From Candidatus Woesebacteria bacterium RIFCSPHIGHO2_02_FULL_42_20 (lineage in GTDB: Bacteria > Patescibacteriota > Microgenomatia > UBA8517): 64,000 nucleotides of DNA. Position numbers and translations under genes: made by a program. How positions within the stretch are numbered: the stretch's first letter is position 1; the number at the start of each line of letters is the position of its first letter. The DNA lies in the NCBI GenBank assembly GCA_001792535.1, contig MGGS01000013.1:64692-128691 (forward strand), written 5' to 3'. Under the pieces are notes generated by a model. It had not been told where the DNA came from and made no database searches. It worked only from the letters and a program-made list of their open reading frames with translations. This document shows, piece by piece, positions 1 through 64,000 of this stretch.

Positions 1-2
1 CA

Positions 3-341
3 AAAAGAGTAATAGTAATTGCCGATGGAGTAATTATTTTTGATGGGGGGCTTGGTGAGCTTGTAGCACTTTATGCCAAAGATAAGATAATTAAGCTTGT
101 CCTGTCTGACGATGGCGACTACAAAAAACTGGAGAAGATTGGGAAGGTAAAGGAGATTGCGATCCCAAAAGTAGAAATTGTAGTGCCCAGAAGCACGGCG
201 GCGCTGGCGGCGTCTGAGATACTTCAAAATTTTGCAGTCGAGGATCTTACTATCGAAGAAGAGCCGATAGAGAGTGTGATTCGTAGAATTTTCAGCGGCG
301 AGGTCAAAAAACCCGGTCTAAGAAAAAGGAAGAATGGATAA
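3..341 (+). CDS. ABC transporter ATP-binding protein, C-terminal fragment; the 5' end lies outside the window
   Basis: Frame-3 ORF open from the window edge (…KRVIVIADGVIIFDGGLGELVALYAK…) ending at TAA 339-341. It overlaps the start of the downstream permease genes in an ATGGATAA arrangement, as in ABC-2 operons. Confidence 0.55.
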   Translation, partial: KRVIVIADGVIIFDGGLGELVALYAKDKIIKLVLSDDGDYKKLEKIGKVKEIAIPKVEIVVPRSTAALAASEILQNFAVEDLTIEEEPIESVIRRIFSGEVKKPGLRKRKNG

Positions 342-1134
342 GTATATCGCGATTTTTAAAATTTCTTTCGCCCAGGAGTTTGTATACAAATTGAATTTCC
401 TCATGTGGCGCCTGCGCAATGTCATGCAGGTTTTTTTGGTTTTTTTTCTTTGGGATGCAATCTTTTCGGACCCGCGCTCGTCGGTTTTTGGTTATAACCG
501 TTCAACCATTTTGACCTATGTCTTTGGGTTAATTATAGTTAGATCCGTTGTTTTATCAGCAAGATCAGTTGACGTCGCCGGCGAAGTTAGCCGCGGTGAC
601 CTTTCCAATTATTTGATCAAGCCAATCAGCTATTTTAAATATTGGTTGACCAGAGATCTTTCAAGCAAAACGCTTAATTTGCTTTTCGCAGTTTTTGAGG
701 CGTCGGTTTTGATGGTGATACTAAAACCGCCGTTTTATCTGCAGACTCACTTTGTGCAGTTACTGCTTTTTGCATTGGCAATTTTTATAGCAATTTTGCT
801 GTTTTTTTTACTGATGTTTCTTTTTAGTTTGTTTCCTTTGTGGTATCCTGAACAAGCTTGGGGGGCGTCGTTTCTGCTTTTTATTTTTGTAGATTTTTTG
901 GGTGGCGGTATTTTTCCTCTCGACGTGTTGCCAGCGAATATCCAGAGTGTTTTATATCTTACTCCCTTTCCATATTTAATGTTTTCGCCGTTACAGATTT
1001 ATTTGGGGAAATTTGCCACGCCTTTGGCAGTGGAAAGGGTGCTTTTAGGGTCACTGTGGGTCGCCATACTGGTTTTTGTGGTAGGTAAGGTCTGGAAGCT
1101 GGGGCTAAAAGTTTATAGATCGGAGGGCAGATGA
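334..1134 (+). CDS. ABC-2 family transporter permease
   Basis: 266-aa polytopic hydrophobic protein directly downstream of the ABC ATPase fragment. It is translationally coupled to the next permease by an ATGA overlap. Confidence 0.7.
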   Translation: MDKYIAIFKISFAQEFVYKLNFLMWRLRNVMQVFLVFFLWDAIFSDPRSSVFGYNRSTILTYVFGLIIVRSVVLSARSVDVAGEVSRGDLSNYLIKPISYFKYWLTRDLSSKTLNLLFAVFEASVLMVILKPPFYLQTHFVQLLLFALAIFIAILLFFLLMFLFSLFPLWYPEQAWGASFLLFIFVDFLGGGIFPLDVLPANIQSVLYLTPFPYLMFSPLQIYLGKFATPLAVERVLLGSLWVAILVFVVGKVWKLGLKVYRSEGR

Positions 1135-1925
1135 TGCCTAAAAGAATAAAAAGATACTTGACGGTTTGGTGGATGATGAGCAAAAACTCATTTTTGGCGG
1201 TTTTTTATGTAAAGATTGCTCTATCAATATTTTTGACGGGAAAACTGCTGCGGTTTGGATTCTTTTTGGTATTTATGTTTTTTTTGCTAAAAGGGTCAGG
1301 TGGCCTGGCGGGATACACTCTTAATCAGTCGATATTTTTCTTCTTGACCTTTAATCTTGTTGATGTCGCGTCTCAGTTTTTATTTCGCGAAGTATATAGA
1401 TTTAGACCACATTTGGTTTCCGGAGATTTTGACCTGACTTTGGTAAAACCGCTAAGCCCGTTATTTAGGAGTTTGTTGGGCGGTGCTGATGTAATCGATT
1501 TAATAACAATTCCGCCTTTAGTTCTGGCGGTAATTTATGTAGGCGGCCTTTTAGGCCCATCCGTGTTGAATGCTGTGTACTACTTACTGCTTTTGGTAAA
1601 CGGCCTTGCTCTTGCCGCTGCATTCCACATCTTTGTACTCGGATTTGGGGTAATTACGCTGGAAGTGGATCACTTGGTTTTTATATATCGCGACTTGGTT
1701 AATTTGGGTAAATTGCCTGTAGACATCTATCGTGAGCCGATTAAGTCGGTCATAACATACCTTATCCCGGTTGGATTAATGGTAACTTTGCCCGCAAAGG
1801 CGCTGATGGGTTTGGTCAGCCCGGTGGGAATTATTACGACACTTGGGATAAGTGTGTTAGCTTTATTTGCCGCAAACAGGTTTTGGCAGTTTGCTTTGAC
1901 AAAATACACAAGCGCGTCAAGTTGA
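1131..1925 (+). CDS. ABC-2 family transporter permease (second subunit)
   Basis: 264-aa multi-TM protein with a 4-nt start/stop overlap with the upstream permease. It ends …LTKYTSASS*. Confidence 0.7.
   Translation: MMPKRIKRYLTVWWMMSKNSFLAVFYVKIALSIFLTGKLLRFGFFLVFMFFLLKGSGGLAGYTLNQSIFFFLTFNLVDVASQFLFREVYRFRPHLVSGDFDLTLVKPLSPLFRSLLGGADVIDLITIPPLVLAVIYVGGLLGPSVLNAVYYLLLLVNGLALAAAFHIFVLGFGVITLEVDHLVFIYRDLVNLGKLPVDIYREPIKSVITYLIPVGLMVTLPAKALMGLVSPVGIITTLGISVLALFAANRFWQFALTKYTSASS
1892..1925. repeat. left copy of a 34-bp imperfect direct repeat (TGCTTTGACAAAATACACAAGCGCGTCAAGTTGA)
   Basis: 30/34 identical to 2443..2476. Both copies encode the permease C-terminus LTKYTSASS*. Confidence 0.8.
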
Positions 1926-2197
1926 TGAAGAAAATAGTTTATACGAAACACGCCGAAGGGAAACTTGAGAGATTAAGGAGGGTTGGCTCTAAAGTTTCGA
2001 AAAATCTGGTTGCAGAGACTGTTTTCGAACCGGAGAATATTGATTTCGAAATTGACTATCCAAAAATTATTGCTTCTCGCCCATTAGATAAGCTGCACAT
2101 CCTCAGAGTTGTTTTTAGATATGAAGATGATAAAATTATAATCGTAACTTTGTATCCAGCAAGGAAAGGCAGATACTATGAAAGCAAAAAAAACTAA
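1925..2197 (+). CDS. DUF4258-family protein (putative toxin-like component)
   Basis: MKKIVYTKHAEGKLERL… N-terminus typical of DUF4258. The start overlaps the permease stop (TGATG). The ORF-track start at 1883 is probably too far upstream. Confidence 0.55.
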   Translation: MKKIVYTKHAEGKLERLRRVGSKVSKNLVAETVFEPENIDFEIDYPKIIASRPLDKLHILRVVFRYEDDKIIIVTLYPARKGRYYESKKN

Positions 2198-2420
2198 AAG
2201 TGGATATCCAGAGTTTGTTTATGAAAAAGAAGATGATGTTCTGAATATTTGGTTATCTAAGAGGAAAATCGATTATGCGGAGCAATCAGGCGACGTCATT
2301 ATACATTTTACCAAAAACAGCGAGCCGGTTTACATTGAAGTGCTTGACGCCTCTAAATTTCTTCGGGTACAATCCCGTGCTTTACCAAAAGACCTAAGGG
2401 AGACACTTTTTGTTGCCTGA
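2178..2420 (+). CDS. DUF2283-family protein (putative antitoxin-like partner)
   Basis: 80-aa ORF overlapping the DUF4258 gene by 20 nt. DUF4258 and DUF2283 are known to pair. The motif …YEKEDDVLNIWLS… resembles DUF2283. Confidence 0.5.
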   Translation: MKAKKTKSGYPEFVYEKEDDVLNIWLSKRKIDYAEQSGDVIIHFTKNSEPVYIEVLDASKFLRVQSRALPKDLRETLFVA

Positions 2421-2442
2421 CATGGCAGAAGCTTTTTGTAAT

Positions 2443-2476
2443 CTGCTTTGACCAAGTACACCAGCGCGTCAAGTTA
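2443..2476. repeat. right copy of the 34-bp imperfect direct repeat (TGCTTTGACCAAGTACACCAGCGCGTCAAGTTAA)
   Basis: Sits immediately before the miaA ATG at 2480. It is non-coding here but would still translate as LTKYTSASS*. Confidence 0.8.
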
Positions 2477-2479
2477 ATC

Positions 2480-3439
2480 ATGCAAAAACTACTGGTAATT
2501 TGCGGTCCTACCTCAACAGGGAAAACGAAATTGGCCCTACACCTTGCCAAGAAGTATAACAGTGAACTTATTTCTGCCGACTCCAGGCAGGTTTATAAAG
2601 GAATGAATATCGGAACAGGCAAGGAATTGCCAGCAAATTCAAAATTTAAGATCCAAAGTTCAAAATTGCCAGGATATTATGAAATCAACGAGGTTAGGGT
2701 TTGGGGTTACGATCTTGTTCCCCCCACTCGCTCTTTTAGCGTCGCACAATATAAAAAAATAATTGACAAAGTGTTACTCACTATATTTAATCGCAAGAAA
2801 TTACCCATACTTGTAGGCGGGACAGGCCTTTACATTAAAGCGATCATTGACGACATTTCTACGCTTGGCGTACCAAGAAATACTAACCTTCGAAAAAGTT
2901 TGCTAAATAAGACTTCAGACGAACTTTATGCTTTGCTGTCGCAATTTGACCCCATAAAGTCAGCTTCGTTAAATGTTTCGGACAAAAAGAATCCCAGAAG
3001 ACTGGTTCGCGCAATAGAAGTGGCTAGTCGCATCAACAAGCTTAGTGAAATTAAACCTAAAAAGATTAATTACAATTTGTTATTAATCGGTCTGATATTG
3101 TTTAGGCAAGATCTGTACAGCAAGATTGCTAAGCGAGTAGATCGGCGAATTGACCAGGGAATGGAAACGGAAATTCAAAAACTAATTAGTTCGGGAGTAA
3201 GATGGGGCAATCAGTCAATGAGTGGTATGGGCTATAAACAATGGGAGGGATACTTCAGCAAGAAAGAGAGTTTAAAAAAAGTGATCGATAAGTGGAAGGT
3301 AGCCGAGCGGAGTTATTCCCGGAAGCAGATTGCTTGGTTTAAAAAGGATAAAAGAATAACCTGGTTTGACATTGCTAACAAAGGTTATCCTCAAAATGTG
3401 GAAAGCTTGGTAAGAAAATGGTATAAAGAAACAAGCTAA
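2480..3439 (+). CDS. miaA: tRNA dimethylallyltransferase
   Basis: LLVICGPTSTGKTKLALHLAKKYNSELISADSRQVYKGMNIGTGK P-loop and substrate motifs. 319 aa. Confidence 0.9.
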   Translation: MQKLLVICGPTSTGKTKLALHLAKKYNSELISADSRQVYKGMNIGTGKELPANSKFKIQSSKLPGYYEINEVRVWGYDLVPPTRSFSVAQYKKIIDKVLLTIFNRKKLPILVGGTGLYIKAIIDDISTLGVPRNTNLRKSLLNKTSDELYALLSQFDPIKSASLNVSDKKNPRRLVRAIEVASRINKLSEIKPKKINYNLLLIGLILFRQDLYSKIAKRVDRRIDQGMETEIQKLISSGVRWGNQSMSGMGYKQWEGYFSKKESLKKVIDKWKVAERSYSRKQIAWFKKDKRITWFDIANKGYPQNVESLVRKWYKETS

Positions 3440-3442
3440 GTT

Positions 3443-4435
3443 ATGCACCAAAAAATTGAAATTTCACATAAGACTATCATTTTTACGGTTCTTTTCTTGG
3501 TGTTCTTGTGGTTTCTCTATTTTATTCGCGACATTATTTTTTTGGTTTTCGTTGCAATACTTATTTCAACGATATTAAACCCAATAGTTAAAAAGATTCA
3601 TAAGTTTAGAATACCCCGTGCATTTGCGGTGATAATTGTTTATCTATCGGGACTTGCCTTTTTGATTTTCGCCTTAGGTACTGTTCTGACTCCGCTTGTG
3701 GAGCAGACAAGAAATTTTACTAATAACTTCCCTCTTTACTTGGAGAGGTTGCAAATACCTGAAAGTGTGGTTAATCAAATTGCCAATGAGATTACTTCGC
3801 AGTTTGGAAGCATCTCTTCACAACTACTTAGGCTTGGTGTTTCAATTTTTTCAAATATATTGACAATTTTTGCAGTTTTGGTTATTGCTCTTTATCTGCT
3901 TATTACGCGGGAAAAAATTGACAAACAGCTCTATTCCATATTGGCCGCCGACAAGGCTAAAAAGATCGAAAGAGTGTTGAATCAGTTGGAGAAGGATCTG
4001 GGTGGCTGGACCAGAGGGGAATTATTGCTCATGTTTATGGTGGGGTTTACGACTTATTTGGGTTTGACTATTTTAGGTATCCCTTTTGCCGTTCCTCTGG
4101 GTGTGCTTGCCGGTTTGTTGGAAGTTGTACCAAATCTTGGCCCCGTGGTTGCAGCTATTCCTGCAACTATAGTGGGGTTTGCCATCTCCCCTATCAGTGG
4201 TTTTGCGGTTGTCGCACTTTCATTTTTAGTCCAGCAAGTGGAAAATTATGTTTTTGTTCCAAAAGTTATGGAAAAGTCTGCCGGCATTAATCCCGTCGTG
4301 ACACTGCTTGCGCTTTTGATTGGTTTTCGACTTGCAGGGGTTTCTGGGGCAATTCTGGCTGTTCCTGTAGTTATAACTCTTAGGGTAATAATTAAAGAAT
4401 ATTACCCGCCCACTGCTTCTCTTAAAGATCGATAA
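3443..4435 (+). CDS. AI-2E family transporter (PerM/YhhT-like permease)
   Basis: 330-aa polytopic membrane protein with the characteristic …LLEVVPNLGPVVAAIPA… segment of UPF0118/AI-2E transporters. Confidence 0.75.
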   Translation: MHQKIEISHKTIIFTVLFLVFLWFLYFIRDIIFLVFVAILISTILNPIVKKIHKFRIPRAFAVIIVYLSGLAFLIFALGTVLTPLVEQTRNFTNNFPLYLERLQIPESVVNQIANEITSQFGSISSQLLRLGVSIFSNILTIFAVLVIALYLLITREKIDKQLYSILAADKAKKIERVLNQLEKDLGGWTRGELLLMFMVGFTTYLGLTILGIPFAVPLGVLAGLLEVVPNLGPVVAAIPATIVGFAISPISGFAVVALSFLVQQVENYVFVPKVMEKSAGINPVVTLLALLIGFRLAGVSGAILAVPVVITLRVIIKEYYPPTASLKDR

Positions 4436-4448
4436 TATTGCGTAAATC

Positions 4449-4457
4449 TGCTATAAT
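4449..4457 (+). promoter_or_regulatory. extended -10 promoter element (TGcTATAAT) for rnpB
   Basis: TGCTATAAT ends 7 nt upstream of the predicted P1 5' end of the RNase P RNA. Confidence 0.5.
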
Positions 4458-4464
4458 ATGCCCA

Positions 4465-4782
4465 CTCTGGAGGAAGGGCAATCGATCGCCAACAGCTACG
4501 CGGTTGTGGGCGGTAGGAAAGTCCAGGCAGCTCAAGGCAGGGTGGTCGTCGTAAGGCGGCACGCGAAAGCGCTAGAAAGTGCCACAGAGACAACGACTCA
4601 TCTTGGACCTAACCGGTCTAAGAAAGAGGGTGAAAAGAGGAAAACCTCCCCGCTGCAACCTCCGAATGGGGCGTTTGCTTGCCTACGCAAGTAGAAGGTA
4701 GCCTTGCCGAGCCCCGAAGCTTGAGGGCATAGATTGATGATTGCCATAAACAGAACCTGGCTTACTATCCTCCGGAGCCAAA
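4465..4782 (+). ncRNA. rnpB: RNase P RNA, bacterial type A
   Basis: GC-rich patch in an AT-rich genome. It contains GGAAAGTCCAGGC…AAGGCAGGGTGG, GTGCCACAGAGACAACGACTC, AGGGTGAAAAGAGG and the 3' block GGTAGCC…GCTTGAGGGCATAGATTGATGATTGCCATAAACAGAACCTGGCTTAC. These align segment by segment with the E. coli M1 RNA motifs GGAAAGUCCGGGCUCC, AGGGCAGG, ACAGAGAGCAAACC and ACAGAACCCGGCUUA. P1 can form between CTCTGGAGGA (4465-4474) and TCCTCCGGAG (4768-4777). Confidence 0.85.
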
Positions 4783-5521
4783 AAAACTCACCACATGGTG
4801 GGTTTTTTTGTGGATGAGAATCATATTTTTGCGCGACAGCCAAAAGACCCACTCCTTGAGGAAAGTTTATGTGTCTTAATACTTTGTTCTCGACTGCGAG
4901 AATATACTTGAAAATAAAATTAATAAAAGGGTTCACTTTGTTAAGTGATAAGTTTTTAAATAAGATAGCAGCTGGTAGTAAAGAAAAGTTCATGAATGAG
5001 AGCTTTGCAACTCTAAACCCTGCCCTTTCCAATTTTTCCCCGATCTCGCTTTTTGAGTATCTGTGGCGGGTGTGGACTTTTTGATCATGTTCGCTGAAAA
5101 GCCAGTTGTTGGCTGCAACTCTTAGAATCAAAAATCCCTTGGGTTGTATAACTCTGTAAAACTCCTTTATAGCTAGTTTGTCGTTGACACCTTTGTGGTA
5201 TAAAACATCAATTGAAGTGACGATGTTGAATGAGCTGGCCTTAAAAGGCAGTTTATTAATGGACGCTTTTATAGCATTTATACCTCTTTGTTGACAAAAT
5301 TTTATAGCCTCCGAACTTATATCGACACTTGTTACGCGGCCGTATTGTTTCAATTTTTTACTTAGGAGTCCAGTACCGCAACCAGCGTCTAAGATGGTGA
5401 CCGGTGTCTTGTGACCGGGGATTAGCGATTTGACTACGGAAATTACTAAGTTGTGCAAAGCAACATAATAAAAATGAGTGCTTTCGTTCTCAAATAACTT
5501 TTCGTATTCCGATACTCTCAC
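4598..5521 (-). CDS. class I SAM-dependent methyltransferase
   Basis: Motif I ILDAGCGTGLLS. Probable GTG start at 5521 overlapping the GT2 stop (GTGA). The ORF-track start at 5671 would overlap the GT2 gene by 154 nt. The last ~185 nt of the ORF run antisense through rnpB, so the true 3' end is uncertain. Confidence 0.55.
   Translation of the reverse strand: MRVSEYEKLFENESTHFYYVALHNLVISVVKSLIPGHKTPVTILDAGCGTGLLSKKLKQYGRVTSVDISSEAIKFCQQRGINAIKASINKLPFKASSFNIVTSIDVLYHKGVNDKLAIKEFYRVIQPKGFLILRVAANNWLFSEHDQKVHTRHRYSKSEIGEKLERAGFRVAKLSFMNFSLLPAAILFKNLSLNKVNPFINFIFKYILAVENKVLRHINFPQGVGLLAVAQKYDSHPQKNPPCGEFFWLRRIVSQVLFMAIINLCPQASGLGKATFYLRRQANAPFGGCSGEVFLFSPSFLDRLGPR
4783..4815. terminator. A-run / short hairpin / T-run terminator-like element after rnpB
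   Basis: CAAAAAAACTCACCACATGGTGGGTTTTTTTGTGG. A weak GC stem is flanked by A7 and T7 runs, so it is potentially bidirectional. Confidence 0.45.
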
Positions 5522-6219
5522 TTTTTCAATAGAAACAATTTTACCCACAGCATGATAAGTTCTTTGAAAGTTGAAACAATTCGATTGAATCTGAAAAATT
5601 GTGATTTCCCGTAACGCCTTTGATAGTGGTGGATTGAAACTTGGCGGAATTTGGCTCCTGCAAGCTGACACTTTTTGACCAATTCTACACAGACTGCCCC
5701 CGAATTTGAAGTCAATGTTATTTTGTCGATTATTTTTTTTCTAATGAGTCTGAAATCACAGTCAACGTCGTAGGTGGGAAGCCAAAAAAGCCAACGGGCG
5801 ACAAAGCTGTAAAGATTGCCTACGAATATGCGGTATGTGGGATCTCTCCTAGTCATTTTTATTCCGTTTACAAAGTCGGTATCAGAAGTCATTAGATTTG
5901 CAAGGATGGGTAGTTCGTGTACATCGTATTGACCGTCACCGTCGGTATAGAAAATGAGGTCCTTTGTGGAATTTGTAAACCCACTTTTTAAAGTACCCCC
6001 ATATCCCCGGTTAGTCTCGTGAAAAACGAGTTTTAGCTTTGGATAACTTTTCTTAAGTTTTTTTAGCACCTCTCTACTTTTGTCTTTGGAATCGTCATCG
6101 ACAACAATTACTTCGAAGTTACGTGTGATCTTGGGGAGGACAAGAAAAGCGTCTCTGACCAAGGTACCAATATTTGTTTCGTCGTTGAAGCAGGGGAAAA
6201 AGACCGAAATGCTGACCAT
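5518..6219 (-). CDS. family 2 glycosyltransferase, polyprenyl-phosphate sugar synthase type (DPM1/GtrB/ArnC-like)
   Basis: MVSISVFFPCFNDETNIGTLV…VIVVDDDSKDKS…NRGYGG… is a GT2 DxD/N-terminal signature. The protein is 233 aa. Confidence 0.8.
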   Translation of the reverse strand: MVSISVFFPCFNDETNIGTLVRDAFLVLPKITRNFEVIVVDDDSKDKSREVLKKLKKSYPKLKLVFHETNRGYGGTLKSGFTNSTKDLIFYTDGDGQYDVHELPILANLMTSDTDFVNGIKMTRRDPTYRIFVGNLYSFVARWLFWLPTYDVDCDFRLIRKKIIDKITLTSNSGAVCVELVKKCQLAGAKFRQVSIHHYQRRYGKSQFFRFNRIVSTFKELIMLWVKLFLLKK

Positions 6220-6225
6220 AAGATT

Positions 6226-7563
6226 CTATAATAGCTCTAGCAATTTATAATCGTAAGGGGCAGTTGTAATCGTTTGTATGACTGTATCAAATTTCTGCGG
6301 ATTTTCTGTAATTATTAAATAGCCTTTGAATCTTGAAATGTCGTCATAACTTTTTATCCACCATTCGTTAATTTTGCCGCCGCTTTGGCTTGCGACAGTT
6401 ACTTCATTCAGGCCTGAATAGTATAAAAAGGATGAAAAATCCGGGCTATCCAATACTATTTTAGTTTGAGGACTATAGTTCATTTTAATAAACTTTCCCA
6501 ATTCAGCGCTGATGTATGATTTATCCGGATTTTCTTTATCTAAATTTTTGATCGAATTAAGTTGTAAGATGATCAGCAAAGATAAAATAAGAATATATTT
6601 TTTGTTAAGGCTGGAGGTAGAAAAGCCAGCGATCAGCGAAGCGAATGGATAAAGAGGTAACAAGAACCAGCCCAACTTGTCAGCCAGGAGATTTAGGGGC
6701 AAGGCGAGTGTGATAACTGACAAAGTTAGGAACAAAAGAGCTTTATTTTTAAAATTTTTTACAAAGTGAAAAATAATAGGAATAAACCAGAATCCAATAT
6801 CTCTTATGAACACTTTGGTTAATGTGGTGTCCAACATCGGCTCTTTCCAGCTTAAATTTCCGGCAAACAGATCGGTAATGTATGATTTAACAAACTCTTC
6901 ACCAAACTTTAATGATCCAAGAGCAAACCACCACAGGGATGCAATTAGTAATACGGAAATAAGCTTAATAATTTTTTTAACCTCTTTTTTACCGAGTAAA
7001 AATTCAAATAGCATAATCCAGGCTAAGGGGAAAAAACCGAATACTAAACCCTTTGTTAAAATGGCACCGGCCAAAAACACACCCGATACAACTGGTGACC
7101 TGTTTATATAAAAGTAAAACGAGAGTATAGAAAACAGTGTAAGTAGTGCGTCCAGATTTCCATGGCTGAACCTTTCCACGACCTGTCCAAGAGTAAGAAA
7201 GATAATTGCCGCAACTAAGCCTGTTTTATAATTGAATAGTTTTTTACCGATTAGATAAATCAGTGTTGGTATTAGAGTTGCCGCTGACACACTAACAAAT
7301 CTTGCTTGCCATTCCCCTGGACCGAAGATTTTTAGAATAGGGTAAGTAAGCCAGAAATACATCGGAGGTTTGTCAAAGTAATATCGGCCGTTCCAAAATG
7401 GCATCAAAAGTCCGGTGTTATTTATGGCCATGTTTTCGCTAATTTCCCCGTACCAGGCCTCATCCCAATTTCTTAATGGAAATTCGTTTATTGAGCGGAA
7501 GAATGCAAATATGGAAAGTAAAGTTAAGGCAATTAAAGGCCATCTGTTGTTTCGAAGTTTCAC
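6226..7563 (-). CDS. GT-C fold membrane glycosyltransferase (ArnT/PMT family, GT39/GT83-like)
   Basis: 445-aa polytopic protein with a DKPPMYFWL motif near the N-terminus, characteristic of ArnT/PMT-type polyprenyl-phosphate-sugar-dependent transferases. It lies directly upstream of the GT2 gene. Confidence 0.65.
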   Translation of the reverse strand: MKLRNNRWPLIALTLLSIFAFFRSINEFPLRNWDEAWYGEISENMAINNTGLLMPFWNGRYYFDKPPMYFWLTYPILKIFGPGEWQARFVSVSAATLIPTLIYLIGKKLFNYKTGLVAAIIFLTLGQVVERFSHGNLDALLTLFSILSFYFYINRSPVVSGVFLAGAILTKGLVFGFFPLAWIMLFEFLLGKKEVKKIIKLISVLLIASLWWFALGSLKFGEEFVKSYITDLFAGNLSWKEPMLDTTLTKVFIRDIGFWFIPIIFHFVKNFKNKALLFLTLSVITLALPLNLLADKLGWFLLPLYPFASLIAGFSTSSLNKKYILILSLLIILQLNSIKNLDKENPDKSYISAELGKFIKMNYSPQTKIVLDSPDFSSFLYYSGLNEVTVASQSGGKINEWWIKSYDDISRFKGYLIITENPQKFDTVIQTITTAPYDYKLLELL

Positions 7564-7605
7564 GCAAATATCTTACTCAAGACGTGAGAATGTTACAATA
7601 CTTTC

Positions 7606-8073
7606 ATGAAACTTGTTGTTCAAAGAGTAAAAAGAGCGGAGGTTAAGGTGGGCAATAAAGTTGTTGGGAAAATTGGCAAGGGGTTGTTTATTTTAGTGGG
7701 AATTGGAAAAGCTGATACAGCGAAAGAAGCAAATGCTTTGGCGGCGAAATTAGAGAAGATGAGAGTGATGAGCGATCCCACTTCGCCGAGGCTTCGAGGG
7801 GCAAGTGGGAAAGATAAAATGAACTTTAGTGTACGAGACGTAGGAGCGGAAGTTTTGGTTGTTTCTCAATTTACGCTTTATGCAAATACCGCGGATGGAA
7901 ATAGACCTTCGTTTATAGAAGCGGCTGATCCGAAAAAGGCAAAGGAAATCTACGAATACTTTATAGACGAACTCAAGAATTTGGGTTTAAAAGTTGAAAC
8001 AGGAAGTTTTGGAGAATATATGAATATAAAAACAGAACTTGACGGACCTGTTACTATAGTACTCGAAAGTTAA
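7606..8073 (+). CDS. dtd: D-aminoacyl-tRNA deacylase
   Basis: MKLVVQRVKRAEVKV… N-terminus and the SQFTLYAN motif. 155 aa, the size expected for Dtd. Confidence 0.9.
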   Translation: MKLVVQRVKRAEVKVGNKVVGKIGKGLFILVGIGKADTAKEANALAAKLEKMRVMSDPTSPRLRGASGKDKMNFSVRDVGAEVLVVSQFTLYANTADGNRPSFIEAADPKKAKEIYEYFIDELKNLGLKVETGSFGEYMNIKTELDGPVTIVLES

Positions 8074-8678
8074 TGGCCGCTAAAGCAAAACAGATTTTGT
8101 CTAAAGTCTTTACCCTGATCGCTGTTATATCCCTTTTAACAGTGTTCGGTTCAGGGTCTTTTATGGCTGGTTTTAAGCTTGGAGCGCAAAGCGAGGCTTT
8201 AAAGCCACCTGACACAGGTACCCCTTCACCGACGGTTTTGCCTATGCCAGTTGCAACCTTGATTCCAACCTTGACCCCTAAAATACAAAATACTAGTCCC
8301 AATACGCAAACGTGGGGCGGGCCTGATTTATGGGAAGCTGTGAATAAAAGGCGGAAAGACTTCGGTGTTAATGAGCTTGCCAGCAAATCGGAGCTTTGCA
8401 CAATTGCCTCAATTCGATTAAATGAACTGTTGGAATTGGGTAAACTTGATGGACATGAAGGGTTTTCTGACATGCCGGAGAGGCGGCCTGACCTGAAGTG
8501 GATTTATGATAAATATAATTTGTCGGAATTTTTGGTTTCCGGAGCGCAAAGCGCCAGTGAGGCAGTTTCTTTGTGGGAAAACACGTTGGGACACAAAAAA
8601 CTGCTTAACGGTGGTGAGTATGTCTGGGGCTGTATTTATGCCCAAAATGGCTTCGGAGTCGCGATAACTGCTTATTAG
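8073..8678 (+). CDS. CAP (SCP/PR-1-like) domain protein with N-terminal TM segment and Pro/Thr-rich linker
   Basis: TM helix, then a PTVLPMPVATLIPTLTP linker, then a C-terminal region with CAP-like GHxxLL / GEYVWGC blocks. Confidence 0.5.
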   Translation: MAAKAKQILSKVFTLIAVISLLTVFGSGSFMAGFKLGAQSEALKPPDTGTPSPTVLPMPVATLIPTLTPKIQNTSPNTQTWGGPDLWEAVNKRRKDFGVNELASKSELCTIASIRLNELLELGKLDGHEGFSDMPERRPDLKWIYDKYNLSEFLVSGAQSASEAVSLWENTLGHKKLLNGGEYVWGCIYAQNGFGVAITAY

Positions 8679-9298
8679 ATTAACTTGTTTTTCTTTAGAA
8701 AGCCCTCCAGTTTTTTCTTTGTGGGACACTGCCGCCCTACGGATACAAAAAGACGGTTAGTGTCTTTCCAATATTTTTTTGGCAGAATTTTTATCAGTTC
8801 ACGCTCTGTTTGCTCTGGGGAACTTGTTTTCACCCAGCCGAGAAGGTTGGATATTCGATGGACATGGGTATCGACGGCTATTGCCGATACACCAAAAGCG
8901 CGGTTGATAACTAAGTTGGCAGTTTTTCTGCCGACGCCCGCAAGAGTCATTAGGCCTTCCCTTGTGTTTGGTATTTTTCCGTTAAATTTCTTTAAGATGA
9001 TATTTGATAAGAGCTTTAGCTGTCTAGTTTTGGTTTTATAGAATCCGACCGGGTATATTAGTTTTGCAATTGATCTGATTTCTAATTTACCTAATTGCTC
9101 TAAGTTTGGTGCTTTTGCAAACAGGCGCTTAGACGCTTCCAAAGTTACCTCGTCGCGTGTTCGCGATGAAAGCATTGTTGAAATAAGTGTTGTGTAAGGG
9201 TTTTTGCCAAAAATTTCCAGAGGAACATGTTCGTAATGTCTTTTGAAGACGTTAAATGTTTTTGAGAAGTCATGCTTCACGGAAAGATTATACAACAA
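8675..9298 (-). CDS. HhH-GPD superfamily DNA glycosylase (endonuclease III-like, no Fe-S cluster)
   Basis: LAGVGRKTANLVINRAFG…VDTHVHRISNRLGW helix-hairpin-helix / GPD motif. The C-terminal four-Cys cluster is absent, having a single Cys. Confidence 0.7.
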   Translation of the reverse strand: MLYNLSVKHDFSKTFNVFKRHYEHVPLEIFGKNPYTTLISTMLSSRTRDEVTLEASKRLFAKAPNLEQLGKLEIRSIAKLIYPVGFYKTKTRQLKLLSNIILKKFNGKIPNTREGLMTLAGVGRKTANLVINRAFGVSAIAVDTHVHRISNLLGWVKTSSPEQTERELIKILPKKYWKDTNRLFVSVGRQCPTKKKLEGFLKKNKLI

Positions 9299-9350
9299 AA
9301 GGCCCGCGCCAGGCGGATACCTTTTGTTTTTTGTAATCTAAGATTTGAAG

Positions 9351-9488
9351 TTACCCTCCAATCTTAAACATGGTTGTGCCACAAACTTCGCACTTACCTT
9401 TCTTTGCTTTCTTCCCGTTCTTCATGGTGACATCCACCAAGTCCTTACCTTCTCTTTTAGCACGACATTTTACACAGTACATCGACAT
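9351..9488 (-). CDS. small zinc-ribbon protein (45 aa; CxxC…CxxC)
   Basis: Missing from the ORF track because it is under 60 aa. The product is MSMYCVKCRAKREGKDLVDVTMKNGKKAKKGKCEVCGTTMFKIGG. A strong SD (GGAGGGAGGTG) lies 8 nt upstream. It has two CxxC pairs and is lysine-rich. Confidence 0.5.
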   Translation of the reverse strand: MSMYCVKCRAKREGKDLVDVTMKNGKKAKKGKCEVCGTTMFKIGG

Positions 9489-9494
9489 CAATTA

Positions 9495-9764
9495 TCACCT
9501 CCCTCCACGTAGCCTAACTAAGTATAGCATTAGTTCTAAGCACAAAATAAGGCTAGCGAGCAGCAATGATTTAAGTAGCTCCCTTTTATGGCTCACGGCT
9601 AATCGAGGAATTGCCGATGTTTTGACGTTATTAGGCTTACTCGGGCTGGTAATAGCTTTGGATTTGGTAGTTTGCTTTTCCCCCTTGACAGCAGGCTTCC
9701 ATCTGACCAGAAAGTCGTAATTAACTTCCTCTTTTTGTCTTCGTGTCCGTTTCGCCATCTTCAT
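9495..9764 (-). CDS. hypothetical small protein (basic N-terminus, hydrophobic C-terminus)
   Basis: 89-aa ORF whose stop overlaps the SD of the zinc-ribbon gene. A possible TTGATA / TATTTT promoter lies upstream. No recognisable family. Confidence 0.25.
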   Translation of the reverse strand: MKMAKRTRRQKEEVNYDFLVRWKPAVKGEKQTTKSKAITSPSKPNNVKTSAIPRLAVSHKRELLKSLLLASLILCLELMLYLVRLRGGR

Positions 9765-9793
9765 GATCTAATCTCTCGATATAAAATACATTC

Positions 9794-9824
9794 TTGACAC
9801 TTATTTATCAAGATTGTGTATACT
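9794..9824 (+). promoter_or_regulatory. sigma70-like promoter (TTGACA-N19-TATACT, TG-extended)
   Basis: Consensus -35 TTGACA and TGTATACT upstream of the GTG start at 9840. It is divergent from the minus-strand small genes. Confidence 0.4.
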
Positions 9825-9839
9825 CCATAGCAAAGATAA

Positions 9840-10307
9840 GTGTCTGGACAAACAATAATATTAATAGCAATAGCGGTTTGGTTGCTGGCCCTGAGTGTGG
9901 TCTTTTATTGGATTTTGAGGCATTACCTAAGATTGGTGAAGGGGGCAAAAGAAGGTAATTTGAAGAAGATTCTGGATAATATAGTTGACTTGGAGACCAA
10001 AAACAGGAAAGATATATTAAGGCTTGAAAAAGAGCTTATTTCTTTTAGAGCGGCGAGCCAGGTTTTTGTACAAAAAGTGGGGCTTGTTAGATTTAACCCG
10101 TTAGGTGACTTTGGAGGCGAACACAGCTTTTCGCTGGCGATTTTAGACGGTAACGATAAGGGGTTTTTGGTGACAAGTATTCACGCAAGGGAGCGAACAA
10201 GGGTGTATGTTAAGCCTGTCAAAAATGGCAAAAGTAAGTATAAACTTTCCAAAGAGGAAGAAAAAGCTTTAAATGAGGCTCAAAAAAATGGTAATTATGA
10301 AGCTTAA
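9840..10307 (+). CDS. DUF4446 family protein (N-terminal TM anchor)
   Basis: 155-aa protein with a TM helix and the conserved …VGLVRFNPLGDFGGEHSFSLAILDGNDKGFLVTSIH… block typical of DUF4446. Confidence 0.55.
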   Translation: MSGQTIILIAIAVWLLALSVVFYWILRHYLRLVKGAKEGNLKKILDNIVDLETKNRKDILRLEKELISFRAASQVFVQKVGLVRFNPLGDFGGEHSFSLAILDGNDKGFLVTSIHARERTRVYVKPVKNGKSKYKLSKEEEKALNEAQKNGNYEA

Positions 10308-11508
10308 AGAATTATTAGGATCGGGGAAGGCGACTTTGGTGTTGGGTCTGTTGGGGTTGTATTTGTTGTCGGCCGGGACCTCTTGGGCGGTTTTTAGTTT
10401 GCTTGGGGAAAGCCCTGCCGGCAATGTTTTTGTGGATGTGGGAGAGCTTGAGTCTACCCGGTCCCAAATTATGCAATTACCAAAAACGGAAAGTTGTCCG
10501 ATAAATGGGAAATTGTATACAAAGCCAGAAAAAGCGATTTGGGAAACCCGACGGCCAATTGCGGCGATGATCGAAAATCACGCTGACTCGCGCCCCGTAC
10601 AGGGATTGTCACGGGCCGATGTGGTTTATGAGGCAGTAGCCGAGGGAGGGATAACCAGGCTTTTGGGAGTTTTTTATTGTGGTGCGGCCGGCAGCGAGGT
10701 GGAAATCGCACCTGTTAGATCCGTTCGAGTATATTTTGTTGACTGGGCTTCAGAATACAGCGAATTCCCGATTTTTATGCATGTCGGAGGAGCCAATGAC
10801 TTCGGAGGCTTTGGTGACACGGCAAAAGAAGCTCGCGCATTGGAACTATTAGCTTCAATGGGCTGGAGAGTTCCGGGTGGAAACGACTTTGATACAATCT
10901 ATGATTCTGGCTTCCCGGTTTTTTACAGAAATCCGGATAGGCTGGGGCACCCAATTGCTACGGAGCACACAATGGTTGCAAATCTAGACAGAGCGTACGA
11001 TGAAGCAGTTGACCGTGGATTCGCAAATAAAGACACCAGAGGTGATAGCTGGGATAAAGTCTTTATTCCTTGGAAGTTTTTTGAAGACAAACCGCTTTCC
11101 AGCCCGAAAGTGAGTGAAGTTTCATTTGAGTTTTGGTCGGATAGTCCGGATTACGACGTTAAATGGGTTTATGACAGTCAATCAAATAGCTATAAACGCT
11201 TTAATGGTGACAAATCGTATGTTGATCTGGAGTTTGATAATGTGCAGTTGACAAGTAAGAATGTCGTTGTGATGAGCGTAGTTGAACGCGGCCCCGTTGA
11301 CAGGAATAAGCACATATTATATACAACAGTTGGTAAAGGAAGCGCTTTGATCTACCAAAATGGCGACGAAATAAAGGCCACGTGGGAAAAGAAAAGCAGG
11401 ACCGACAGAACCAGGTTTTATGACTCGGCCGGGAAAGAAGTGAGCTTTGTAAATGGCGAGATTTGGATTGAAGTGGTTCCTAAAGGAAATAAAATAAACA
11501 CAAAATAA
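10273..11508 (+). CDS. DUF3048 (YerB-like) domain protein, secreted/lipoprotein-like
   Basis: RPIAAMIENHADSRPVQGLSRADVVYEAVAEGGITRLLGVF matches the DUF3048 N-terminal domain signature. The true start is probably the internal Met near 10297. Confidence 0.6.
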   Translation: MRLKKMVIMKLKELLGSGKATLVLGLLGLYLLSAGTSWAVFSLLGESPAGNVFVDVGELESTRSQIMQLPKTESCPINGKLYTKPEKAIWETRRPIAAMIENHADSRPVQGLSRADVVYEAVAEGGITRLLGVFYCGAAGSEVEIAPVRSVRVYFVDWASEYSEFPIFMHVGGANDFGGFGDTAKEARALELLASMGWRVPGGNDFDTIYDSGFPVFYRNPDRLGHPIATEHTMVANLDRAYDEAVDRGFANKDTRGDSWDKVFIPWKFFEDKPLSSPKVSEVSFEFWSDSPDYDVKWVYDSQSNSYKRFNGDKSYVDLEFDNVQLTSKNVVVMSVVERGPVDRNKHILYTTVGKGSALIYQNGDEIKATWEKKSRTDRTRFYDSAGKEVSFVNGEIWIEVVPKGNKINTK

Positions 11509-11545
11509 GTGGTATAATCAGTTGTGACTGCCTCATGGGAAGAAA

Positions 11546-12130
11546 ATGGCCGATCTTTCAGACATAATAACTTCAAAAGTTAGAATAAAAGTATTGAGGC
11601 TTTTTTTTGCAAACCCGACGGAGATGTACCATGTACGGGGAGTCGTGCGTGAGGTCGGTGAGGAAATAAACGCCGTACGGCGCGAGCTGGAAAGATTAGA
11701 GAAAGCGGGAATCCTCAAAAAAGAAGCCAGGGGAAATAGAATTTACTATTGGGTGCGCATCGACTATTCGATGTTTGGTGACCTTGTTTCGATGGTTGCA
11801 AAGTCCACTGGTCTTGGATTTCAGATTCTTTCCAATAAGTCTAAATTGGGTAAAATTGCCTTTGCAATGTTTTCTGGTAGGTTTGTAAGGTACAAGAAAA
11901 GAAAAAGAGACGAAGATGTGGATATTTTAATTGTAGGCGAGGTTACAATGCCTGAACTGGCCGCCGTTATCCGGGCTGAGGAGGCCAGGAGGAATGTGGA
12001 AATAAACTATACAGTTATGAGCAAGGAAGAATTTGAGTTTAGAAAAAAAAGAAGAGACCCTTTTGTTCAAAGTATATTGCTGGGTAGTCGTGTAATGTTA
12101 ATTGGTGACGAAGAAGACCTTGTTTCGTAA
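11546..12130 (+). CDS. winged-helix DNA-binding protein with C-terminal nucleotidyltransferase-like domain
   Basis: N-terminal ArsR/wHTH-like region (…VREVGEEINAVRRELERLEKAGIL…) followed by a small region with …DVDILIVGEV…. This architecture is common in CPR and archaea. Confidence 0.45.
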   Translation: MADLSDIITSKVRIKVLRLFFANPTEMYHVRGVVREVGEEINAVRRELERLEKAGILKKEARGNRIYYWVRIDYSMFGDLVSMVAKSTGLGFQILSNKSKLGKIAFAMFSGRFVRYKKRKRDEDVDILIVGEVTMPELAAVIRAEEARRNVEINYTVMSKEEFEFRKKRRDPFVQSILLGSRVMLIGDEEDLVS

Positions 12131-12150
12131 AAACCGATTCCCCTTTTACC

Positions 12151-13407
12151 ATGAAGAAGATATTGTTTATTATGTTTCTGACTGTTTTGGGGCTCGTGGT
12201 CGATTTGCCGATCCAGCCAGGGATTAATTTCAAACTTGGGAGCTTTGCTGTCCAGAGAAAGTTGGATTTGGTCTTAGGCTTGGACCTTGCAGGTGGGAGC
12301 CATTTAGTTTTTGAAGCTCAGGCCGGGAATTTGGACCCGGAGAAAAAAAAGTTGGCACTTGATGGGCTCAAAAATATTGTTGAGCGGAGAGTCAACTTAT
12401 TTGGGGTCTCTGAGCCCAATGTTTTGCTTTCTTCTTTTGAAGGTAATGATCGGCTTATTGTAGAGTTGCCGGGTGTCAAAGACACCAAAGAAGCAATAAA
12501 CATAATCGGTAAAACTGCAAAGCTCGAGTTTGCCACGTTTCAAGGTGAAGGTGAAGATTTTCAGATTGTACCTACCGACTTGTCGGGGGCAGATCTTACC
12601 GACGCCAGAGTTAGTTTTGACCAGACTTCCGGTCGGCCCGTAGTCTCAATTCAATTTAATAGCGAAGGCGCCGAGAAGTTTTCGAGAATAACCGAAGAAA
12701 ATATTGGGCAACCATTAAGTATTTTACTGGATGGCGAGATAATTTCTTCCCCGATAGTTCAAGAAACGATAACCGGCGGGGCGGCACAAATATCGGGAGA
12801 TTTTACGTTGGATGAAGCCCGAAACTTTGCCATCCAACTGTCAAGCGGGGCCCTCCCTGTTTCAATTAGTGTTGTGGAAGAGCGGACAATTGGGCCGACT
12901 TTAGGTGAGGAATCGGTTCAAAGAAGTGTTGAAGCCGGGCTTATTGGCCTTGCAATGGTATTGCTTTTTATGATAGCCAGCTATGGAAGGATGGGAATTG
13001 TGGCAAGTTTCGGGTTAATTATTTTTGGGATACTTTCACTCGCGCTTTATAAGCTGATACCCGTGGTAATCACGCTTCCCGGGATTGCAGGGTTTTTGCT
13101 TTCTGTCGGAATGGCTGTCGACTCCAACATCTTAATTTTTGAGAGGTTTAAAGAGGAGAAAATAAAAAGGAACACCAGAGACGCTTTGGAGGAATCTTTT
13201 GGGAGGGCGTGGGATTCCATAAGAGACGCCAATATCGCAACATTGATCACTGCTTTTATTTTGGCAAACCCCTTTGATTGGAGTTTTTTGCACACATCAG
13301 GGCCGGTTAGAGGATTTGCGATAACTTTGGCGCTTGGTATTGCAATAAGTTTATTTACCGGCGTTTTTGTCTCAAGAAATCTTTTAAGGTTGTTTATCCG
13401 GAGATGA
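12151..13407 (+). CDS. secD: protein translocase subunit SecD
   Basis: Periplasmic domain and a C-terminal 6-TM region with …LGLAMVLLFMIASYGRMGIVASFGLIIFG…. Confidence 0.9.
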   Translation: MKKILFIMFLTVLGLVVDLPIQPGINFKLGSFAVQRKLDLVLGLDLAGGSHLVFEAQAGNLDPEKKKLALDGLKNIVERRVNLFGVSEPNVLLSSFEGNDRLIVELPGVKDTKEAINIIGKTAKLEFATFQGEGEDFQIVPTDLSGADLTDARVSFDQTSGRPVVSIQFNSEGAEKFSRITEENIGQPLSILLDGEIISSPIVQETITGGAAQISGDFTLDEARNFAIQLSSGALPVSISVVEERTIGPTLGEESVQRSVEAGLIGLAMVLLFMIASYGRMGIVASFGLIIFGILSLALYKLIPVVITLPGIAGFLLSVGMAVDSNILIFERFKEEKIKRNTRDALEESFGRAWDSIRDANIATLITAFILANPFDWSFLHTSGPVRGFAITLALGIAISLFTGVFVSRNLLRLFIRR

Positions 13408-13410
13408 GAT

Positions 13411-14286
13411 ATGAACTGGATGAAATATAAATATTTTTATTTTTTGGTTTCCGCTCTCTTTGTCGGTTTGGGAATATATTCGCTTGTCCGGTGGAATCTC
13501 AATTTCGGTATAGATTTTACCGGAGGGGCGCTTATTGAGTATAGATTTGCCAATGAAATATCAACTGAAACTGCTTTGGGTAAAATTGAAGAAACCGGCA
13601 TCAAAATATCGACGGTCCAGGAGACGAGTGATAGAAGCTATTTATTTAAATCGGGGAACTTGCAGAGTGGGGACCGTGAAAAAATTAAAGACGCGTTGGT
13701 CAAGGAATTCGGTGACGGAATCGACGAGATTAAATACGAAAATGTCGGCCCTTCCATAGGCAGCGATTTGCTTAAAAAAACTGCTTATGCGATTGGCATT
13801 GCATCGGTAGGCATTTTACTCTGGGTAGCGTTTCAGTTTAAAAGTGTCAAATACGGTGTCTGTGCGGTTTTAGCTATGTTTCATGACAGTTTTATATTAA
13901 TTGGCATGTTTTCACTGTTGGGGCATAGATTTGGTGCAGAAGTTGATTTTTTGTTTGTTACGGCGCTACTTACGACTCTGTCTTTTTCGGTCCATGACAC
14001 AATAGTGGTTTATGACCGTATACGCGAATCGCAACGCAAAATTGGAGGAAGTATAACAGAAGTTTCAAATGTAGCATTGTCGGAAACAATGGTGCGTTCT
14101 TTGAATAACTCGTTTACTATAATATTTATGTTGGTTGCATTGATACTGCTTGGCGGAGTCACTATCCGCTGGTTTGCCGTCGCGCTTTTGATCGGCACAA
14201 TCTCGGGTACCTACTCTTCCCCTTTCGTCGCAGTCCCTCTGCTTGTCGTCTGGGACCAAGTTGCTTCGAAGTTAAGAAGGCGATGA
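13411..14286 (+). CDS. secF: protein translocase subunit SecF
   Basis: FGIDFTGGALIEYRF motif and SecF topology. Immediately downstream of secD. Confidence 0.9.
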   Translation: MNWMKYKYFYFLVSALFVGLGIYSLVRWNLNFGIDFTGGALIEYRFANEISTETALGKIEETGIKISTVQETSDRSYLFKSGNLQSGDREKIKDALVKEFGDGIDEIKYENVGPSIGSDLLKKTAYAIGIASVGILLWVAFQFKSVKYGVCAVLAMFHDSFILIGMFSLLGHRFGAEVDFLFVTALLTTLSFSVHDTIVVYDRIRESQRKIGGSITEVSNVALSETMVRSLNNSFTIIFMLVALILLGGVTIRWFAVALLIGTISGTYSSPFVAVPLLVVWDQVASKLRRR

Positions 14287-15615
14287 CTTGAGTTTTTTAA
14301 GTAAAACTTCTCTTTTATTTTCCAATTTTTTCTCAACTACATCTTCAAAAAGTTTGTTCAAAATTTCACCGACTTTCGGCCCGGGTTTTAGATTTAATTC
14401 TTTCATCACGTCGTTGCCGTCAATTTTAAGATCTCGGATACTAAAGGGCTGTTTTTGAACTTCAATTAATCTTCTTTTAAATTCCTCAAGTCTCCACGAA
14501 GTTTCTCTTGCCCCCCCGCCCAGTCTGTCGGCAACGCGCAGGGCCAGTATGTCAGGAATGTTTTCTACACCTACATTTTTAATAAATCTCCGGAGTGCTG
14601 CGTCTGTTTGATGCTCGTTAACCGAAAACATATGCCAGCGGACAAGTCGAAGCAACTTTTCTTTATCGATATTTGCAAGCCGGAGTTTGTCGGCGATTTT
14701 TGAAGCAATTTTTGTGCTTACCATTTCATGGTTATAAAAGGTGATTGTCCCGTCTGGAAGCTTTTTGTGGGTTTTGGCTTTACCAATGTCGTGAAGCAAG
14801 GTTGCAAAACGAGTGATCGGATCGGCCGATTGGCAGTTTTTTAAAGCCATTACAAGGTGGGTTCCCACGTCATAGAGATGATGTCTGCCGGGGGACTTTT
14901 GCTCCACGCCAAAATTTTCTTCAAATTCGGGCAACACTTCATGCATAAGGGAGGAGTTCTTTAAAATCATAACACCTTCATAGGAGTAACTTGCAGAAAG
15001 TGTTTTCAAAAGTTCATCACGGATTCGCTCAGCGGCAATTTGATTAATTAAACCGGAGTGAAGCTTCATTGCTTCGAAAGTATTTTCTTCAATGGTAAAC
15101 CCAAGTTGTGCAGCAAATCTCACTGCGCGCATCATACGAAGAGCGTCTTCGCTAAACCTTTCAGTGGGGTCTCCGACCGCGCGGATGACCCTGTTTTTTA
15201 TATCGTTTTGGCCACCGAAAAGGTCGATGATTTCATAGTTATCGTTTAACTTTAATGCCAGAGCATTGATTGTAAAATCCCGCCTTTGAAGATCTTCCTC
15301 TAAAGTTTTTCCCCAAAATACTTTATCGGGCCGCCGGTGATCACTGTATCCATGCTCTGTTCTGTATGTTGTTATCTCGTGAGGTTTAAAGTTTTCGCTT
15401 TTGATGCCGACTGTCCCGTATTTGTTGTCGTAAAAGGAGTCTTTAAATAGTTTTTGAATGTCCTCGGGCTTGGCGTTAGTTGTAAAATCCCAATCGTTTG
15501 ATAGTTTTCCCATAAGCAGGTCTCTTACAGCGCCGCCAACGATATAAACTTCAAATCCTTTACTTTCGATTTTTTTGCAAATTTCGACTACTTCTTCTGG
15601 TAACTTTGTTTCCAT
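14272..15615 (-). CDS. cca: CCA-adding tRNA nucleotidyltransferase with C-terminal HD domain
   Basis: VYIVGGAVRDLLMGKLSNDWDFTTNAKPED head domain and an HD motif (…LLHDIGK…). 447 aa. Confidence 0.85.
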   Translation of the reverse strand: METKLPEEVVEICKKIESKGFEVYIVGGAVRDLLMGKLSNDWDFTTNAKPEDIQKLFKDSFYDNKYGTVGIKSENFKPHEITTYRTEHGYSDHRRPDKVFWGKTLEEDLQRRDFTINALALKLNDNYEIIDLFGGQNDIKNRVIRAVGDPTERFSEDALRMMRAVRFAAQLGFTIEENTFEAMKLHSGLINQIAAERIRDELLKTLSASYSYEGVMILKNSSLMHEVLPEFEENFGVEQKSPGRHHLYDVGTHLVMALKNCQSADPITRFATLLHDIGKAKTHKKLPDGTITFYNHEMVSTKIASKIADKLRLANIDKEKLLRLVRWHMFSVNEHQTDAALRRFIKNVGVENIPDILALRVADRLGGGARETSWRLEEFKRRLIEVQKQPFSIRDLKIDGNDVMKELNLKPGPKVGEILNKLFEDVVEKKLENKREVLLKKLKSSPS

Positions 15616-15633
15616 TAAGTTAAATTATACGAT

Positions 15634-17304
15634 ATGAAGGCTATTAAGTGGAAGGTTTTGGGAAAACTCCAAAACTCCAAAACTCCAAGCAACAAAAAAG
15701 AGGAGATTGTAAATATTCTTTTGGAAAATCGAGGTATTAAGAAGAGACAAGAGCGAGAGGAATTTTTAAACCCAATACACCCCCGTGATTTGACTTTAGA
15801 AGAATTAAAAGTAGATAAGACTCAGGTTGAAAAAACAATCCGGAGAATTAAGGCGGCAATTGTAAATAAAGAAAAAATCATTGTTTACGGCGACTACGAC
15901 GCGGATGGAGTTTCGGGAACAGCTATTCTCTGGGAAGCGTTATGGGGATTAAAAGCAGATGTATTACCTTACATTCCGGAAAGGTTTTCGGAGGGCTATG
16001 GCCTTAATGCAGAGAGTGTAAAAAATTTGAAATCAAAATATAAAAATTTAAAGTTAATTATTACGGTCGATAACGGAATAGTTGCAAGAGACGCTGTTAA
16101 AAAAGCAAAGGACATCGGAATCAATGTAATCATTACAGATCATCACGAAAAAGGCGAGAAATATCCCGAAGACGCATTTGCGGTGATTCATACAAAGGAA
16201 ATTGGCGGTGCGGGAATAGCCTGGATTTTATCGCGGGAGATAAATAAAGATTTCGCTCTAGGCCAACTTGACCTGGCGGCTATGGGGACGATAGCAGACC
16301 AACTACCGTTAATTGGGCCAAATAGAAGTTTCGCTAAATACGGTATCCTCGCTTTGCGAGAAACAAAAAGACCGGGATTAAGAGAAATTTATAATCTTGC
16401 TTCAATTGATCCTAAATCCATTGATACATATCATGTTAATTTTATGATTGCTCCGCGAATTAACGCTATGGGCAGACTTGCACATGCCATTGAATCACTC
16501 AGACTTCTGTGTACAAAAAGCCCCACAAAGGCTCTTGAACTATCTACCTTGCTCGAGAAAACCAACAGAGACAGACAAAACTTAGTTGAGGAGACGGTCG
16601 TGCACGCGAAAGAGAAAGCCTTAAAAACCAATGAGAAAATAATAATTTTACATAGTGATAATTACCACGAAGGAATTATTGGTCTGGCTGCAAGCCGTCT
16701 TGTTGAAGAGTTTTATCGTCCGTCTATAGTTTTATCTATTAAAGGCGATATTGCAAAAGCCTCGGCCAGATCTGTTAGTGGTTTTAACATAATTAAAGCA
16801 ATTAGGTTGGTGAATGAATATTTGATCGATGGCGGCGGCCACGAAATGGCCGCCGGATTTTCAATAGAGACCAAAAATATTGAAATTTTTGCAAAACAAC
16901 TGATTCGTAAATCAAGAACTCTGTTGACGGAAAGTCTGCTGCAAAAAAGGCTCAAAATAGATGTGGAACTGGAACTGTCTGATGTAAGTTTTGATTTAAT
17001 TGATAAAATCAAACAACTTGAGCCGTTCGGAATCGGCAACCCTGCCCCTGTTTTCATGACGAGTAATGTACAGGTAACCGATGCGAGACTCGTCGGCCGT
17101 GAAGGTAAACATTTGAAAATAAAAGTTGTCAAAGGCAATATTGCTCTTGACGCGATTGCTTTTGGCAGGGGGGATATGTATTCGCAACTTGGTAAAGGCT
17201 CGGAGATCGATATTGCTTACAGCATCGAAGAGAATGAGTGGAATGGGACAAAGTCAATTCAACTAAAGGTCAGGGATATCAGATTTTTGAAAAGAGATAA
17301 GTAA
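15634..17304 (+). CDS. recJ: single-stranded-DNA-specific exonuclease RecJ
   Basis: DHH motifs (VYGDYDADGVSGTAIL, ITDHH), a DHHA1 domain and a C-terminal OB region. The N-terminus contains an AAAACTCC x3 tandem repeat. Confidence 0.9.
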   Translation: MKAIKWKVLGKLQNSKTPSNKKEEIVNILLENRGIKKRQEREEFLNPIHPRDLTLEELKVDKTQVEKTIRRIKAAIVNKEKIIVYGDYDADGVSGTAILWEALWGLKADVLPYIPERFSEGYGLNAESVKNLKSKYKNLKLIITVDNGIVARDAVKKAKDIGINVIITDHHEKGEKYPEDAFAVIHTKEIGGAGIAWILSREINKDFALGQLDLAAMGTIADQLPLIGPNRSFAKYGILALRETKRPGLREIYNLASIDPKSIDTYHVNFMIAPRINAMGRLAHAIESLRLLCTKSPTKALELSTLLEKTNRDRQNLVEETVVHAKEKALKTNEKIIILHSDNYHEGIIGLAASRLVEEFYRPSIVLSIKGDIAKASARSVSGFNIIKAIRLVNEYLIDGGGHEMAAGFSIETKNIEIFAKQLIRKSRTLLTESLLQKRLKIDVELELSDVSFDLIDKIKQLEPFGIGNPAPVFMTSNVQVTDARLVGREGKHLKIKVVKGNIALDAIAFGRGDMYSQLGKGSEIDIAYSIEENEWNGTKSIQLKVRDIRFLKRDK

Positions 17305-17498
17305 TTTTCTGGGTTTAGGATTTCCTGTGTATGTCAAAAGTGTGAAATAATATCTTGTCTTTTTGTATCGAGCTATTTCTCGTGGGCCTAATCGATCTTT
17401 TCTCATGTATCGCAAAATTTTATCTTGGTATTGCTTACCTCGATAGTTTGACTGTTTTTCACTAATGCGAACTAGATTATATCAAAGATAAAGTATAG

Positions 17499-17531
17499 CC
17501 CCTATAGTATTGCGCTAGGGGATTTAGATGG
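17499..17531. repeat. left copy (R1) of a 33-bp imperfect direct repeat flanking the six-gene island
   Basis: CCCCTATAGTATTGCGCTAGGGGATTTAGATGG is 28/33 identical to 23083..23115. It contains a CCCCTA…TAGGGG hairpin. Confidence 0.75.
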
Positions 17532-17545
17532 AAACTTTGTGCATT

Positions 17546-18601
17546 TTAAGGGGTACCTGTTCTTACCAATTGTCTTGCGAATAATTCTGTACCAAAACCA
17601 GATACGACCGTTGTTTCCTTCAGGTTAGAGGAAAGCCTTGCAACCCAATCTACTACGCCACCGTCAATAAAATCAACATCACCAACAAAGATTGTAAAAA
17701 CTTGTCCACTGTAATGTCCCCTTCCATACAATCTATCTAGTTGAAATGTATAAGTGACGTTTGGCTTGGGTGGTAAGCTTGTTAATACTCTTTCTATGGT
17801 TAAAAGTTCACCACCTATGTTTAACCCACCTGCTTGCTTTTGTGTTTCTGGCAAATTTATTATTTTCTGAGGTAATCTGCCTTGTAGGTTGTCAGCAAAT
17901 GATTCCGTCAAAAACTTGCCCTGTGTTTCCAGTTCGGCCGAACTTAAACTTGAAGAACTTTCTGGTAGTATTTTATTTGCTATTCCAACATTACCAACAC
18001 AAACCTCTAAATTTGATCCTGGTGAAATTTCACCAATAGCATTCAAGTAATAATCTATAAGATTTCTTAGAATTGAGATTTCTGGCGATCTATTATTGGT
18101 GTGTCTTAAAATCGAATCTGCTGTACCGAACATTTCAAAAGAAGTGAGATAATTTTTATCAGTATAACGTTGCAACCTCACACATTTATGAACTGCTCCA
18201 AGTTTAATTCCATTCTTGTTACCTTGTGATCTTCTTCTGTACACTTCCGTAGCTAATTGAGTGGTAGGGTCTGCAACTACATCTGCAGTTCTACCCGTAA
18301 CATGCGCCACTTTTAATGGTGATGTTCTTGCCAAAATCGAGTCCAACCCGAAAGGACTAAGAGCAGATAGATAAATCATTTCTCTGCCCCCCCGTTTCTC
18401 AAAGAGGATATTACCAATATTATGTAACACAAGTGCAGCTTCTCCGCTCAATGGTTGTCCGAAATCCCCATGGATTAGCCTTCTAATCGCCTGCAAATCA
18501 ATCTCTGCTTTACTAATTTTTCTGTGAAGTGCAGCTCTATAATCGGTATCGATTTTATCATTATTTAGATCTACACCTGCGACTCTATTTTCAATAGTCA
18601 T
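17546..18601 (-). CDS. hypothetical protein (351 aa), terminal gene of the island operon
   Basis: Long ORF packed 4 nt from the upstream methyltransferase. No motif recognised by eye (no P-loop, no radical-SAM Cys cluster). Confidence 0.4.
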   Translation of the reverse strand: MTIENRVAGVDLNNDKIDTDYRAALHRKISKAEIDLQAIRRLIHGDFGQPLSGEAALVLHNIGNILFEKRGGREMIYLSALSPFGLDSILARTSPLKVAHVTGRTADVVADPTTQLATEVYRRRSQGNKNGIKLGAVHKCVRLQRYTDKNYLTSFEMFGTADSILRHTNNRSPEISILRNLIDYYLNAIGEISPGSNLEVCVGNVGIANKILPESSSSLSSAELETQGKFLTESFADNLQGRLPQKIINLPETQKQAGGLNIGGELLTIERVLTSLPPKPNVTYTFQLDRLYGRGHYSGQVFTIFVGDVDFIDGGVVDWVARLSSNLKETTVVSGFGTELFARQLVRTGTP

Positions 18602-18604
18602 AAA

Positions 18605-19414
18605 TTAATTTAACTTCTTGGCTACTAAAATACACTGTTCTGAATCTATGTTTAAAGGTTCACCTTTGTAGCTTCCAAATGCCCTCAGAAAATGTAAACC
18701 TACACTTTCACACATCCTAATCAACTCTGAAAGTGTGTAGAATCTTATAACCATGTCAGTTCTCCGGACTTCACCATTAGGTTTTATTTTTGTGCGAGTT
18801 TCATGGTTGCGTGAAGTTAAAAAGTCGAATTTACGTTCAATTAGTACTTTTGTTCCGTCAGAATAGCTAACCCAATCTCGGGCTTGGTATATTCTCATAA
18901 TCCTTTCCCTATTAAAAAAATCCAACAAAAACCCCCCTCCATTTTTAAGTGACGTAGCTGCATTTTGAAGCACTCTTAAGTCGTCCTTCTCATCTTTAAA
19001 ATAACCAAAAGATGTAAACATGCTTATTACCACATCAAACCTGTTTTTGAAAGATACTCTACGCATATCAATTTTTATTAACTTAACCTTAAGTTTTAAC
19101 TTTATGGCATCGGATTTAGCCTTATTCAAATACCTCTTATTAATATCAATGCCTGTCAAAATATAACCTCTTTTAGCCAGCTCTAGCGTATGTCGACCAC
19201 TACCACAGGCTAAGTCAAGAATTTTATCGCCTCTTTTAAGGGTTAAGGCTTTTTCTAAAAAGTCAGCTTCTTTTTTTGTTCTATCTAAAGATATATATTC
19301 TGAAAATTCTTTAAAATAATCTTCGTTAAAGAATGGGTTAGTTTCTTCGTACCAATTATCATCATCTTTTCCCCGAAAATTATTATTACTATCTCTTCCT
19401 AATAATTTAGTCAT
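18605..19414 (-). CDS. class I SAM-dependent methyltransferase
   Basis: Motif I ILDLACGSGRHTLELAKRG, with the acidic post-I and motif II regions present. Confidence 0.7.
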   Translation of the reverse strand: MTKLLGRDSNNNFRGKDDDNWYEETNPFFNEDYFKEFSEYISLDRTKKEADFLEKALTLKRGDKILDLACGSGRHTLELAKRGYILTGIDINKRYLNKAKSDAIKLKLKVKLIKIDMRRVSFKNRFDVVISMFTSFGYFKDEKDDLRVLQNAATSLKNGGGFLLDFFNRERIMRIYQARDWVSYSDGTKVLIERKFDFLTSRNHETRTKIKPNGEVRRTDMVIRFYTLSELIRMCESVGLHFLRAFGSYKGEPLNIDSEQCILVAKKLN

Positions 19415-19417
19415 TAT

Positions 19418-20416
19418 TCAAATTACTGATCTGGAAATTTGTATTTTTCTTGTCTTAGTATCAATTAAACAGCTTGTTCCAATCGGAATAGTTGCTATCG
19501 GGTCAGTATGGCCAAAACTGACATCATATAGAACTGGTATATTTAGGCCTTTTAATATATCTTCTAAAACATCTTCTAATCTATCTGCTTTATTAAACCC
19601 AGAATTAGTTGCAAATTTGCCAAATACAATGCCCTTTATTTTACTAAATACACCTTGCTGTCTTAACCCTGTTAGATAATGATGTAACTGAGCAGTGTTT
19701 GTTTCCTCGCTTCCCTCCAAAAATAAAATGCGCCCTATAAAAGATGGACAATATGGAGTATCAATAACCGAACCTAAAGTCTCTATATTCGCCGCTACAA
19801 TTTTACCGCGTGCAGAACCCACTCTAAATACTCTTACACCATCGTTCTTTTTTATCTTTCTGTGTTCGTCGTCTTTCCTTAGATAAAAGGCATCATCCGC
19901 ATAATATTTTGGTGTTCCGATAACAGTTTTTTTCTTAGGCTTAACGCAAGTATCGGAAAAAGAACTCCATGTATATTCAAAGAAATCGGGTTTAGCAAAA
20001 GATATTACAGAAGGCCCCATAAAAGTTATCAGACCTGTTTTTTTATAAATCCCCAGTAGGAGAGAAGTTGTATCGGAAAATCCTATAAAAATTTTAGGAT
20101 TTCTTTTTATTAAATCATAATTTATATATTCCAACAATTGATTAGAGTTATATCCTCCCCAAAATGTCATTATGCAACTTATTTCTTTGTTCTCAAAAAA
20201 TTCGTGAATTGCGCGAACTCTATCTTCAATGGTTCCTGCTGAGTGCCCGTAAATTTTCCTACATTGAGGATGTTCTACAACCTTCAAGCCATGGTTTTTC
20301 AATATTCTATAACCCTTTTGTATTACCTCTTCTTTACATTCTGTTATTGGTATGGAAAGTGCAATAACACCAATCGTTTCACCATTATTTATTCGAGGAG
20401 GTTTTATTATCTTCAT
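19418..20416 (-). CDS. S66 family LD-carboxypeptidase (MccF/LdcA-like)
   Basis: …GETIGVIALSIPI…FIGFSDTTSLLLGI… The nucleophile serine sits in a GFSD context, and the protein is ~330 aa, typical of peptidase S66. Confidence 0.7.
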   Translation of the reverse strand: MKIIKPPRINNGETIGVIALSIPITECKEEVIQKGYRILKNHGLKVVEHPQCRKIYGHSAGTIEDRVRAIHEFFENKEISCIMTFWGGYNSNQLLEYINYDLIKRNPKIFIGFSDTTSLLLGIYKKTGLITFMGPSVISFAKPDFFEYTWSSFSDTCVKPKKKTVIGTPKYYADDAFYLRKDDEHRKIKKNDGVRVFRVGSARGKIVAANIETLGSVIDTPYCPSFIGRILFLEGSEETNTAQLHHYLTGLRQQGVFSKIKGIVFGKFATNSGFNKADRLEDVLEDILKGLNIPVLYDVSFGHTDPIATIPIGTSCLIDTKTRKIQISRSVI

Positions 20417-20422
20417 AAGTAA

Positions 20423-21226
20423 TTAAAATAAGATAATTTCTCGAAAATTCCTTTTTCTTAATATAAACACTCCGTATGACAAATATTTCATATTTTCACT
20501 GAATAACGTCATGATATTGAACATTCTGTTTATTGCGGCTTCTTCAATATTAGCCTGCCATCTCTTTTGACGAACAAGCTCGGTACAGTAATTCAGTATT
20601 TTCTCCTGGGTAACAGGCTCTGTCTTATTTTTATAACAATAATACATTTCAAGGTCCGCTTTGCTATAGTGATCTATCCAGTACTTTATTGGCCAGGGTA
20701 GTATTTTTGTTCCCATTAAGTGATTGATTTTATCAATCAACTTCTTGGGAGGTTTAGAATGGTAATAAAAATTGATATCGCCAACAAAACCCCAATCTTT
20801 GGTGGTTCTTCTGTATTCGCTTAATGCCCGTGGTATATCAGTGATGAAGGCTGTAGAGCCACCACTCATTACCAAATCAAATTCCCCATTTTCAAATGGT
20901 AAACTCTTTCCGTCTGCTTTAATAAAATTTACATTTCTCTTTAGATCAGAGTGATATTCATCGAGCATCCTGTTGGCTGTTTTTATCATTTTCCCGCTTA
21001 TATCTATCCCCGTTACTTTGCAATGAGTTAAGTGGGCAATCTCAAAAGAACAAAACCCAGTATTACAACCAACATCCAGAACTCTTGAGTTCCTATCTAA
21101 AAAGGTATTTTGTACGAGTTTTTTTATAGAATCTTTTCCTCCGGGGGGACGGTTGATCTCATCGAGCGTAGCTATAAGTTTAACGTAACTAAGTCTTTCT
21201 ATTAATTCTGGTGTAATCTTATCCAT
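20423..21226 (-). CDS. class I SAM-dependent methyltransferase
   Basis: Motif I VLDVGCNTGFCSFEIA. Confidence 0.7.
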   Translation of the reverse strand: MDKITPELIERLSYVKLIATLDEINRPPGGKDSIKKLVQNTFLDRNSRVLDVGCNTGFCSFEIAHLTHCKVTGIDISGKMIKTANRMLDEYHSDLKRNVNFIKADGKSLPFENGEFDLVMSGGSTAFITDIPRALSEYRRTTKDWGFVGDINFYYHSKPPKKLIDKINHLMGTKILPWPIKYWIDHYSKADLEMYYCYKNKTEPVTQEKILNYCTELVRQKRWQANIEEAAINRMFNIMTLFSENMKYLSYGVFILRKRNFREIILF

Positions 21227-21237
21227 TTACCAATTAT

Positions 21238-21618
21238 TCATTGTAGTTTTCTTGTTATTTCCTTACGTGTCACACTCGATGGACCAAATAAGGTTGAGAT
21301 TTTGTTAAATAATTCTCGTGCTTTATTACTATTGTCTTTTGAGTAGTTACATATAAACACGTTCAAGCTAACGTATCTATATTCAGGCCAAATATGGAAA
21401 GCAATATGAGACTCCGCCAAGGCAACTACTCCAGTTATTCCTCCATTTCCAAACTGATGATAGTACGAACCCAATTCTAAAAAACCTACTGACTTAATTA
21501 ACAAAGAGATTAAAGTCTGTATTTTCCTTTTAGATAAGTTGTTGATTTTTTTTTCATCGTTTCCCCACAAATCACCTACAATTTCTAGACCAACAATTTC
21601 AATTTTTTTACTCATCAT
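21238..21618 (-). CDS. pyruvoyl-dependent S-adenosylmethionine decarboxylase-like protein (SpeH/SpeD small type)
   Basis: …FGNGGITGVVALAESHIAFHIWPEYRYVSLNVFIC… aligns with the SpeH self-processing site (…[23 protein letters not shown]…). The ES|H serinolysis site is conserved. Confidence 0.75.
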   Translation of the reverse strand: MMSKKIEIVGLEIVGDLWGNDEKKINNLSKRKIQTLISLLIKSVGFLELGSYYHQFGNGGITGVVALAESHIAFHIWPEYRYVSLNVFICNYSKDNSNKARELFNKISTLFGPSSVTRKEITRKLQ

Positions 21619-21623
21619 ATCTG

Positions 21624-22670
21624 TTAAAAAGTAAATTTCTGACCATTAAATCTTGGTAAAGTTTGCATGTCTCGAATGTCGTTATGTTTTAGTAACCATA
21701 GAAAAAATCTCTCTACCCCTAGCCCGAAACCAGAAGTTTGAACAGGCACCTCATCCTTAATTGTTATATACCATTTATAAGGAGTTTCATCTATTTGATG
21801 TAAAGTAAGGGCTTCCCGCACTTCTTGTCCAGAAAGGTGGCGTTCTCCTGATCCAATAGTCTCACCAATACCCATCAGGAGGTCTGCATTAAGAGCTATC
21901 TTTTTATTTGCTCCAGGCGCAAATTTTTGATAGAAGGGAACAGCCATATGATCAAAATTGGTAAGCCAGACATATCCACCAAAATATTTCATCAATTCCG
22001 CTTCCCCTTTGCTATTAATATTTCGGTAAAGCGCATAACTCTCTACAAAATCGGGGTTGTTATCTAGAATTCTGACTGCCTCTTCAAAGGTGCATTTTGG
22101 TATGTTATATCCGTGCTGTGAGATATACTTAATATGTTCAGTAGTACCAGCAACAGATAATATCTCTTTTTCTAAAGTTTTAAGAAAGTGATTAGAAAGA
22201 TAAACGATATATTGCTCACAAAGTTTAATTACATTATCTAGTGTACCAATAATTTCTGCCTCGGAGTGGTAAAACTGGCCAAGATGACGCTCATCGGCTG
22301 ACTCGCCTCTAAATGATGGCGCGACATAATAAACGCCTTCTTTGTTTATTCGACAAGAGTATTCTAGAAAAAATTGCATGGAATCAGCCAAATAAGTATC
22401 AATTCCAGCAATTTGTACGTGCACTGGCACAGAGTCGCTACCCAAACCCATGGGACTGGAAATTGATCCAGTTGTAATTGGAAGTTGTACAGATTTAATA
22501 CCTCTCTGGCGGTAAAAGCTGACAGTTGCAAAGTTGAATTCGTCCTGTAATAAAGCCAATACTCTATACCATTCGTTTCTTAATGGAATTTTGTAATGAG
22601 TGGACAAATCTTTCCAAGATTTTGGTGGTTTTATTTTATTGTTCATATTAATAAAAATTAACTTGACCAA
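21624..22670 (-). CDS. stand-alone class II aminoacyl-tRNA-synthetase catalytic-core paralog (AsnA/AsnRS/AspRS-like; no anticodon-binding domain)
   Basis: Motif 2 PSFRGESADERHLGQFYHSEAE and motif 3 GFGLGVERFFLWLL of subclass IIb synthetases. At 348 aa it is too short to carry an OB anticodon-binding domain. Confidence 0.65.
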   Translation of the reverse strand: MVKLIFINMNNKIKPPKSWKDLSTHYKIPLRNEWYRVLALLQDEFNFATVSFYRQRGIKSVQLPITTGSISSPMGLGSDSVPVHVQIAGIDTYLADSMQFFLEYSCRINKEGVYYVAPSFRGESADERHLGQFYHSEAEIIGTLDNVIKLCEQYIVYLSNHFLKTLEKEILSVAGTTEHIKYISQHGYNIPKCTFEEAVRILDNNPDFVESYALYRNINSKGEAELMKYFGGYVWLTNFDHMAVPFYQKFAPGANKKIALNADLLMGIGETIGSGERHLSGQEVREALTLHQIDETPYKWYITIKDEVPVQTSGFGLGVERFFLWLLKHNDIRDMQTLPRFNGQKFTF

Positions 22671-23082
22671 ACAGTTATAAAGTCAATTTGTGTATTATAG
22701 ATATGAAAATTGTAATTAACAAACATTTTCTTCACCCGTTATTCATTTTGTGTTGTGCTGTCGATGAAATGTTTGATCTTTCGACTTGCCCTGTGTGAAA
22801 ACATAATTTGAAAACCCGTGTCTTTGGGTCTGTATTTGCAATGCTTTTACAAGATGCAGAGCTGTTGTTTCTTGTGGGTATAAATGATCTTTCTTCATAA
22901 CATTACATTAAAAAACCTCCTTTCAGGAGGCTTGATTCAAAGAAAGTTTATTACATCAAACCTCCGCCTTGGTCCGATTGACAAGGCGAGAGAGATGAAT
23001 GTAAAAGACAAGATATTTACGCATACGAGGGTATTATAATCTCTCCCCATAATTTTGTAAAGAAATTTTGTAAAGTGGGAAG

Positions 23083-23115
23083 CTCCTATAGTATTGCACT
23101 AGAGGATTTGGGTGG
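23083..23115. repeat. right copy (R2) of the 33-bp direct repeat
   Basis: CTCCTATAGTATTGCACTAGAGGATTTGGGTGG abuts the TATAAT of the rel/spoT gene. Confidence 0.75.
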
Positions 23116-23121
23116 TATAAT
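23116..23121 (+). promoter_or_regulatory. -10 box (TATAAT) 6 nt upstream of the rel/spoT ATG; probable leaderless transcript
   Basis: GGTGGTATAATTTGCCAATG: the ATG at 23128 falls where transcription initiation is expected. There is no SD. Confidence 0.4.
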
Positions 23122-23127
23122 TTGCCA

Positions 23128-24946
23128 ATGTCGATAGCTGAGAATAGAAGCTTTTTTGCCTCTCCTGAGATTGATCCCCAATCCAGACTGGGGATTCTTA
23201 ATATGAATGATGACGACTTAACTGGTCAAGTTCTTCAGGCGTATAAGGTAGCTGAATCGGCTCATAGAGGGCAGAGGAGGTTCTCGGATGAGCCTTATAT
23301 AAATCACTGTTTGGCGACTTTGAGAATTTTGGAAGCTATGGGCATTGAGGATTCAGAGATGCTTATGGCAGCCTTGTTGCATGATGTGGTTGAAGATGAT
23401 ACCGGAATCAATTTGGCAGCGCTAGAGCAGGAATTCGGCAATAGCGTTGCCCAACTGGTTGACGGGGTAACTAAACTACACACCGGAGATCAAGAAACAG
23501 CAGAAGCTTTAAGAGTTGTATCTTTATCTTACCTTGAGCCCAAGGTTGCAATTCTGAAGCTTGCTGATCGATTGCATAACATGATGACTTTGGGGAGCGT
23601 ACCGGACAATGAAAAGAGGATTTAGAAAGGCTAGGGAAACTTTGGAAGTCTACGCCCCTCTGGCCGAGTCACTGGGGATGTATGAAGTAAAAACTTTACT
23701 TGAAGATCTTGCTTTTGCACATATTGCCCCAGATCAGTTCGTACCGGTAAAAAGAAAGGTGGATCAGGATCCCAGATTAGATGATAAGTTTTTAGCATAT
23801 TGGATATCTAGGATTCAGGCGATACTTGACGAGAAGGGAATTAAAGGCTAGATTGAAGTCGCTCGGAATGGCTATTTTACTATAGAGACTAAGCGAAAAA
23901 ACTTGGGCAGTGCTGATACAAGGGGAATTGACGATCTAGTAAGTATAAGGGTGATCCTTCCAACACTCGATGATTGTTACCTGGCGAATGGTTTGTTGCA
24001 TATAAATCTTGGCGAAATTGTGGATTATAGTAGATTTGATGAATTCGTGGGAGCCAATGCCAGAGTCAATGGCTACTCTGCACTCCAGACAACCCTTGAG
24101 ACAAATCAGGGATCTTTAGAGGTTGCCTTGGTGACGCCGCAAATGGAAGAATTTAACCGCTGGGGAGTTGTCAGTTTACTCAGGCGTGGAGAGAGAGATC
24201 TTGAACATTTTACGCTGAAATCGGCTTTCGGGTCGGATGGAAAGGTTTTGTTTTTACCTAAACTGGCGACTGGAGTTGACTTGGTTTGTGCCATGGGGTC
24301 TAGGCTTTTGGCTAATGCCAATGCGATAAAAATAGACAATAGAGAGTTTCCGTTGACGGTAGTTGTTCCCAATGCGGCCAGATTTGAGGTAATTCTTGGT
24401 AATGAAGCAAGAATTGCCCCACTCCCGGAGCTTCTGGATTATTGTCTCCCCGCGACAAAGAGAATAATACTGGGACAGCTGGAAGTTGCGGAAAGATACG
24501 AACTGGCTAGTAAAGGCAAAAAAATATTGGAAGGAGTTCTTTCTCCTCGGGGAATTTTGGATCTCGGGGATGTCGAAGGAGTGGTCAGGGATTTGATCTA
24601 TTCACACGGTAGCCTGGAAGGCTTATATCTCAAAGTCGGATCTGGAGTAGTAAGCAGAGAAGAGGTTGCTCACTGGCTGGATGCTCACGGAATAACTAAA
24701 GATCGGTTGAAGTTAACAACAGTTCGTGTTGCAGGACTTGATCAGCCGGGTATCTTAGATGACCTGATACATCTGATTCGCAGGCAAGGCGATGGTGTTA
24801 ATATTAAAGGAATAGACCTACAAGGGGGAGACGATAACAGGTTTACATTGCGCTTAGTTGTTGAGCAGCTGGAATCTTCGTCGGAAGAAGCTATTCGGGT
24901 GGAAATAGGAAAAGATAGCCGTTTTGATGAATGGGTTGTGGTTTGA
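23128..24946 (+). pseudogene. RelA/SpoT-family (p)ppGpp synthetase/hydrolase homolog disrupted by a +1 frameshift (~23611-23625) and an in-frame TAG (23849-23851)
   Basis: Three consecutive ORFs (23122-23625, 23609-23851, 23903-24946) together cover the HD hydrolase domain (HRGQRRFSDEPYINHCL…LLHDVVEDD), a degenerate synthetase region (…DLVSIRVI…NGYSALQT), TGS and a C-terminal ACT domain (VRVAGLDQPGILDDL). The frame changes at an A-run. Confidence 0.65.
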
Positions 24947-24970
24947 GTTTCGAAATTCGACTTCTATTTT

Positions 24971-25225
24971 TTGCGTTTTGGGGTGTGGCGTAGTATCATG
25001 GCGGTCATGAAAGAGAATTTTTTGGGTCGACTATTTGGCCATCCTAGAGCTGGAAGTACACCGGCGAAGATTGCTGAAGAGGTTGCGGTTCCTGAAAGTG
25101 CGCTCCCCTATGGTTTATGGGATGGAAAACCAAGTCTTACGGAACATGGCCGCTTGGTGGATGTAACGCTTTTTTCAGCAGCGCCTTCTCTGAATGCTAA
25201 CTCCGGAGGTTCAGGAGGTGATTGA
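24971..25225 (+). CDS. hypothetical small protein
   Basis: 84-aa ORF with a Gly-rich C-terminus and no recognisable motif. It is more GC-rich than its neighbours. Confidence 0.25.
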   Translation: MRFGVWRSIMAVMKENFLGRLFGHPRAGSTPAKIAEEVAVPESALPYGLWDGKPSLTEHGRLVDVTLFSAAPSLNANSGGSGGD

Positions 25226-25244
25226 TTTTGTCAAGAATGAGAGG

Positions 25245-25440
25245 TATCATATTTCCAAACCATTTGAGCTTGACTAACATCGAGCAAGGTGAAGGAAGAA
25301 AGCCTTTTGGCAAATAGACCCTTCCGGAGGCGCCCGTAAAAGCGCATAAATGAAGTAAAATTAAGGGTGGCACCGTCCTGAGCGGAATCGAAGGACCCCT
25401 GAAGATTTCTAATATTTAGAAGTTTTCAGGGGTTTTTCTG
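25245..25440 (+). promoter_or_regulatory. T-box riboswitch leader of aspS
   Basis: Conserved T-box sequence AATTAAGGGTGGCACCG (25359-25375). It is followed by an intrinsic terminator CCCCTGAA…TTCAGGGG-TTTTT (25396-25437). A GGTGA K-turn-like element and an AGAGG box lie upstream. The specifier codon was not confidently assigned. Confidence 0.6.
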
Positions 25441-25453
25441 TTAAAATGAAATT

Positions 25454-27256
25454 ATGGAAAGAACATTAGCCAAAGAAACAATTAGTAAAGTCGGTCAAAA
25501 GATCTTGCTCAAAGGCTGGGTAGCGACTATCCGCGATCACGGGAAGATTACTTTTTTGGATTTGAGGGATAGAAGCGGTAAAGTCCAATGTGTAGGTCAG
25601 GGTTTGTCAAAAATAACTACCGAAAGCGTGGTTGAAATTGAAGGCATAGTCGCAAAGCGTCCCGAAAAATTGGTTAACAAAAACTTGGAAACCGGAACAG
25701 TTGAAGTCCAGATCGAAAAGCTTGACGTCTTATCGGTAGCGCAAGATTTGCCAATAGACATGGGTAAAGAAGATTTGGATGTTTCTTTGCCGACTCTGCT
25801 TGACTTCCGCCCTTTGACTCTGCGAAATAAAAAAGTTAACTCCATCTTTAAAGTTCAGGAGGTTGTTATTGATTCTTTCAGAGAAGCCTTAAAGAAAAAA
25901 GATTTTTTTGAATTCCAGGCTCCAGTTTTTATTCCTGAGATTGCAGAGGGAGGAGCAGAAGTATTCAAAGTTCCTTATTTTAGCCACGAAGTCTACTTGT
26001 CTCAAAGCCCCCAGCTTTATAAGCAAATTTTAGTAGGCGCATATGAAAGAGTTTTTTCGGTGAATAAGACTTTGCGGGCAGAGCCGTCGGTGACTACCCG
26101 TCATTTAACGGAGGTTACTACACTTGATGCAGAGTTTGGCTTCATAGATAACTGGACCCAAGTGAAAGATATGGCCGAATACACAATAAAATATATGTTG
26201 AAAGCAGTTGAGGACAAATGCGGTGATATATTGGAAAGTTTTGGGGTTACTATACCAAAGTTTACGGACAGTATTCCGACAATAAAACTTCGTGAAGCAC
26301 AGGAAATTATTTATAGACGAACCAAAAGGGATAATAGAAATGAACCGGATTTGCAACCAGAAGATGAGAGAGAGATCTGTAAGTGGTCACTAGAGGAAAA
26401 GGGGAGCGACTTAGTCTTTGTTTCGCATTATCCAACCAAAAAAAGGCCGTTTTATACATATCAAGAGCCAGAAGACCCTGAATTTACCCAAAGTATGGAT
26501 TTGCTTGGCAGGGGTACGGAATGGATGACCGGTGGAAGAAGAATTAATGATTATGAGTTTTTGATTAAGATGGCAAAGGAGAGAAAAGTTGACCCTGAAA
26601 AACTTGATCTTTATTTGCAGGCCTTTAAGTTCGGAATGCCGCCAGAGGGCGGGTTTTCATTCGGATCAGAAAGGGTGACGATGCACATTCTTGGACTTGC
26701 TAACATCCGAGAAGCCTCACTTTTCCCGAGAGATATGGAAAGAGTAGATATTAGGCTATCAACGATACGAAAAGAAAGCCGAGTTTTGAAGGACGAAAGA
26801 AAAGATATATTTGAGATAATTGTCGATTCATTGGACTCGAAGGACATCCCCTTTGAAAAATATGAACACGAGCCGGTTTATACAAGTGAACAGGCTGCTA
26901 AAATTCGGGGAACTGATATTCATCAGGGAGCAAAAGCGCTGGTCTTACAGGCGGACAAAGATTTTATTTTATATGTTTTACCCGCTGACTTGCAGGCCAA
27001 TTTGGAAGGACTCCAAAATAAACTAAAGGTGAAAAAGTTAAGAATGGCATCCAAAGATTCTGTTAAAGCAAAAACAGGCCTTGAGGTTGGAGCAGTTCCG
27101 CCATTAGGATCATTCGTTGGACTTAAAACCTATGTCGACCCAAGGCTTTCTGAAAATAAAGAGATTGTTTTCAATGCTGGTCGTCACGACCGATCTATAA
27201 AAATGAGATATTCTGACTTCGTTAGACTCGAAAAACCTAAAATTATTCAGTTGTAA
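25454..27256 (+). CDS. aspS: aspartyl-tRNA synthetase (archaeal/eukaryal-type core) fused to a C-terminal YbaK/ProX-like aminoacyl-tRNA deacylase domain
   Basis: N-terminal OB fold, motif 2 LRAEPSVTTRHLTEVTTLDAEFGF and motif 3 GGFSFGSERVTMHILGLANIREASLFPRD end the core near residue 433. Residues ~440-600 align with YbaK (IPFEKYEHEP…KALVLQADKDFILYVLPADLQANLEGLQNKL…KAKTGLEVGAVPPLG…EIVFNAGRHDRSIKMRYSDFVRL). Confidence 0.85.
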   Translation: MERTLAKETISKVGQKILLKGWVATIRDHGKITFLDLRDRSGKVQCVGQGLSKITTESVVEIEGIVAKRPEKLVNKNLETGTVEVQIEKLDVLSVAQDLPIDMGKEDLDVSLPTLLDFRPLTLRNKKVNSIFKVQEVVIDSFREALKKKDFFEFQAPVFIPEIAEGGAEVFKVPYFSHEVYLSQSPQLYKQILVGAYERVFSVNKTLRAEPSVTTRHLTEVTTLDAEFGFIDNWTQVKDMAEYTIKYMLKAVEDKCGDILESFGVTIPKFTDSIPTIKLREAQEIIYRRTKRDNRNEPDLQPEDEREICKWSLEEKGSDLVFVSHYPTKKRPFYTYQEPEDPEFTQSMDLLGRGTEWMTGGRRINDYEFLIKMAKERKVDPEKLDLYLQAFKFGMPPEGGFSFGSERVTMHILGLANIREASLFPRDMERVDIRLSTIRKESRVLKDERKDIFEIIVDSLDSKDIPFEKYEHEPVYTSEQAAKIRGTDIHQGAKALVLQADKDFILYVLPADLQANLEGLQNKLKVKKLRMASKDSVKAKTGLEVGAVPPLGSFVGLKTYVDPRLSENKEIVFNAGRHDRSIKMRYSDFVRLEKPKIIQL

Positions 27257-27370
27257 TCATGATGGGTGGTTTTTTTGAGTGTTGCCTATTTGTTGCGCAG
27301 GGAGCTTTTGAAAAAATAACTTCTTGTCAATTTGGTTCTTCGACTTTACACTTGAAAATACATTAATTAA

Positions 27371-28276
27371 ATGAAATTGGTTTATTTATCCGCGTCGGCT
27401 TTTGTGATAGTAAGTCTTTTTGCGATAAACTTAGTGGCAGATCGGTATGCTAAGTTAGTGTACAGCGAGGCTAAATCTGTTCTCGCCTACACGATTTCTT
27501 CAAAGTTTGTTCCGCTACTAAATAATCGAGCTTCGGCCCCGATTGTCTCGGCCCCGGGGGCAATGGCCGTGGACCTTGAGACAGGGATTCCTCTCTTTCA
27601 AAAAGACGCTCGTAAAAAGCTTCTTCCGGCATCGACGACCAAAATAGTGACTGCTTTGGTGGCCTTGGAAAGTTATCCATTGGATAAAGTTTTGGAAGTA
27701 AAAAAGGCCGGAGTTGAAGGCCAAAAAATGAGACTTGTCTTGGGGGAACAGATGTCTGTCAGGAATTTACTTTATGGGCTTCTGGTTTTTAGCGCAAACG
27801 ACGCGGCTGAAACCTTGGCGGACAATTTTCCAAAAGGACGAGACGAGTTTGTACGACACATGAACAGTCTGGCCAGAAGACTCAATTTAGCAGACACGTA
27901 TTTTGAAAACCCCACCGGCATAGATGGAAACAATCAGGTTACAAGTGCCAGAGACATGATTCGCCTTGCTTCATATGCCATGAGAGATAAGGACTTTAGG
28001 GAAATTGTATCTACGAAAGAAATTACTGTGGAAAATTTTGAAGGAAATTTAAAACACAAGCTGACGAACCTGAATGAATTACTGGGTCAGGTGGAAGGGG
28101 TTATCGGAGTCAAAACCGGCTGGACGGAGGAAGCAAGAGAAAATTTAGTGACTTATGTCGAACGAGACGATAGACGCATTGCATTGGTTGTTCTGGGCAG
28201 CCAAGACAGGTTTGGTGAAACAAAGGAACTCATAGAATGGATTTTTAACAGTTATAGTTGGATTTACTCGCCGTAA
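27371..28276 (+). CDS. serine-type D-Ala-D-Ala carboxypeptidase (PBP5/S11-like)
   Basis: SxxK (ASTTK), SxN (FSANDAA) and KTG (KTGWT) motifs after an N-terminal signal/TM. A TTGTCA-N17-TACACT promoter lies upstream. Confidence 0.8.
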   Translation: MKLVYLSASAFVIVSLFAINLVADRYAKLVYSEAKSVLAYTISSKFVPLLNNRASAPIVSAPGAMAVDLETGIPLFQKDARKKLLPASTTKIVTALVALESYPLDKVLEVKKAGVEGQKMRLVLGEQMSVRNLLYGLLVFSANDAAETLADNFPKGRDEFVRHMNSLARRLNLADTYFENPTGIDGNNQVTSARDMIRLASYAMRDKDFREIVSTKEITVENFEGNLKHKLTNLNELLGQVEGVIGVKTGWTEEARENLVTYVERDDRRIALVVLGSQDRFGETKELIEWIFNSYSWIYSP

Positions 28277-29346
28277 TACTCACGGGATACGGCCGGTACA
28301 TAAGCCATGAAATTTTTGTCCCCTTCAAAAACAATTACAGGTTGATAAAAGTCGGTGGGAAAGCCAGCGTCGTAATAAGCCAAATATACTTTTCTGATTG
28401 ACACTGAGCCTTCCAAGTTTTGGCCGATGGAGGCGATGTAGGCTTGGTTGTTTTTTAGTTCCTCGAAAGCATTGGCGGAAGACTTAAGAGAATAGGTCGC
28501 AAACTTTTCTTTGTCTACCGGAAAATAAAGATTCTCGCCCGCTAAGACTTGGTCACGGCCGCCGGATCCCGACAGGATTAGCCAGACATTGGCTTGGTTT
28601 GGGAATGGCGTCAGGCTCGGAAGACTGTCGTATGGTTCCCTAAAAAGGTTTACTTTAATGAGATTAGCTTCGGATAGGGATACTACGGGAATTAAGTTTT
28701 TTTCCTCCACTCGCAGTAGCTCGTGGGTGGCGTCGCCACGACTGATGTCGTCTGCAAGAACATTGGCAGAAGCAAGAATTGCTTTAGCGCGGGGAATGGC
28801 AACTTCGGGTGCTGGTGGCCTGTTTTCAAGGGGACTCAAAAACCCTTCCAGATCGTAGCTTATTGAAAATATCTTGGTGGCGATATTTATCTCGAGCTGT
28901 GAGGGAAGAGAAGGATGTGAAAATCTGTATACCGTCTGTGAGACTCGAAACGGGTCGGTATTAAAGCCAAGTAAGTTTGCCGTAATTCTTGAGCGCTCCA
29001 GTGAATATAAGGTGATGGTGCTTTTGGGCATAAAAAAGACCTTCCCTTGGTCGGGAAACTTTGGCAGCTCGCTGTCGACCGTGTCCAGTTTGTATTCAAA
29101 TTGCGGCAAGCCTTCAACCGCGGGAAAAGGAAGTGACGGGAGTTTTCCAAAGGCCACCGTCGGCTTGGGCGTGGGATCCGGGCGTAGCGACCTGTATACT
29201 TGTCCGCCGATTCCGATAAACGCCCTGCCGAAAATTATCAGGAGTACAAGAATCCATGAAAACCTGATAGCCGTGCGAGTGATCATGGCGACGCGCGTTA
29301 ACTTGGTCATGCTTTGAGTATAGCTTTTTAAGATGCTAGAATTCAA
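28264..29346 (-). CDS. hypothetical membrane-anchored exported protein
   Basis: 360-aa ORF with an N-terminal TM helix and no recognisable catalytic motifs. It is convergent with, and 13 nt overlapping, the carboxypeptidase gene. Confidence 0.4.
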   Translation of the reverse strand: MNSSILKSYTQSMTKLTRVAMITRTAIRFSWILVLLIIFGRAFIGIGGQVYRSLRPDPTPKPTVAFGKLPSLPFPAVEGLPQFEYKLDTVDSELPKFPDQGKVFFMPKSTITLYSLERSRITANLLGFNTDPFRVSQTVYRFSHPSLPSQLEINIATKIFSISYDLEGFLSPLENRPPAPEVAIPRAKAILASANVLADDISRGDATHELLRVEEKNLIPVVSLSEANLIKVNLFREPYDSLPSLTPFPNQANVWLILSGSGGRDQVLAGENLYFPVDKEKFATYSLKSSANAFEELKNNQAYIASIGQNLEGSVSIRKVYLAYYDAGFPTDFYQPVIVFEGDKNFMAYVPAVSREYYGE

Positions 29347-29348
29347 TT

Positions 29349-30635
29349 GTGATTAGAGTAAGAATTGCGCCTTCGCCTACAGGTTTTGCCCACATTGGCA
29401 CAGCTTACACGGCTTTATTTAATTATGCATTCGCAAGACACAATAAAGGAACTTTCGTTATACGCGTGGAAGATACGGATGTAAAAAGAAATGTAAAAGG
29501 TGCCGAGGAGGCAATCTTTGGTGGTCTAGAGTGGCTCGGACTTGACTGGGATGAGAGCGTGGTTACTGGTGGAAAACATGGTCCCTATCGGCAATCTGAA
29601 AAGCTTGATGTATACAGAAACAAGGCAAAAGAACTAGTAAAGAAAGGATGGGCAAAAAAAGAAGAAGGGGCTATTCGATTCAACGGTGGTTTGTACGAAA
29701 AGAAGATAAACAAGTGGATAACCTGGAAAGACTTAATCCGCGGCGAGATTAGTTTTCATACAAATCAATTGACGGATTTTGTAATTTTGAAATCTGACGG
29801 GTATCCGACTTATAATTTTGCTGTTGTGATCGATGACTTGGATATGGAGGTTACTCATGTGATTCGTGGCGAGGAGCATATACCCAATACTCCAAGGCAA
29901 ATAGCACTCTATAAAGTTTTTGGACAGACACATCCGGAATTTGCCCATCACGTGACGCTTAGGGGAGCCGATCGGAGGAAACTATCCAAAAGGCGGGATC
30001 CTGTGGACCTTCGAATTTATCGGGAACAAGGTTATCTGCCGGAAGCCCTGCTTAATTTTTTGTGCTTGCTTGGCTGGTCACACCCGCAGGAAAAGGAAAT
30101 ATTTAGTTTGGCCGAGTTTGTGAAACTTTTTGATCTAAAAAGAATGCGCAAAGCTGGCCCCGTCTTTGATGTCAAAAAACTTGATTGGATGAATGGAGAA
30201 TACATTAGAAAAACTCAAAACTCAAAACTCAAAACTCAAATTTACGATTTCTATGACGGGGAATATGACAAAGAAGCAATAGAAAAAGTTCTGCCCTTAG
30301 TACAGACAAGAATGAATAAATTAAGCGAGTTTGGGACTATGGCTAACTTTTTCTTTAAAGAGCTCAAAATAGACAAGAAGTTGTTTGAGAAAGATTACAA
30401 GATGTATTTGAAATCTGCCCTGGAAGTTTTAGAGCATGTTAAACCTTTCAACCTCGATGCCGTTAGTAAAGAATTAATGAGAGCAGTTAAAGAAAATAAA
30501 TATAAGACTGGCGACTTTTTCATGAGCTTGCGATTAGCTATTGCCGGAAGCCGTTTTACTCCACCGATTAACGAATCAATGGTGATATTGGGAAAAAACG
30601 AAGTGATTAAAAGGCTTAAAGAGGTGCTAGATTAA
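29349..30635 (+). CDS. gltX: glutamyl-tRNA synthetase (short form)
   Basis: PSPTGFAHIGTAYTALFN (HIGH region) and KLSKR (KMSKS variant). 428 aa. It contains an AAAACTC x4 tandem repeat at 30210-30237. Confidence 0.9.
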   Translation: MIRVRIAPSPTGFAHIGTAYTALFNYAFARHNKGTFVIRVEDTDVKRNVKGAEEAIFGGLEWLGLDWDESVVTGGKHGPYRQSEKLDVYRNKAKELVKKGWAKKEEGAIRFNGGLYEKKINKWITWKDLIRGEISFHTNQLTDFVILKSDGYPTYNFAVVIDDLDMEVTHVIRGEEHIPNTPRQIALYKVFGQTHPEFAHHVTLRGADRRKLSKRRDPVDLRIYREQGYLPEALLNFLCLLGWSHPQEKEIFSLAEFVKLFDLKRMRKAGPVFDVKKLDWMNGEYIRKTQNSKLKTQIYDFYDGEYDKEAIEKVLPLVQTRMNKLSEFGTMANFFFKELKIDKKLFEKDYKMYLKSALEVLEHVKPFNLDAVSKELMRAVKENKYKTGDFFMSLRLAIAGSRFTPPINESMVILGKNEVIKRLKEVLD

Positions 30636-30640
30636 CATAT

Positions 30641-31591
30641 ATGAAAAAATCTGCCCGGCAGCTTAGTTTTGATGATTTAAGAGAACGTCTCAAGCTCAAA
30701 AAATTGACAGAGCAAGCTACTTTCAGCAAAAATTTTCCTGCTGCAACAAAGTTTTTCAAAAATAGGAATACCGACCTGGGGAAGATAAGGGATCACTCGA
30801 TCAAACTTATCGGTAGCGGATTGGTCACCGGTTCCATACTGCTTACTCACCTGCAGGGCATCGACGAAGTTTTGCCTTCCCCGCAATCGGTGATCGAAAA
30901 ATTAAACAGTCAAATTGCCTCTACAAGTAAAGCTTCCCAAAAACTTCTTTTGGAGTCACTGAAGGAACTACTTCCGAGCAAAGTTGGGCCATTGAGTCGG
31001 GAACAGGAGAAAGCACTTGAGAGGGTGTTTGAAAAAACTTTAAATATACCAGTCCGAGCTACTTTGGAGGGTGAGCACCTGAATACTGTATATGGCTATG
31101 TTGGTGCGGAGCAGCATCTTAAGCGCTACCCAGGAGATTTCCTCAGCCAACACTCGGGTGACCCGGCGATACTAAGATCGGGGATTGCTCCGGGCCTTGG
31201 GGCTTGGGGCTATTTTGCCCAATCAAAAGCTCAACTTTCCGAGGATTTAATAGAGAAAGAAAAATGGTATACGGTTGTCCAAACGCTTTACCTGCCGGAG
31301 TGGAACAGGCGTGTCGGTTATCTTCGTGACTGGTATAGGTATCGGAAAGTTTTAATAGTGAATACCAAAAACGGTAACGCAGTTGTTGCCTCTATTGCGG
31401 ATTCCGGGCCCGCGGCGTGGACGGGTAAGCACTATGGTGGAAGTCCGGAGGTTATGGAATACCTGGGAGGATCGCGTTATAAAAAAGGACCGGTTCTTGT
31501 TTTTTTTGTGGATGACCCTGACAATAATGTTCCTTTGGGGCCGGTTGAGTATAATAAATATAGCGCACAAATACACCCGTACACCAGTTGA
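30641..31591 (+). CDS. hypothetical exported protein (possible C-terminal RlpA/3D-like barrel)
   Basis: 316 aa. The C-terminal block …NGNAVVASIADSGPAAWTGKHYGGSPEVMEYLG… loosely resembles double-psi beta-barrel lytic-transglycosylase-associated domains. The assignment is weak. Confidence 0.35.
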   Translation: MKKSARQLSFDDLRERLKLKKLTEQATFSKNFPAATKFFKNRNTDLGKIRDHSIKLIGSGLVTGSILLTHLQGIDEVLPSPQSVIEKLNSQIASTSKASQKLLLESLKELLPSKVGPLSREQEKALERVFEKTLNIPVRATLEGEHLNTVYGYVGAEQHLKRYPGDFLSQHSGDPAILRSGIAPGLGAWGYFAQSKAQLSEDLIEKEKWYTVVQTLYLPEWNRRVGYLRDWYRYRKVLIVNTKNGNAVVASIADSGPAAWTGKHYGGSPEVMEYLGGSRYKKGPVLVFFVDDPDNNVPLGPVEYNKYSAQIHPYTS

Positions 31592-31650
31592 GTAAAAGTT
31601 ATGAGCAAGATTTTTTACAGTTGCGTTAGCGAATGCTATAAAATCTGAGT

Positions 31651-32007
31651 ATGTCGAAGATTTTTTACGATGACCTTATCGACTTATCCAAAGTCGAAAG
31701 AAAAATCAGAAAAATTGCCAAAACAGAGGAAGAGCGTAGTGAACTCTGGAAAGTTGTCGATGAAATAGTTCACCACAGGGTAATGGGCTGCATTTTAGGT
31801 AAACTTCCGGGTAAAGACCACGGTGAATTTTTGGAGAGGTTTCATGAGCGGCCCCACGACGAAGGCCTTTTTGATTATTTGAAGGACAAAGCTAAAGAGG
31901 ACATAAAGTTTTTTATTAAAGAAGAAGCCATAAAATTGGGCTTCGAACTGCTTGACGAGCTCCATTCCGGGTTAATTAAATCTTCAGCTGGTTCTAAGCG
32001 AAAATAG
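31651..32007 (+). CDS. hypothetical protein (118 aa)
   Basis: Small acidic/basic ORF preceded by a 15-codon uORF that duplicates its first six codons. Confidence 0.35.
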   Translation: MSKIFYDDLIDLSKVERKIRKIAKTEEERSELWKVVDEIVHHRVMGCILGKLPGKDHGEFLERFHERPHDEGLFDYLKDKAKEDIKFFIKEEAIKLGFELLDELHSGLIKSSAGSKRK

Positions 32008-32016
32008 TATACTATT

Positions 32017-32682
32017 TTGTGCGCAACTTCCATGAGAATTTTAGTTGTCGAAGACGAACATAAAATTGCCAGCTCAATTAAACGCGGTTTGGAACAGGAA
32101 GGCTATGCTGTGGATGTTGCTTATGACGGCGAGCAGGGGTATGATCTTGCATCTAGCGAAAGTTATGACGCAATCGTCTTAGACCTCATGCTTCCTAAAA
32201 TCGACGGTCTGACGATCTGCTCAAAGCTTAGAGAAGAAGAAAAACACACACCGATATTAATTTTGACTGCCAAGGGATTTTTGAGTGACCGAGTAAATGG
32301 TCTTAATACAGGGGCCGATGATTATTTGGTGAAGCCTTTTGCTTTTGAAGAGCTGTTGGCCAGATTGCGCGCCCTTTTGCGGCGGCCGAAAAACGGAGGC
32401 TTGGCCAGGCTGGTTTATAAAGACCTGGAGTTGGATAGTGTGAATTTCGAGGTAAAGATGTCTGGAAAAAAAATAAATTTGTCCAGAAAAGAATTTGCTC
32501 TCTTGGAGTATTTGATGAGAAATTCTGGCAAAATCGTAAGTAAAGACAATATCATTGACCATGTTTGGAGTTATGACGCCGATATTTTACCAAATACGGT
32601 GGAAGTGTATATCGGCTACTTGAGAAAAAAAATTAGTGGACTTATTCAAACAGTTCGTGGTTTTGGTTACAAACTAGATTAA
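32017..32682 (+). CDS. OmpR-family response regulator
   Basis: Receiver domain MRILVVEDE…DAIVLDLMLP…ILILTAKG plus a C-terminal winged-helix domain (…VYIGYLRKKI…). The likely true start is the ATG at 32032. Confidence 0.85.
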   Translation: MCATSMRILVVEDEHKIASSIKRGLEQEGYAVDVAYDGEQGYDLASSESYDAIVLDLMLPKIDGLTICSKLREEEKHTPILILTAKGFLSDRVNGLNTGADDYLVKPFAFEELLARLRALLRRPKNGGLARLVYKDLELDSVNFEVKMSGKKINLSRKEFALLEYLMRNSGKIVSKDNIIDHVWSYDADILPNTVEVYIGYLRKKISGLIQTVRGFGYKLD

Positions 32683-33683
32683 TGCATATTTTTGACTCCG
32701 CAAGGATTAAATTAACTGCTTGGTACTTGGTCATCATTGCGTTGATCAGTATTAGCTTTAGCGCAATCATATATCAAGTGGTAACGAATGAGCTTGAAAG
32801 GGGCTTTATGGTGGCGGAATATAGAATTCGGGGAATGCCCATACCACACCAGAGAGTTAGGCTTCTTTTGGAGGATGAATTGATGGACGCAAAAAATTTA
32901 GTCGCTGCCAGATTAGCCGTTATCAATGGTTTTATCTTGATTGTGTCTGGGTTGGCAAGCTATGTTTTGGCTGGGAAATCTCTTCGACCAATTAAACTTG
33001 CCATGGACGAGCAAAAGCGTTTTGTTGCAGATGCCAGTCACGAGCTTAAAACCCCATTGACGGCTATCAAGACCGAAATTGAAGTTGCGCTCCGGGACAA
33101 AAATTTGAAGTTAAGACAAGCCAGGGAACTGCTTAAAAGCAATTTACAGGAAACGGACAAAATTAAAGATCTGGCGAATTATTTACTGACTCTTTCTAAG
33201 TATGAGGGTAATGGAAAAGATATTGTAAGGCAGAAGGTTAATTTTAAGGAGGTGGTGAGCGAAGCTGTGGAAAAAAATTTGGCTTTGGCACGAAATAACA
33301 GTACGAAATTGCTTAGCCGTTTGGAGGAGATAAATATTTATGGCAACAAACAAAGCTTGGTTGAACTTGTTTCAATACTTATTAATAACGCTATAAAATA
33401 TAGTCCAAAGAATAGGAAAGTATCTGTTGATTTGTCCAAGCGGGGCAGGAGTGCTGTTTTGGAAGTCAAAGACGAAGGGATAGGGATAGACAAAAAGGAT
33501 TTAGCTCATGTTTTTGATCGCTTTTACCGTTCGGATTCTTCGCGCTCAAAGGACAATATTGAAGGTTTTGGTCTTGGCCTTTCAATTGCAAAGTCAATTG
33601 TCGAACTTCATGAAGGAAAAATTACGGTGAGTAGTAAACCAAACAAAGGCAGTACTTTCTCAATTGTACTCCCCTTGGTCTAA
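32682..33683 (+). CDS. sensor histidine kinase
   Basis: H-box SHELKTPLTAI, N/G boxes (…NAIKYSP…, GIGLGLSIAKSIVELHEGKI) and two N-terminal TM helices. Overlaps the RR stop (ATGCAT…). Confidence 0.85.
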   Translation: MHIFDSARIKLTAWYLVIIALISISFSAIIYQVVTNELERGFMVAEYRIRGMPIPHQRVRLLLEDELMDAKNLVAARLAVINGFILIVSGLASYVLAGKSLRPIKLAMDEQKRFVADASHELKTPLTAIKTEIEVALRDKNLKLRQARELLKSNLQETDKIKDLANYLLTLSKYEGNGKDIVRQKVNFKEVVSEAVEKNLALARNNSTKLLSRLEEINIYGNKQSLVELVSILINNAIKYSPKNRKVSVDLSKRGRSAVLEVKDEGIGIDKKDLAHVFDRFYRSDSSRSKDNIEGFGLGLSIAKSIVELHEGKITVSSKPNKGSTFSIVLPLV

Positions 33684-33729
33684 GCATTTTCTCAGACTAA
33701 CTATGTAAATTCAAAATGTCCGGAAGGGG

Positions 33730-34209
33730 GTGATAAAAATGAGTAGAGTTAGTAAAAAAATGATTATTCCGACAATGCTGATTCTGACTCTTTTGACTAT
33801 CGGACTTTACGGCGTAAGCCAAGTTTCAGCCGAGGATTTGGCTAGTCACGCTCCAATTGTGCAACGAATTGCCGATAAGTTTGGTTTAAATGTGGCAGAC
33901 GTTGAGGAGGTTTTTACTCAAGAGAGACAAGAGCATCATCAGTTGATGAGACAAAACTTTGAAGAAAGACTCAATCAGGCAGTGTCCGACGGTAAATTAA
34001 CCGAGGACCAAAAAAATGCACTTTTGGAGAAGATAGATGAAGTCAAAGCGGAGCGCGAGGCATATAGATTACAAAACCGCGAGGAAATGCAAGCTTGGTT
34101 TAGTCAACAAGGAATTGATCCTGAGGTGCTGGGCAAATATTTGGGTGGGTTTGCCAAAGGTTTCGGCCGTGGCGGTCATCACGGTTTGATGATAGGGACA
34201 GGTCAATAA
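33730..34209 (+). CDS. secreted LTXXQ-motif protein (Spy/CpxP-like periplasmic chaperone family)
   Basis: Signal/TM segment, an LTEDQ motif, helical repeats and a Gly-rich C-terminus. It lies immediately downstream of the two-component system. Confidence 0.45.
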   Translation: MIKMSRVSKKMIIPTMLILTLLTIGLYGVSQVSAEDLASHAPIVQRIADKFGLNVADVEEVFTQERQEHHQLMRQNFEERLNQAVSDGKLTEDQKNALLEKIDEVKAEREAYRLQNREEMQAWFSQQGIDPEVLGKYLGGFAKGFGRGGHHGLMIGTGQ

Positions 34210-34226
34210 TTTCAACTTGTGCTACT

Positions 34227-34255
34227 TGGGGGTGCCAAATGGTACCCCTTTTTTT
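34227..34255 (+). terminator. rho-independent terminator
   Basis: GGGGTGCCAAATGGTACCCC followed by T7. Confidence 0.6.
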
Positions 34256-34327
34256 GCCAAGTTAAAATTCGGAGGCAGGGTCTTTGATTTTTATTGATTG
34301 AGGAAAAGATTTTTTTATGGTGGGTGT

Positions 34328-35158
34328 TCATAGTGGGCTTTTGATGTTTTTAAGTTTTGGATTGGTTACTTTAGTATAGATTTGGGTTGTTCGGATATTT
34401 GCATGCCCCAGAAGTTCTTGGACATATCGAACATCAGTCCCATTTTCCAGTAGGTGTGTGGCAAAACTATGTCTTAATGAGTGGAATGTGGCAGGTTTTT
34501 TAATATATGCTTTTTTAAGCGCATATGAAAAAACTTTTTGTGCGGTTCTGGTTGTAAGTTTGCCTCCCTGCTCACTTTCAAATACTATATTGTCCGCTTT
34601 TTTTCCTGTGATAAGGTTTTGGATATCAGTTTTTATTTTTGCGGGCACAATGGTTATTCTGTCTTTTGCTCCCTTGGCGTTTTTAATGTGAATTGTCAAC
34701 TCGTCCAAATCTATATCTTTCACTTTTAGATTTATGACCTCACTTACTCTTAACCCTGCTCCGTATGATAAAGAAATAAGAATCTTGTGTTTTGAATTGC
34801 TGATAGATTCTATTATTTTTCTTATATCCCGACGTGACAAAATGACAGGGAGTTTTATTGCATGCTTAGTGCGGGGAATGTTAATAAAGAACCTTCTGTG
34901 CATAATCTTTTCGAAGTAGAACAAAAGCGCACTGTATGCAGTATTTATTGTGGAGTTTGATTTTTTCTGACTCGCAAGTCTTTCTAAGTAATTTCTGATA
35001 TCAACAGAATTTATGGTTTTGGGGCTTTTGTTAGTATATTTTAAAACCTTGGTAATGTATCCTAAATATGCTTTTCTTGTTCTTAGACTGAAACCGCGAA
35101 GTTTCATTTCTTGCTCAAGTTTTCTGATTGGATCTTGACTGGGATATTTGTATTTCAT
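34328..35158 (-). CDS. tyrosine-type site-specific recombinase (XerC/XerD family)
   Basis: C-terminal catalytic block …HSLRHSFATHLLENGTDVRYVQELLGHANIRTTQIYTKV (R…HxxR…Y). N-terminal SAM-like core-binding domain. Confidence 0.75.
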   Translation of the reverse strand: MKYKYPSQDPIRKLEQEMKLRGFSLRTRKAYLGYITKVLKYTNKSPKTINSVDIRNYLERLASQKKSNSTINTAYSALLFYFEKIMHRRFFINIPRTKHAIKLPVILSRRDIRKIIESISNSKHKILISLSYGAGLRVSEVINLKVKDIDLDELTIHIKNAKGAKDRITIVPAKIKTDIQNLITGKKADNIVFESEQGGKLTTRTAQKVFSYALKKAYIKKPATFHSLRHSFATHLLENGTDVRYVQELLGHANIRTTQIYTKVTNPKLKNIKSPL

Positions 35159-35307
35159 AAACTAGTTATGGTTGAAAGTATTATAACCAATATTACCGTG
35201 ATTTTGGCATTTTAGTCAACAGTTCGGATATAAGAAGTTAAGCGACATATTACTCGGGCAGCGGCTAAAAGAAACTTTTATAATCCTGCTTCCATTTTAT
35301 ATAGACT

Positions 35308-35865
35308 ATGACCAACATTATAATCATTCATGACACTGGCGGAAATCCTAACGGAAATTGGTTTCCTTGGCTAAAATCTGAACTTGAAAAATTAGATTGT
35401 AGAGTTTTCGTCCCTAAATTTCCTACGCCAGAAAATCAATCATTAGAAAATTGGCTTAAAGTTTTCAAAGCATATGAGCAATACTTGGACGAAAACTCTA
35501 TTGTTGTTGGTCATAGTCTTGGACCTGCATTTTTGTTAAGTGTTCTTGAAAATCTCAATCGCCCAATCAAAGCTGCGTTTTTCGTTGTTGGGTTTACTGG
35601 TTTATTGAATAATCCTGATTTTGACGAACTCAATGAATCTTTTGTTACAAAGAGCTTTGATTGGGCTAAAATCAAGAACAACTGCAAGAGATTTTATGTC
35701 ATCAATTCAGATAACGACCCTTATGTTCCACTTGAAAAAGGAAAATCTCTTGCTGAAAATCTTGGCACTGAATTAATTGTTCTCAAAAATGCAGGTCATA
35801 TTAACGAGGAAGCAGGATATACTGAATTTAGTTTCTTACTTGATAAAATAAAGAATGAATTGTAA
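35308..35865 (+). CDS. RBBP9/YdeN-like serine hydrolase (alpha/beta fold)
   Basis: IIIIHDTGGNPNGNWFPW… N-terminus, nucleophile GHSLG and a C-terminal …NAGHINEEAGY. It is a paralog of 49642..50217. Confidence 0.65.
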   Translation: MTNIIIIHDTGGNPNGNWFPWLKSELEKLDCRVFVPKFPTPENQSLENWLKVFKAYEQYLDENSIVVGHSLGPAFLLSVLENLNRPIKAAFFVVGFTGLLNNPDFDELNESFVTKSFDWAKIKNNCKRFYVINSDNDPYVPLEKGKSLAENLGTELIVLKNAGHINEEAGYTEFSFLLDKIKNEL

Positions 35866-36050
35866 CGCCGCCGCGCTGCATCATACGCCTCCGCTCCTTT
35901 CAGTCGCTCGGGGGACGCTGCGCTTTCGTCGCTACGCTCCTCACCCTCGCTTAACAAGGATTATGAGGAAAATGCCTCAGCTCGGCATTTTCCCAAATTT
36001 GCTCCACTTCATTCCGCAAACTTCTCATAATCCTGACGTTATATGACATA
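35866..36050. repeat. GC-rich intergenic repeat element, copy E1
   Basis: Shares blocks with E2 and E3: ACGCTGCGCT(T/C)TC, TAACAAGG(G)AT(T)AT, TTTCCCAAAT, GCTCGGC and TTC(T/G)CATAATCC. Confidence 0.5.
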
Positions 36051-36081
36051 GAAAACATTTTACTAATTTTTTTAAATAACA

Positions 36082-36504
36082 ATGATAAATAAACGATTAC
36101 AAAATTTATTTCTTGTGGGAGCAATTTTAGAGATTCTTCATATGCCTTTAGAGCTGTGGCTTTTTGGTTTAGACCATTCAGTTTACAGCGATGCAAGGGC
36201 CGTTTTTGATTTTATGCAGGAAAAACTTAGTTATTTTTCCTCAAATAGCGATGAATCATTTATTATCCTTATTGGTATGTTTGGATTTTTTTGGCTCTTA
36301 ACAACATACCTCATGTTAAATGGGAAAAAGTGGCAATTGGTTGTTGTTATTTTTTTCAGTCTTCTCTTTATATCAGAAGTACATCATCTTATTCGCTCTA
36401 TAATAAAGACGAGCTATTATCCAGGAACTTTAATAGGCTTGGTAATTTGTATAATAGGGATCGTTATTTTCATAGAATCTCTAAAATCTTTAAAGGAAAA
36501 GTAA
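36082..36504 (+). CDS. hypothetical polytopic membrane protein
   Basis: 140 aa with 4 predicted TM helices. Confidence 0.4.
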   Translation: MINKRLQNLFLVGAILEILHMPLELWLFGLDHSVYSDARAVFDFMQEKLSYFSSNSDESFIILIGMFGFFWLLTTYLMLNGKKWQLVVVIFFSLLFISEVHHLIRSIIKTSYYPGTLIGLVICIIGIVIFIESLKSLKEK

Positions 36505-36667
36505 AAATGTTTTCTACATCATATAACACGGCATATCTGGCTTCGGCTTTTACAAAGCCTACGCTCAAATCGCTTCGCGACTTCAGATATGCCGGAACGT
36601 TATATAAAATATTTTTTAGGGGGCCTACCGAAAGCAATATAAGTATTTAATTCTTTACATTACTATT

Positions 36668-37243
36668 ATGGCAAATCAAGATATCGAAATTGAAATAAAA
36701 ACTACCTTGGATAATCCAGATGATGTAAAGGAATTTCTTAATGAGAATGGAAAATTAGTATCAAAAGATGTTTTTCAGAAAGATACATATTTTATTCCAA
36801 CCCACAGGGATTTTCTAAACGTAAAATATCCTTTCGAATGGTTGAGATTAAGGGAATCACAAAAAGGATTTTCAATAAACTATAAGCATTTTCATCCTGA
36901 AAATGTCAAAAAGACGGACTATTGCGATGAATTTGAAACAAAAATTGAAAATGTTGAAGCAATAAAAAAGATTTTTCAAAACTTGAATATAAAAGAAACT
37001 GTTGTTGTAGAAAAGGTTAGAACTACTTGGATGTTTGAAGAAGTTGAAATTGTAATTGATGAAGTAAAAGATTTGGGTTCATACATTGAATTAGAAACAA
37101 CAGCACATTTTGAAAAGCCTCAAGAGGGCAAGAAATTTCTTTACAAGATACTTAAAAAATTAAATGCTAAAGTAGGAGAAGAGGATTTGAGAGGTTACCC
37201 TTTTAGAATCTTAGAAAACAAAGGATATAAATTTGGAGAATAA
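36668..37243 (+). CDS. CYTH-domain protein (class IV adenylate cyclase / triphosphate tunnel metalloenzyme family)
   Basis: N-terminal EIEIK signature (MANQDIEIEIKTTL…) and alternating acidic/basic beta-strand pattern typical of CYTH. Confidence 0.6.
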   Translation: MANQDIEIEIKTTLDNPDDVKEFLNENGKLVSKDVFQKDTYFIPTHRDFLNVKYPFEWLRLRESQKGFSINYKHFHPENVKKTDYCDEFETKIENVEAIKKIFQNLNIKETVVVEKVRTTWMFEEVEIVIDEVKDLGSYIELETTAHFEKPQEGKKFLYKILKKLNAKVGEEDLRGYPFRILENKGYKFGE

Positions 37244-37254
37244 CGGCCACCTAA

Positions 37255-37440
37255 AAATTACTCTGTGGAAAATAAAAGATTTTCCTTGCCACGCTGCGCT
37301 CTCCTCCCGTTGGTTGTCGGGGTGTATAACAAGGGATATTCAGTTCAGGGCTCTGCTCGCCCCTCACCCAAATTGCTCGTTTCTGCCAAAATATAGCTAA
37401 GGTTAAACGAGCAACTTACGTATAGCTCGGTGCGTTGTGG
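37255..37440. repeat. GC-rich intergenic repeat element, copy E2
   Basis: Shares CCACGCTGCGCTCTCCTCCCG and GTATAACAAGGGATATTCAG blocks with E1. It has an internal 10-bp inverted repeat TTGCTCGTTT…AAACGAGCAA. Confidence 0.45.
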
Positions 37441-37532
37441 TAATATTACTCGGATTTTATAAACAAAAAGTATTTAATTAATAAAAGTTATAGAATAAAA
37501 ATATGGAGGGATAATATATAAGAAGAGAATAC

Positions 37533-37751
37533 TTGGCGCAAGACAGAACTCATCTTGCAAACGAAAGAACACTTTTAGCATATTGGAGAACTACGCTTGC
37601 ATTTTTAGTTTTAGGAGCATTTCTAATCAAATTTTTTGTTTCAATATATTCCATGATATTGGCTTTAGTTTCAATGCTTTTTGGAGTTGTATTATTTATT
37701 TATGGTATTGTAAGGTATCTCAAATATAAGGCAAAAATAAATCACAGATAA
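37533..37751 (+). CDS. DUF202 (YidH-like) small membrane protein
   Basis: RTHLANERTLLAYWRTTLAFLVLGAF matches the DUF202 signature. TTG start as given by the ORF track. Confidence 0.55.
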   Translation: MAQDRTHLANERTLLAYWRTTLAFLVLGAFLIKFFVSIYSMILALVSMLFGVVLFIYGIVRYLKYKAKINHR

Positions 37752-37905
37752 TCAAACCCTGCGTCATACAGTCGGTTGCTTCGTTCCCTCGTTCGCCTTG
37801 CGGGATTACCACATAACACGGCTTAAACAAAATTTCTTGCAGAAATTTCCCAAATGCTCGGCTATGCCTAGCACTTCGCATAATCCGATATGTTAATTTG
37901 AAAAT
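37752..37905. repeat. GC-rich intergenic repeat element, copy E3
   Basis: CCCTGCGTCATACAGTCGG…TTTCCCAAATGCTCGGCTATGCC…TTCGCATAATCC parallels E1. Confidence 0.45.
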
Positions 37906-37953
37906 CTCGAGAAGTTTTAACTGACACCCCAGATTTTAGAGGCATTGGCTGTT

Positions 37954-39774
37954 TCATTGCTTTTCTTTTCTCGAAAACCTTTTTCTTTCTATCTCATTCA
38001 GTAACTTTTTCCGAATCCTAAGTGACGAAGGGGTGATTTCGAGTAACTCGTCTTTTTCCAAGAAATCCAGAGATTGCTCGAGCGAATATTTTGTTGCAGG
38101 CGTAAGCTGGATAACCCCGTCGGATATTTTAGACCTCATATTTGTCAGTTTTTTACCTTTACAGACATTAATGGCTATGTCCTCGTCTTTTGCGTTCATC
38201 CCAACTATCATTCCCTCATAAACCTTTTCTCCGGGGTCTATAAAGGTAATTCCCCTGCCTTGAGCATTTTCAAGTCCGTAGGTAAGGGCAACTCCTGACT
38301 CGTTTGCAATTAGTGCCCCCCTTCTCATTTTGGGAATGGTTCTGCCCATTTTTTCGTAGCCTGTGATTTGTGAGCTATAGACGACCGTTCCTTTGGTTGC
38401 CGTAAGCAGAAGGCTTCGAAGTCCGATGAGCGCGCGGGTAGGCATTTTGTAGACAAACTCGACTTCTTCGGCATTGATTGGGCCCATTTTAATTATATTA
38501 GCGTAACGCCTTCCGAACTCTTCTGTAATGACTCCTATGAATTCGTTTGGGATGACAATAGAGACTTCCTCGACGGGTTCGATAGTTTTACCGTCGACCA
38601 CTTTTGTAATTACCTCAGGTTTTCCGGCTTCCATTTCGTAATCCTCTCGTCTCATGGTTTCCAGTAGAACCGAAAGATGGAGTTCTCCCCGCCCTGACAA
38701 TTTAAATTTTCCGGAGGAGATTTTTTCAACATGCAGACTCAGATTGCTTTCAAGTTCGGCCAGCAGTCTTTCTTCGATTTGCCGGCTTGTGACAAATTTA
38801 CCAACACGGCCTGCAAAAGGTGAAGTATTAGGGCCGATTGTGATGTGGATAGTTGGTTCGCCTACGGATATGGAAGGGAGGGGTGTTGTGTCAGCCGGGT
38901 CACAAACAGTTTCGCCGATTTTGACATTTCCGAGTCCAGAAAAGGAAACAATTTCTCCGCCATCAGCCGAGTCAACCTCTTTCTTTTTGAGGCCCTGATA
39001 CACGAAAAGTTTCTCTATGGAGAAAAGTTTTTTTAAGTTTCCAGATATCACCACTTTCATGCTCTTTTGGATAACTCCGCTATGAATTTTCCCGACGGCA
39101 ATTCTTCCTAGGTGATTGTCGTATTCAAGGGAAGTTACGACCATTTTAAACGGCCCGGAGTTTCTTGTGGCGGCTGGGACGGTAGAAACGATAGTGTCTA
39201 AAAGCGGAAAAATATCAGCCGACCCTCCGAGTATTTCTGGCAAAGTAGTATAAACTGCGCCGAGTTTTCCGACTGAGTATAAAACAGGAAATTCCAATTG
39301 GGAGTCTTTGTTGGCCAGTTCCAAAAACAGGGAATCTACTCTCGAAAGAGTTTCTTCAGGGCGGGCAAATTTCTTGTCGATTTTGTTTATGACAACAATG
39401 ATTTTGAGCCCAAGGGCAAGCGCTTTTTTGAGAACAAACCGGGTTTGCGGCATTGGGCCTTCTTGGGCGTCGACGATCAGAAGTGCTCCGTCAGCCATTC
39501 CTAAAGTACGCTCAACCTCACCCGAAAAATCAGCGTGGCCGGGTGTATCTATGATATTTATCTTTGTGTTTTTGTAGCGGATTGAACAGACCTTAGCCAG
39601 AATTGTAATTCCCCGCTCGCGTTCCAAAGTGTTACTGTCCATAATTTGTGTTTGGTTCATCTCCTCTTCGTTGTCACGAAAGACGTGAGTTTGCTTTAAA
39701 AGAGCATCCACCAAGGTAGTTTTACCATGGTCAACATGGGCAATAACGGCAACATTTATAATTTTTTCGTTCAT
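37954..39774 (-). CDS. typA: translational GTPase TypA/BipA
   Basis: AHVDHGKTTLVD, DTPGHADF, NKID G-motifs, 606 aa and a C-terminal BipA-specific domain. Confidence 0.9.
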   Translation of the reverse strand: MNEKIINVAVIAHVDHGKTTLVDALLKQTHVFRDNEEEMNQTQIMDSNTLERERGITILAKVCSIRYKNTKINIIDTPGHADFSGEVERTLGMADGALLIVDAQEGPMPQTRFVLKKALALGLKIIVVINKIDKKFARPEETLSRVDSLFLELANKDSQLEFPVLYSVGKLGAVYTTLPEILGGSADIFPLLDTIVSTVPAATRNSGPFKMVVTSLEYDNHLGRIAVGKIHSGVIQKSMKVVISGNLKKLFSIEKLFVYQGLKKKEVDSADGGEIVSFSGLGNVKIGETVCDPADTTPLPSISVGEPTIHITIGPNTSPFAGRVGKFVTSRQIEERLLAELESNLSLHVEKISSGKFKLSGRGELHLSVLLETMRREDYEMEAGKPEVITKVVDGKTIEPVEEVSIVIPNEFIGVITEEFGRRYANIIKMGPINAEEVEFVYKMPTRALIGLRSLLLTATKGTVVYSSQITGYEKMGRTIPKMRRGALIANESGVALTYGLENAQGRGITFIDPGEKVYEGMIVGMNAKDEDIAINVCKGKKLTNMRSKISDGVIQLTPATKYSLEQSLDFLEKDELLEITPSSLRIRKKLLNEIERKRFSRKEKQ

Positions 39775-39822
39775 TCGGGAGCTATATTTTAACAGAATTT
39801 AGGGCAATTTACTAAAAAATAT

Positions 39823-40431
39823 CTAAAGCTGTCCCGGAATAGGAGAGTCTGAGGGCGAAGGCGAGGGGAAAACTGTCGGAATGGGTTGGGGAGAGGTGGG
39901 AAGAATAGCTAGGCCGGATATGTCTGAAACTATTAAAACGTCTGTCAATTTATTATATTTTCCCGCCGCAAAAATTCTTTTGCCTACTAAGCGTGCGACG
40001 TCCACGGATGGGGGTACTTCTAAAGTGATTGCCTCCGCAGAGGTTGTTGTTAGATAATATTTGCTTGTTACCGAGGAGTAGCGCAAAGTCCCCGAAAAAG
40101 CTGTTTCTTTCCATGGACTTGTGGTTGGTGTGGGAGTAACTACGGGTGCGGGTGTCGGAAGTACATCTTTGATATAAGGCACTTTGGCCAGAAACGCCGT
40201 GATAACTCCTAAACCGTAAGTTCCCGTTAAGACCAGAGCCACGATTAAAAGTGTTGTAATGGGCCGGACTTTTACTTTTATTTCGACACCTTCGTTACCG
40301 ATTATTTTCTTCCACCAGTTTCGAATGTAGGTAATTGGATTTCTGACTTCGAGATCAAAAATCGGAGGATCGGGATTAATCTTTGGAGCCTTTTTCTTAA
40401 CAGAAACGTAGTTTTTTGTCCACTTGGTCAC
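39823..40431 (-). CDS. hypothetical membrane-anchored protein with Pro/Thr-rich linkers
   Basis: 202 aa, single TM helix, PTPAPVVTPTPTTSP and PTSPQPIPTVFPSPSPSDSPIP low-complexity stretches. Confidence 0.4.
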   Translation of the reverse strand: MTKWTKNYVSVKKKAPKINPDPPIFDLEVRNPITYIRNWWKKIIGNEGVEIKVKVRPITTLLIVALVLTGTYGLGVITAFLAKVPYIKDVLPTPAPVVTPTPTTSPWKETAFSGTLRYSSVTSKYYLTTTSAEAITLEVPPSVDVARLVGKRIFAAGKYNKLTDVLIVSDISGLAILPTSPQPIPTVFPSPSPSDSPIPGQL

Positions 40432-40489
40432 GTTAGTATCAGTGTAGTACTAAAATGGCAAGACTTTCAATATCGCATATAATAGAAAA

Positions 40490-41209
40490 ATGAAATTTCT
40501 TTCAATAATTGTTCTGACATTTGTTGCATCGGTTGTTGGGACAATTAGCGGCTTTGGTTTATCAACGATTATGGTGCCTGTGGTTTTGTTTTTCTTCCCG
40601 CTTCCGACAACGCTTTTGTTCGTGGGTATCATTCATGCTTTTGGTGATGTTTGGAAAGTGGTTCTTTTTAAGCGAGGGGTGGCAAAATGGCGGACTATTT
40701 TGGCTTTTGGTGTGCTGGGAGTGATCGCCAGCTTTTTGGGTGCCGGAATTGTCCTTTCCACGCCAAGCGAAATTCTTCAAAAGGTTTTGGGCGGAGTCCT
40801 TGTTGGTTACGTCATTCTCCTCGCTTTCGAGCCAAAATTTAAGTTTCCACAAACCACTCTCTTTTCTGGGATTGGGGGAGTGTTTTCTGGTTTATTGGCC
40901 GGAATTTCAGGGATTGGCGGGCCAGTCCGAAGTATGTTTCTTTCTGCTTACAGCTTTCCCAAAGAGGTATATATTTTCGCGTCCGGCGTAATTGGTTTGT
41001 TTATAGATACTGGCCGACTGTTTATTTATTCGGCTGGAGGAATAAAACTTGATTCAAATCTTGGATGGGGCTTGTTAGTATTTATCCCGATTTCATTTAT
41101 CGGTGCCGAAGTCGCCAAAAAATTAGTGGACAAGATTTCCCAGAAAGCTTTCAGGGGTGTCGTAGCAGCGTTTTTATTTCTGGTAGGCGCGCGCCTGCTA
41201 TTGGCCTAA
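40490..41209 (+). CDS. TauE/SafE (TSUP) family membrane transporter
   Basis: 239-aa polytopic protein with the internal duplication and GxGGG-like motifs (GISGIGGP) typical of TSUP. Confidence 0.7.
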   Translation: MKFLSIIVLTFVASVVGTISGFGLSTIMVPVVLFFFPLPTTLLFVGIIHAFGDVWKVVLFKRGVAKWRTILAFGVLGVIASFLGAGIVLSTPSEILQKVLGGVLVGYVILLAFEPKFKFPQTTLFSGIGGVFSGLLAGISGIGGPVRSMFLSAYSFPKEVYIFASGVIGLFIDTGRLFIYSAGGIKLDSNLGWGLLVFIPISFIGAEVAKKLVDKISQKAFRGVVAAFLFLVGARLLLA

Positions 41210-41383
41210 AGCTTACTCCCAATTTTGATCCGCGTAGTGCCAGGATAGTTCCTTTTCAATAGCTTGTTTCAAACCAAATAGACTTTACGTGGGGATTGCC
41301 TTTTTTGTCAGCCGTTGCCAAATAGACAATGTCCGTTTTCAGAAGCTTCTCAGTCTCTTTCCTGTTTAATGCCATAATTAAAT

Positions 41384-42148
41384 CTATGTTTTTATTAAAG
41401 ACAAGATCTTATCATGCACTTTTCCGTTACTTGCGACGACAAGCATATCGTCAGCAAGCCAGTTTATTGGTTTGCCCTTGGCGTTTGTGACTTTTCCACC
41501 CGCTTCCTCAATAATTGCTGCACCCGCAGCGAAATCCCATGGATATGCCCAGTGAATATAACCTCCGTAAACTCCTTCGGCTACGTAGGACAAGCCAGCT
41601 ACAGTACAGCCCAAAATGGGTGTGTATCTTACTTTATCCACCAGTGGTAACACTAGATTATTAACTTCCTTTGCTCTTTCACCCATCCAACCCAAGTCAT
41701 AACCGACCATTATGTCTCTAAGAGCAGATTTAGCATTTACTTTTATCGGCTGGTCATTTTTAAATGCCCCCTTTCCTTCTACAGACCAATAAATACTTTT
41801 TAATGCAGGGAAGTAAATTACCCCTAACTGCGGTTTGCCATTCCTTAAAAGGCCGATGGAAATGCCAAAAGTCGGCATACCCGAAAAATATGGACCTGTT
41901 CCGTCAATAGGGTCAATTACCCACCAATAATCCGAGCCATTATCTTCTCCGCCGGTTTCTTCGGATAAATAGTTATGATTTGGAAATTCTGACTTTAAAA
42001 CTTTCAATATTCGTGCTTCCGAAGCTTTATCGACCTCCGTTGCTATGTTGTCAACTGTTCCCTTTCTTTTAACTGAATGGTTTGCAAAACGTCTGGCGAG
42101 GGTTATTTCTCCGGCTTCGAGTGATGCTCTTTTTGCAACCTCAATCAT
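41384..42148 (-). CDS. inositol monophosphatase family protein (SuhB/IMPase-like)
   Basis: WVIDPIDGT metal-binding motif and …ASNGKVH… C-terminal motif. Confidence 0.8.
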   Translation of the reverse strand: MIEVAKRASLEAGEITLARRFANHSVKRKGTVDNIATEVDKASEARILKVLKSEFPNHNYLSEETGGEDNGSDYWWVIDPIDGTGPYFSGMPTFGISIGLLRNGKPQLGVIYFPALKSIYWSVEGKGAFKNDQPIKVNAKSALRDIMVGYDLGWMGERAKEVNNLVLPLVDKVRYTPILGCTVAGLSYVAEGVYGGYIHWAYPWDFAAGAAIIEEAGGKVTNAKGKPINWLADDMLVVASNGKVHDKILSLIKT

Positions 42149-42149
42149 G

Positions 42150-42761
42150 TTATTTATTGTTTAAGGCCAGATAATTATTAACTTTCAGAATAAGAGCTGC
42201 TGTTGCACCATGGGTTATTTTGCTGTCCATTACCCACAGGACTGCTTTTTTAAAAGGAACTTTTATGACTTTAATATTCTCAGTTCCTTCAGGATTTGCT
42301 TGTGAAAAGGATAAATCTCTAGCAAAAAACATATGATTTGGTGAGTAAATAGCTGTGGTAAAGGGGTCAATATATCCCAGGTCTATCCATTCCTTTGCAG
42401 AAATACCTGTCTCCTCTTTAAGTTCTCGTCTCGCAGCCGCGAGTTTATTTTCTCGCTTATTTATTCCTCCACTGATTGCCTCAATAGTTATTCTTTCCAC
42501 TGCATAGTGGTACTCTTTAGTTAAGTAAACATTTCCATTATTGTCTATCGGAAGGACGGATACGCCGGGTTTCATTTCCACAACTCCGAAGATACCTTTC
42601 TTTTTGTCCGGGCGAATTACTTTATCTTCACGAACTCTTAGCCACGGATTTTGGTAGACAGTTTTGGTTCCGGTAACTTCCCAAGGCCCCTTTTTGATTC
42701 TCACAAGGCTATTATACTCTAACCTTCTCGTACTCTTCGTCGAAGATATTAGGGAGTGCAT
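42150..42761 (-). CDS. NUDIX hydrolase
   Basis: Nudix box …AARRELKEETGI…. Confidence 0.75.
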   Translation of the reverse strand: MHSLISSTKSTRRLEYNSLVRIKKGPWEVTGTKTVYQNPWLRVREDKVIRPDKKKGIFGVVEMKPGVSVLPIDNNGNVYLTKEYHYAVERITIEAISGGINKRENKLAAARRELKEETGISAKEWIDLGYIDPFTTAIYSPNHMFFARDLSFSQANPEGTENIKVIKVPFKKAVLWVMDSKITHGATAALILKVNNYLALNNK

Positions 42762-43644
42762 GGATGAAGGCTTTATTTGTGTTTCCTTCCATCATCCAAT
42801 CAACTTCCTTCGGTGCATAGTTTGGCGGGCGAAAATCGTTGATTCTCTTAATCTCGCTTTTGTCCATTTCAAAATTCAAGCTTTCCAAATTTTCAACAAT
42901 GTGCTCGATTGTTTCGGATTTTACCAAAGGGTGCATGCCCTTGGTCGTCATCCAGTTTAAAATTATCTGGTTTTGAGTTCTGTTGTATTTTTTGGCAAGT
43001 TCGGCAAGTAACGGCCAGTTTTGCTTGGCGGTTCTATTCCGGCGCAAAGGTTGATAAAGAACATTTATGATTTTGTTTTTATTGTCAAAATCAATTATCC
43101 CCAAGTCATCTACGGTTCTGATTTCGAAGCTGTAATGCAGTTCGTGAGAAAAAATTTTGTCCCCAAACTCTGCGTGATACCTTTTCAAATTTTCTAGATC
43201 AAAGTTTGTAACACTGGCAAAGCGCGCCAAGTTTTGGTCAAGGAAACTTCTGACAAGTTTGACCAAAGGCTTGAATCCGTAAACTTTAATCGCGGTTACT
43301 GGAAATTGAATAGAATCGACTTTATTAATATCAAAAGTTTTAAGACACAGTTCAAATTCTTTTTTGACGTCACCGATGGTCGGGTTGTAATAGTTATAAA
43401 TAGACTGGAGTAAAAAAAGCTTATCGCGTGCTACACCCGAGCGGTTAACCGCTTCTTTAATAAGTTTCACTGAGTGACCTTGAGAGTTCCAAAAGTTTAT
43501 TTCGACAAAATTCATACCTCGGGAAAGCTGGTGGGTAAGTGCTTTTATCTGCTTTTCATCGTCGTTATTTGTGTCGTGCTCGGCAAAGCCGCCAATTCCC
43601 CAGGTCCCGATACCTATTTTGGAAAAATTGTTTCTGTTTATCAT
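42712..43644 (-). CDS. aldo/keto reductase-like protein (divergent)
   Basis: N-terminal IGIGTWGIGG resembles the AKR LGLGTW start. The rest is divergent. It overlaps the upstream Nudix gene by 50 nt, so the start may be internal. Confidence 0.45.
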   Translation of the reverse strand: MINRNNFSKIGIGTWGIGGFAEHDTNNDDEKQIKALTHQLSRGMNFVEINFWNSQGHSVKLIKEAVNRSGVARDKLFLLQSIYNYYNPTIGDVKKEFELCLKTFDINKVDSIQFPVTAIKVYGFKPLVKLVRSFLDQNLARFASVTNFDLENLKRYHAEFGDKIFSHELHYSFEIRTVDDLGIIDFDNKNKIINVLYQPLRRNRTAKQNWPLLAELAKKYNRTQNQIILNWMTTKGMHPLVKSETIEHIVENLESLNFEMDKSEIKRINDFRPPNYAPKEVDWMMEGNTNKAFIHALPNIFDEEYEKVRV

Positions 43645-43681
43645 TTTGATTGGTATATCACAATAGTTGAGGTAAAAAATG

Positions 43682-44362
43682 TTACTTGAAAATTTCCTTT
43701 TTCATATCTCTTGCCAGTTTCAAATAGAAGTTCTCCATTTCTTTCCATTTGAATGGAACCAGCATTTTTGGGTAGTCTTTAAATTCTACCACTCTTAAAA
43801 ATTGTCTAGCTAAGTGTATACTGTCGGTATGAATTCCAAATTTTATGGCCGAATCCTTTCTTATTTTTTCCAAATTAAACTCCTCCTTTAAAGATATAAA
43901 ATATAAGTCGATATAATCTTTGGCTCTTGGGCTTGCACTTATCGTTTCAAATTTGTTAAGTGTAATATCGTACAGACTATCGATACGTAAACCATTCCAA
44001 ACAATTCCCAATTCGGCCCTTTCTGAAGGATAATAACTAAAGTCCACCTTCAACGTATCGCCGTTTGGGTACTCAAAAGTGTAAAAATAAAACCCCAGCT
44101 GTTCTGTACGACCAACTTCGTTAAATCCGATTTTCTTTTTATTCTTCTGCAGGAACTTTTGAATATGTTGTGCGTTAACCTCAAATTTTTCACTAAAAAA
44201 GTCAAGATCATATGATTCGCGGTGATGTAAATACCAACAAGAAAGGGCTGTACCGCCAGAAAGATAAAAGTTCTTTAGGATGTATGGCTCTTGAAGTACC
44301 ACTGCCAGAAATTGCTTCTGTCGGCTAGTAAGCCCGGCTCCTTTTTCCATAACTTCCCCCAT
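43682..44362 (-). CDS. AbiEii/AbiGii-family nucleotidyltransferase (DUF1814; type IV TA toxin-like)
   Basis: …ILKNFYLSGGTALSCWYLHHRESYDLDFF… N-terminal NTase signature of the AbiEii family. Confidence 0.6.
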   Translation of the reverse strand: MGEVMEKGAGLTSRQKQFLAVVLQEPYILKNFYLSGGTALSCWYLHHRESYDLDFFSEKFEVNAQHIQKFLQKNKKKIGFNEVGRTEQLGFYFYTFEYPNGDTLKVDFSYYPSERAELGIVWNGLRIDSLYDITLNKFETISASPRAKDYIDLYFISLKEEFNLEKIRKDSAIKFGIHTDSIHLARQFLRVVEFKDYPKMLVPFKWKEMENFYLKLARDMKKEIFK

Positions 44363-44571
44363 ACAAAGAATTCTATAGTTTTACGGCTGTCTGGATCAAG
44401 CCCCTTTTTTATCTTCGGCCAGGCGCGTTTTACCTCGCGCTCATCCAGTTTTTCACCGTCAAGGCCGTAGTTAATGAGTTGAGTCAGCCTCCAAAGCCTG
44501 TATTCTTTGGGGTTTTCTTTTTTAAACTTTTTTTCATCAACCGACCAGTTAATCATAACTAATTGTAGCAT
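44275..44571 (-). CDS. hypothetical protein; possible cognate partner of the AbiEii-like gene
   Basis: 98-aa ORF directly upstream whose 3' end overlaps the AbiEii ORF by ~80 nt. No recognisable family. Confidence 0.3.
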   Translation of the reverse strand: MLQLVMINWSVDEKKFKKENPKEYRLWRLTQLINYGLDGEKLDEREVKRAWPKIKKGLDPDSRKTIEFFVWGKLWKKEPGLLADRSNFWQWYFKSHTS

Positions 44572-44668
44572 TTCGGCCGGGTAGACTCTAGCCTCAATTT
44601 AATCGGACTAAATCGATCTAGTTTCACTCAGTAATTATGTCGGCAAAAAAGTTGTATAATCTGGGCAG

Positions 44669-45640
44669 ATGAAATACCGCAAGTTTGGAAAAATGGGGTG
44701 GGAAGTGAGTGCGCTGGGCCATGGTATGTGGGGGATGGGTGACTGGACCGGTTCGGACGATAAAGAATCCCTGCGGGCATTGCATCGGACGGTGGAACTA
44801 GGTATTAACTTTTTCGATACTGCCTGGATTTACGGAAACGGCAGGAGCGAAAAGCTTCTTGGTAAATTACTTCGTGCATATCCCAATGAGTGTTTATATA
44901 CGGCAACAAAAATCCCGCCTAAAAATTTCAAATGGCCGATGGAACCGCAATATACTCTTGATGAAACCTTTCCGGCCAAGCACATGATTGAATATGTCGA
45001 GAAAAGCTTGAAAAATTTTGGCATTGACCACATTGATCTTATTCAACTGCACGGATGGGATGACGTTTGGGCTTTAGACCCCAGCTGGCAAAAAGCTGCC
45101 GAGGATTTGAAAAGACGGGGACTAGTTGGTGCGTTTGGTATAAGTATCGATAGATGGGAGCCGGAGAACGCAATCAAAGCAATCAAAACCGGCGCGGTGG
45201 ATTCTTTGCAAGTGATCTATAACATTTTTGACCAAGCTCCCGAGGACAAATTATTCCCGGTCTGCCGCAAATATAATGTGGCTGTTATCGCCCGCGTGCC
45301 GCTTGACGAAGGCACGTTAACCGGTACTTTGACCTTAAAAAGTAAATGGCCGGAAGGGGATTGGCGCAATAAATATTTCAATAAAGAAACCTTAAAAGCA
45401 AGCGTTGAACACGCGGGGAAATTGAAGAAAGTTTTACCAAAAGGTATGGCGATGTCGGAACTTGCTTTGAGGTTTATTCTCTCAAACCGCGATGTTAGCA
45501 CTACAATTCCTGGGATGCGCAAGAGAAGACATGTCGAAGAAAATGCTGGAGCAGGTGAGAAAGGAAAACTTGCGAAGCAATTAATTAAAAAACTAAGAAG
45601 CCATCGTTGGGATCGCAGACCAACTCCTTCAGCCGGTTAG
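44669..45640 (+). CDS. aldo/keto reductase
   Basis: MKYRKFGKMGWEVSALGHGMWGMG…LGINFFDTAWIYGNGRSEKLLGK… canonical AKR catalytic tetrad region. Confidence 0.85.
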   Translation: MKYRKFGKMGWEVSALGHGMWGMGDWTGSDDKESLRALHRTVELGINFFDTAWIYGNGRSEKLLGKLLRAYPNECLYTATKIPPKNFKWPMEPQYTLDETFPAKHMIEYVEKSLKNFGIDHIDLIQLHGWDDVWALDPSWQKAAEDLKRRGLVGAFGISIDRWEPENAIKAIKTGAVDSLQVIYNIFDQAPEDKLFPVCRKYNVAVIARVPLDEGTLTGTLTLKSKWPEGDWRNKYFNKETLKASVEHAGKLKKVLPKGMAMSELALRFILSNRDVSTTIPGMRKRRHVEENAGAGEKGKLAKQLIKKLRSHRWDRRPTPSAG

Positions 45641-45697
45641 CGTTTTTTTGTAATACGGGCTTTCGGTTTTGGAAATCGTTCTCACATTCTCTCTAAA

Positions 45698-46321
45698 TTA
45701 CTTTGTTATATTAATAATTTCCACACATTTATCCTGCACATGTATGTATTGGTTGTTGGTCAGTAAAATGAATGGGCCTTGGCCTTTCTTGTAAACCGTT
45801 TTAAGCCTTGTCTTTAGATACCGATCTTTGAAGTCAGGGTCTCCCCAATGAGGCATAATTGTAAAATTTACAAAACCATAGCCATTGCGGTTTTTTAGCT
45901 TTAAATTTTTGTCGGCTAAATAACCAGGAACCATCTCGCCGGCAATGATTGAACCGGCACTAGTGCCAATATATGTTTTTCCTCTTTTTAGAACTAAATC
46001 TTTGACAAGCGAGGCAAATCCCGATTTCTGGGATTGTTCAAGAAGATAAAAAGTGTCTCCGCCGGACAGATAAATGTAGTCAAAGCTGGCAAGGTCTTTT
46101 TCAAGTTGGCTCTTTTTCTTACCAGCAAGTGTGTAATCGGTAATATTAAATCCTGCTTTGACCAATGCTCGCCTGTCCTTTTTGAGCCAATTCTTGTTTC
46201 CTGTTACAACTTCTGCCGCAGTATCTATAAAAACAAGTTTATTGCCCTTAGAAAGATTAACCCGTTTAGCAATATCGTGAGCTACACCATGAACTGCTGA
46301 TGTTAAAAACAGTCTTTTCAT
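45698..46321 (-). CDS. peptidase S51 (dipeptidase E-like) / class I glutamine amidotransferase-like protein
   Basis: …YIGTSAGSIIAG… nucleophile-serine context and size typical of PepE/S51. Confidence 0.6.
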   Translation of the reverse strand: MKRLFLTSAVHGVAHDIAKRVNLSKGNKLVFIDTAAEVVTGNKNWLKKDRRALVKAGFNITDYTLAGKKKSQLEKDLASFDYIYLSGGDTFYLLEQSQKSGFASLVKDLVLKRGKTYIGTSAGSIIAGEMVPGYLADKNLKLKNRNGYGFVNFTIMPHWGDPDFKDRYLKTRLKTVYKKGQGPFILLTNNQYIHVQDKCVEIINITK

Positions 46322-46383
46322 ATTTGAAGTATAGCAGGTTGGGGGAAAACTGGACTTATATAAATAAGATGAGGCAAGCTTAA

Positions 46384-46617
46384 TTATTTATATTGCTGAT
46401 TGGCGACATAATAGTCAAGCAATCTTCGGATCATTGCCTGATATGAAGCGTTGTGTTTTTTGGCTGCCTTTTTAAAGAAATCAATACTGTGTCTCGTTAG
46501 GGTTAGAGTAACTCTTTTTTTCTTCTCACGCAAAACAAGATTTTCTGGTCGTGGCAGGAAATCGCTAACCACCCGAGCTTCTATAGATTCGTTGCTATAT
46601 TTTATTTTGCTTTTCAT
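46384..46617 (-). CDS. brnA: BrnA antitoxin (ribbon-helix-helix)
   Basis: …VTLTLTRHSIDFFKKAAKKHNASYQAMIRRLLDYYV matches the BrnA C-terminal signature. Overlaps brnT by 23 nt. Confidence 0.75.
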   Translation of the reverse strand: MKSKIKYSNESIEARVVSDFLPRPENLVLREKKKRVTLTLTRHSIDFFKKAAKKHNASYQAMIRRLLDYYVANQQYK

Positions 46618-46876
46618 ATATCTTTTTTCCTTTTCTCCAAAAACCTGCCCCGATTATTCGGATACGATCGTTTCTGTACGTAAAACGGACTGTTAAAATA
46701 CCTCCTTTCACTTTCCCAAAACAATAGTAACGTTTTTCGGGTCTGCTATGTGCTAAATCTTTTGCTATTACACGCTTTCGGAATAAAAACGCATATTGCG
46801 CTTCTGTAAAAACAACCCCGTGTTTCTTTTTGTTTTTCCTGTTTTTGTCTTCGTTCCACTCAAAGTTTGTATGCAT
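46595..46876 (-). CDS. brnT: BrnT toxin (DUF497 ribonuclease)
   Basis: FEWNEDKNRKNKKKHGVVFTEAQ…RIRIIGAGFWRKGKKIYEKQ is the typical BrnT signature. Confidence 0.8.
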   Translation of the reverse strand: MHTNFEWNEDKNRKNKKKHGVVFTEAQYAFLFRKRVIAKDLAHSRPEKRYYCFGKVKGGILTVRFTYRNDRIRIIGAGFWRKGKKIYEKQNKI

Positions 46877-46912
46877 AAGTATATTACCATATTAGCATAT
46901 AAATTACTACAT

Positions 46913-47419
46913 TTAAATTAAATATTTTCTTGACTCCTCAAGAAAAACAGTATCTCGTGGAACAATATAAGCGCTTCCTTCAATTGAAGTGGCAACATTT
47001 TTAGAAATAGCTTGTAAGGCGTCTTCGAGACTTAACCAAACAGGTTCAAAGTTACCTTCAACTTCTTCATCTGTAAAACTAGGGTTACCTTTATTGCCTT
47101 TCAGTTTGGCCAAGTAACAGTAAGAGATTTGTTTAAGTTTGAATATTTTTCTATATTCGACGATGGAGCCTATTTCGTCAAGGATTTCAATTTCAGACCC
47201 GACTTCCTCTTGACACTCTCGTTTCAAGGCTCGCTTTTTATCCTCGCCTTTTTCAATGCCACCGCCGGGCAATTTATAATATTTGCTTTTAACTACGTGT
47301 AAGAGCGCTATTTTTCCGTCGTTGTCAAAGACTATGGCCCGCACCGCCTCACGGGTAGGATAGCTCTTGACCTCTTTCTTAGTGACTTTTTCAGGATTGA
47401 TAACCAGAAGCTGTTTCAT
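46913..47419 (-). CDS. NUDIX hydrolase
   Basis: Nudix box GGGIEKGEDKKRALKRECQEEVG. Confidence 0.75.
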   Translation of the reverse strand: MKQLLVINPEKVTKKEVKSYPTREAVRAIVFDNDGKIALLHVVKSKYYKLPGGGIEKGEDKKRALKRECQEEVGSEIEILDEIGSIVEYRKIFKLKQISYCYLAKLKGNKGNPSFTDEEVEGNFEPVWLSLEDALQAISKNVATSIEGSAYIVPRDTVFLEESRKYLI

Positions 47420-47422
47420 TAG

Positions 47423-47803
47423 CTACTCCTTGACTGCTACCATACTAATTTCCACTTTTGCCCCAAGAGGTAGTTCTTTGACGCAAACCGTTTCGCGGGC
47501 GGGGTATGGATCGGATAAATAGCTGCCATAGACCTCATTCACTTTCCCGTAAATAGACATGTCTGTTACATAAATTGTTGTTTTGACGACATTTGCAAAA
47601 GAAGTTCCGGCTTCTGTTAAAATAGCTTGCAGATTTTTCATTATCTGATGGACTTGTTCTTCGATGGTTCCCTCGAGTGGCGTGCCGTCGGGAGTTAAAT
47701 GAAATTGCCCTGCTGTAAAAACAAAATTGTTTGCAATTATGGCTTGGGAGAATGGGGTAGTCTTCGGCGGCGGCGCACCCTTCGTCTCAACCTTTGTTTT
47801 CAT
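47423..47803 (-). CDS. ridA: RidA/YjgF-family reactive intermediate deaminase
   Basis: …AIIANNFVFTAGQ… and C-terminal …ETVCVKELPLGAKVEISMVA. 126 aa. Confidence 0.8.
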   Translation of the reverse strand: MKTKVETKGAPPPKTTPFSQAIIANNFVFTAGQFHLTPDGTPLEGTIEEQVHQIMKNLQAILTEAGTSFANVVKTTIYVTDMSIYGKVNEVYGSYLSDPYPARETVCVKELPLGAKVEISMVAVKE

Positions 47804-47853
47804 TTTTTAACTATAACATTTTAGGCCAAATTTCTGGGAGTATTCTATTAATT

Positions 47854-48425
47854 TCAATCTAACTGTTTAAGGAATTTCATTCTGTGGTGCCGAGTCATTC
47901 TTCCTTCAAAACCCATGTCTAGATTGATGTTTACTCCGGAAATTACTCCCAACCTAGCTCTGACTAAAGCTATAAAGCCATTCGTTTCTATAAGGCGATA
48001 AGGTTTTACTTTTCCTTGAAACGTTTCTGTTATTAATTTTTCTATCTCATCACCATGAAGAAATGTATCTAGGTCGATTTGGAAATGGGGAAGCCAGTAA
48101 TTTTTCCACTTGTCATCTGTTTTTTCCAGCAGTACCAATTCGACCAACGGATCCGACGAATTTTTTCGATCAACTTTTCTTTTTCGTCCGCTATGGATTT
48201 CACTTGATAGCAAAACCCCAGGTGATTTAACCTTTGGAATAAATTACCTGAAACTAGATGGTTAACAAGTTTTCCGACTTGCTGATAGGGGACGAAGCTG
48301 TCTTTTAGTGGACTTGGAGTACTGAAGAGGTTATTCGCAATAGCAATCCCTGGAATTTCCATGCCTGTGGTTGAGATGTTCAACAGTGGCTTTCCACCGG
48401 AACCTATTATAGTTATAAACATCAA
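47854..48425 (-). pseudogene. hypothetical gene split into two overlapping frames (frameshift near 48069-48213)
   Basis: ORFs 48069..48425 and 47854..48213 are on the same strand, overlap by 145 nt in different frames and are contiguous. No family recognised. Confidence 0.35.
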
Positions 48426-48642
48426 ACAAAAGGGTGGTTTTTAGAGTTTGCCTTGCTTTACTAATTCTATTGACGAAGGGCCGGTTTGGATTTTCAGGGT
48501 GACTTCGTTTTTAAGTTCTATTGTAGTCGCGCCGCTTACAGAGAAGTGCTCTTCTTTGTTTGTCGAGTATTATTGCAAACACACCAATTTTGAAAGTCAT
48601 CGGATTATTATTTGCGATTATAGCCCCTTTTTTATCTTTTGA

Positions 48643-49152
48643 CTATTTTAAACGCGGGAGAAGATTTTTGTATATTGTTACTTTTTGAGACTTGCTCATT
48701 AGGGCATAACGCGGGGATGGAGATGGGAGAGTAATGAGTTCAATTTTGGGAAATTTTAGAATAAGATCTTTAAATTCTTTTTTGAATAACTTTTCGACGA
48801 ATCTGCTGGTGAAATAAATTGAGGTGATTTTGTTTTTTTTCACAATCTCGGCAATTGCTTGGGTGTTAAAAACCAGGCATTTAAGGTTCATGTCCGAATT
48901 ACTGTTATTTTCCCGATCGCATTCCAGAATGATATCGGTAATAGCCAAGCCTAGTCTGGTGAACAGATGTTGCTGGGCTTTTTTTGTTCGGAGATTTATG
49001 CCGTATACCTCCTCGAGTATCGGCCAGAATAGATTTCTGCCATTTGCGTAGAACCACTCATAACCATCTGCTGGTTTAGCGACAAAACTGCCAAGAAGCA
49101 AATACTTGGACTTTACCAGGACAAAATTCCCGAATGGGTGTTTTTCAATCAT
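48643..49152 (-). CDS. uracil-DNA glycosylase superfamily-like protein
   Basis: Size and the motif pattern …LLLGSFVAKP… / …LPSPSPRY… are reminiscent of UDG family 4/5 (GxPG … HPSP). Confidence 0.4.
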   Translation of the reverse strand: MIEKHPFGNFVLVKSKYLLLGSFVAKPADGYEWFYANGRNLFWPILEEVYGINLRTKKAQQHLFTRLGLAITDIILECDRENNSNSDMNLKCLVFNTQAIAEIVKKNKITSIYFTSRFVEKLFKKEFKDLILKFPKIELITLPSPSPRYALMSKSQKVTIYKNLLPRLK

Positions 49153-49160
49153 GAGCTGTT

Positions 49161-49430
49161 TTACAACGGTTTACCCGCAGCAGACTCGGCTAATAATGCT
49201 ATGGTGGCTACAAATTCACCTTTTCCTGCTTCGTAGTCGTGTTGTCGACCGTAGGCATCGCTCATTACGCAGTGCGTGTCCAGAACTTGCCACGTTGTCA
49301 TTTGTGGGTGTTGTTGAAGATGCTCCGATGCTGGACAAAAATTTAAAGAGCAAACGGTACTTTTGGTGTCATTTTGAAAACACGGTGTTGGCCCATGGGT
49401 TTGCTGTAAACAAATTTTCTCCTTCTTCAT
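49161..49430 (-). CDS. hypothetical Cys-rich small protein
   Basis: 89-aa ORF with 6 Cys/His clustered in the N-terminal half. The family is unclear. Confidence 0.3.
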   Translation of the reverse strand: MKKEKICLQQTHGPTPCFQNDTKSTVCSLNFCPASEHLQQHPQMTTWQVLDTHCVMSDAYGRQHDYEAGKGEFVATIALLAESAAGKPL

Positions 49431-49641
49431 GATAAGTAAGTATGAATTGTAGCAGAATCCCAGGATTTTTTGTATGGAGTGATTGACTTTGGTACTCTGA
49501 AGGTCAAATTACAAATCGTAGAAAAAAGTTAGCGCATCATATGTTATCCCAAGTAATGCAAATATCAATCAAGGACTTCTTTTAAGGCTCATTAGCTAAC
49601 CTGGCGGATTTTGGCGCATCGATTTTTATGATAGACTCTAA

Positions 49642-50217
49642 ATGTATTTGACGCGGAGAATATTTTTGATACATGGTTGGGGAGGAAGTCCGAAAAATGA
49701 CTGGTTTCCTTGGGCTAAAGAAGAACTTTCTAAAAGTGGTTTTGATGTAATTGTGCCCGAAATGCCGGAAACAAATCACCCTAAAATTGGCTTATGGACC
49801 AACAAATTAAAAATGGTTGTCGGGAAACCAAAAAGAGATGATATTTTTGTTGGCCATAGTGTTGGTTGCCAAGCTATCTTGAGATATTTGGAAACCATTT
49901 CAGATAATGTCGATAAAGTAGTTTTGATTGCACCTTGGTGGTATTTAACGTTGGATAAAAATGAAGAACAGTCAGACGCTGATCCTTGGCTAAAAGCAGA
50001 TGTAGACTTTGATAAAGTTAAATCAAAGGCTAATAAATTTATTGCCGTTTTTTCTGACGATGATCTATATGTACCGCTTCAGGAAAATGGTGAATTTTTT
50101 AAAGAGAAAATAAACCCCGAAATTTTAGTCGAAAACAAAATGGGTCACTTTACAGAAAGTGATGGTGTCAATAAAATTCCATTCCTTACAAAACTAGTAA
50201 AACAATCTTTTAATTAA
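49642..50217 (+). CDS. RBBP9/YdeN-like serine hydrolase (second paralog)
   Basis: FLIHGWGGSPKNDWFPW…GHSVGC…MGHF parallels 35308..35865. Confidence 0.65.
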   Translation: MYLTRRIFLIHGWGGSPKNDWFPWAKEELSKSGFDVIVPEMPETNHPKIGLWTNKLKMVVGKPKRDDIFVGHSVGCQAILRYLETISDNVDKVVLIAPWWYLTLDKNEEQSDADPWLKADVDFDKVKSKANKFIAVFSDDDLYVPLQENGEFFKEKINPEILVENKMGHFTESDGVNKIPFLTKLVKQSFN

Positions 50218-51376
50218 CGAAAGTGAGCGCGACACCTTTTTTGTCTGCCCTGCCTGTCCTGCCGATTCTGTGAATGTAGGCTTCGTAAGAATCGGGTAAA
50301 TCGTAATTAATAACGTGGCTGACGTTGGGTATGTCTAATCCGCGGGAAGCCACGTCGGTTGCTATGAGTATACGAATAATATTAGCCTTGAATCTTTCTA
50401 GAGTTCTGGCTCTTTGACTTTGTTTTTTATTTCCATGAATGGCATCTGCCTTAAAACCTCTTTTGACAAGTTCATTGGAAAGCCTTTGTACGCCGTGTTT
50501 TGTTCTTCCAAAGACGAGGACTTTTTCATACTCGGGGTTACTAAGCAGTTGGTGAAGTTTATTCACTTTAATGCTGGAATTAGAGACCCTAATAATACTT
50601 TGGGTAATGTTTTCTATGGTGTCCTTTGTTTTGACAGATACCGTAAAAGGTTTATGGACGAAACTTTGCAAAATTCCGTTTACTTTTTGGCTGATTGTTG
50701 CCGAGAAAAAAAGTGACTGGCGGACTTTAGGAAGAAGTGAAACTATGTACTTTATGTCTTTGATAAACCCGATATCAACCATTCTATCCGTTTCGTCGAG
50801 TACAACAACTCCAAAATATGACAGGTTGAGAGAGTGAGTTCTAAGCAGGTCTTGGATTCTTCCCGGGGTCCCGATTACAAAATTTGGGTTTCTCCTCAAG
50901 TCTCTGATTTGCCTTCTAATATTTGCTCCGCCAATACACAAGGCATAATGAATTCCAAGACCTTTTGAAAAGTCAAGAAATTCATCTCTAATTTGAGTAG
51001 CTAGCTCGCGAGTGGGGGTAAGGATTAATACCTTCTGACTCCTGTTTTTAAAAACTTTATCTATTAAGGGAATTAAAAATGCTGCCGTTTTTCCGGTTCC
51101 GGTATTTGCAATTCCAATAATGTCTTTTCCTGCCAGGATTGAAGGGATTGCTTGATCTTGAATAGGGGTCGGGGTTGTGTATCCCTTTTGCAATATGTTT
51201 TCTCTTATTCTATCCGAGATCTGAAAATCGGCAAATGTGTGGGATACAACCTGCTCTTCAGTTATCTGATTCTGGTGGGTTGCGTTAATGATATTTGAAG
51301 GGTCAAAAGATTTAATAGTTCTGTATCCACTACGGAAAGCGCCTCTTCTTTGTTTGTTATTAAACTTTCTATACAT
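50210..51376 (-). CDS. DEAD-box ATP-dependent RNA helicase
   Basis: Q-motif/motif I …PTPIQDQAIP…ANTGTGKTAAF, motif II VLDETDRM (DEAD variant), SAT and HRIGRTGR. Confidence 0.85.
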   Translation of the reverse strand: MYRKFNNKQRRGAFRSGYRTIKSFDPSNIINATHQNQITEEQVVSHTFADFQISDRIRENILQKGYTTPTPIQDQAIPSILAGKDIIGIANTGTGKTAAFLIPLIDKVFKNRSQKVLILTPTRELATQIRDEFLDFSKGLGIHYALCIGGANIRRQIRDLRRNPNFVIGTPGRIQDLLRTHSLNLSYFGVVVLDETDRMVDIGFIKDIKYIVSLLPKVRQSLFFSATISQKVNGILQSFVHKPFTVSVKTKDTIENITQSIIRVSNSSIKVNKLHQLLSNPEYEKVLVFGRTKHGVQRLSNELVKRGFKADAIHGNKKQSQRARTLERFKANIIRILIATDVASRGLDIPNVSHVINYDLPDSYEAYIHRIGRTGRADKKGVALTFVN

Positions 51377-51904
51377 AGGTTACGCTTCGGATTAAAGAAA
51401 TAAAACTGCCTAAATTAAGAAAGATATAAAGTTGCGGAGAAAAGATACAAAAAAGTAGTTAACAAAATTGGAGTATCTTTATCTGGCGAAACTCAAAATA
51501 AACTTACAATTTAAGCAGATCTATGACTTCAACCTGCTGACTTGGAAGTAAGTGTATCACTAAATAACAGAGATGTCAAATGACTATAGGGTTTTTGTGA
51601 TATTTAAGTGAGAGCTTTGGTGAGTGCCTCACGGATGTTTTTCCCGCCAAACCACCCTCCGAGGTAGACGGTTGCGTGTTTGTTTCTGTTCCAGTCACGA
51701 AGGTAATATTTATCGATGCGCCCGCCCCTTTTTAAAAATGTTTGAATCAGCTCGTCCAACGAAAGTTTAGTATTAATAATTCATTCTACACTTAAAAAGG
51801 GGCTTTGTCAGCTGCAGTTTGTTTGTTGCTTTTTTCCAAAGCTTTTTCAACAGCTGCTTCGGCCAAAAGTTGTGACACAGCTTCGGATTCGTAATTGGTG
51901 GGTT

Positions 51905-53662
51905 TTAAGAAAGCTCGAAGCCCTCGAGAAGTTTTTTGTTGCCCTCGATTTGATATTTAAGTAGATCCGAATATGCGCCTTTTTGCCTTGCCAGTTCTTT
52001 TGGCGTGCCCGATTGAGTAATTTTGCCGTTGTCGATGACTATGACGTGGTCGACGTTTTGCAGTGTTGAGAATCTGTGGGCGATAATGATAACCAGCTTG
52101 TCTTGCATCAGTTTTTCCAATGCACCCTGGACTTCCATCTCACTTTTGGCGTCCAAACTGCTTGTCGCCTCATCTAAAATCAGTATTGGGGCATTTTTAA
52201 GAATTGCCCGGGCAATCTGGATTCGCTGCTTTTGGCCGCCGGAAAGCTTTACCCCGCGCTCTCCTATTTCGGTGTCGATTCCCTTGGGAAGTTTTTCGGC
52301 AAAACCTAAAGCATTTGCCGCCTTGAGAGCTGCTATAATTTCTTTGTCCGAAGCCGGTGTTCCGTAAGCGACGTTTTCGCGCACACTTGTTGAGAAAAGT
52401 TCATTTTCCTGAAAAACCAAAGCGATGTTTTGCCTTACCTGGCTAAATTCCAAATTTTTATAACTTTTGCCACCGATATAAATATTGCCGCGCCTAGGTT
52501 CGTAAAGCTTTAAAATTAAATTGGTTATTGTTGTTTTGCCGGAACCCGAGTGGCCAACCAGTGCCACCTTTCGCTTGGCTGGAATTGTAAAAGAGACGTC
52601 AGTTAAGACTTTGCCGGAATCTTTGTAGCTAAACGACACGTTCCTAAATTCCAAAGAATGATTGGTAAGTTTTTTATAATTAGTCTTTTTGTCTGTCATT
52701 TCGCTCCCGGGAAGCTCCAGTATTTCGAAAAATTCTTTGGAGCCGCTTTCGGCATTTTGCAGTTGGGTCAAAATGAATGACATGGCGAACAAGGGCCTTC
52801 TGGCTTGGATAACCAATTGAATTATGAGCACCATTTCACCAATGGTTATGGCACCTTCAAAAGTTTGGTAAAAAACAACGACGTTTATCCCCAAAAGAAT
52901 GATAACCAAACTTAAGTTTCGGGCAAAATCTATCAAATGATAGGTTTGGCTTTGACCGGCGTAAATTTCATTTACCTTAGCTAGTCTCTTGGACACAAAA
53001 TTATACTCTTTGGTCTCGGTCAGAAAGCCTTTGACTATCTTTATATTGCCTACCACCTCTTGGATACGGCCTCTTAATCGGTCTTCAAGCTTGTTTTTCT
53101 TGACTTCTTCCCGGCCCCACCTTAGCGACGAATAGTAAGAAAGTGCCAGGTAGATTGGGAAAAGCATGAATACAAAGCCGGCAATGGGCAAGCTGTAGCG
53201 CGCCAGAATGAGTACGGTGAAAATGCTTTGCAAAAATGAAGGGAGGATAAAATTTGTTGCTGCATTGGTGAAATTTTGAATCGTAGAAATACCCCGACTT
53301 AATTGATTAACAATTTTGCCCGACATTTCGGAGTCAAAATATGTTTGGGGTAGAAACAAAACTTTGTTGTAAAACTTTTCGGTTAAAAGTTTTCTCTGAA
53401 GCCCTGCAAAGTGGTCACCCAACCGGTCCGAAATTCCCGAAACGACAATGCCGATAAAATTTAGGGCAAACATCAATGCTATTAAAAATGTCAACGTCTG
53501 CTGACTACCGCTTTCTTGGGCGACAATTTCGTCGACAATCGATTTGGAAACGACTGGTGTGGTCAGCTCTAAAAGAGCCGAAGCGACAATTAGAAGCGTG
53601 ATAATTGCCAGGATTTTATAGAGCGGTCTGGAGACTTTTACAATTTTAAGTATATTTTTCAC
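51905..53662 (-). CDS. ABC exporter, fused permease/ATPase (MsbA-like)
   Basis: 6-TM N-terminal domain. Walker A GHSGSGKTT, signature LSGGQKQRIQIARAIL, Walker B ILILDEATS. Confidence 0.85.
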   Translation of the reverse strand: MKNILKIVKVSRPLYKILAIITLLIVASALLELTTPVVSKSIVDEIVAQESGSQQTLTFLIALMFALNFIGIVVSGISDRLGDHFAGLQRKLLTEKFYNKVLFLPQTYFDSEMSGKIVNQLSRGISTIQNFTNAATNFILPSFLQSIFTVLILARYSLPIAGFVFMLFPIYLALSYYSSLRWGREEVKKNKLEDRLRGRIQEVVGNIKIVKGFLTETKEYNFVSKRLAKVNEIYAGQSQTYHLIDFARNLSLVIILLGINVVVFYQTFEGAITIGEMVLIIQLVIQARRPLFAMSFILTQLQNAESGSKEFFEILELPGSEMTDKKTNYKKLTNHSLEFRNVSFSYKDSGKVLTDVSFTIPAKRKVALVGHSGSGKTTITNLILKLYEPRRGNIYIGGKSYKNLEFSQVRQNIALVFQENELFSTSVRENVAYGTPASDKEIIAALKAANALGFAEKLPKGIDTEIGERGVKLSGGQKQRIQIARAILKNAPILILDEATSSLDAKSEMEVQGALEKLMQDKLVIIIAHRFSTLQNVDHVIVIDNGKITQSGTPKELARQKGAYSDLLKYQIEGNKKLLEGFELS

Positions 53663-53782
53663 CCTGATATTTTAACTCCAAACACACTTTTACAAAAGAG
53701 AAATTTTAACCAATTTCCAGAATCAATTTTTCCTGCAACAAAAGATCGTTTAAGTGACTTTAAATTCTAACCATGTGGTTAG

Positions 53783-53805
53783 GCTGAGCGGGCCAGTCTA
53801 GGACC
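53783..53805. repeat. 23-bp direct repeat, copy 1 (GCTGAGCGGGCCAGTCTAGGACC)
   Basis: 22/23 identical to 54607..54629. The two copies bracket gene 53815..54588. Confidence 0.7.
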
Positions 53806-53814
53806 TTCTTGTTC

Positions 53815-54588
53815 TTATATTATTACGTTATAGGGAGTTGGGAGTTTAAAAAGAAAACTTCCGTAATTTATCAAGTGTCCCAGATTATTTTTAATTGCCC
53901 ATTTAGTACATATCTTTCGATTATAAAGTTGTCCCTTTGAGGTTAACCTATTCTTTTTCCAATAAGATTCATGTATTTGATGATAACTAAGCCATTTTAT
54001 TGGTTCCGGTAAGCCAGATTTTAGCATTGCCGCCATAACACAGGCATCCCAGGCCTCAAAACCAATTAATGCGTCGGGTAAATTTCCTTTGTGGTTATTC
54101 CACCACCTTCGGGTGAAAAAGAAGACATCTGAACCAGCAGACCAACGACCTAGAGGTAGCTTATCTCTCAGTTGATCTCTGGTAATAGTATTTTTAGGAA
54201 GGTCCTTTTTTGAAAAATCTACTCTATGAGAATACCCACACTCCCATTTTTTCAGAGAGTCTCTAATAAAATTTGACGCGTTAGTTACAAATGAGATGTC
54301 GGAATTTGTATATAAGAATAAATCACAATCAGGATAGGCTGAAAGGCCGTAGTCAACGACATCTTTTAAAAATGGCATAGTTTTCTTCTCGCCCAAGCTT
54401 AAAGAATTTCTTTGTCCATTTTCTAAACTAAACTCTGCAATTAAAAACCCATATTTATCGTTGTTGTAAAATTCCTGCCATGTTCTTTTTGCTCTTATCA
54501 TCCTGTCCGTGGTTAAATTGTTTGCTTTCCACCAGTTGTAGATATGAACTATCTTCTTATTCATAGAGAAATTTGTGAAATTATACAC
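53815..54588 (-). CDS. hypothetical protein (possibly a DxD-type sugar transferase-like protein)
   Basis: 257 aa. …CDLFLYTNSDISF… is a possible DxD-like segment. No confident family. Confidence 0.35.
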   Translation of the reverse strand: MYNFTNFSMNKKIVHIYNWWKANNLTTDRMIRAKRTWQEFYNNDKYGFLIAEFSLENGQRNSLSLGEKKTMPFLKDVVDYGLSAYPDCDLFLYTNSDISFVTNASNFIRDSLKKWECGYSHRVDFSKKDLPKNTITRDQLRDKLPLGRWSAGSDVFFFTRRWWNNHKGNLPDALIGFEAWDACVMAAMLKSGLPEPIKWLSYHQIHESYWKKNRLTSKGQLYNRKICTKWAIKNNLGHLINYGSFLFKLPTPYNVII

Positions 54589-54606
54589 CGGACAAGCTAA
54601 TAAAAT

Positions 54607-54629
54607 GCTGAGCAGGCCAGTCTAGGACC
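54607..54629. repeat. 23-bp direct repeat, copy 2 (GCTGAGCAGGCCAGTCTAGGACC)
   Basis: Located 19 nt upstream of the start codon of the 257-aa gene. Confidence 0.7.
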
Positions 54630-54646
54630 CAATTGTCCCATAATCG

Positions 54647-55048
54647 CTATTCCAGCTCAAACCATAATGGACTCTTTTTTGGATTACCGTTGTAGTAATT
54701 AACTGTTATCTCATCATCTTTCTTAATATTTTTTAAAGCAACAAAATCAATTATCATATCTTTTTGTTTTATCTTGAATCTTGCGTTTCGTTTATATGTA
54801 TGGTTATATATTGATCCAAAACCCAAGGCAATTGCTGATCGTTCCTTATTTCTGCCAAAATAAAAGAAATAAGTAACAAGAATACTCTCTCTTAAATTAG
54901 ATGTGTCGTATTTTGGAACTTCAATAACAGGGCATCTTTCAATAATTTCGTCTTTTTTAATATCATGCCTGGCAAAAACACCTCGGCCTGCATTATGAAT
55001 TTTTGATTTACTAATATACACATTGTCAGAAGCGGGAAAATTTTTCAT
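54647..55048 (-). CDS. SET-domain protein (putative protein-lysine methyltransferase)
   Basis: NAGRGVFARHDIKKDEIIERCP (GxG/SET-N), GSIYNHTYKRNARF (NHxxxPN-like) and DEITVNY (ELxxDY) motifs. The start is set at the internal ATG 55048, because the ORF-track N-terminal extension would run through the tRNA-Gln gene. A TTGTTATAAT box lies 6 nt upstream of the ATG. Confidence 0.65.
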   Translation of the reverse strand: MKNFPASDNVYISKSKIHNAGRGVFARHDIKKDEIIERCPVIEVPKYDTSNLRESILVTYFFYFGRNKERSAIALGFGSIYNHTYKRNARFKIKQKDMIIDFVALKNIKKDDEITVNYYNGNPKKSPLWFELE

Positions 55049-55090
55049 GATGTGATTATAACAAAGTTGATGTTGTCTTTGAGAAGAGAG

Positions 55091-55161
55091 CTGCCCAGCC
55101 ACGATTCGAACGTGGATTAGATGGTTCAGAGCCATCTGGCCTACCGTTAGCCGACCGGGCA
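55091..55161 (-). tRNA. tRNA-Gln (anticodon CUG)
   Basis: 71-nt cloverleaf folded by hand. The acceptor stem is TGCCCGG/CTGGGCA with a U1:A72 pair and discriminator G73, a hallmark of bacterial tRNA-Gln. D-arm GGCT/GGCC, anticodon stem GATGG/CCATC with loop CTCTGAA (U33, CUG, A37), and T-arm CCACG-TTCGAAT-CGTGG. No CCA is encoded. Confidence 0.85.
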
Positions 55162-55199
55162 ATAATGCCTTTGCAAGTATATCAAAATTATGGCCGGAA

Positions 55200-55859
55200 T
55201 CACACGATGGAGATTGAAGCTTCTTGTTCAAGGACTTGTAAACTTCCCACGACAATTTTCTTATGCGAGCGGGCTATAACTTTCTTTCTTGCCAATTTCT
55301 CCATGGCAAGACTTACGGTTTCTCTGGTAATCCCCGCTAAGTCCGCGATATCCTGGTGGGTGAGTGAAAGATCGATTAAAACGCTGCCATCTTTAAAACG
55401 CTTGCCAAACCTTTTTGCAGAAATAAGAATAGCCGAGGCAACTCTGTTATACGAACTTCCGTAAAGGAGTTGCGAAACATTGGTAAGCAGGCCATCCAAC
55501 CCTACCAGAATGCGTTTTGTCAGATCAAATAATACGCTTGGATCTTCTTTTACAAACCTTAGCACTTTTTCTTTCGGGACACGGTAAATATTAGCGGTGG
55601 ATATTGTCTGGTAGAAATAGGTATTTTTAGCCTCACCCAAGGCCCACATCATTGGAAAAAATGACCCGTGTTTGAATATATTTAACGTAAGCTCCGAACC
55701 ATTTTTGAAAATTGAATTCATTTTTACATACCCTTTGCTCAAATAGTAAACGCCATTGGGTTCATCCCCGGCGTTAATTAAGATTTCTCCACGCTTACAT
55801 TTCAAAAAGGTGCCGTGTGAGAAGAAATCTGAAATTTTTCTATCAATAACTTTCCCCAT
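55200..55859 (-). CDS. Crp/Fnr-family transcriptional regulator
   Basis: N-terminal cNMP-binding beta-roll and C-terminal HTH …HQDIADLAGITRETVSLAMEKL…. Confidence 0.8.
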   Translation of the reverse strand: MGKVIDRKISDFFSHGTFLKCKRGEILINAGDEPNGVYYLSKGYVKMNSIFKNGSELTLNIFKHGSFFPMMWALGEAKNTYFYQTISTANIYRVPKEKVLRFVKEDPSVLFDLTKRILVGLDGLLTNVSQLLYGSSYNRVASAILISAKRFGKRFKDGSVLIDLSLTHQDIADLAGITRETVSLAMEKLARKKVIARSHKKIVVGSLQVLEQEASISIV

Positions 55860-55928
55860 TGTTGTTAGAATTCTTACAGAATTAAACCCTTAGGTATTCT
55901 AAAATGCTTATTCTGTTTCCGAAAGGGG

Positions 55929-56321
55929 GTGATTAAAATGATTAAAGGAATTGAGAGCGTGACGTTGTTTAGCGAAAACGCTAAAAAGTTGGCTGATTTT
56001 TATAGCAAGAAAGTCGGTTTAAAAGTATCGATGGAAGCCGAGATGGGTGACAAAGGCGAAAAACTTTTTGGATTTGAGTTTGCAAGTAGCAGTGGCTTCT
56101 ACGTCGTTGACCACTCAAGAGTCAGGGGTAAAAACAAAAATCCGGAAAGAATGATTGTCAACTTTGAGGTCGATGATATTAAAAAAGAAGTTAAAAAACT
56201 TTACAAGGCAAAGGTCAAAAAGATTCAAGAGATTTACCATATAGAGAGTTATGGCTGGATCGCCACTTTTGAAGATGTTGATGGAAATTATTTCCAGCTA
56301 GTTCAAATAAGACCCAGTTAG
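55929..56321 (+). CDS. VOC (glyoxalase/bleomycin-resistance) family protein
   Basis: 130-aa beta-alpha-beta-beta-beta modules, with …IATFEDVDGNYFQLVQ… typical of VOC proteins. Confidence 0.65.
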   Translation: MIKMIKGIESVTLFSENAKKLADFYSKKVGLKVSMEAEMGDKGEKLFGFEFASSSGFYVVDHSRVRGKNKNPERMIVNFEVDDIKKEVKKLYKAKVKKIQEIYHIESYGWIATFEDVDGNYFQLVQIRPS

Positions 56322-56397
56322 TAATTCGCTCGGGGAAGTTGGTGTGGGGGTGGGCGTGAATGAATAAGTAAAATAAATAAACTGTAATTTCAGTATA

Positions 56398-56934
56398 TTA
56401 CCAAAAAGGTACGCTTTCAACAGAGGTTGAGTTGTCTACTATCTCAATATTTAATATTTTCGCTTCCTCGGTTAAATATTCTTGAATCATTCTTGCTGAC
56501 TTAAATTCGCTACTTTTTAAATCTAGAAGTCTATCTACATGATAAAGGAATTGTATTCGGTGTCTTTTTTCATTAGCGGTGGTTAGCAGAATAGGCCTAC
56601 CTAATCGTTTTAATGAATATGGATCCAAGAATGCGCCTTCGAAAATTGCGGCTGTATACTTTTTAGCCTCGTCTGCTACTGCTTTTCTTAAAGCTAATCT
56701 AACTGCAATTAACCCCTTAATGGTGTTTTCTTTATTTAGGCCGCCGAATTTACAATATGCTTTGCAGGTTCCCAAATAAAGAAACGGGAACCGGTCTTTT
56801 GTTTTTCCTTTCCTTGCCTTTCTTTTTATTCTGTCCATTTCTACAACGGGCATGTTAAAGTTTTTCCCAAAGATTTTTGATAAACGTGTTTTACCAACTC
56901 CCGGGACGCCGTATATAAATATCCTTTCAGTCAT
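56398..56934 (-). CDS. P-loop NTPase/kinase-like protein
   Basis: Walker A IYGVPGVGKT at the N-terminus. 178 aa. The subfamily is unclear. Confidence 0.45.
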   Translation of the reverse strand: MTERIFIYGVPGVGKTRLSKIFGKNFNMPVVEMDRIKRKARKGKTKDRFPFLYLGTCKAYCKFGGLNKENTIKGLIAVRLALRKAVADEAKKYTAAIFEGAFLDPYSLKRLGRPILLTTANEKRHRIQFLYHVDRLLDLKSSEFKSARMIQEYLTEEAKILNIEIVDNSTSVESVPFW

Positions 56935-56960
56935 AGTTGAATTATATTAGAATTTAATAC

Positions 56961-57602
56961 GTGGTGCAGAAAATTACAGGGCCGGTATTGATGGTGGGAG
57001 TATATTTCGCTTTTGTTATTGCTGGCTATATACTTTACGACTCCGGGGAGCTTGATGGCTTAGTTGTTTGGGCAAGACAGAATTTGGTTGTCTATTTTAT
57101 CTTTCTGGTGGCCGTAAAAACGATGGGTTTGATTTTCCCGCCGATTCCGGGTGGGCTTGTTACATGGGGATCTATTGTAATAATCGGTTGGCAGATGGCA
57201 TTTGCGGCTGATTTCATCGGAGCAATGATTGGTGCCATAGCAAACTACTACATGGGTAAAAAATGGGGAGTGACTATTGTTAAGAAAATTTTCGGAGACA
57301 CAATATCAAATAAGATATCAAAGTTAAAAATTAGAAAGGGAAGGGAGGTTGAGTCCGTGGCCGTTTTTAAAATTGCCGGCGGTGGAACTATTGTAGAGGC
57401 GATATCTTTTTTTGCAGGAATTATTGATCTAAACCTAAAACAGTTTCTGGCCGGAAGCGCAATCGCAAGCTTGGTAATCGGGTTGCCGACTTACATCCTG
57501 ACAGACAACTTACTGAGTTCCAGAAATATAGCTTTGAACCTGGCCGCAATTGTTGCCGGGTTTCTTGTTTTATATAAAGTGAAAGGACGGTATTTTGAAT
57601 AG
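56961..57602 (+). CDS. hypothetical polytopic membrane protein
   Basis: 213 aa with about 5 TM helices. Possibly of the VTT/DedA-related superfamily. Confidence 0.35.
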   Translation: MVQKITGPVLMVGVYFAFVIAGYILYDSGELDGLVVWARQNLVVYFIFLVAVKTMGLIFPPIPGGLVTWGSIVIIGWQMAFAADFIGAMIGAIANYYMGKKWGVTIVKKIFGDTISNKISKLKIRKGREVESVAVFKIAGGGTIVEAISFFAGIIDLNLKQFLAGSAIASLVIGLPTYILTDNLLSSRNIALNLAAIVAGFLVLYKVKGRYFE

Positions 57603-57840
57603 TTACCGAAATCAGATTTACACACGATATATAACTATCTAAATGAAGCCCGCTTGGTTCGAAGGTTATATTGGCTTTGATTGAATGCAAAAAGCAAATA
57701 TCGATTTATCAGGACTGGACTTGGTGGAACTGAGGAATACACTAAAGAGTATAGGGGTGGTACGTTTTACTTCTGAAAAAGGTTATCATAAAACACAACC
57801 CTAGGTGAAAAACCTAAATGACGGGAGTTAGGTCCTCAGC

Positions 57841-59046
57841 TTATTTTTTGACGAATAAAATCGCGTTGGGCAAGTCGCGGCCGGGGCCGACTTTGTAACC
57901 GCCGGACCAAAGGGCGGTCGACCCACCGTCGTCTAAATTAAGCGCATTTTCCATTCCCAATACTTTCATAACACGGGCGCTCTCGGCGACTGTGGCACTG
58001 TGAACAACGCCTATATAAATAGTATTACCCTTATTGGCCACGAAACTTCGTGAACCCTTACTTCCCTTTTTAGGGTCATCGTCCCCGCCAAATGTGACAT
58101 TCCCTCCTGAGACTAAAAGCGGATAATTGGACAAGACCCCGTCGACACCCGTGTCCCGGCCCCACTGGCTTGCGCCTGACACAAACCTGACGTATCCACC
58201 CCCGAAAATTACCGCGGGATTATTGCTGTAGACATTGTTTGCTGAATTAAAGTAATACTTATTCTTATTCATAACGAGTAGGTCGAAGGTATTGGTTTTG
58301 CCGGCGCATGACGGATAGCTTGCCGGACAAAAATATGTTCCGTTGACTCCGGCAAATGCACCGTTGCGCGAGACATATGTTGCCAGCGGGAGTACAGGGC
58401 AGTTGTCCGGGCAATCGGAGTCCGACGCAGTATCGACGACCACTCTGGTAGAGCCGATATCTGTTGCGATAAGAGATACCATAAAAGTTCCAGCATCGGT
58501 TGAAACTTGCTGGCGGCTATATCCGGCACCCGGTGGGCTATTATTTTCGGGAACATTTGCAGGTATTGTGAAACTGGCCGCAATTTTTGCGTTTTCATCG
58601 CTTATACTTTTAGTCAAGTCGGAAAGTTTTTTATCCGCGTCGTTATAATTTTGCTTAGAAAGAAGGGCTAAGACTTCTGAGAAATCTTTATCCATGTCCG
58701 TTGTCTTGGTTGTTTTAGCCTTGAGGTCAAGCAAATCTTCGTAGACCGAAACCGCTTTTTTGTAAGTAGTTTCTATACTAGTTATTTTCGACTCAAGGTC
58801 TTTGTTTATCTTTATTTGATCCTGGTTTTTCAAATTCTCCAGTTCCTTGCCGATTTTTTCCAATTCGACCAGATTTTGATCCTTTTGATTAGTAAGATTT
58901 TGAATAATGTTTTGTAGGGATGCTATTTTAGTGTTTGAGAGGGAGTAACCCGCGACGACGAAAACTACCAAAACAATTATTATCGGCAAGTGTTTATCGG
59001 GCTTGATGCTTTTACGAAGATTTAGCCCGGGCAGTTTTATTTTCAT
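57841..59046 (-). CDS. phosphodiester glycosidase family protein (DUF2233/NAGPA-like), membrane-anchored
   Basis: N-terminal TM helix plus coiled-coil, and a C-terminal …ALNLDDGGSTALWSGG… signature of DUF2233. Confidence 0.55.
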   Translation of the reverse strand: MKIKLPGLNLRKSIKPDKHLPIIIVLVVFVVAGYSLSNTKIASLQNIIQNLTNQKDQNLVELEKIGKELENLKNQDQIKINKDLESKITSIETTYKKAVSVYEDLLDLKAKTTKTTDMDKDFSEVLALLSKQNYNDADKKLSDLTKSISDENAKIAASFTIPANVPENNSPPGAGYSRQQVSTDAGTFMVSLIATDIGSTRVVVDTASDSDCPDNCPVLPLATYVSRNGAFAGVNGTYFCPASYPSCAGKTNTFDLLVMNKNKYYFNSANNVYSNNPAVIFGGGYVRFVSGASQWGRDTGVDGVLSNYPLLVSGGNVTFGGDDDPKKGSKGSRSFVANKGNTIYIGVVHSATVAESARVMKVLGMENALNLDDGGSTALWSGGYKVGPGRDLPNAILFVKK

Positions 59047-59115
59047 TGTCTAACTTTATCAAAGTGGAGTTGTGCAGGTCAATTAAGGTATGCTAGACTT
59101 TTTTAACCACTTATT

Positions 59116-60441
59116 ATGAACGATAATTCACAGACTAGTCAGACCTCTTCCCAGGAACCGGCGGTTGCAGCGGGGCCTCCGCCTGCGGGTGATCCTAATT
59201 TGGAAAATTTGTCCAAAGGTGTCCCTCCGGATATGAAGCTTGATCAGGTTCCCCCGGATTTGCAGGAAAGCCCACAAGTTGTCCAGACGACTACCTCCAC
59301 GGATGAACTGATCCCTGAGCGCCAGGAACTTAGAAAAAGCAAAAAAGGTCTAAAGCTTTTCTTAGCCCTCCTTCTATTGTTTTTGCTGGTTTTTGGTATT
59401 GGAGGGGGGGTGTTTTACGCTGTTGCCTATGAAAAGATAGACATAGGGAACAAAGATCTGCAAAGGTCAGTTGCATATTTTGTGCAAGATTTACCTTTTA
59501 CTCCCAAAACTCCTAAATACGTTTTAGAAAAGGCGTATTTGGTACAAAAAGATGTTCAGTCGGTAAGCTTTGACGCATCGGTAGCTTTAAGCTCCGGTAG
59601 TTTATCTATACTTGGCCTTGGGAATTTCGATATGCAGTTTGTGGGGGATATTGATTATCTTGATCTGGAAAATCTGAAGGCAAAAATGAATGTCTCCGTG
59701 GTTAAAGAATTTGATATGGATATTGTGACTGTTGGCGACAAAGCATATTTGCGTGTGAATAAAGTTCCGTCTTTGGTTTTGAGTTTTGTTGGAATTTCAA
59801 GTGACAAAATCAGCCCCTTTTTGGGTACGTGGGTGGCTTTGGAGCAGGAAGACTTGTATGGTTCCGGCACGGTCCAAAATCCGACTCCGTCATCTGGCAT
59901 GACCGGGGACGAGTTGGCAAAAAGCCTTGAGTTGGCGCTTGAAGAAAAGGTGCTGGCAGCGATGGAAATGACAGAAGAACTACTTGACGGCAAGAAGTCA
60001 TACAAGTTTCATTTTTCGCCAAGCGCCGATTTGCTTGATTACATTATGAAAAGGGCAGGCGATATCAATAACCAGGACAGTAGTTACTCGGGTGATTATA
60101 AGGCCTCCGATTACTATAAAGATTTGAGCCTTGATGTTTGGGTTGATGCAAACACCTATTATACGACCAAAGTATCTGTTTCGATTGTTTTGGATAGCGG
60201 ATCTAGCCTCCCGGGTGGTAGTGCATTTTTAGACGACCCGCTTTCAATGCTAGGTTCATCCCAACAATTTGACATCGCCTTTGTTATGAAGTTAAGCAAT
60301 CACGGCAACGTTCCTGAAATAGTTGCACCGGCGGATGCAAAGTCTGTAGAACAATTTAGCAAAGAGCTTGAGGCCGCATTTATGAGTGAACTCGGCTCTA
60401 TCGGTGTTGACGAGTTTGGTAACGATTTTCTTTCAATCTGA
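59116..60441 (+). CDS. hypothetical membrane-anchored exported protein with Pro/Gln-rich N-terminus
   Basis: 441 aa. Low-complexity N-terminal ~70 aa, one TM helix and a large extracytoplasmic domain with no recognised motif. Confidence 0.4.
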   Translation: MNDNSQTSQTSSQEPAVAAGPPPAGDPNLENLSKGVPPDMKLDQVPPDLQESPQVVQTTTSTDELIPERQELRKSKKGLKLFLALLLLFLLVFGIGGGVFYAVAYEKIDIGNKDLQRSVAYFVQDLPFTPKTPKYVLEKAYLVQKDVQSVSFDASVALSSGSLSILGLGNFDMQFVGDIDYLDLENLKAKMNVSVVKEFDMDIVTVGDKAYLRVNKVPSLVLSFVGISSDKISPFLGTWVALEQEDLYGSGTVQNPTPSSGMTGDELAKSLELALEEKVLAAMEMTEELLDGKKSYKFHFSPSADLLDYIMKRAGDINNQDSSYSGDYKASDYYKDLSLDVWVDANTYYTTKVSVSIVLDSGSSLPGGSAFLDDPLSMLGSSQQFDIAFVMKLSNHGNVPEIVAPADAKSVEQFSKELEAAFMSELGSIGVDEFGNDFLSI

Positions 60442-60477
60442 AGTAAACTTCCTGTTTTTATTGTTATAATTGTCTTA

Positions 60478-60786
60478 ATGGATTCAAATTACGGCGGTGT
60501 TGTTTGGACAAAGCACGTACTACAAAGGTTGGCGGAGCGGGGGATGAAGCAAGGTGATGTTTGGGCTACATGGAGCCGGCCCCAAAACAACCGGTTTTCG
60601 CAGGTGCGAGGTGGATGGGTTTTTGACAGAATTTGGGGAAATCAAAAAATCGAAGTCGTAGCCAAAAAAAATGCTAAGGACAGGTGGGTAATTCTTTCCG
60701 CTTGGTCCAAACCGGTTCATAAAAAGCAACAAAAACAAAACATTCCGGTTTTGTTTAATTTCGTTAAAAAGCTATTTCGCAAATGA
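60478..60786 (+). CDS. DUF4258-family protein (second copy)
   Basis: …VWTKHVLQRLAERGMKQGDV… parallels the YTKHAEGKLERL block of 1925..2197. Confidence 0.5.
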   Translation: MDSNYGGVVWTKHVLQRLAERGMKQGDVWATWSRPQNNRFSQVRGGWVFDRIWGNQKIEVVAKKNAKDRWVILSAWSKPVHKKQQKQNIPVLFNFVKKLFRK

Positions 60787-61193
60787 AGCATAAAGAAGAA
60801 AATCTGGCTAAAATACTTAAAGACTTTAATACAAGATTAGTGGGAGATGAGGAAACTAAAAAAATTATTTGCGCAACCCTACTTGTATTTCCAAAAGAAG
60901 TGATCGATTTCGTTGTAAAAAATGTCTGGTTCGTGTCCGCTTTTGATGACGCTTGGTCGTTTACACTGGACTCGGAAGAATTATGCGGAAGGACAATAGT
61001 CTTTTTGAGCGACGATTTACTTCGTCAGAGTAAGGACAGGGTTACTTATTCCGTTGCCCATGAAATTGCCCATATAATGCTCGGCCACAAAAATCCATAT
61101 AATGCAAAGTTGCCTCAAACAACCGAAAAGAAGTTTGAAACGGGGGCGGACGAGTTTGCGAAGTATTATTTGGATTTATCTAAAATTAGTTGA
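60783..61193 (+). CDS. ImmA/IrrE-like HExxH metallopeptidase-domain protein
   Basis: HEIAHIMLGH zinc-binding motif. Overlaps the upstream DUF4258 gene by 4 nt (ATGA). Confidence 0.5.
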   Translation: MKHKEENLAKILKDFNTRLVGDEETKKIICATLLVFPKEVIDFVVKNVWFVSAFDDAWSFTLDSEELCGRTIVFLSDDLLRQSKDRVTYSVAHEIAHIMLGHKNPYNAKLPQTTEKKFETGADEFAKYYLDLSKIS

Positions 61194-62310
61194 CTTGCGC
61201 AATTAATTCTTTTTCTTTGTCGCCAATTATTTCAGAGATGTTTTTTGTCGATTTTGTCAAAACGCTATTTTTTAAACTGCTAAAGTTGTCCAAGATGCCG
61301 GTGTTTTTGATCGGTTGACCTTTTGTTTTAGGTAAATTTGATATCAGGTCAAAAAACTTAAAGTAGTCTCCTGAAGCAGGATTTTTGAATGAAAAACCAT
61401 TAAATGGTTCTTGCAGGTAATCCAGGACAAATGGTGTAACGGCGACAAGGTTACTTTTGTTCCACACTTTAGTGAACGCGGTCAAATAATTTGATACGAT
61501 AGTTTCTTCGCTGTTTGAATTTGTCGACCAGCCTGTTTCTGTAATAAAAACCGGTATGTTTTCGTTTATGCCGTAGCTTGCGAGCAACTCAATCTCGCGT
61601 TCCCAGCTTGCGACTGTTCCCAGCCCAGTGTCATATGGACTGCCGGAAAATCCCGGATTTGGATAGGAATGAGAATTCCATCCGTCGATGTAGGAAAGTA
61701 AGTCCGGCATGTAAGAAAACATACCTTCTACAAACTCTTTGAAGCTGGTTGTAGTCTTGGTATTTGTCGAAGATGGGTCAATGGCTGCAGGAAGAATGAA
61801 AAAGTCGTCGGACTTGCTTTTAAAGGTCAGTGAATATGTTTTAAGGATATTTGCGTATTGCTGAGAATTGATGTCGCCTCCCCATTCGGCCGCGTGATTT
61901 GGTTCATTAAAAATAACTACGTATCTATTGCTTATTGGCCAATTTAAGTTATTAAAAAAAACCGCCCAGTTTTCCGCCTCTTGAGGTGTAGGGGCTTTCC
62001 AGTTTGGCCCGTAGATTTTAGTGGCAATTCGCACAATCGGAATAAGTTTAAGGTCGGTGAGCAGGTCAAAAAATTTTTGCCAGCGAAGGCTGTCTCGTTC
62101 GTCTTCGCGAATGACAAAGGTAACATAACCCCACTGTCCGCGGCCCCCGTTAACTAATTTTGCCGCGTCTTCTAAATCGGATTCATCGCTGATGTGGATT
62201 CCAAAATGGTTGTTGTCAAAGTCTGTTGGTACATAGGCCGAATAGACAGAACCCGGCAGTAAAAAAATGAGCAAGATAAGTACTGCAAAAGCTAATAATG
62301 CATTTTTCAT
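61186..62310 (-). CDS. clan GH-A glycoside hydrolase (GH5-like), secreted
   Basis: Signal peptide, catalytic acid/base in NEPN (…VVIFNEPNHAAEWGG…) and nucleophile in TETGW (…FITETGWS…). Confidence 0.65.
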   Translation of the reverse strand: MKNALLAFAVLILLIFLLPGSVYSAYVPTDFDNNHFGIHISDESDLEDAAKLVNGGRGQWGYVTFVIREDERDSLRWQKFFDLLTDLKLIPIVRIATKIYGPNWKAPTPQEAENWAVFFNNLNWPISNRYVVIFNEPNHAAEWGGDINSQQYANILKTYSLTFKSKSDDFFILPAAIDPSSTNTKTTTSFKEFVEGMFSYMPDLLSYIDGWNSHSYPNPGFSGSPYDTGLGTVASWEREIELLASYGINENIPVFITETGWSTNSNSEETIVSNYLTAFTKVWNKSNLVAVTPFVLDYLQEPFNGFSFKNPASGDYFKFFDLISNLPKTKGQPIKNTGILDNFSSLKNSVLTKSTKNISEIIGDKEKELIAQVN

Positions 62311-62359
62311 CGCAAACTATTATACCCAAAATACTTTAGTTTGCATCTAAAATAATATT

Positions 62360-62905
62360 TTGGGGGATCAAAATCACTTGCGAGCTTGCCTGCGCAAGCA
62401 GGGATTGCAAATTCGAGTAAGTGGAGTTTATAGTATTAATATCAAGTGTATGAACAAACAAATTGTAATCGTGATTTTGTTAATAGTTGGTTTAGTGACT
62501 TTTGCATTGATCGGGCTCGGAAAATTTATCGACCTCAATTTAGCTGATCTTGGAGTGTCAGATATCCAAACCAGAAAACTTGCGGCCAGTGACGTGAATA
62601 TTGTGCGGCTGATTAGTTGTCAGAAAGGTAAAATTTCCTTTCTGCCAAGTATCGGCGGGTCAATTGAATTTGATCCGGATACTTTTAGGGCAACCAAAGG
62701 CGAAACCATTTCGATAGTCAACCGTGACAGCCTAGCGCATGAGATTGGTGTGTCCAGTACACACATTATCTTAAATGTTAACCCTGCCGAGTATGTTGAA
62801 ATCGACACAAGTTTGCTTGCGGTTCCTGGTCCTTGGGGTATAACTTGCGACGGGATTAACCTGGGTGACAAGGGGCCGCTACTTTATCTCCTTGAGCCTT
62901 TTTAA
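62360..62905 (+). CDS. hypothetical membrane-anchored protein
   Basis: The probable true start is MNKQIVIV near 62450. One TM helix and a small beta-rich extracytoplasmic domain. Confidence 0.35.
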   Translation: MGDQNHLRACLRKQGLQIRVSGVYSINIKCMNKQIVIVILLIVGLVTFALIGLGKFIDLNLADLGVSDIQTRKLAASDVNIVRLISCQKGKISFLPSIGGSIEFDPDTFRATKGETISIVNRDSLAHEIGVSSTHIILNVNPAEYVEIDTSLLAVPGPWGITCDGINLGDKGPLLYLLEPF

Positions 62906-62907
62906 AA

Positions 62908-63507
62908 ATGTTACTTAATTTTGACATTGTCGAACTGATCAAAACTTGGGGTTACATAGGTTTGTTTTTTATTGTTTTCGCCGAGTCGGGTCTTTTTTTT
63001 GGTTTTTTTCTACCTGGCGATAGCCTGCTTTTCACTGCAGGTTTTTTAGCATCGCAGAATTTTTTGAACATAGTGGTCTTAGTCCCTCTATTGATTATTG
63101 CTGCGATTTCTGGCGATAGTGTCGGCTATTGGATGGGGAGAAGGTTTGGCAACTGGCTGATGAGGCAAAAGGAAACTTTCTTTTTTCAGAAAAAATATAT
63201 GACTCGCGCCCAGGAGTTTTATGATAAACACGGAGGAAAGACGATAGTGATGGCCAGATTCGTTCCGGCAGTTAGGACTTTTGCGCCAGTTGTCGCCGGA
63301 ATGGCTAAGATGCACTACAGGACCTTTTTGAGTTTCAACATTTTTGGCGGAATTTTCTGGTCTGCCGGCATGCTCCTTTTAGGCTACTTTCTGGGTAGTC
63401 TCATTCCTGATATAGATAAATATCTATTGCCGATAGTTGGCGTGATAATTATTGTTTCTGTACTTCCGGGAGTAATTCATTTCATTAAAGAAAGTAAAAA
63501 GAAGTAA
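62908..63507 (+). CDS. DedA-family membrane protein
   Basis: …FAESGLFFGFFLPGDSLLFTAGFLAS… DedA/SNARE-associated signature. Confidence 0.8.
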   Translation: MLLNFDIVELIKTWGYIGLFFIVFAESGLFFGFFLPGDSLLFTAGFLASQNFLNIVVLVPLLIIAAISGDSVGYWMGRRFGNWLMRQKETFFFQKKYMTRAQEFYDKHGGKTIVMARFVPAVRTFAPVVAGMAKMHYRTFLSFNIFGGIFWSAGMLLLGYFLGSLIPDIDKYLLPIVGVIIIVSVLPGVIHFIKESKKK

Positions 63508-63551
63508 TTGACATGCCAAAATTTGTCTGTAGAATTGATTGTTATTAGATA

Positions 63552-64000
63552 ATGAAATTTTGGAAATTTTTCCTAGCTGCCAACTTAGTCTTAAGCCAAA
63601 TTCTAAGCCTCTTGATATATGCGAGTCCGGCTAAAGCAACCCCTCCGACCGACTTTATTAACGAGACACTTCTCACCGGGCTTAACGAGCCGACGGCAAT
63701 CCAGTTTTTGCCGGATGGGCGGATGCTGATTTTGTCCCGGTACGGAAGTATAAGAGTCGCCCAGCCTGGAGCCATTCAGGTCGATCCGACGCCGTTTTTG
63801 GATTTAACTTCGGTGACTAATACTTCACAAGGAGAAAGAGGGCTTACCGGTATCGCTCTTGATCCGGGTTTTTTAACAAACGGATTTGTCTATCTTTTTT
63901 ATACCAGAAATTTGCCGTTACGCGATCGGGTTGCCAGGTTTACTGCTAGCGGAAATACGGCTGATCCGGGAAGCGAAATTGTTATTTGGCAGGATAACGT
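63552..64000 (+). CDS. PQQ-dependent sugar dehydrogenase-like (SGDH) beta-propeller protein, N-terminal part; the 3' end lies outside the window
   Basis: Signal peptide then …LNEPTAIQFLPDGRMLILSRYGSIRV… and …ERGLTGIALDPGF…GFVYLFYT… blades typical of glucose/sorbosone dehydrogenases. Confidence 0.5.
   Translation, partial: MKFWKFFLAANLVLSQILSLLIYASPAKATPPTDFINETLLTGLNEPTAIQFLPDGRMLILSRYGSIRVAQPGAIQVDPTPFLDLTSVTNTSQGERGLTGIALDPGFLTNGFVYLFYTRNLPLRDRVARFTASGNTADPGSEIVIWQDN

Follow-up and report, generated by a model that had tools for sequence, protein, structure and literature searches.

A long RelA/SpoT-homologue gene interrupted by two shared lesions, probably a pseudogene, in a Candidatus Woesebacteria population

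Can a long RelA/SpoT-homologue (RSH) gene that is read as three consecutive open reading frames still supply an enzyme, or has it been lost? The question is raised by a locus of Candidatus Woesebacteria bacterium RIFCSPHIGHO2_02_FULL_42_20 (GCA_001792535.1, MGGS01000013.1:64692-128691). The gene occupies positions 23128-24946 on the plus strand of the window, meaning the whole 64,000-nt stretch of DNA that was analysed, and it is the only RelA/SpoT-type gene seen within these 64 kb. The original prediction described it as split by a +1 frameshift and an in-frame TAG, and offered a pseudogene or assembly errors as explanations. Three-frame translation and Pfam matches agree with the split, and its coordinates are correct. 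The evidence presented below favours a genuine pseudogene of a long RSH, fixed in the sampled population, with a probability of roughly 0.8. The broken gene, with ORFs of 165, 80 and 347 aa, is laid out as follows.

23128-23625, plus strand: RSH fragment 1 (ORF1), frame 1, 165 aa from ATG, terminated by TAG at 23623-23625.
23609-23851, plus strand: RSH fragment 2 (ORF2), frame 2, 80 aa as called, terminated by TAG at 23849-23851.
23852-24946, plus strand: RSH fragment 3 (ORF3), frame 2, called as 347 aa from TTG at 23903.
23617-23626, plus strand: frameshift site AGG ATT T AGA, with one extra base that moves frame 1 to frame 2, placed by homologue alignment.
23849-23851, plus strand: in-frame TAG, one substitution away from AAG or GAG according to the homologue column.

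The open frame of ORF1 begins at 23122, and the ORF list and three-frame translation place its ATG at 23128. Its end is overlapped by 17 nt from the ATG of ORF2, which encodes the last part of the HD domain and, as far as the in-frame stop, the linker helices. ORF3 continues in the frame of ORF2, from which the TAG at 23849-23851 parts it, and is open from 23852; the call from TTG 23903 would omit the conserved IEVARNGYFTIETKRKN segment. ORF3 encodes a synthetase-like domain, followed by a TGS-like region and an ACT-like C-terminus. When joined, the fragments match uninterrupted homologues, mostly of about 600 aa, along their whole length. The three-ORF pattern is therefore not due to chance.

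The frame change has to fall within 23585-23625. The original prediction had placed it at an A-run near 23611-23625; the region was right, but a run of T fits the columns of 119 homologues better than the A-run. An extra T in ATT-T-AGA (23620-23626) gives the best-fitting junction, EKRI/RKARETL, whereas an extra A in the AAAA run at 23612-23615 would give ERGFRKA, a poorer fit to the same columns. The junction EKRI/RKARETLEV also matches mycobacterial Rel (EKQARKARETLEV). One additional codon of the window gene near the frame change (N161) is absent from 118 of the 119 homologues. The inserted base is most likely a T that turned TT into TTT in the run at 23621-23623. A T inserted before AGA makes TAG automatically, so a stop at the shift site is expected from the mutation itself. 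Reading through this TAG in frame 1 leads into non-homologous sequence with more stops.

The second in-frame TAG, 226 nt downstream of the frame change, directly precedes the G-loop motif, which is diverged in this synthetase-like domain. The column it occupies is variable, with R (26), K (22), E (13) or T (12) in the homologues. The view that TAG is not reassigned in this genome held up: it is a normal stop that closes 10 of 59 long ORFs. Reassignment or suppression was rejected on this count, on the non-homologous sequence met beyond the first TAG in frame 1, and on the tRNA content of the window, where no suppressor tRNA was found and the sole tRNA is Gln-CUG.

Domain searches show where the gene is cut. 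HD_4 (Pfam) matches ORF1 alone at 86 bits over profile positions 1-135 of 156 and the joined protein at 108.6 bits over positions 1-155, with positions 137-155 falling in ORF2; the frame change thus cuts the HD domain. ORF1 retains every HD metal and catalytic motif (H..HD..ED..D..N; H46, H60, H85-D86, E89-D90, D147 and N151, conserved in the alignment) and is without the last ~21 profile positions. Past the second TAG, RelA_SpoT (PF04607) scores 32-33 bits against a cut-off of 27, compared with 42-52 bits in intact relatives. The HD, synthetase, TGS and ACT domains had all been reported as present. HD_4 does match and RelA_SpoT exceeds its cut-off, but ACT_4 stays at 17-18 bits, under its cut-off of 27 (intact relatives reach up to 29), and Pfam detects no TGS in the window protein, although both regions align with relatives. 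Among intact relatives, TGS scores 31.7 bits in P0002, 26.5 in P0009 and 16.3 in P0021, the last below the cut-off of 22.2. The window protein scores 269 bits on TIGR00691 (spoT_relA), for which the cut-off is 499.2, and intact Microgenomates relatives also stay under it, at 312-329 bits.

A protein search returned 5,903 relatives, from which 119 homologues, 34-51% identical and derived from Microgenomates/Patescibacteria metagenomes, were aligned. Every one of the 119 is a single ORF, nearly all of about 570-650 aa. This comparison with orthologues, which had been proposed as a check, indicates that the lesions are disabling relative to them. The same alignment alters the meaning of the "degenerate" synthetase. 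Its motifs have indeed diverged, but they have done so family-wide: GRxKH has become xRxxG, RFKD has become RFDE, SLHT has become ALQT and EVQIRT has become EIAxxT. The equivalents of synthetase D264 and E323 are nearly invariant in the Microgenomates RSH family and are kept in the window protein. Judged from the aligned sequences, the non-canonical motifs characterise the Microgenomates RSH family as a whole and are no product of decay in this genome. Because the substitutions are conserved across the 119 homologues, the degenerate synthetase was discarded as evidence of decay.

Decay was instead assessed with a family HMM built from 74 more distant members, against which the 46 closest relatives were scored. 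The reconstructed protein is the lowest of the 46, with 656 bits against 741 +/- 32. By part, the deficits amount to z -1.9 for HD, z -2.7 for the synthetase-like domain and z -3.4 for the TGS-like region, whereas ORF2 and the C-terminus show no loss of conservation (z about -0.6); the low profile scores could also reflect a fast-evolving lineage instead of relaxed selection. Changes affect 5 of 74 highly conserved columns, compared with 3.1 +/- 3.1 in intact relatives. Among the other window ORFs checked across the 64 kb, none has a broken, truncated or split Pfam domain match, and general genome decay was rejected for this reason. The loss of the RSH gene is hence specific and reflects neither poor sequence nor general decay. 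Since the sequence is well preserved and the HD catalytic motifs are kept, the inactivation may be recent, or ORF1 may still be somewhat constrained.

The frameshift and the TAG are present in every assembly examined. Twelve other public assemblies of the same near-clonal Candidatus Woesebacteria population from the Rifle aquifer carry both, base for base. These comprise six from ENA (ERZ28564339, ERZ27254846, ERZ4903125, ERZ27254763, ERZ4903137 and ERZ28563557), three JGI assemblies or contigs (3300002105, 3300025317 and Ga0209642) and three NCBI MAGs (GCA_001793255.1, GCA_001792935.1 and GCA_001792075.1). All were retrieved by exact look-up of the fragment proteins and a metagenome scan, and all span both lesions. 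Identity to the window is 99.55-100% over the aligning parts, which extend up to 20 kb; stretches of N in a single scaffold account for the lowest figure. Contig L015, considered as a divergent strain for a dN/dS comparison, was set aside because its differences consist of scaffold N-gaps and a few SNPs. Samples, centres and assemblers vary among the assemblies, some of which depart from the window by SNPs elsewhere. They carry several distinct BioSample and JGI project identifiers, though some may share read sets.

Exact matches to the ORF1 protein are indexed in 64 blocks of the collection and to the ORF2 protein in 71, and exact fragments occur in Rifle-aquifer Candidatus Woesebacteria MAGs such as RBG_16_41_13. 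NCBI records hold them as three separate CDS, with four accessions per fragment. An intact allele was sought in the protein search and not found: after a 99% identical copy of ORF3, the next match is 49% identical. GTDB representative genomes yielded only an unrelated Bacteroidales match when searched for a close intact orthologue. The JGI metagenome scan returned a single contig, and the nearest protein homologue is only 49-51% identical.

Within this population, further changes to the gene segregate. Two are structural.

23459-23460, plus strand: junction of an IS3-family element inside ORF1, in contig L020 and proteins P0122 and P0125; a minority variant.
23721-23786 (23721/4-23783/6), plus strand: in-frame deletion of 63 bp in contig L003, between 3-bp ATA microhomologies.

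The element at the junction encodes rve and HTH_Tnp_1 and has recognisable terminal inverted repeats. The 63-bp deletion takes out IAPDQFVPVKRKVDQDPRLDD, including the family-invariant D214 and R216, which represent two of the 13 columns invariant across 120 sequences. All five point variants in the RSH gene are non-synonymous (A63V, L to F, D to Y, V to M and T to I). At the DNA level, the ratio of non-synonymous to synonymous changes is 4:0 in the RSH gene and about 7:5 in the flanks, a difference that is not significant and that rests on counts both small and biased, as several contigs were retrieved via RSH protein variants.

Taken together, the two real lesions, the 119 intact relatives, the segregating damage and the lowest family-profile score support the pseudogene alternative of the original prediction. 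From this pattern, we infer loss of function and relaxed selection. The likely course of events begins with two independent mutations. Insertion of one base, most likely TT to TTT at 23621-23623, cut the HD domain and created a TAG at once. A single substitution, suggested by the residues that homologues carry at the column, would have made the TAG at 23849-23851. No full-length enzyme could then be made, and the locus would now be drifting. Added damage in the form of the IS insertion, the 63-bp deletion and amino-acid changes segregates in the population.

The region upstream of the gene bears on this reading and on its suggested cause.

23081-23115, no strand assigned: direct repeat copy D1b, 35 nt, whose partner D1a at 17497-17531 is 86% identical; found by repeat search.
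23113-23121, plus strand: extended -10-like box TGGTATAAT, intact, 6 nt upstream of the ATG in a leaderless-type start.

The 35-nt repeats D1a and D1b bracket a low-GC segment with six minus-strand genes. D1b forms the right edge of this segment and covers a -35-like TTGCAC at 23095-23100. The spacer between TTGCAC and the -10-like box is 15 nt, so the box was missed by a consensus promoter scan, which lists no plus-strand promoter at this place. The same layout, with a -10 next to the ATG, occurs at many neighbouring genes. The promoter-like signals look intact, which counts against the pseudogene reading. At the left edge of the low-GC segment, at 17532-17560, a terminal inverted repeat of the L020 IS element stands alone; IS activity occurs around the RSH locus. 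A link between the adjacent insertion and the loss of the gene had been raised on account of the repeat. The overlap with the -35-like element stands, but the -10 is intact, the point lesions lie ~500 and ~720 bp inside the RSH gene and the link is one of geometry. Nothing was found that ties the island insertion to the two point lesions.

Some function may have outlived the split. ORF1 could act as a stand-alone small alarmone hydrolase, perhaps aided by ORF2, with ORF3 dead or regulatory. All HD metal and catalytic residues lie within ORF1, which aligns to stand-alone hydrolases such as MESH1 (E 4e-16, residues 5-136 of 178). Its leaderless ATG sits behind the intact promoter-like box, the overlap between ORF1 and ORF2 could permit translational coupling, and the unreduced conservation of ORF2 and the C-terminus would fit continued use. 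However, the complete HD fold is not reached in ORF1, which is without the last ~21 of the 156 HD_4 positions and the ~40 end residues of MESH1. It also carries G54D in the near-invariant SGEPY motif, as well as W71M, and it comes 45th of 46 by profile score. The IS junction in ORF1 is present in part of the population, along with A63V and the L-to-F change, and no comparable split gene occurs among the 119 listed homologues. A split yet partly functional gene is consequently unlikely.

A weaker form of residual activity appears quite improbable. In this case, a trace of (p)ppGpp hydrolase would arise through +1 slippage combined with UAG read-through, or through non-covalent assembly of ORF1 and ORF2. 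If this were true, RF1 activity or translation status would govern how much hydrolase is made, and the locus would switch alarmone turnover by sensing RF1, in a bacterium without Shine-Dalgarno-led translation.

Programmed recoding would assign the interruptions a regulatory role. A prfB-like +1 frameshift at AUU UAG A, followed by read-through of the second UAG, would yield a regulated full-length enzyme. The site shares with prfB (RF2; CUU UGA C) a 0-frame stop at the shift site, an upstream purine-rich GAGG and the +1 direction. The stop would stand in the A site right after the best-fitting junction, a +1 slip there yields the family pattern EKRI-RKA exactly, and both interruptions are UAG and invariant across all assemblies examined. 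Yet none of the 119 aligned homologues is interrupted, and the shift site is not conserved. The second, unrelated UAG also needs read-through, so one event cannot restore the full product. In prfB, the Shine-Dalgarno-like element is spaced 3 nt from the slip site, whereas here GAGG abuts the slip codon AUU with 0-nt spacing. Shine-Dalgarno sites are absent at 20 of 20 neighbouring genes, which instead have -10-like boxes a few bases before their starts. After the slip, re-pairing would be poor, as tRNA-Ile on UUU would presumably have a first-position mismatch. The local RNA shows no more structure than shuffled sequence does (z +1.0), and the frameshift region has no Rfam match. The tRNA content of the window and the ordinary use of TAG as a stop also disfavour read-through, and the automatic origin of the first TAG accounts for the stop at the slip site. 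Recoding is thus a very improbable explanation of the locus. Finally, an error of sequencing or assembly (one miscalled homopolymer and one wrong base in a gene that is in fact whole), which the short homopolymers at the frame change (T3 or A4) and the metagenomic origin of the genome might suggest, is effectively excluded because both lesions recur identically in the 12 other assemblies, with no intact protein of ~600 aa in the protein search and with runs of 3-4 bases not being typical error sites in consensus short-read assemblies.

The pseudogene reading can be set against characterised long RSHs of the Rel/SpoT type (TIGR00691 spoT_relA), among which mycobacterial Rel (5XNX and 8FR8) and Rel_Seq (1VJ7) have solved structures. 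The window gene has the same order of HD hydrolase, synthetase-like, TGS-like and ACT-like parts. Its N-terminal half aligns over ~315 residues (E 1e-54), with the HD motifs conserved. Differences lie in the two interruptions of the window gene and in the Microgenomates family as a whole, which stays under the TIGR00691 cut-off and has replaced synthetase motifs. Among the structure matches of the window protein is PDB 7QPR, presumably SpoT[Hs] of Moraxellaceae. Patescibacteria are small-genome bacteria that probably depend on partner cells.

SpoT[Hs] of Moraxellaceae has been described as a long RSH confined to hydrolysis, with a synthetase domain that is degenerating (Atkinson et al. 2011, PMC3153485). 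The Microgenomates family likewise pairs an intact HD with a synthetase that is missing several canonical substrate-binding residues. However, it is a separate lineage, the catalytic D/E equivalents are nearly invariant in it, and the synthetase divergence is a property of the family and not the cause of the gene break observed here. Loss of the gene itself also has precedents. The Rel pseudogene of Leptospira biflexa Patoc 1 Paris arose by a change of CAA to TAA; RSH-free endosymbionts are listed, and RSH loss in host-dependent bacteria is documented (Atkinson et al. 2011, PMC3153485). As in those precedents, a long RSH has been knocked out here by simple point lesions. Unlike the Leptospira and endosymbiont cases, the present one concerns Candidatus Woesebacteria and combines two lesions with a segregating IS insertion and deletion. 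A literature search on ppGpp or the stringent response in Patescibacteria/CPR found nothing relevant.

Read as a pseudogene, the locus is a new case of known RSH pseudogenisation, now in Candidatus Woesebacteria, with population snapshots of continuing decay. In public annotation, the fragments appear as ordinary proteins ("HD domain-containing protein" and "RelA/SpoT domain-containing protein") with no pseudogene label. As a result, alarmone metabolism would be attributed by mistake to these MAGs in metabolic reconstructions. At the level of the family, the long RSHs of Microgenomates share a conserved, non-canonical synthetase-like domain, which provides a lead beyond this single gene. Bacteria that live at the expense of other cells have characteristically lost RelA/SpoT signalling. 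Here, such a loss would have been caught in progress in an uncultivated bacterium of the Candidate Phyla Radiation, with two fixed lesions in place and an IS junction and a deletion still segregating. As such, the finding supports the idea that these ultra-small bacteria can dispense with the stringent response.

A 5.5-kb segment of lower GC content (0.34-0.35; 17532-23080) lies between two direct repeats and is found in all assemblies examined of this near-clonal Rifle-aquifer Woesebacteria population. Its six genes, all on the minus strand, encode a hypothetical protein of 351 aa, two methyltransferases, a peptidase S66, an AdoMet decarboxylase and a class-II aaRS-core/AsnA-like protein. The features at its borders are as follows:

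17497-17531 and 23081-23115, direct repeat pair, 35 nt each, 86% identical
17532-17560, solo terminal inverted repeat of an IS3-family element (TGTGCATTTTAAGGGGTAC)
within 22900-23061, minus strand, strong promoter-like site (TTTACA-17-TATAAT, 11/12 matches)
22933-22913, minus strand, terminator-like hairpin, ~100 nt downstream of the promoter-like site

The solo inverted repeat, which directly adjoins the left 35-nt repeat, overlaps the stop codon of the gene for the 351-aa protein. A complete IS3-family element (rve + HTH_Tnp_1; ~1.17 kb) occupies positions 433-1604 of L020, a contig carrying a minority variant, where it is joined to ORF1, the first fragment of the interrupted RelA/SpoT homolog (RSH). 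Because the other flank of this element is a Nudix-like gene and not the remainder of RSH, L020 suggests that the sequence either was rearranged or was joined across IS copies during assembly.

At the opposite border, a 129-nt minus-strand stretch within 22900-23061 folds better than all of its shuffles (z -3.7); Rfam yielded no match for it. This region may correspond to a leader/attenuator of the AsnA-like gene or to a small RNA encoded upstream of it.

Across 20 gene starts between 13400 and 32700, Shine-Dalgarno motifs were absent. Many genes carry a -10-like box (TATAAT, TAAAAT, TATACT or TAGAAT) just 6-9 nt upstream of the start codon, and this spacing suggests that leaderless or near-leaderless mRNAs are widespread. 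RSH itself lacks a terminator after its stop codon. The next features downstream on the contig are:

24998-25225, orphan ORF, 75 aa
25393-25435, plus strand, very long terminator-like hairpin with a 20-pair stem
25454-27256, aspartyl-tRNA synthetase

The synthetase carries a YbaK-type tRNA_edit domain (PF04073) at its C-terminus, an unusual fusion. Several other notable genes of the window seem intact:

34328-35158, tyrosine recombinase
36668-37243, CYTH-domain protein
37954-39774, TypA/BipA
42150-42761 and 46913-47419, two Nudix hydrolases
43682-44362, AbiEii toxin

Two RNA genes overlap listed ORFs:

4466-4780, plus strand, bacterial RNase P RNA, class A (109 bits)
55090-55161, minus strand, tRNA-Gln(CUG)

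The former is antisense to the 3'-terminal part of an ORF for a methyltransferase (4598-5671, minus strand), whose true extent at the overlap is doubtful. The latter falls inside a mechanically listed ORF (54647-55255), which is therefore probably spurious.

In A2, our alignment of the Microgenomates RSH family, the synthetase-like domain (residues 244-346 of the protein reconstructed by joining the RSH fragments) displays conserved motifs of its own, NGYSALQTT and EIAxxTxEMEEFNNWGVVSL. The canonical GRxKH, RxKD and QIRT residues are missing, and equivalents of the catalytic D and E are retained. The domain could be inactive, regulatory or repurposed in this family.

Follow-up and report, generated by a model that had tools for sequence, protein, structure and literature searches.

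What an editing-type domain does on an aspartyl-tRNA synthetase (AspRS), an enzyme regarded, to our knowledge, as accurate enough without proofreading, is the question raised by a locus of Candidatus Woesebacteria bacterium RIFCSPHIGHO2_02_FULL_42_20, analysed here within a stretch of 64,000 nucleotides (the window). One unbroken open reading frame (ORF), running from ATG to TAA, encodes a protein of 600 amino acids composed of the following parts:

25454..27256, + strand: aspS-proXp fusion gene, 600 aa (ORF list and Pfam)
25505..25732, + strand: OB-fold anticodon-binding domain, residues 18-93 (PF01336, 4e-13)
25793..26734, + strand: class IIb catalytic core, residues 114-427 (PF00152, 8e-73)
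26735..26806, + strand: linker, residues 428-451, a helix (427-445) and then a low-confidence hinge (AF2 model)
26807..27253, + strand: YeaK/ProXp-ST1-like aminoacyl-tRNA editing domain, residues 452-600 (PF04073, 1e-30)

The matches to PF00152 and to the full length of PF04073 agree with the original prediction that an archaeal-type AspRS here carries a fused domain of editing fold at its C-terminus, and the core terminus that it named, NIREASLFPRD, lies at residues 417-427. The linker is marked by a drop of the AF2 pLDDT to 54-74 at about residues 431-450, and unfused homologs end inside it, at query positions 435-446 of the homolog alignment. The full AF2 model has a pTM of 0.72 and does not fix the inter-domain geometry. 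The same protein, save one residue (D579Y), is encoded by two independently assembled contigs, and the fused architecture is present in 83 of the 120 best homolog clusters (51-72% identity; archaeal-type AspRS of the candidate phyla radiation, CPR), so that the distinct CPR protein clusters with it number at least 83. The independent contigs and the many diverged fused homologs rule out an assembly or join artefact, and the join is genuine, as had been supposed.

The C-terminal domain is placed by profile, BLASTP and structural comparison in the INS (YbaK/ProX) superfamily, on the branch that holds E. coli YeaK/ProXp-ST1. The PF04073 (tRNA_edit) profile, proposed earlier as a check, matches residues 472-592 over its positions 1-123 of 123, with 106.8 bits (1e-30; cutoff 25.5 bits). 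The domain is modelled by AF2 with a pLDDT of 94, and all 37 of 37 significant Foldseek matches in the PDB are superfamily members (TM 0.63-0.84), with TM 0.77-0.84 to INS-superfamily structures. A profile of the family scores E. coli YeaK/ProXp-ST1 at 115 bits, ProXp-x at 52, YbaK at 48-54, ProXp-ala (references 5vxb, 1vjf and 1vki) at 40-43 and ProRS INS at 26-38, in a comparison without ProXp-ST2 and ProXp-7/8/9 sequences, which makes the placement inside the superfamily incomplete. BLASTP gives YeaK 34% identity, 2e-26 and 85 bits, against 27%, 1e-11 and 46 bits for YbaK; by both methods, the domain is nearer to E. coli YeaK than to other E. coli members of the superfamily, and a neighbour-joining tree of the domains nests YeaK within the family. 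The best match in sequence (1.5e-32) and in structure (Foldseek 1.2e-14, TM 0.77/0.83) is lpg1207 of Legionella pneumophila (PDB 3op6), an uncharacterised structural-genomics protein that has the GAMPPFG and FNAGSH motifs in common with the family but is stand-alone and lies outside it in the domain tree.

The domain had been predicted to be a YbaK/ProX module of the kind that clears Cys- or Ala-tRNAPro, here borne on AspRS. This part of the prediction fails. Both YbaK equivalog cutoffs are missed, with 63-67 bits against 153 for TIGR00011 and 29-33 bits against 243 for NF007951, and these cutoffs together with the profile scores rule out a YbaK or ProXp-ala identity. The motifs are also unlike those of YbaK, with GAKAL, PPFG and FNAG-H in the family versus KTLL, SPLG and SGGKRG, and no link to proS is seen at any locus examined. 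Although the fold and the Pfam family are the same, and some free-standing homologs bear corresponding deacylase labels from JGI, the Cys/Ala-tRNAPro reading is thus very unlikely. With YeaK, a deacylase of Ser- and Thr-tRNA, as the nearest characterised relative tested, the expected activity would instead be deacylation of the Ser/Thr type. ProXp-ST enzymes remove Ser or Thr from several tRNAs, including tRNALys (PMC11295145), which is charged by a synthetase of class IIb, the class of AspRS (PMC11295145).

The motifs of the domain are HEPVYTSEQ (472-480), GAKAL with Lys494, the GXXXP loop G546-A-V-P-P550, which is part of the predicted GAVPPLG loop (found at 546-552), and FNAGRH with His578. 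Lys494 aligns to the lysine of the YbaK KTLL motif and is nearly invariant in an alignment of 125 sequences. It is invariant among 102 family members, as are the Gly and Pro of the GXXXP loop; the invariant positions of that set are H31, S37, R44, G51-A52-K53, G105, P109, G111, F132-N133 and S140. Fused domains of CPR, fused domains of DPANN and the free-standing proteins all retain the same motifs. Lys and GXXXP form the catalytic signature of the INS superfamily (PMC11286415), and their conservation here would permit catalysis. The IRGT, GAKALV, GA(I/V)PPF and FNAG motifs are common to the domain and E. coli YeaK. YeaK consists of one domain and works in trans, whereas the domain here is fused to, or translationally coupled with, AspRS. 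His578, conserved in the family, is Leu in YeaK, so the specificity of the domain may differ from that of YeaK. A domain that only adds tRNA-acceptor binding or complex formation would also retain Lys and the GXXXP loop, since both bind substrate, and tRNA-binding or scaffolding additions have been gained by other synthetases. Such a non-catalytic role is nevertheless extremely unlikely, given that about 25 positions, including the pocket motifs, are almost fully conserved and common to the free-standing enzymes, and that no degenerate domain is seen in 83 + 107 fused sequences.

The AspRS core, of archaeal type and class IIb, contains QSPQLYK (184-190), motif 2 RAEPSVTTRH (208-217) and motif 3 GFSFGSERV (400-408). 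Among 76 invariant core columns in the alignment of 120 homologs are QSPQLYK, RAEPSVTTRH and GSER, corresponding to the class II motifs and the QSPQ Asp-pocket motif. Against the NCBIfam equivalogs, the core scores 445 bits for NF003483, aspartate--tRNA(Asn) ligase (cutoff 353), and 324 bits for TIGR00458 (cutoff 368). No core column separates fused from unfused AspRS among the 120 homologs, and the catalytic residues are all common to both; there is thus no sign of a laxer amino-acid pocket in the fused enzymes.

The arrangement is unusual, as had been supposed. The list of synthetase families with editing domains has seven entries, and AspRS is not one of them (PMC11295145). Members of the superfamily other than INS are single-domain (PMC11295145). 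The nearest parallels are the INS domain of bacterial ProRS and the N-terminal ProXp-ala domain of Plasmodium and Trypanosoma ProRS, where a superfamily domain joined to a class II synthetase edits its errors after transfer (PMC11295145, PMC11286415). Those domains edit Ala-tRNAPro on ProRS, whereas the partner here is AspRS, and the sequence relation is distant (26-43 bits; a ProRS model scores the domain at 34-37 bits). The searchable literature, covered for fusions of AspRS with YbaK-type domains and for CPR and DPANN, yielded no account of this fusion.

Ahead of the fusion gene is a transcription-attenuating T-box leader, hitherto unannotated, at 25268..25437, with the following elements:

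25222..25250, + strand: promoter-like site TTGATT-17-TATCAT ahead of the leader (consensus scan, 9/12; weak, pattern-only)
25268..25285, + strand: truncated Stem I, hairpin GCUUGA/CUAACA/UCGAGC (motif, covarying stems, fold)
25291..25324, + strand: Stem II with S-turn, 5' GAAGG-AAGAAA, 3' AAAUAGAC-CCUUC (covariation, invariant UAGA)
25330..25345, + strand: hairpin with F-box-like CCGUAA, Stem IIA/B region (conservation and covariation)
25364..25400, + strand: antiterminator, A1 AGGG/CCCU, 7-nt bulge, A2 GUCC/GGAC (pairing and covariation)
25393..25437, + strand: intrinsic terminator, 20-bp stem and U-run (terminator scan)

The hexaloop of Stem I reads NN-AAC-R, with an AAC (Asn) specifier at 25276-25278 followed by a conserved purine, and the hairpin is found in both the MFE and the centroid fold. 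Of 8 homologous leaders, 7 carry the NNAACR loop on fully paired stems of differing sequence; for the other one, L020, the script found no stem, and one of 3-4 bp is visible by eye only. AAC followed by A or G occurs in 8/8 leaders, and as AAC is constant over all of them, the specifier role rests on position and motif, not on gene-linked variation. The choice of AAC conforms to the specifier rule of C at position 3 (PMC7583486). GAC/GAA in the S-turn stem was considered as the specifier and dropped: UAGA is invariant, the next nucleotide is a pyrimidine and the F-box follows, which identifies this stem as Stem II.

In the basal helix of Stem II, pairing holds in 95% of cells and 5/5 pairs are changed on both sides; CCGU-A-A is invariant over the 8 leaders, and 4/4 pairs of its hairpin are changed on both sides. 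The antiterminator helices A1 and A2 are 100% paired in the 8 leaders, A2 covarying at 4/4 pairs, and enclose the bulge UGGCACC at 25368-25374, in which UGGC would pair with a G73-CCA 3' end. The terminator 5' strand overlaps the antiterminator 3' strand, and the main terminator helix is paired in 89% of cells, with 9 pairs changed on both sides. Taken together, the Stem II base, the F-box hairpin and both antiterminator helices have a covariation score of 0.544, versus 0.226 for shuffled alignments, and 0/500 shuffles reach it. The leader MFE is -63.2 kcal/mol (z = -4.5).

The Rfam model RF00230 gives no match to the leader at its gathering threshold or at E <= 10. The architecture agrees with the reviewed T-box class with truncated Stem I and F-box (PMC7583486). 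Actinobacterial ileS T-boxes have the same order of elements: a short Stem I with specifier and purine, an S-turn stem, an F-box and a 7-nt UGGNACC bulge (PMC7583486). They include translational switches (PMC7583486), whereas the leader here has an intrinsic terminator, an Asn specifier and a CPR host. A metagenome scan with AGGGTGGCACCGTC to widen the leader set yielded, among the matches listed, only chance ones in GC-rich coding DNA. The same leader precedes an operon of aminotransferase, PEP carboxylase and aspS-proXp at one locus (L094) and, at another (L025), an asparaginase-family gene with a free-standing proXp and no aspS. L025 is the only locus at which proXp has an asparaginase-like neighbour.

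The Asn specifier, which the original prediction had missed, argues that the AspRS serves tRNAAsn and supports the suggestion, made in that prediction, of a non-discriminating enzyme. Uncharged tRNAAsn would act on the T-box to raise expression of the fusion gene, which points to an AspRS that most likely charges both tRNAAsp and tRNAAsn. As Saad et al. are said to have described (J Biol Chem, 2012), the non-discriminating AspRS of the transamidation pathway in Clostridium acetobutylicum is likewise under T-box control. A tRNAAsn-type T-box ahead of the gene is common to both, but the leader here, which RF00230 misses, belongs to the class with truncated Stem I. The non-discriminating AspRS enzymes known to us have no editing domain.

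On balance, the fusion probably provides a non-discriminating AspRS with a tethered module for post-transfer editing, under the control of a T-box that responds to tRNAAsn. The appended domain would be an active deacylase held beside the synthetic site. The acylated CCA end may sample the deacylase pocket while the anticodon stays on the OB domain, or just after release, and a non-cognate aminoacyl ester would be hydrolysed there. Homology to YeaK suggests, as the best-guess substrate, a small polar residue, for instance Ser or Thr, attached to tRNAAsp, to tRNAAsn or to some near-cognate tRNA; we know of no AspRS that misactivates Ser or Thr.

The same leader evidence bears on a second reading, in which the domain acts on Asp-tRNAAsn, either hydrolysing what GatCAB leaves, as a fail-safe against Asn-to-Asp mistranslation, or holding the acyl end for the amidotransferase. 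The Asn-specifier T-box over aspS-proXp, the L025 leader that controls an asparaginase-family protein and free-standing proXp without aspS, and the AsnA-like paralog 3 kb upstream would all suit such a role. The conserved His578, missing in YeaK, could alter specificity, and INS-family enzymes recognise the acceptor stem and discriminator (PMC11295145), a reading that could in principle split tRNAAsn from tRNAAsp. However, destroying an obligate intermediate at its own producer would be futile, and hydrolysis would add to the uncharged tRNAAsn, the very signal by which the T-box calls for more enzyme. The asparaginase link is a single case, and neither GatCAB nor AsnRS is found among the window ORFs of at least 400 aa. 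Action on Asp-tRNAAsn is accordingly held to be fairly unlikely, and tethered editing of a non-cognate product is preferred.

A survey of domain architectures, proposed with the original prediction, places the pairing well beyond this locus. Besides the archaeal-type enzymes, two bacterial-type forms of AspRS carry a fused domain of this type: GAD-less ones in CPR (L020, L033), and GAD-containing ones in more than 100 clusters of DPANN archaea, of which those with names are labelled Woesearchaeota or Nanoarchaeota. This gives three distinct fused architectures in all. In three further loci (L008, L011, L012) a separate proXp gene overlaps the aspS stop by 4-23 nt. Among 80 GTDB genome loci with proXp, the fusion to AspRS occurs at 4, while proXp immediately follows aspS at 10 and is close to it at 2; at the remaining 64, which include those of Gemmataceae, Thermoproteota and some CPR and DPANN, it is away from aspS. 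Among the labels that JGI gives to free-standing homologs are 'Ala-tRNA(Pro) deacylase' and 'Cys-tRNA(Pro) deacylase'.

The presence of the module varies among close relatives. Some with 81-89% core identity have neither the domain nor a proXp gene at their locus, which marks the module as dispensable or replaceable. With 81% identity, the core is closer to that of an unfused Woesebacteria enzyme than to that of fused L014 (66%), whereas the C-terminal domain is 81% identical to the L014 domain; the downstream Peptidase_S11 is equidistant from both relatives (57.5% and 56%). Core and C-terminal identities correlate poorly across the family (r = 0.29). At the level of sequence, this pattern indicates re-assortment of the module, with no direction assigned.

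Such mobility would also be expected of a general trans-editing factor fused by accident, in which adjacency of aspS and proXp led to repeated loss of the stop codon and the domain edits tRNAs of other synthetases (e.g. ThrRS, AlaRS, ValRS, LysRS) without a special tie to AspRS. Free-standing members are common and mostly not beside aspS, YeaK-type enzymes have broad tRNA specificity (PMC11295145), the fused, split and absent states interchange readily, and the AspRS cores are alike in fused and unfused forms. Against this, the linkage spans three AspRS lineages and the divide between bacteria and archaea, which makes inherited adjacency alone hard to accept unless the cassette was selected or transferred as a unit. 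Accidental fusion is regarded as unlikely, and a tethered editing module remains the preferred reading.

Within the window, Dtd is encoded at 7606..8073 (PF02580, 4.6e-51), so the claim that the window is rich in tRNA deacylation functions holds as a description, but no evidence of a functional cluster was found. An AsnA-like paralog lies 3 kb upstream of the fusion gene, inside the window.

A broader proposal, possible but doubtful, is that AspRS constitutes an eighth synthetase family with a domain that edits its own product. On repeated occasions in CPR and DPANN, non-discriminating AspRS would have acquired a YeaK-like deacylase as a check on the acylation of tRNAAsp and tRNAAsn in the tRNA-dependent asparagine pathway. 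The deacylase might remove a mis-acylation product or Asp-tRNAAsn that escapes amidation, with the whole unit under a tRNAAsn-sensing T-box. In conclusion, the locus offers sequence-level evidence that a fused AspRS serves tRNAAsn, extends T-box regulation, in a form missed by Rfam, to bacteria of the candidate phyla radiation, and assigns a physiological partner to a superfamily branch whose roles are only partly known. A pairing that is conserved and repeatedly re-invented in two domains of life would imply a real source of error at Asp/Asn charging, or a new control of the tRNA-dependent Asn pathway, and its recurrence in ultra-small bacteria and archaea points to an unrecognised step of translation quality control.

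The fusion of AspRS with an editing domain is encoded by a single open reading frame, in which three Pfam domains are recognized:

25454-27256, + strand: aspS-proXp fusion ORF, 600 aa, ATG to TAA
Residues 18-93: OB anticodon-binding domain, Pfam 4e-13
Residues 114-427: class II D/K/N catalytic core, Pfam 8e-73
Residues 472-592: aminoacyl-tRNA editing domain PF04073, whole profile covered, 1e-30, 106.8 bits against a cutoff of 25.5

NIREASLFPRD (417-427) closes the AspRS core, and residues 546-552 form the glycine-rich loop cited in the original prediction. In the AlphaFold2 model of the whole protein (mean pLDDT 91.3, built on 125 sequences), a helix at 427-445 is followed by a low-confidence hinge and then by a compact alpha/beta domain at 452-600; modelled alone, the editing domain reaches a pLDDT of 94. 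Two independently assembled contigs encode the protein, with D579Y as the sole difference, and the same three-domain architecture is found in 83 of the 120 best homolog clusters, at 51-72% identity. These contigs and diverged fused homologs rule out a join artefact as the source of the fusion. With the PF04073 match in the C-terminal region and no artefact near the fusion point, the prediction of an AspRS carrying a C-terminal editing-fold domain is borne out. The single variable residue, encoded by codon 579 (27188-27190), is Asp in the window and Tyr in the database copy P0001, and directly follows the family-conserved His578 of the FNAG-H motif.

The C-terminal domain had been called YbaK/ProX-like. 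The fold is confirmed by PF04073 and by a Foldseek search of the PDB, in which all 37 significant matches are YbaK/ProX/INS-fold proteins (INS, the editing domain of ProRS). YbaK itself is rejected, as the domain scores 63-67 bits with TIGR00011 (cutoff 153) and 29-33 bits with NF007951 (cutoff 243), and YeaK lies nearer. A family profile (A2), combining the window domain with 101 free-standing homologs, scores the reference proteins as follows:

Legionella lpg1207 (3op6): 116 bits
E. coli YeaK: 115 bits
H. influenzae and E. coli YbaK: 48-54 bits
ProXp-x (2cx5): 52 bits
APE2540: 47 bits
ProXp-ala (1vki, 5vxb): 40-43 bits
ProRS INS: 26-38 bits

The placement within the superfamily is provisional and relative to these references. 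By BLASTP, the domain is 34% identical to E. coli YeaK (2e-26) and 27% identical to E. coli YbaK (1e-11). In a coarse neighbour-joining tree of low resolution, YeaK nests within the family, with 3op6, APE2540 and YbaK outside. YeaK, labelled “mischarged aminoacyl-tRNA deacylase” in RefSeq, is ProXp-ST1, which hydrolyses Ser- and Thr-tRNAs from several synthetases, tRNALys included (PMC11295145; PMC11286415). The catalytic signature of the superfamily, a conserved Lys and a GXXXP loop (PMC11286415), is present in the window domain as K494 and G546-P550. The motifs H-PV-TS, RGT, G-KAL, G-(V/I)PPFG and FNAG-H-S are kept in CPR-fused, DPANN-fused and free-standing members. YeaK differs in having Leu at the position of His578, which is conserved in the window-domain family.

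The central finding is the recurrent linkage of this domain to AspRS. At the syntenic locus, with the gene order RecJ, aspS, Peptidase_S11, a hypothetical gene and gltX, the editing domain occurs in three states. It is fused in the window and at the homologous loci L014 and L094; it is split off at L008, L011 and L012, where the two genes overlap by 4-23 nt (the L008 junction, AAAGGAAAATGA, holds a ribosome-binding site and an ATGA overlap); and it is absent from L001, a Woesebacteria genome in which Peptidase_S11 directly follows aspS. The AspRS of the window and L012 is archaeal-type; that of L008 and L011 is bacterial-type, lacks the GAD insertion (NF001750, 582-610 bits) and shares only 36-37% identity with the window enzyme. 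At L020 and L033, the domain is fused to a GAD-less bacterial-type AspRS. In the database protein P0269 (744 aa), a complete bacterial-type AspRS with its GAD domain carries the editing domain at the C-terminus; a search with P0269 returns over 100 clusters (733-764 aa, 51-87% identity), whose names, where given, are Candidatus Woesearchaeota or Nanoarchaeota, both DPANN archaea. The association thus covers three AspRS lineages and both prokaryotic domains, the best-named examples being an archaeal-type enzyme in bacteria and a bacterial-type enzyme in archaea; MAG contig labels such as “Gammaproteobacteria” (L033) and “Pseudomonadales” (L025) may be binning errors. Relatives of P0269 are also found at L013 and L056, and a few unfused ones (589-595 aa) share 69-74% identity with fused P0269.

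In 1.84 billion representatives, a profile search finds 10,720 family members. Among 80 GTDB genome loci with the family motif HEPV[YF]TSEQ, the domain is fused to AspRS at 4, directly downstream of aspS at 10 (Saccharibacteria, other Patescibacteria, Aenigmatarchaeota, Woesearchaeota and one MAG labelled Methanosarcinales), within 2 kb of aspS at 2 and stand-alone at 64 (Gemmataceae and other Planctomycetota, Thermoproteota, some CPR and DPANN). Other homologs (P0241, P0242, P0244, P0321, P0329) display three- and two-fold tandem editing domains, a WD40-repeat fusion and a ProXp-Peptidase_S11 read-through fusion, the last paralleling the gene order of the aspS locus.

In a coarse neighbour-joining tree of AspRS cores, the window protein lies within an otherwise unfused clade, with a core identity of 89% to P0011 and of about 80% to both P0018 and P0022. 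For its editing domain, identities of 73-81% are reached with domains whose cores share only 64-70%, and over all 3,403 fused pairs the identities of core and domain correlate weakly (r = 0.29). This discordance indicates that the module has often been re-assorted, split off and lost. The gene downstream of the window aspS is equally distant from both candidate relatives and gives no direction of change for this lineage. The core alignment contains 76 invariant columns, all catalytic motifs included, and no column separating fused from unfused enzymes was found in it. A general trans-editor joined to AspRS by chance would accord with how many members stand alone and how easily the domain is lost, but fits poorly with a linkage that spans three AspRS lineages and both bacteria and archaea, and is considered quite improbable.

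Within the 228-nt gap 5' of the ATG lies a previously unannotated T-box leader (25222-25437, + strand):

25222-25250, + strand: promoter-like site (pattern match)
25268-25285, + strand: short Stem I hairpin, hexaloop CUAACA
25291-25324, + strand: S-turn stem (Stem II)
25330-25345, + strand: hairpin with CCGUAA (F-box)
25364-25378, + strand: AGGG-UGGCACC-GUCC, pairing with GGAC-CCCU at 25393-25400
25393-25437, + strand: terminator, 20 bp and U-run, whose 5' strand is the 3' strand of the antiterminator

The layout agrees with a T-box class that has a truncated Stem I, a Stem II S-turn, a IIA/B region with F-box and a 7-nt bulge (PMC7583486). Seven more CPR leaders share it: those in front of aspS at L008, L011, L014, L020 and L058, and those of L094 and L025. 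The antiterminator state (Stem II base, F-box hairpin, helices A1 and A2) is 93% paired; both sides have changed in 14 of its 17 pairs. Its covariation scores 0.544, a value that none of 500 shuffles (0.226) reached, and partners slid out of register score at most 0.16. The terminator state scores 0.515 against 0.253, and covariation thus supports both conformers. The window leader folds with z = -4.5. It is not detected by the Rfam T-box model RF00230, and a metagenome scan to enlarge the leader set gave only chance matches among the matches listed.

The loop of Stem I carries AAC and then a purine in each of the eight leaders, and the stem sequence differs in seven of them; L020 has no scripted stem, a 3-4 bp one being seen by eye only. 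AAC encodes asparagine and, as a specifier, follows the C rule; a G73-CCA end would be the pairing partner of the UGGC in the bulge. At L094 (1056-5652), an Asn-type T-box precedes an aminotransferase (PF00155), an archaeal-type PEP carboxylase (PF14010) and the aspS-proXp fusion. Such an operon would join Asp supply to charging, a coherent reply to a shortage in Asn charging, provided that Asn arises from Asp on the tRNA. At L025 (2920-3956), an Asn-type T-box heads a two-gene operon of a 164-aa asparaginase-family protein (PF00710, 1.4e-23) and, directly after it, a free-standing ProXp, with no aspS found upstream of proXp by tblastn; this asparaginase-proXp arrangement is a single case among the loci examined. 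The window AspRS core scores above the cutoff of the PGAP equivalog NF003483 (445 bits against 353) and below that of TIGR00458 (324 against 368). The NF003483 match, together with the T-box evidence (Asn specifier, L094, L025), argues that the enzyme serves tRNAAsn and is probably non-discriminating. Action of the editing domain on Asp-tRNAAsn is attractive in light of the T-box and L025, but mechanistically awkward: hydrolysis of the pathway intermediate would feed back via the T-box. It is regarded as unlikely.

The window had also been described as rich in tRNA deacylation functions. Dtd is indeed present among the following tRNA-related genes:

4466-4780, + strand: RNase P RNA, 109 bits
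7606-8073, + strand: Dtd, PF02580, 4.6e-51
14272-15615, - strand: CCA-adding enzyme
29349-30635, + strand: GluRS, TIGR00464, 451 bits
55091-55161, - strand: tRNA-Gln(CTG)

Apart from the conserved aspS...gltX synteny, no evidence was found that these genes form a functional cluster with aspS-proXp. Located 3 kb from aspS, 21624-22670 (- strand) encodes the catalytic core of a class IIb synthetase (348 aa) that lacks an anticodon domain. It scores best with the NCBIfam models of asparagine synthetase A (260 and 246 bits, below the respective cutoffs of 389 and 322), with AsnRS models reaching 121-131 bits, and looks like an AsnA-like paralog. Upstream of aspS, the 347-aa ORF at 23903-24946 (+ strand) matches RelA_SpoT weakly and over a fragment only (31 bits). 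Its syntenic counterpart in L001 encodes a full 500-aa RelA/SpoT (HD_4, RelA_SpoT, TGS), and the copy in the window may have been truncated or have decayed. ORFs of 316-441 aa without a Pfam match lie at 59116-60441 (+), 28264-29346 (-), 30641-31591 (+) and 17546-18601 (-); that at 28264-29346 holds a conserved place between Peptidase_S11 and gltX at several loci.

Fused proteins in public databases bear generic names such as “aspartate--tRNA(Asn) ligase”, and no account of AspRS joined to an editing domain came up in full-text literature searches. Seven synthetase families with editing domains are named in a 2024 review, in which AspRS does not appear and superfamily members apart from INS are described as single-domain (PMC11295145). 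The fusion combines a familiar editing fold with a synthetase family for which no editing is known. In the best-supported reading, the window domain is a tethered post-transfer editing module, probably catalytically active in cis and, by homology, on a Ser- or Thr-like substrate. The OB domain would keep hold of the tRNA anticodon while the acylated CCA end leaves the synthetic site and reaches the deacylase pocket, which is borne on the helix-hinge linker; non-cognate esters would be hydrolysed there.

Follow-up and report, generated by a model that had tools for sequence, protein, structure and literature searches.

A conserved ~45-nt element closes single-gene units at tRNA-Gln(CTG) in Woesebacteria and relatives: candidate sites of recombination

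Genes of the locus

The locus considered here lies within a 64-kb stretch of DNA from a Woesebacteria genome, the whole of which is termed the window. Its genes are all carried on the minus strand and, in the direction of transcription, comprise a Crp/Fnr-family regulator, tRNA-Gln(CTG), a SET-domain gene, copy 2 of a short repeat, a 249-aa gene, copy 1 of the repeat and an ABC exporter. The regulator forms the left flank (55200–55859; Pfam cNMP_binding and HTH_Crp_2) and is syntenic with tRNA-Gln in a related locus, L116. The tRNA gene occupies 55090–55161 (ARAGORN; Rfam tRNA, 54.1 bits) and has the 3′ end ...GGGCAG|CTC. It is followed by a leader of ~41 nt (55049–55089), read from the sequence to contain a −10-like TTGTTATAAT, which is conserved upstream of SET in L033, L034, L037 and L045. 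The SET-domain gene itself (54647–55048; 133 aa; PF00856, E 2.9e-14) has at least 795 homologue clusters in Woesebacteria/Microgenomates, with 65–89% identity and differing neighbours. A recently inserted foreign origin was rejected for this gene, which is highly conserved and near-ubiquitous in Woesebacteria, though it lies inside a module. On the right flank is the ABC exporter (51905–53662; Pfam ABC_membrane and ABC_tran), which is MsbA-like with an NCBIfam score below the cut-off. A preliminary description of this DNA had named the SET gene, the adjacent tRNA-Gln(CUG) and the neighbouring Crp/Fnr and ABC exporter genes, and all four identifications are borne out by these models.

Between SET and the exporter lies the 249-aa gene (53815–54564), preceded by a leader (54565–54604) in which TATAAT is read at 54580–54585 and which is conserved with the upstream regions of L007, L014, L017 and L018. 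The gene had been described as encoding 257 aa; an open reading frame of that length does begin at GTG 54588, but the likely start is ATG 54564, which is called in public assemblies and conserved among homologues. The 249-aa protein has no match in Pfam, PHROG, NCBIfam or PDB sequences and belongs to a rare family of 14 clusters, in whose alignment a TNxDIS motif is conserved. Almost all of the top 30 Foldseek PDB matches to its AF2 model (pLDDT 72, pTM 0.77) are GT-A or nucleotidyl-sugar enzymes, and these matches are weak (E 6e-3 to 0.1, TM 0.3, best prob 0.87–0.96). Judged by this weak fold match the protein is probably GT-A-fold glycosyltransferase-like. A role as a mobility enzyme was rejected, as there is no nuclease or recombinase signal and the fold is weakly GT-A.

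The G+C content of the SET and 249-aa stretch is slightly lower than elsewhere (0.32–0.37 versus about 0.40), a difference that is not diagnostic. The locus has no match in annotated phage or plasmid collections that would indicate such an origin; viral contigs carry only distant (≤41%) SET or GT-like relatives, and these are without elements. A scan for promoters and terminators, uninformative as a whole, showed no terminator-like site (a GC-rich hairpin with a trailing U-tract) on the minus strand in 53500–55300.

Two repeats and a family of boundary elements

The cleanest short repeat of the window (family D5) is a pair of 23-mers, GCTGAGC(G/A)GGCCAGTCTAGGACC, and both of the copies reported in the preliminary description are present on the plus strand, at 53783–53805 (GCTGAGCGGGCCAGTCTAGGACC) and 54607–54629 (GCTGAGCAGGCCAGTCTAGGACC). 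The two are identical at 22/23 positions, with identity that stops sharply at both edges. At up to three mismatches there are exactly two matches in 64 kb, with no third copy in the window, against 0.00 expected from 100 dinucleotide-preserving shuffles. Both copies are unchanged across independent NCBI, ENA and JGI assemblies, and the exact 23-mer has no match in GTDB representative genomes. Read on the minus strand, the direction of transcription, the motif is GGTCCTAGACTGGCC(Y)GCTCAGC, and its cores lie 17 nt 3′ of the SET stop codon and 9 nt 3′ of that of the 249-aa gene.

Each 23-mer forms the core of a longer element of ~45 nt that belongs to a family, GTTATGGGAy-AATTG-GGTyCTAGACC-GnnnnGCTCAGCC; the pair is no target-site duplication. 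Copy 2 extends on the minus strand over 54605–54646 (nhmmer profile, E 5e-10), its long form cGATTATGGGAC-AATTG-GGTCCTAGACTGGCCTGCTCAGC beginning 2 nt beyond the SET stop codon. Copy 1 spans 53780–53819 on the minus strand (E 1.2e-8), with a degenerate 5′ box that overlaps the 3′ end of the 249-aa gene. Each belongs to the gene that it follows. Elements orthologous to copy 1 are found after 249-aa gene homologues in L007–10, L019, L014/23, L015 and L016, so that this downstream copy accompanies the gene in at least five other genomes. Copy 2 closes the SET module at its 3′ side, and SET is followed by a counterpart of it in L037, L043, L052 and L055. Insertion of the 249-aa gene between scars, as first suggested for the flanking repeats, does not fit this pattern, in which copy 1 travels with the gene and copy 2 with SET.

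When ~392 kb of Microgenomates loci and the window were searched with nhmmer, 24 distinct copies were found. They come from about 14 Microgenomates genomes, and every one lies on the same strand as the anchor gene. At E<0.01 there were none in 579 kb of viral loci or in 238 kb of distant SET loci, and degenerate element patterns gave 0 matches in IMG/VR. The region 3′ of the ABC exporter (51370–51915) is also free of elements. A co-oriented open reading frame precedes the element in 17 of the 22 copies examined, and in 10 of those 17 the core begins 7–20 nt after the stop codon. The preceding genes are unrelated to one another (SET, the 249-aa gene, Fic, two NUDIX, PhD/ParE, Crp and small genes of no assigned function). 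The distance to the next gene is variable, at 9–52 nt to the −10 box and 20–160 nt to the start codon, and elements also occur away from tRNA genes. The occurrence of the motif upstream of many unrelated genes, anticipated in the preliminary description as the mark of a regulatory motif, is thus borne out in part: the motif does lie next to unrelated genes, but it follows them and keeps no fixed distance upstream of starts.

Variants of the element are lineage-specific and common to the copies within one genome. Copies 1 and 2 agree at 22/23 positions, while copy 2 and its orthologue in L034 agree at only 15/23 despite an 88%-identical SET block; GACCGACATGCTCAGCC is similarly common to all copies in L019. 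Such sharing of variants within genomes implies functional constraint on the site and not decay. Across lineages, the boxes GTTATGGGA and GCTCAGCC are conserved.

Inspection of the aligned copies shows GGTyCTAGACC to be an internal imperfect palindrome of 10–11 bp, flanked by arms without inverted symmetry. RNAalifold applied to 20 copies returned 0 conserved pairs, and single-stranded DNA folds of four inter-gene stretches, on both strands, gave z-scores of −1.05 to +0.97. A structured RNA or an attC-like hairpin was rejected on these results and on an Rfam search.

Arrays and breakpoints

The most extensive arrangement is found in L052, where a head-to-tail array of six units starts 4 nt after tRNA-Gln(CTG) and carries, in order, NUDIX, DUF7768, SET, NUDIX, a 110-aa gene and a 207-aa gene. 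Each of the first five genes is followed by an element; elements 1 and 2 are degenerate, were missed by the profile and are read by eye. In L019, 65 nt separate two 3′ boxes and the interval contains no gene, so that the pair is an ‘empty’ unit. In L033 a copy-2-like element lies upstream of SET and none lies downstream, an arrangement that looks like a circular permutation.

Breakpoints between genomes coincide with the 3′ ends of elements and of tRNA-Gln. Blocks of homology start after tRNA-Gln or an element 3′ end (...CAG|C) and stop at the 3′ end of the next element. The clearest case is the 98.6% identity between L007 9887–10810 and L019 4887–5810. At the start of this block the last 6 nt of the L007 tRNA-Gln (CAGCCA) equate to the CAGCCA of an element in L019, and at its end lies the CAGCCA of the downstream element; outside the block the sequences are unrelated or 78% identical. 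The window has a SET block in common with L034, L037, L043 and L052, which begins 3–21 nt past the tRNA end and stops where copy 2 ends at its 3′ side. It has a 249-aa block in common with L015, which begins at that 3′ end and runs through copy 1. In L034 and L037 an element stands upstream of SET, in the same register as tRNA-Gln in the window. The force of these breakpoints is weakened by the short intergenic regions of CPR bacteria, in which any breakpoint falls near an element.

On its left side the module stack is anchored at the 3′ end of tRNA-Gln(CTG). In L116, whose Crp is 79% identical and whose tRNA-Gln is identical, synteny with the window is lost 2 nt past the tRNA 3′ end, and because of this the tRNA gene is taken, from sequence comparison, to be a real breakpoint. 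Beyond it L116 carries a convergent YceG gene and has no SET gene, 249-aa gene or element; the window contains no counterpart of YceG that would mark a far boundary of the insertion. In the comparison of presence and absence proposed in the preliminary description, the 249-aa gene is absent from this position in L116. Within the population, 22 contigs from many samples have the same gene order, with no presence/absence polymorphism. Neither a circular junction nor a true empty-site allele was seen, nor any mobility within this population.

Readings of the element

We put at about an even chance the reading that recombination takes place at these elements and that they delimit single-gene modules with tRNA-Gln as their anchor. 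A module would open with a short leader that includes a −10 box, carry one gene or sometimes a few, and finish with a closing element. Successive modules would follow one another head to tail in the orientation of tRNA-Gln(CTG), the stack beginning directly at the tRNA 3′ end. The window would then read as tRNA-Gln, SET (module 1) with copy 2, the 249-aa gene (module 2) with copy 1, and the ABC exporter. Crossing over at the element 3′ end (...GCTCAG|C) would join, exchange or lose modules, the tRNA-Gln 3′ end (...CAG|C) would play an equivalent part, like the attI of an integron, and the enzyme would be encoded elsewhere. That the modules were moved by recombination at these sites, that this was site-specific rather than driven by short homology, and which enzyme acted are what we infer. 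The mobility first proposed for the repeats thus survives in part: they mark the boundaries of a unit that is seen in differing contexts and has a breakpoint at tRNA-Gln, but they are neither a scar of insertion nor a target-site duplication made by the 249-aa gene.

A candidate for the trans-acting enzyme is the window’s only tyrosine recombinase, a Xer/IntI-like protein of 276 aa (34328–35158, minus strand; PF00589, E 8.9e-39), which lies 19 kb from the repeats. It scores 221.8 bits, in two stretches, against the integron integrase model TIGR02249 (cut-off 265) and 214 bits against XerA (cut-off 220). A tblastn search of all loci found no homologue of it in the other element-bearing loci, and Pfam searches of all neighbouring genes found no integrase or remnant beside tRNA-Gln or the array.

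The −10 boxes of the modules could equally fit ordinary transcription units with a common 3′ motif. The main rival reading, conceivable if doubtful, is that the element is a cis-acting 3′-flank motif, a DNA or mRNA 3′-end site bound by a lineage-specific protein, with a role such as that of a factor-dependent terminator, an insulator or a stability element; homology blocks would end at the element simply as the last constrained part of each unit. The strict co-orientation of the element with the preceding gene and its position abutting the stop codon agree with such a role, as do a separate −10 box for each following gene, the stability of the arrangement in the population and the lack of a linked recombinase, and variant sharing within genomes would fit co-evolution with one binding protein. 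With only two copies in 64 kb the element is no general terminator, and there is neither a conserved RNA or ssDNA structure nor a U-tract. A cis-acting motif also leaves unexplained the replacement of the element by the tRNA-Gln 3′ end, in the same register, for two independent module types, the gene-less unit of L019, the permuted arrangement of L033 and the near-identical L007/L019 block with its unrelated flanks.

The anchoring at tRNA-Gln raises a further explanation, in which the repeats are non-functional attL/attR-type scars of tRNA 3′ ends, left by larger integrative elements in tRNA-Gln that eroded to single genes. We regard this as unlikely. The stack does begin at the tRNA 3′ end, where synteny breaks, and tRNA and repeats share one orientation. 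In fixed register, the last 25 nt of the element match the tRNA T-arm/acceptor end at 11–15/25 positions (p 0.001–0.04), but tRNA-Asn matches equally well, local alignment to the tRNA-Gln 3′ end is not significant (p about 0.3) and the Rfam tRNA model detects no element at E≤1. The copies from at least 14 genomes resemble each other more than the resident tRNA-Gln, their homogenisation within genomes and the GTTATGGGA/GCTCAGCC boxes shared across lineages argue for constraint and not decay, and no integrase remnants accompany them. The element as a tRNA-derived fragment is not borne out: its likeness in AATTGGG, GGTTC.A..CC and CAGCCA is locally non-significant and not specific to Gln, and is kept as a weak lead only.

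The preliminary description had offered as its alternative that the 23-mer is a shared operator in front of both the 249-aa gene and the ABC exporter, possibly one for the neighbouring Crp/Fnr regulator. The Crp/Fnr gene is indeed about 0.6 kb away, GGTyCTAGACC is a short imperfect palindrome and each copy stands upstream of a gene. An operator of this kind is nevertheless very improbable: no palindrome of the TGTGA-N6-TCACA or TTGAT-N4-ATCAA pattern is present, the spacing to −10 boxes and start codons varies as given above, and the motif is tied instead to the upstream stop codon. Elements also occur in loci without a Crp gene within 3–10 kb (L007, L019 and L052) and are absent downstream of the Crp–tRNA-Gln pair in L116. 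A chance match, which had been named as a possible outcome of a proper search, or an assembly artefact can be dismissed, given two matches where shuffles predict none and identical copies in independent assemblies.

CPR bacteria have tiny genomes. If the elements are recombination sites, cassettes would be captured there via linear sequence sites, with a tRNA as docking point and an unlinked enzyme. This would explain the shuffling of toxin–antitoxin, Fic, NUDIX, glycosyltransferase-like and SET genes between lineages, and variable regions could be searched for by this signature in Microgenomates MAGs, of which there are thousands. As a mere cis-acting motif, too, the element would be a conserved lineage-specific signal common to unrelated genes and would point to a DNA- or RNA-binding factor.

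Comparison with known systems

Like REP/BIME sequences and MITEs, the element is a short conserved intergenic sequence with several copies per genome. Unlike them, it shows neither terminal inverted repeats nor target-site duplications nor a palindromic hairpin, and it occurs at low density (two in 64 kb), in strict orientation to genes and clustered in arrays.

Xer-dependent modules, namely IMEX elements and the pdif modules of Acinetobacter, are moved by a housekeeping recombinase encoded elsewhere. The present units resemble them in being small gene modules between short sites, and the window does encode a Xer-like recombinase. By inspection, however, the element lacks the 11-6-11 architecture with inverted arms of Xer/dif sites, and elements are all in direct orientation and do not alternate.

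Islands anchored at tRNA genes, in which att sites formed by tRNA 3′ ends are repeated and tandem accretion occurs, offer another parallel. Williams, in 2002, reportedly distinguished sublocations within tRNA genes, and Coleman and colleagues, in 2006, are said to have found repeated tRNA 3′ fragments in Prochlorococcus islands. Here, too, variable DNA begins exactly at the tRNA 3′ end and is punctuated by direct repeats co-oriented with the tRNA, and the ~45-nt long form and ~25-nt core match the anticodon-loop-to-end and T-loop-to-end identity blocks. The differences are that the repeats do not look like copies made from the 3′ end of the resident tRNA, that no integrase lies beside the tRNA, that units measure 0.5–1.5 kb and not several kb, and that the element is also found away from tRNA genes.

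Chromosomal integrons share further features with these loci. Both have arrays of co-oriented, head-to-tail, single-gene units (six in L052, two in the window), in which a site of conserved length, directly after the stop codon, closes the unit and has its junctions at the 3′ end; both have one fixed entry point at the head of the array and sites that are alike within one genome. The cargo of toxin–antitoxin pairs, Fic, NUDIX and small genes of no assigned function is that of sedentary integrons. Unlike attC, the element has no hairpin-forming imperfect palindrome and is conserved in sequence, not in structure. The array has no intI, attI or Pc beside it and has the tRNA-Gln 3′ end at its head instead, and its units, unlike integron cassettes, carry their own −10 boxes. 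The window recombinase also differs from IntI, in that it falls below the cut-off and, at 276 aa, is too short for the IntI-specific insert. A literature search found no report of integron-like cassette arrays in CPR bacteria. It is tentatively suggested, as a possibility short of an even chance, that Woesebacteria and related Microgenomates possess an undescribed cassette system, analogous to the integron and mechanistically distinct from it, in which ~45-nt unstructured double-strand sites would be used with tRNA-Gln(CTG) as attI and an enzyme encoded elsewhere, site and enzyme co-evolving lineage by lineage.

A duplicated 23-base sequence at the tRNA-Gln locus

All genes at this locus lie on the minus strand and, in the direction of transcription, comprise a Crp/Fnr regulator (55859-55200), tRNA-Gln(CTG) (55161-55090), a SET-domain gene (SET; 55048-54647), a 249-aa gene (54564-53815) and an MsbA-like ABC exporter (53662-51905). 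As the preliminary description held, GCTGAGC(G/A)GGCCAGTCTAGGACC occurs on the plus strand at 53783-53805 (copy 1, after the 249-aa gene) and 54607-54629 (copy 2, after SET), with 22 of 23 bases identical; SET directly follows tRNA-Gln, and the repeats flank the gene as described, its 257-aa version being the ORF read from an upstream GTG. On the coding strand the motif, GGTCCTAGACTGGCC(Y)GCTCAGC, lies 17 nt past the SET stop and 9 nt past that of the 249-aa gene, and similarity between the copies ends abruptly at both edges. The host, a Candidatus Woesebacteria, comes from the Rifle aquifer, and independent NCBI, ENA and JGI assemblies show an identical arrangement and an identical pair of 23-mers; the exact 23-mer has no match among GTDB representatives. 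Presence or absence of the gene between the repeats, a proposed comparison, revealed no polymorphism in this species: all 22 contigs have one gene order.

A family of elements behind unrelated genes

The 23-mer is the core of an element of approximately 45 nt. An nhmmer profile, built from element copies and iterated over all fetched DNA, recovered 22 distinct copies at E<0.01 and two more in locus L118 of another genome; the window holds exactly two, and control searches at this cut-off gave zero matches in 579 kb of viral loci and in 238 kb of distant SET loci. Every copy is on the same strand as the anchor gene, and 17 of the 22 come after a co-oriented ORF, the core starting 7-20 nt past the stop codon in 10 of these. 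The preceding genes are mutually unrelated (SET, the 249-aa gene, Fic, two NUDIX genes and a PhD/ParE pair; also a Crp gene, TspO/DUF2177 and small genes of no known function).

SET ranks with the best-conserved small genes in Woesebacteria/Microgenomates (795+ clusters, 65-89% identity), its neighbours vary between genomes, and it is flanked by element-like sequences in L033, L034/L037, L043, L045, L052 and L055. The SET-flanking copies define a long form of approximately 45 nt, GTTATGGGAy-AATTG-GGTyCTAGACC-GnnnnGCTCAGCC(A). Copy 2 is of this form, starts 2 nt past the SET stop and belongs to SET; copy 1 is core only. A GIY-YIG nuclease-family gene (approx. 85 aa) also adjoins SET in several Microgenomates genomes, Pfam-confirmed at L118 3969-4226 and read by eye from translations of the downstream flanks in L045, L056, L057 and L059. 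Three more genomes have a tRNA-Asn(GTT) in the vicinity of SET (L041 2882-2955, L049 2408-2480 and L063 53-125); the one in L041 is encoded on the strand opposite to SET, 45 nt before the SET start.

Copies 1 and 2 agree at 22/23 positions, yet copy 2 and the orthologous element behind SET in L034 agree at only 15/23, though the SET block is 88% identical. GACCGACATGCTCAGCC is common to all L019 copies, and 30 bases spanning the junction are the same in the two L052 copies. Copies are thus kept alike within genomes, through either recombination between copies or co-evolution with a binding protein, and the sites give the impression of constraint, not of decay.

Proposed modules and breakpoints at tRNA-Gln

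The best-supported reading, to which we give about an even chance, is that the 23-mers are cores of recombination sites bounding single-gene modules (a short leader, its gene and a closing element) stacked head to tail behind tRNA-Gln(CTG). Crossover would occur at ...CAG/C (the slash marks the cut), with the tRNA 3′ end serving as a site equivalent to the element. In L052, where tRNA-Gln(CTG) occupies 1855-1926, the stack starts 4 nt further on and runs through NUDIX and DUF7768 (each with a degenerate element, by eye), SET (element 3406-3448), NUDIX (4004-4043), a 110-aa gene (4404-4444) and, last, a 207-aa gene. The window has the SET module next to tRNA-Gln and the 249-aa module behind that; in L007/8 the 249-aa module itself comes immediately after tRNA-Gln(CTG).

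All arguments from homology breakpoints carry the caveat that, with the very short intergenic regions of CPR genomes, any breakpoint is bound to lie close to an element. L007 9887-10810 and L019 4887-5810 are 98.6% identical in a block that starts at CAGCCA, the last six bases of tRNA-Gln in L007 and the end of an element in L019, and closes with the downstream element's CAGCCA, with flanks unrelated or 78% identical and the nearby core gene SpoU 92% identical. The SET block common to the window, L034, L037, L043 and L052 starts 3-21 nt past the tRNA end and ends at the 3′ end of copy 2, from which the 249-aa block shared with L015 extends through copy 1. At 41 nt before the SET start, the window has the tRNA-Gln 3′ end, ...GGGCAG/CTC, and L034/L037 have an element, ...ACTCAG/CTC, in its place (slashes mark the junction). 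Homology to L116, a relative whose Crp gene is 79% identical and whose tRNA-Gln is identical, runs at 82.9% and stops 2 nt past the tRNA, beyond which L116 has a convergent YceG gene but lacks SET, the 249-aa gene and the element. In L033 an element resembling copy 2 (80% identical) precedes SET, and the downstream side has none.

The main rival, distinctly less probable, is that the element is a cis-acting 3′-flank motif bound by a lineage-specific factor. The orientation rule, the promoters carried by each module and stability across the population are consistent with such a motif, but it does not account for the tRNA/element equivalence, for the block that is 98.6% identical between unrelated flanks or for a gene-less unit in L019, where two 3′ boxes lie 65 nt apart with no gene between.

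The stretch from the 249-aa module to the conserved SpoU methylase gene differs in two close relatives (L007 10821-10886 versus L019 5910-5976; L008 1679-2930) and is a small accessory-gene hotspot: one relative has an AbiEii/AbiEi pair and a 67-nt remnant of a Fic gene start, the other an intact Fic gene and then an element. At L019 5811-5905, an insertion of approximately 100 nt, absent in L007, lies between element and Fic promoter with CGTTTCACT direct repeats at its ends.

Copy 1 and the 249-aa gene family

The 249-aa family is rare (14 clusters among 5.8 billion proteins) and its genomic contexts are unrelated. Copy 1 goes with the gene as a conserved 3′ appendage, since related sequence follows homologues in five other genomes: GGTTCTAGACCGACATGCTCAGCC in L007-10 and L019, GGTCCTAGACCGGCTGCGCAGCC in L016, GGTCCTAGGCCGGCCCGCTCATC in L015 and GGTCCTAAACCGGTATGCTTATCC in L014/23; none follows those in L011, L017/20, L018/21 and L022/24. 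This association rules out copy 1 as a duplicated target. That the repeats are decayed att scars is improbable. The insertion reading first proposed is borne out in part, in that homology breakpoints do fall at the tRNA-Gln 3′ end.

The 249-aa protein has no match in Pfam, PHROG, NCBIfam or PDB sequences. Its AlphaFold model (pLDDT 72, pTM 0.77) matches only GT-A glycosyltransferases and related nucleotide-sugar enzymes, weakly (E 6e-3); the protein is cargo, not a recombinase. The L019 homologue starts with ATA rather than ATG (5001) and may be inactivated or have a later start. In L022 (4961-5395) and L024 (877-1271), decayed copies on large contigs (42-97 kb) are reduced to the C-terminal half, preceded by an (AT)n run. 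A 69%-identical homologue on a 3.5-kb contig (L011, GCA_016936135.1) is assigned to a MAG named 'Candidatus Thermoplasmatota archaeon', probably a binning error given the family's otherwise CPR-type contexts.

Properties of the element

The element has no conserved RNA structure, Rfam match or hairpin with U-tract. Folded as single-stranded DNA, the inter-gene stretches score no better than shuffled sequences (z -1.05 to +0.97), which rules out attC sites. The element bears only a weak likeness to the 3′ part of tRNA-Gln: local alignment gives no significant match, and when the register is fixed its last 25 nt agree with tRNA-Gln at 11-15/25 and with tRNA-Asn equally well. At most, the layout is generically T-arm/acceptor-like. 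The suggestion that the 23-mer is an operator for the adjacent Crp/Fnr regulator is very doubtful, as the element lacks a CRP/FNR-type palindrome and the next -10 box lies at varying distances from it, between 9 and 52 nt. Chance is scarcely credible, with only two copies at ≤3 mismatches in 64 kb against 0.00 expected in shuffles.

Recombinase and other features of the window

The one tyrosine recombinase encoded in the window (34328-35158, minus strand, 276 aa), 19 kb from the repeats, scores just under cut-offs for integron integrase (221.8 versus 265 bits) and XerA (214 versus 220), and no homologue was found in other element-bearing loci. About 1 kb from it, 39-nt inverted repeats (36038-36076 and 36489-36527, 77% complementary) enclose a 140-aa ORF (36082-36504); the segment 36038-36527 may be invertible or mobile. 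The window also encodes a class A bacterial RNase P RNA (4466-4780, plus strand; RF00010, 109.1 bits, above the gathering score) and contains direct repeats at 1878-1934/2430-2486 (57 nt, 79% identity, 552 bp apart) and 17497-17531/23081-23115 (35 nt, 86% identity, AGCCCCTATAGTATTGCGCTAGGGGATTTAGATGG, 5.6 kb apart).

Comparison with known systems

Literature searches turned up no account of such arrays in CPR bacteria. Known systems that serve for comparison include the tRNA sublocations reported by Williams 2002, the repeated tRNA 3′ fragments in Prochlorococcus islands reported by Coleman et al. 2006, IMEX elements and pdif modules. The module layout is close to that of a chromosomal integron, but attC hairpins and an adjacent integrase or attI, which define the integron, are lacking. 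In its anchoring at a tRNA the system comes near to tRNA-targeting islands; in contrast to the defining features of such islands, no integrase is adjacent and the repeats do not appear to be copied from the tRNA end.
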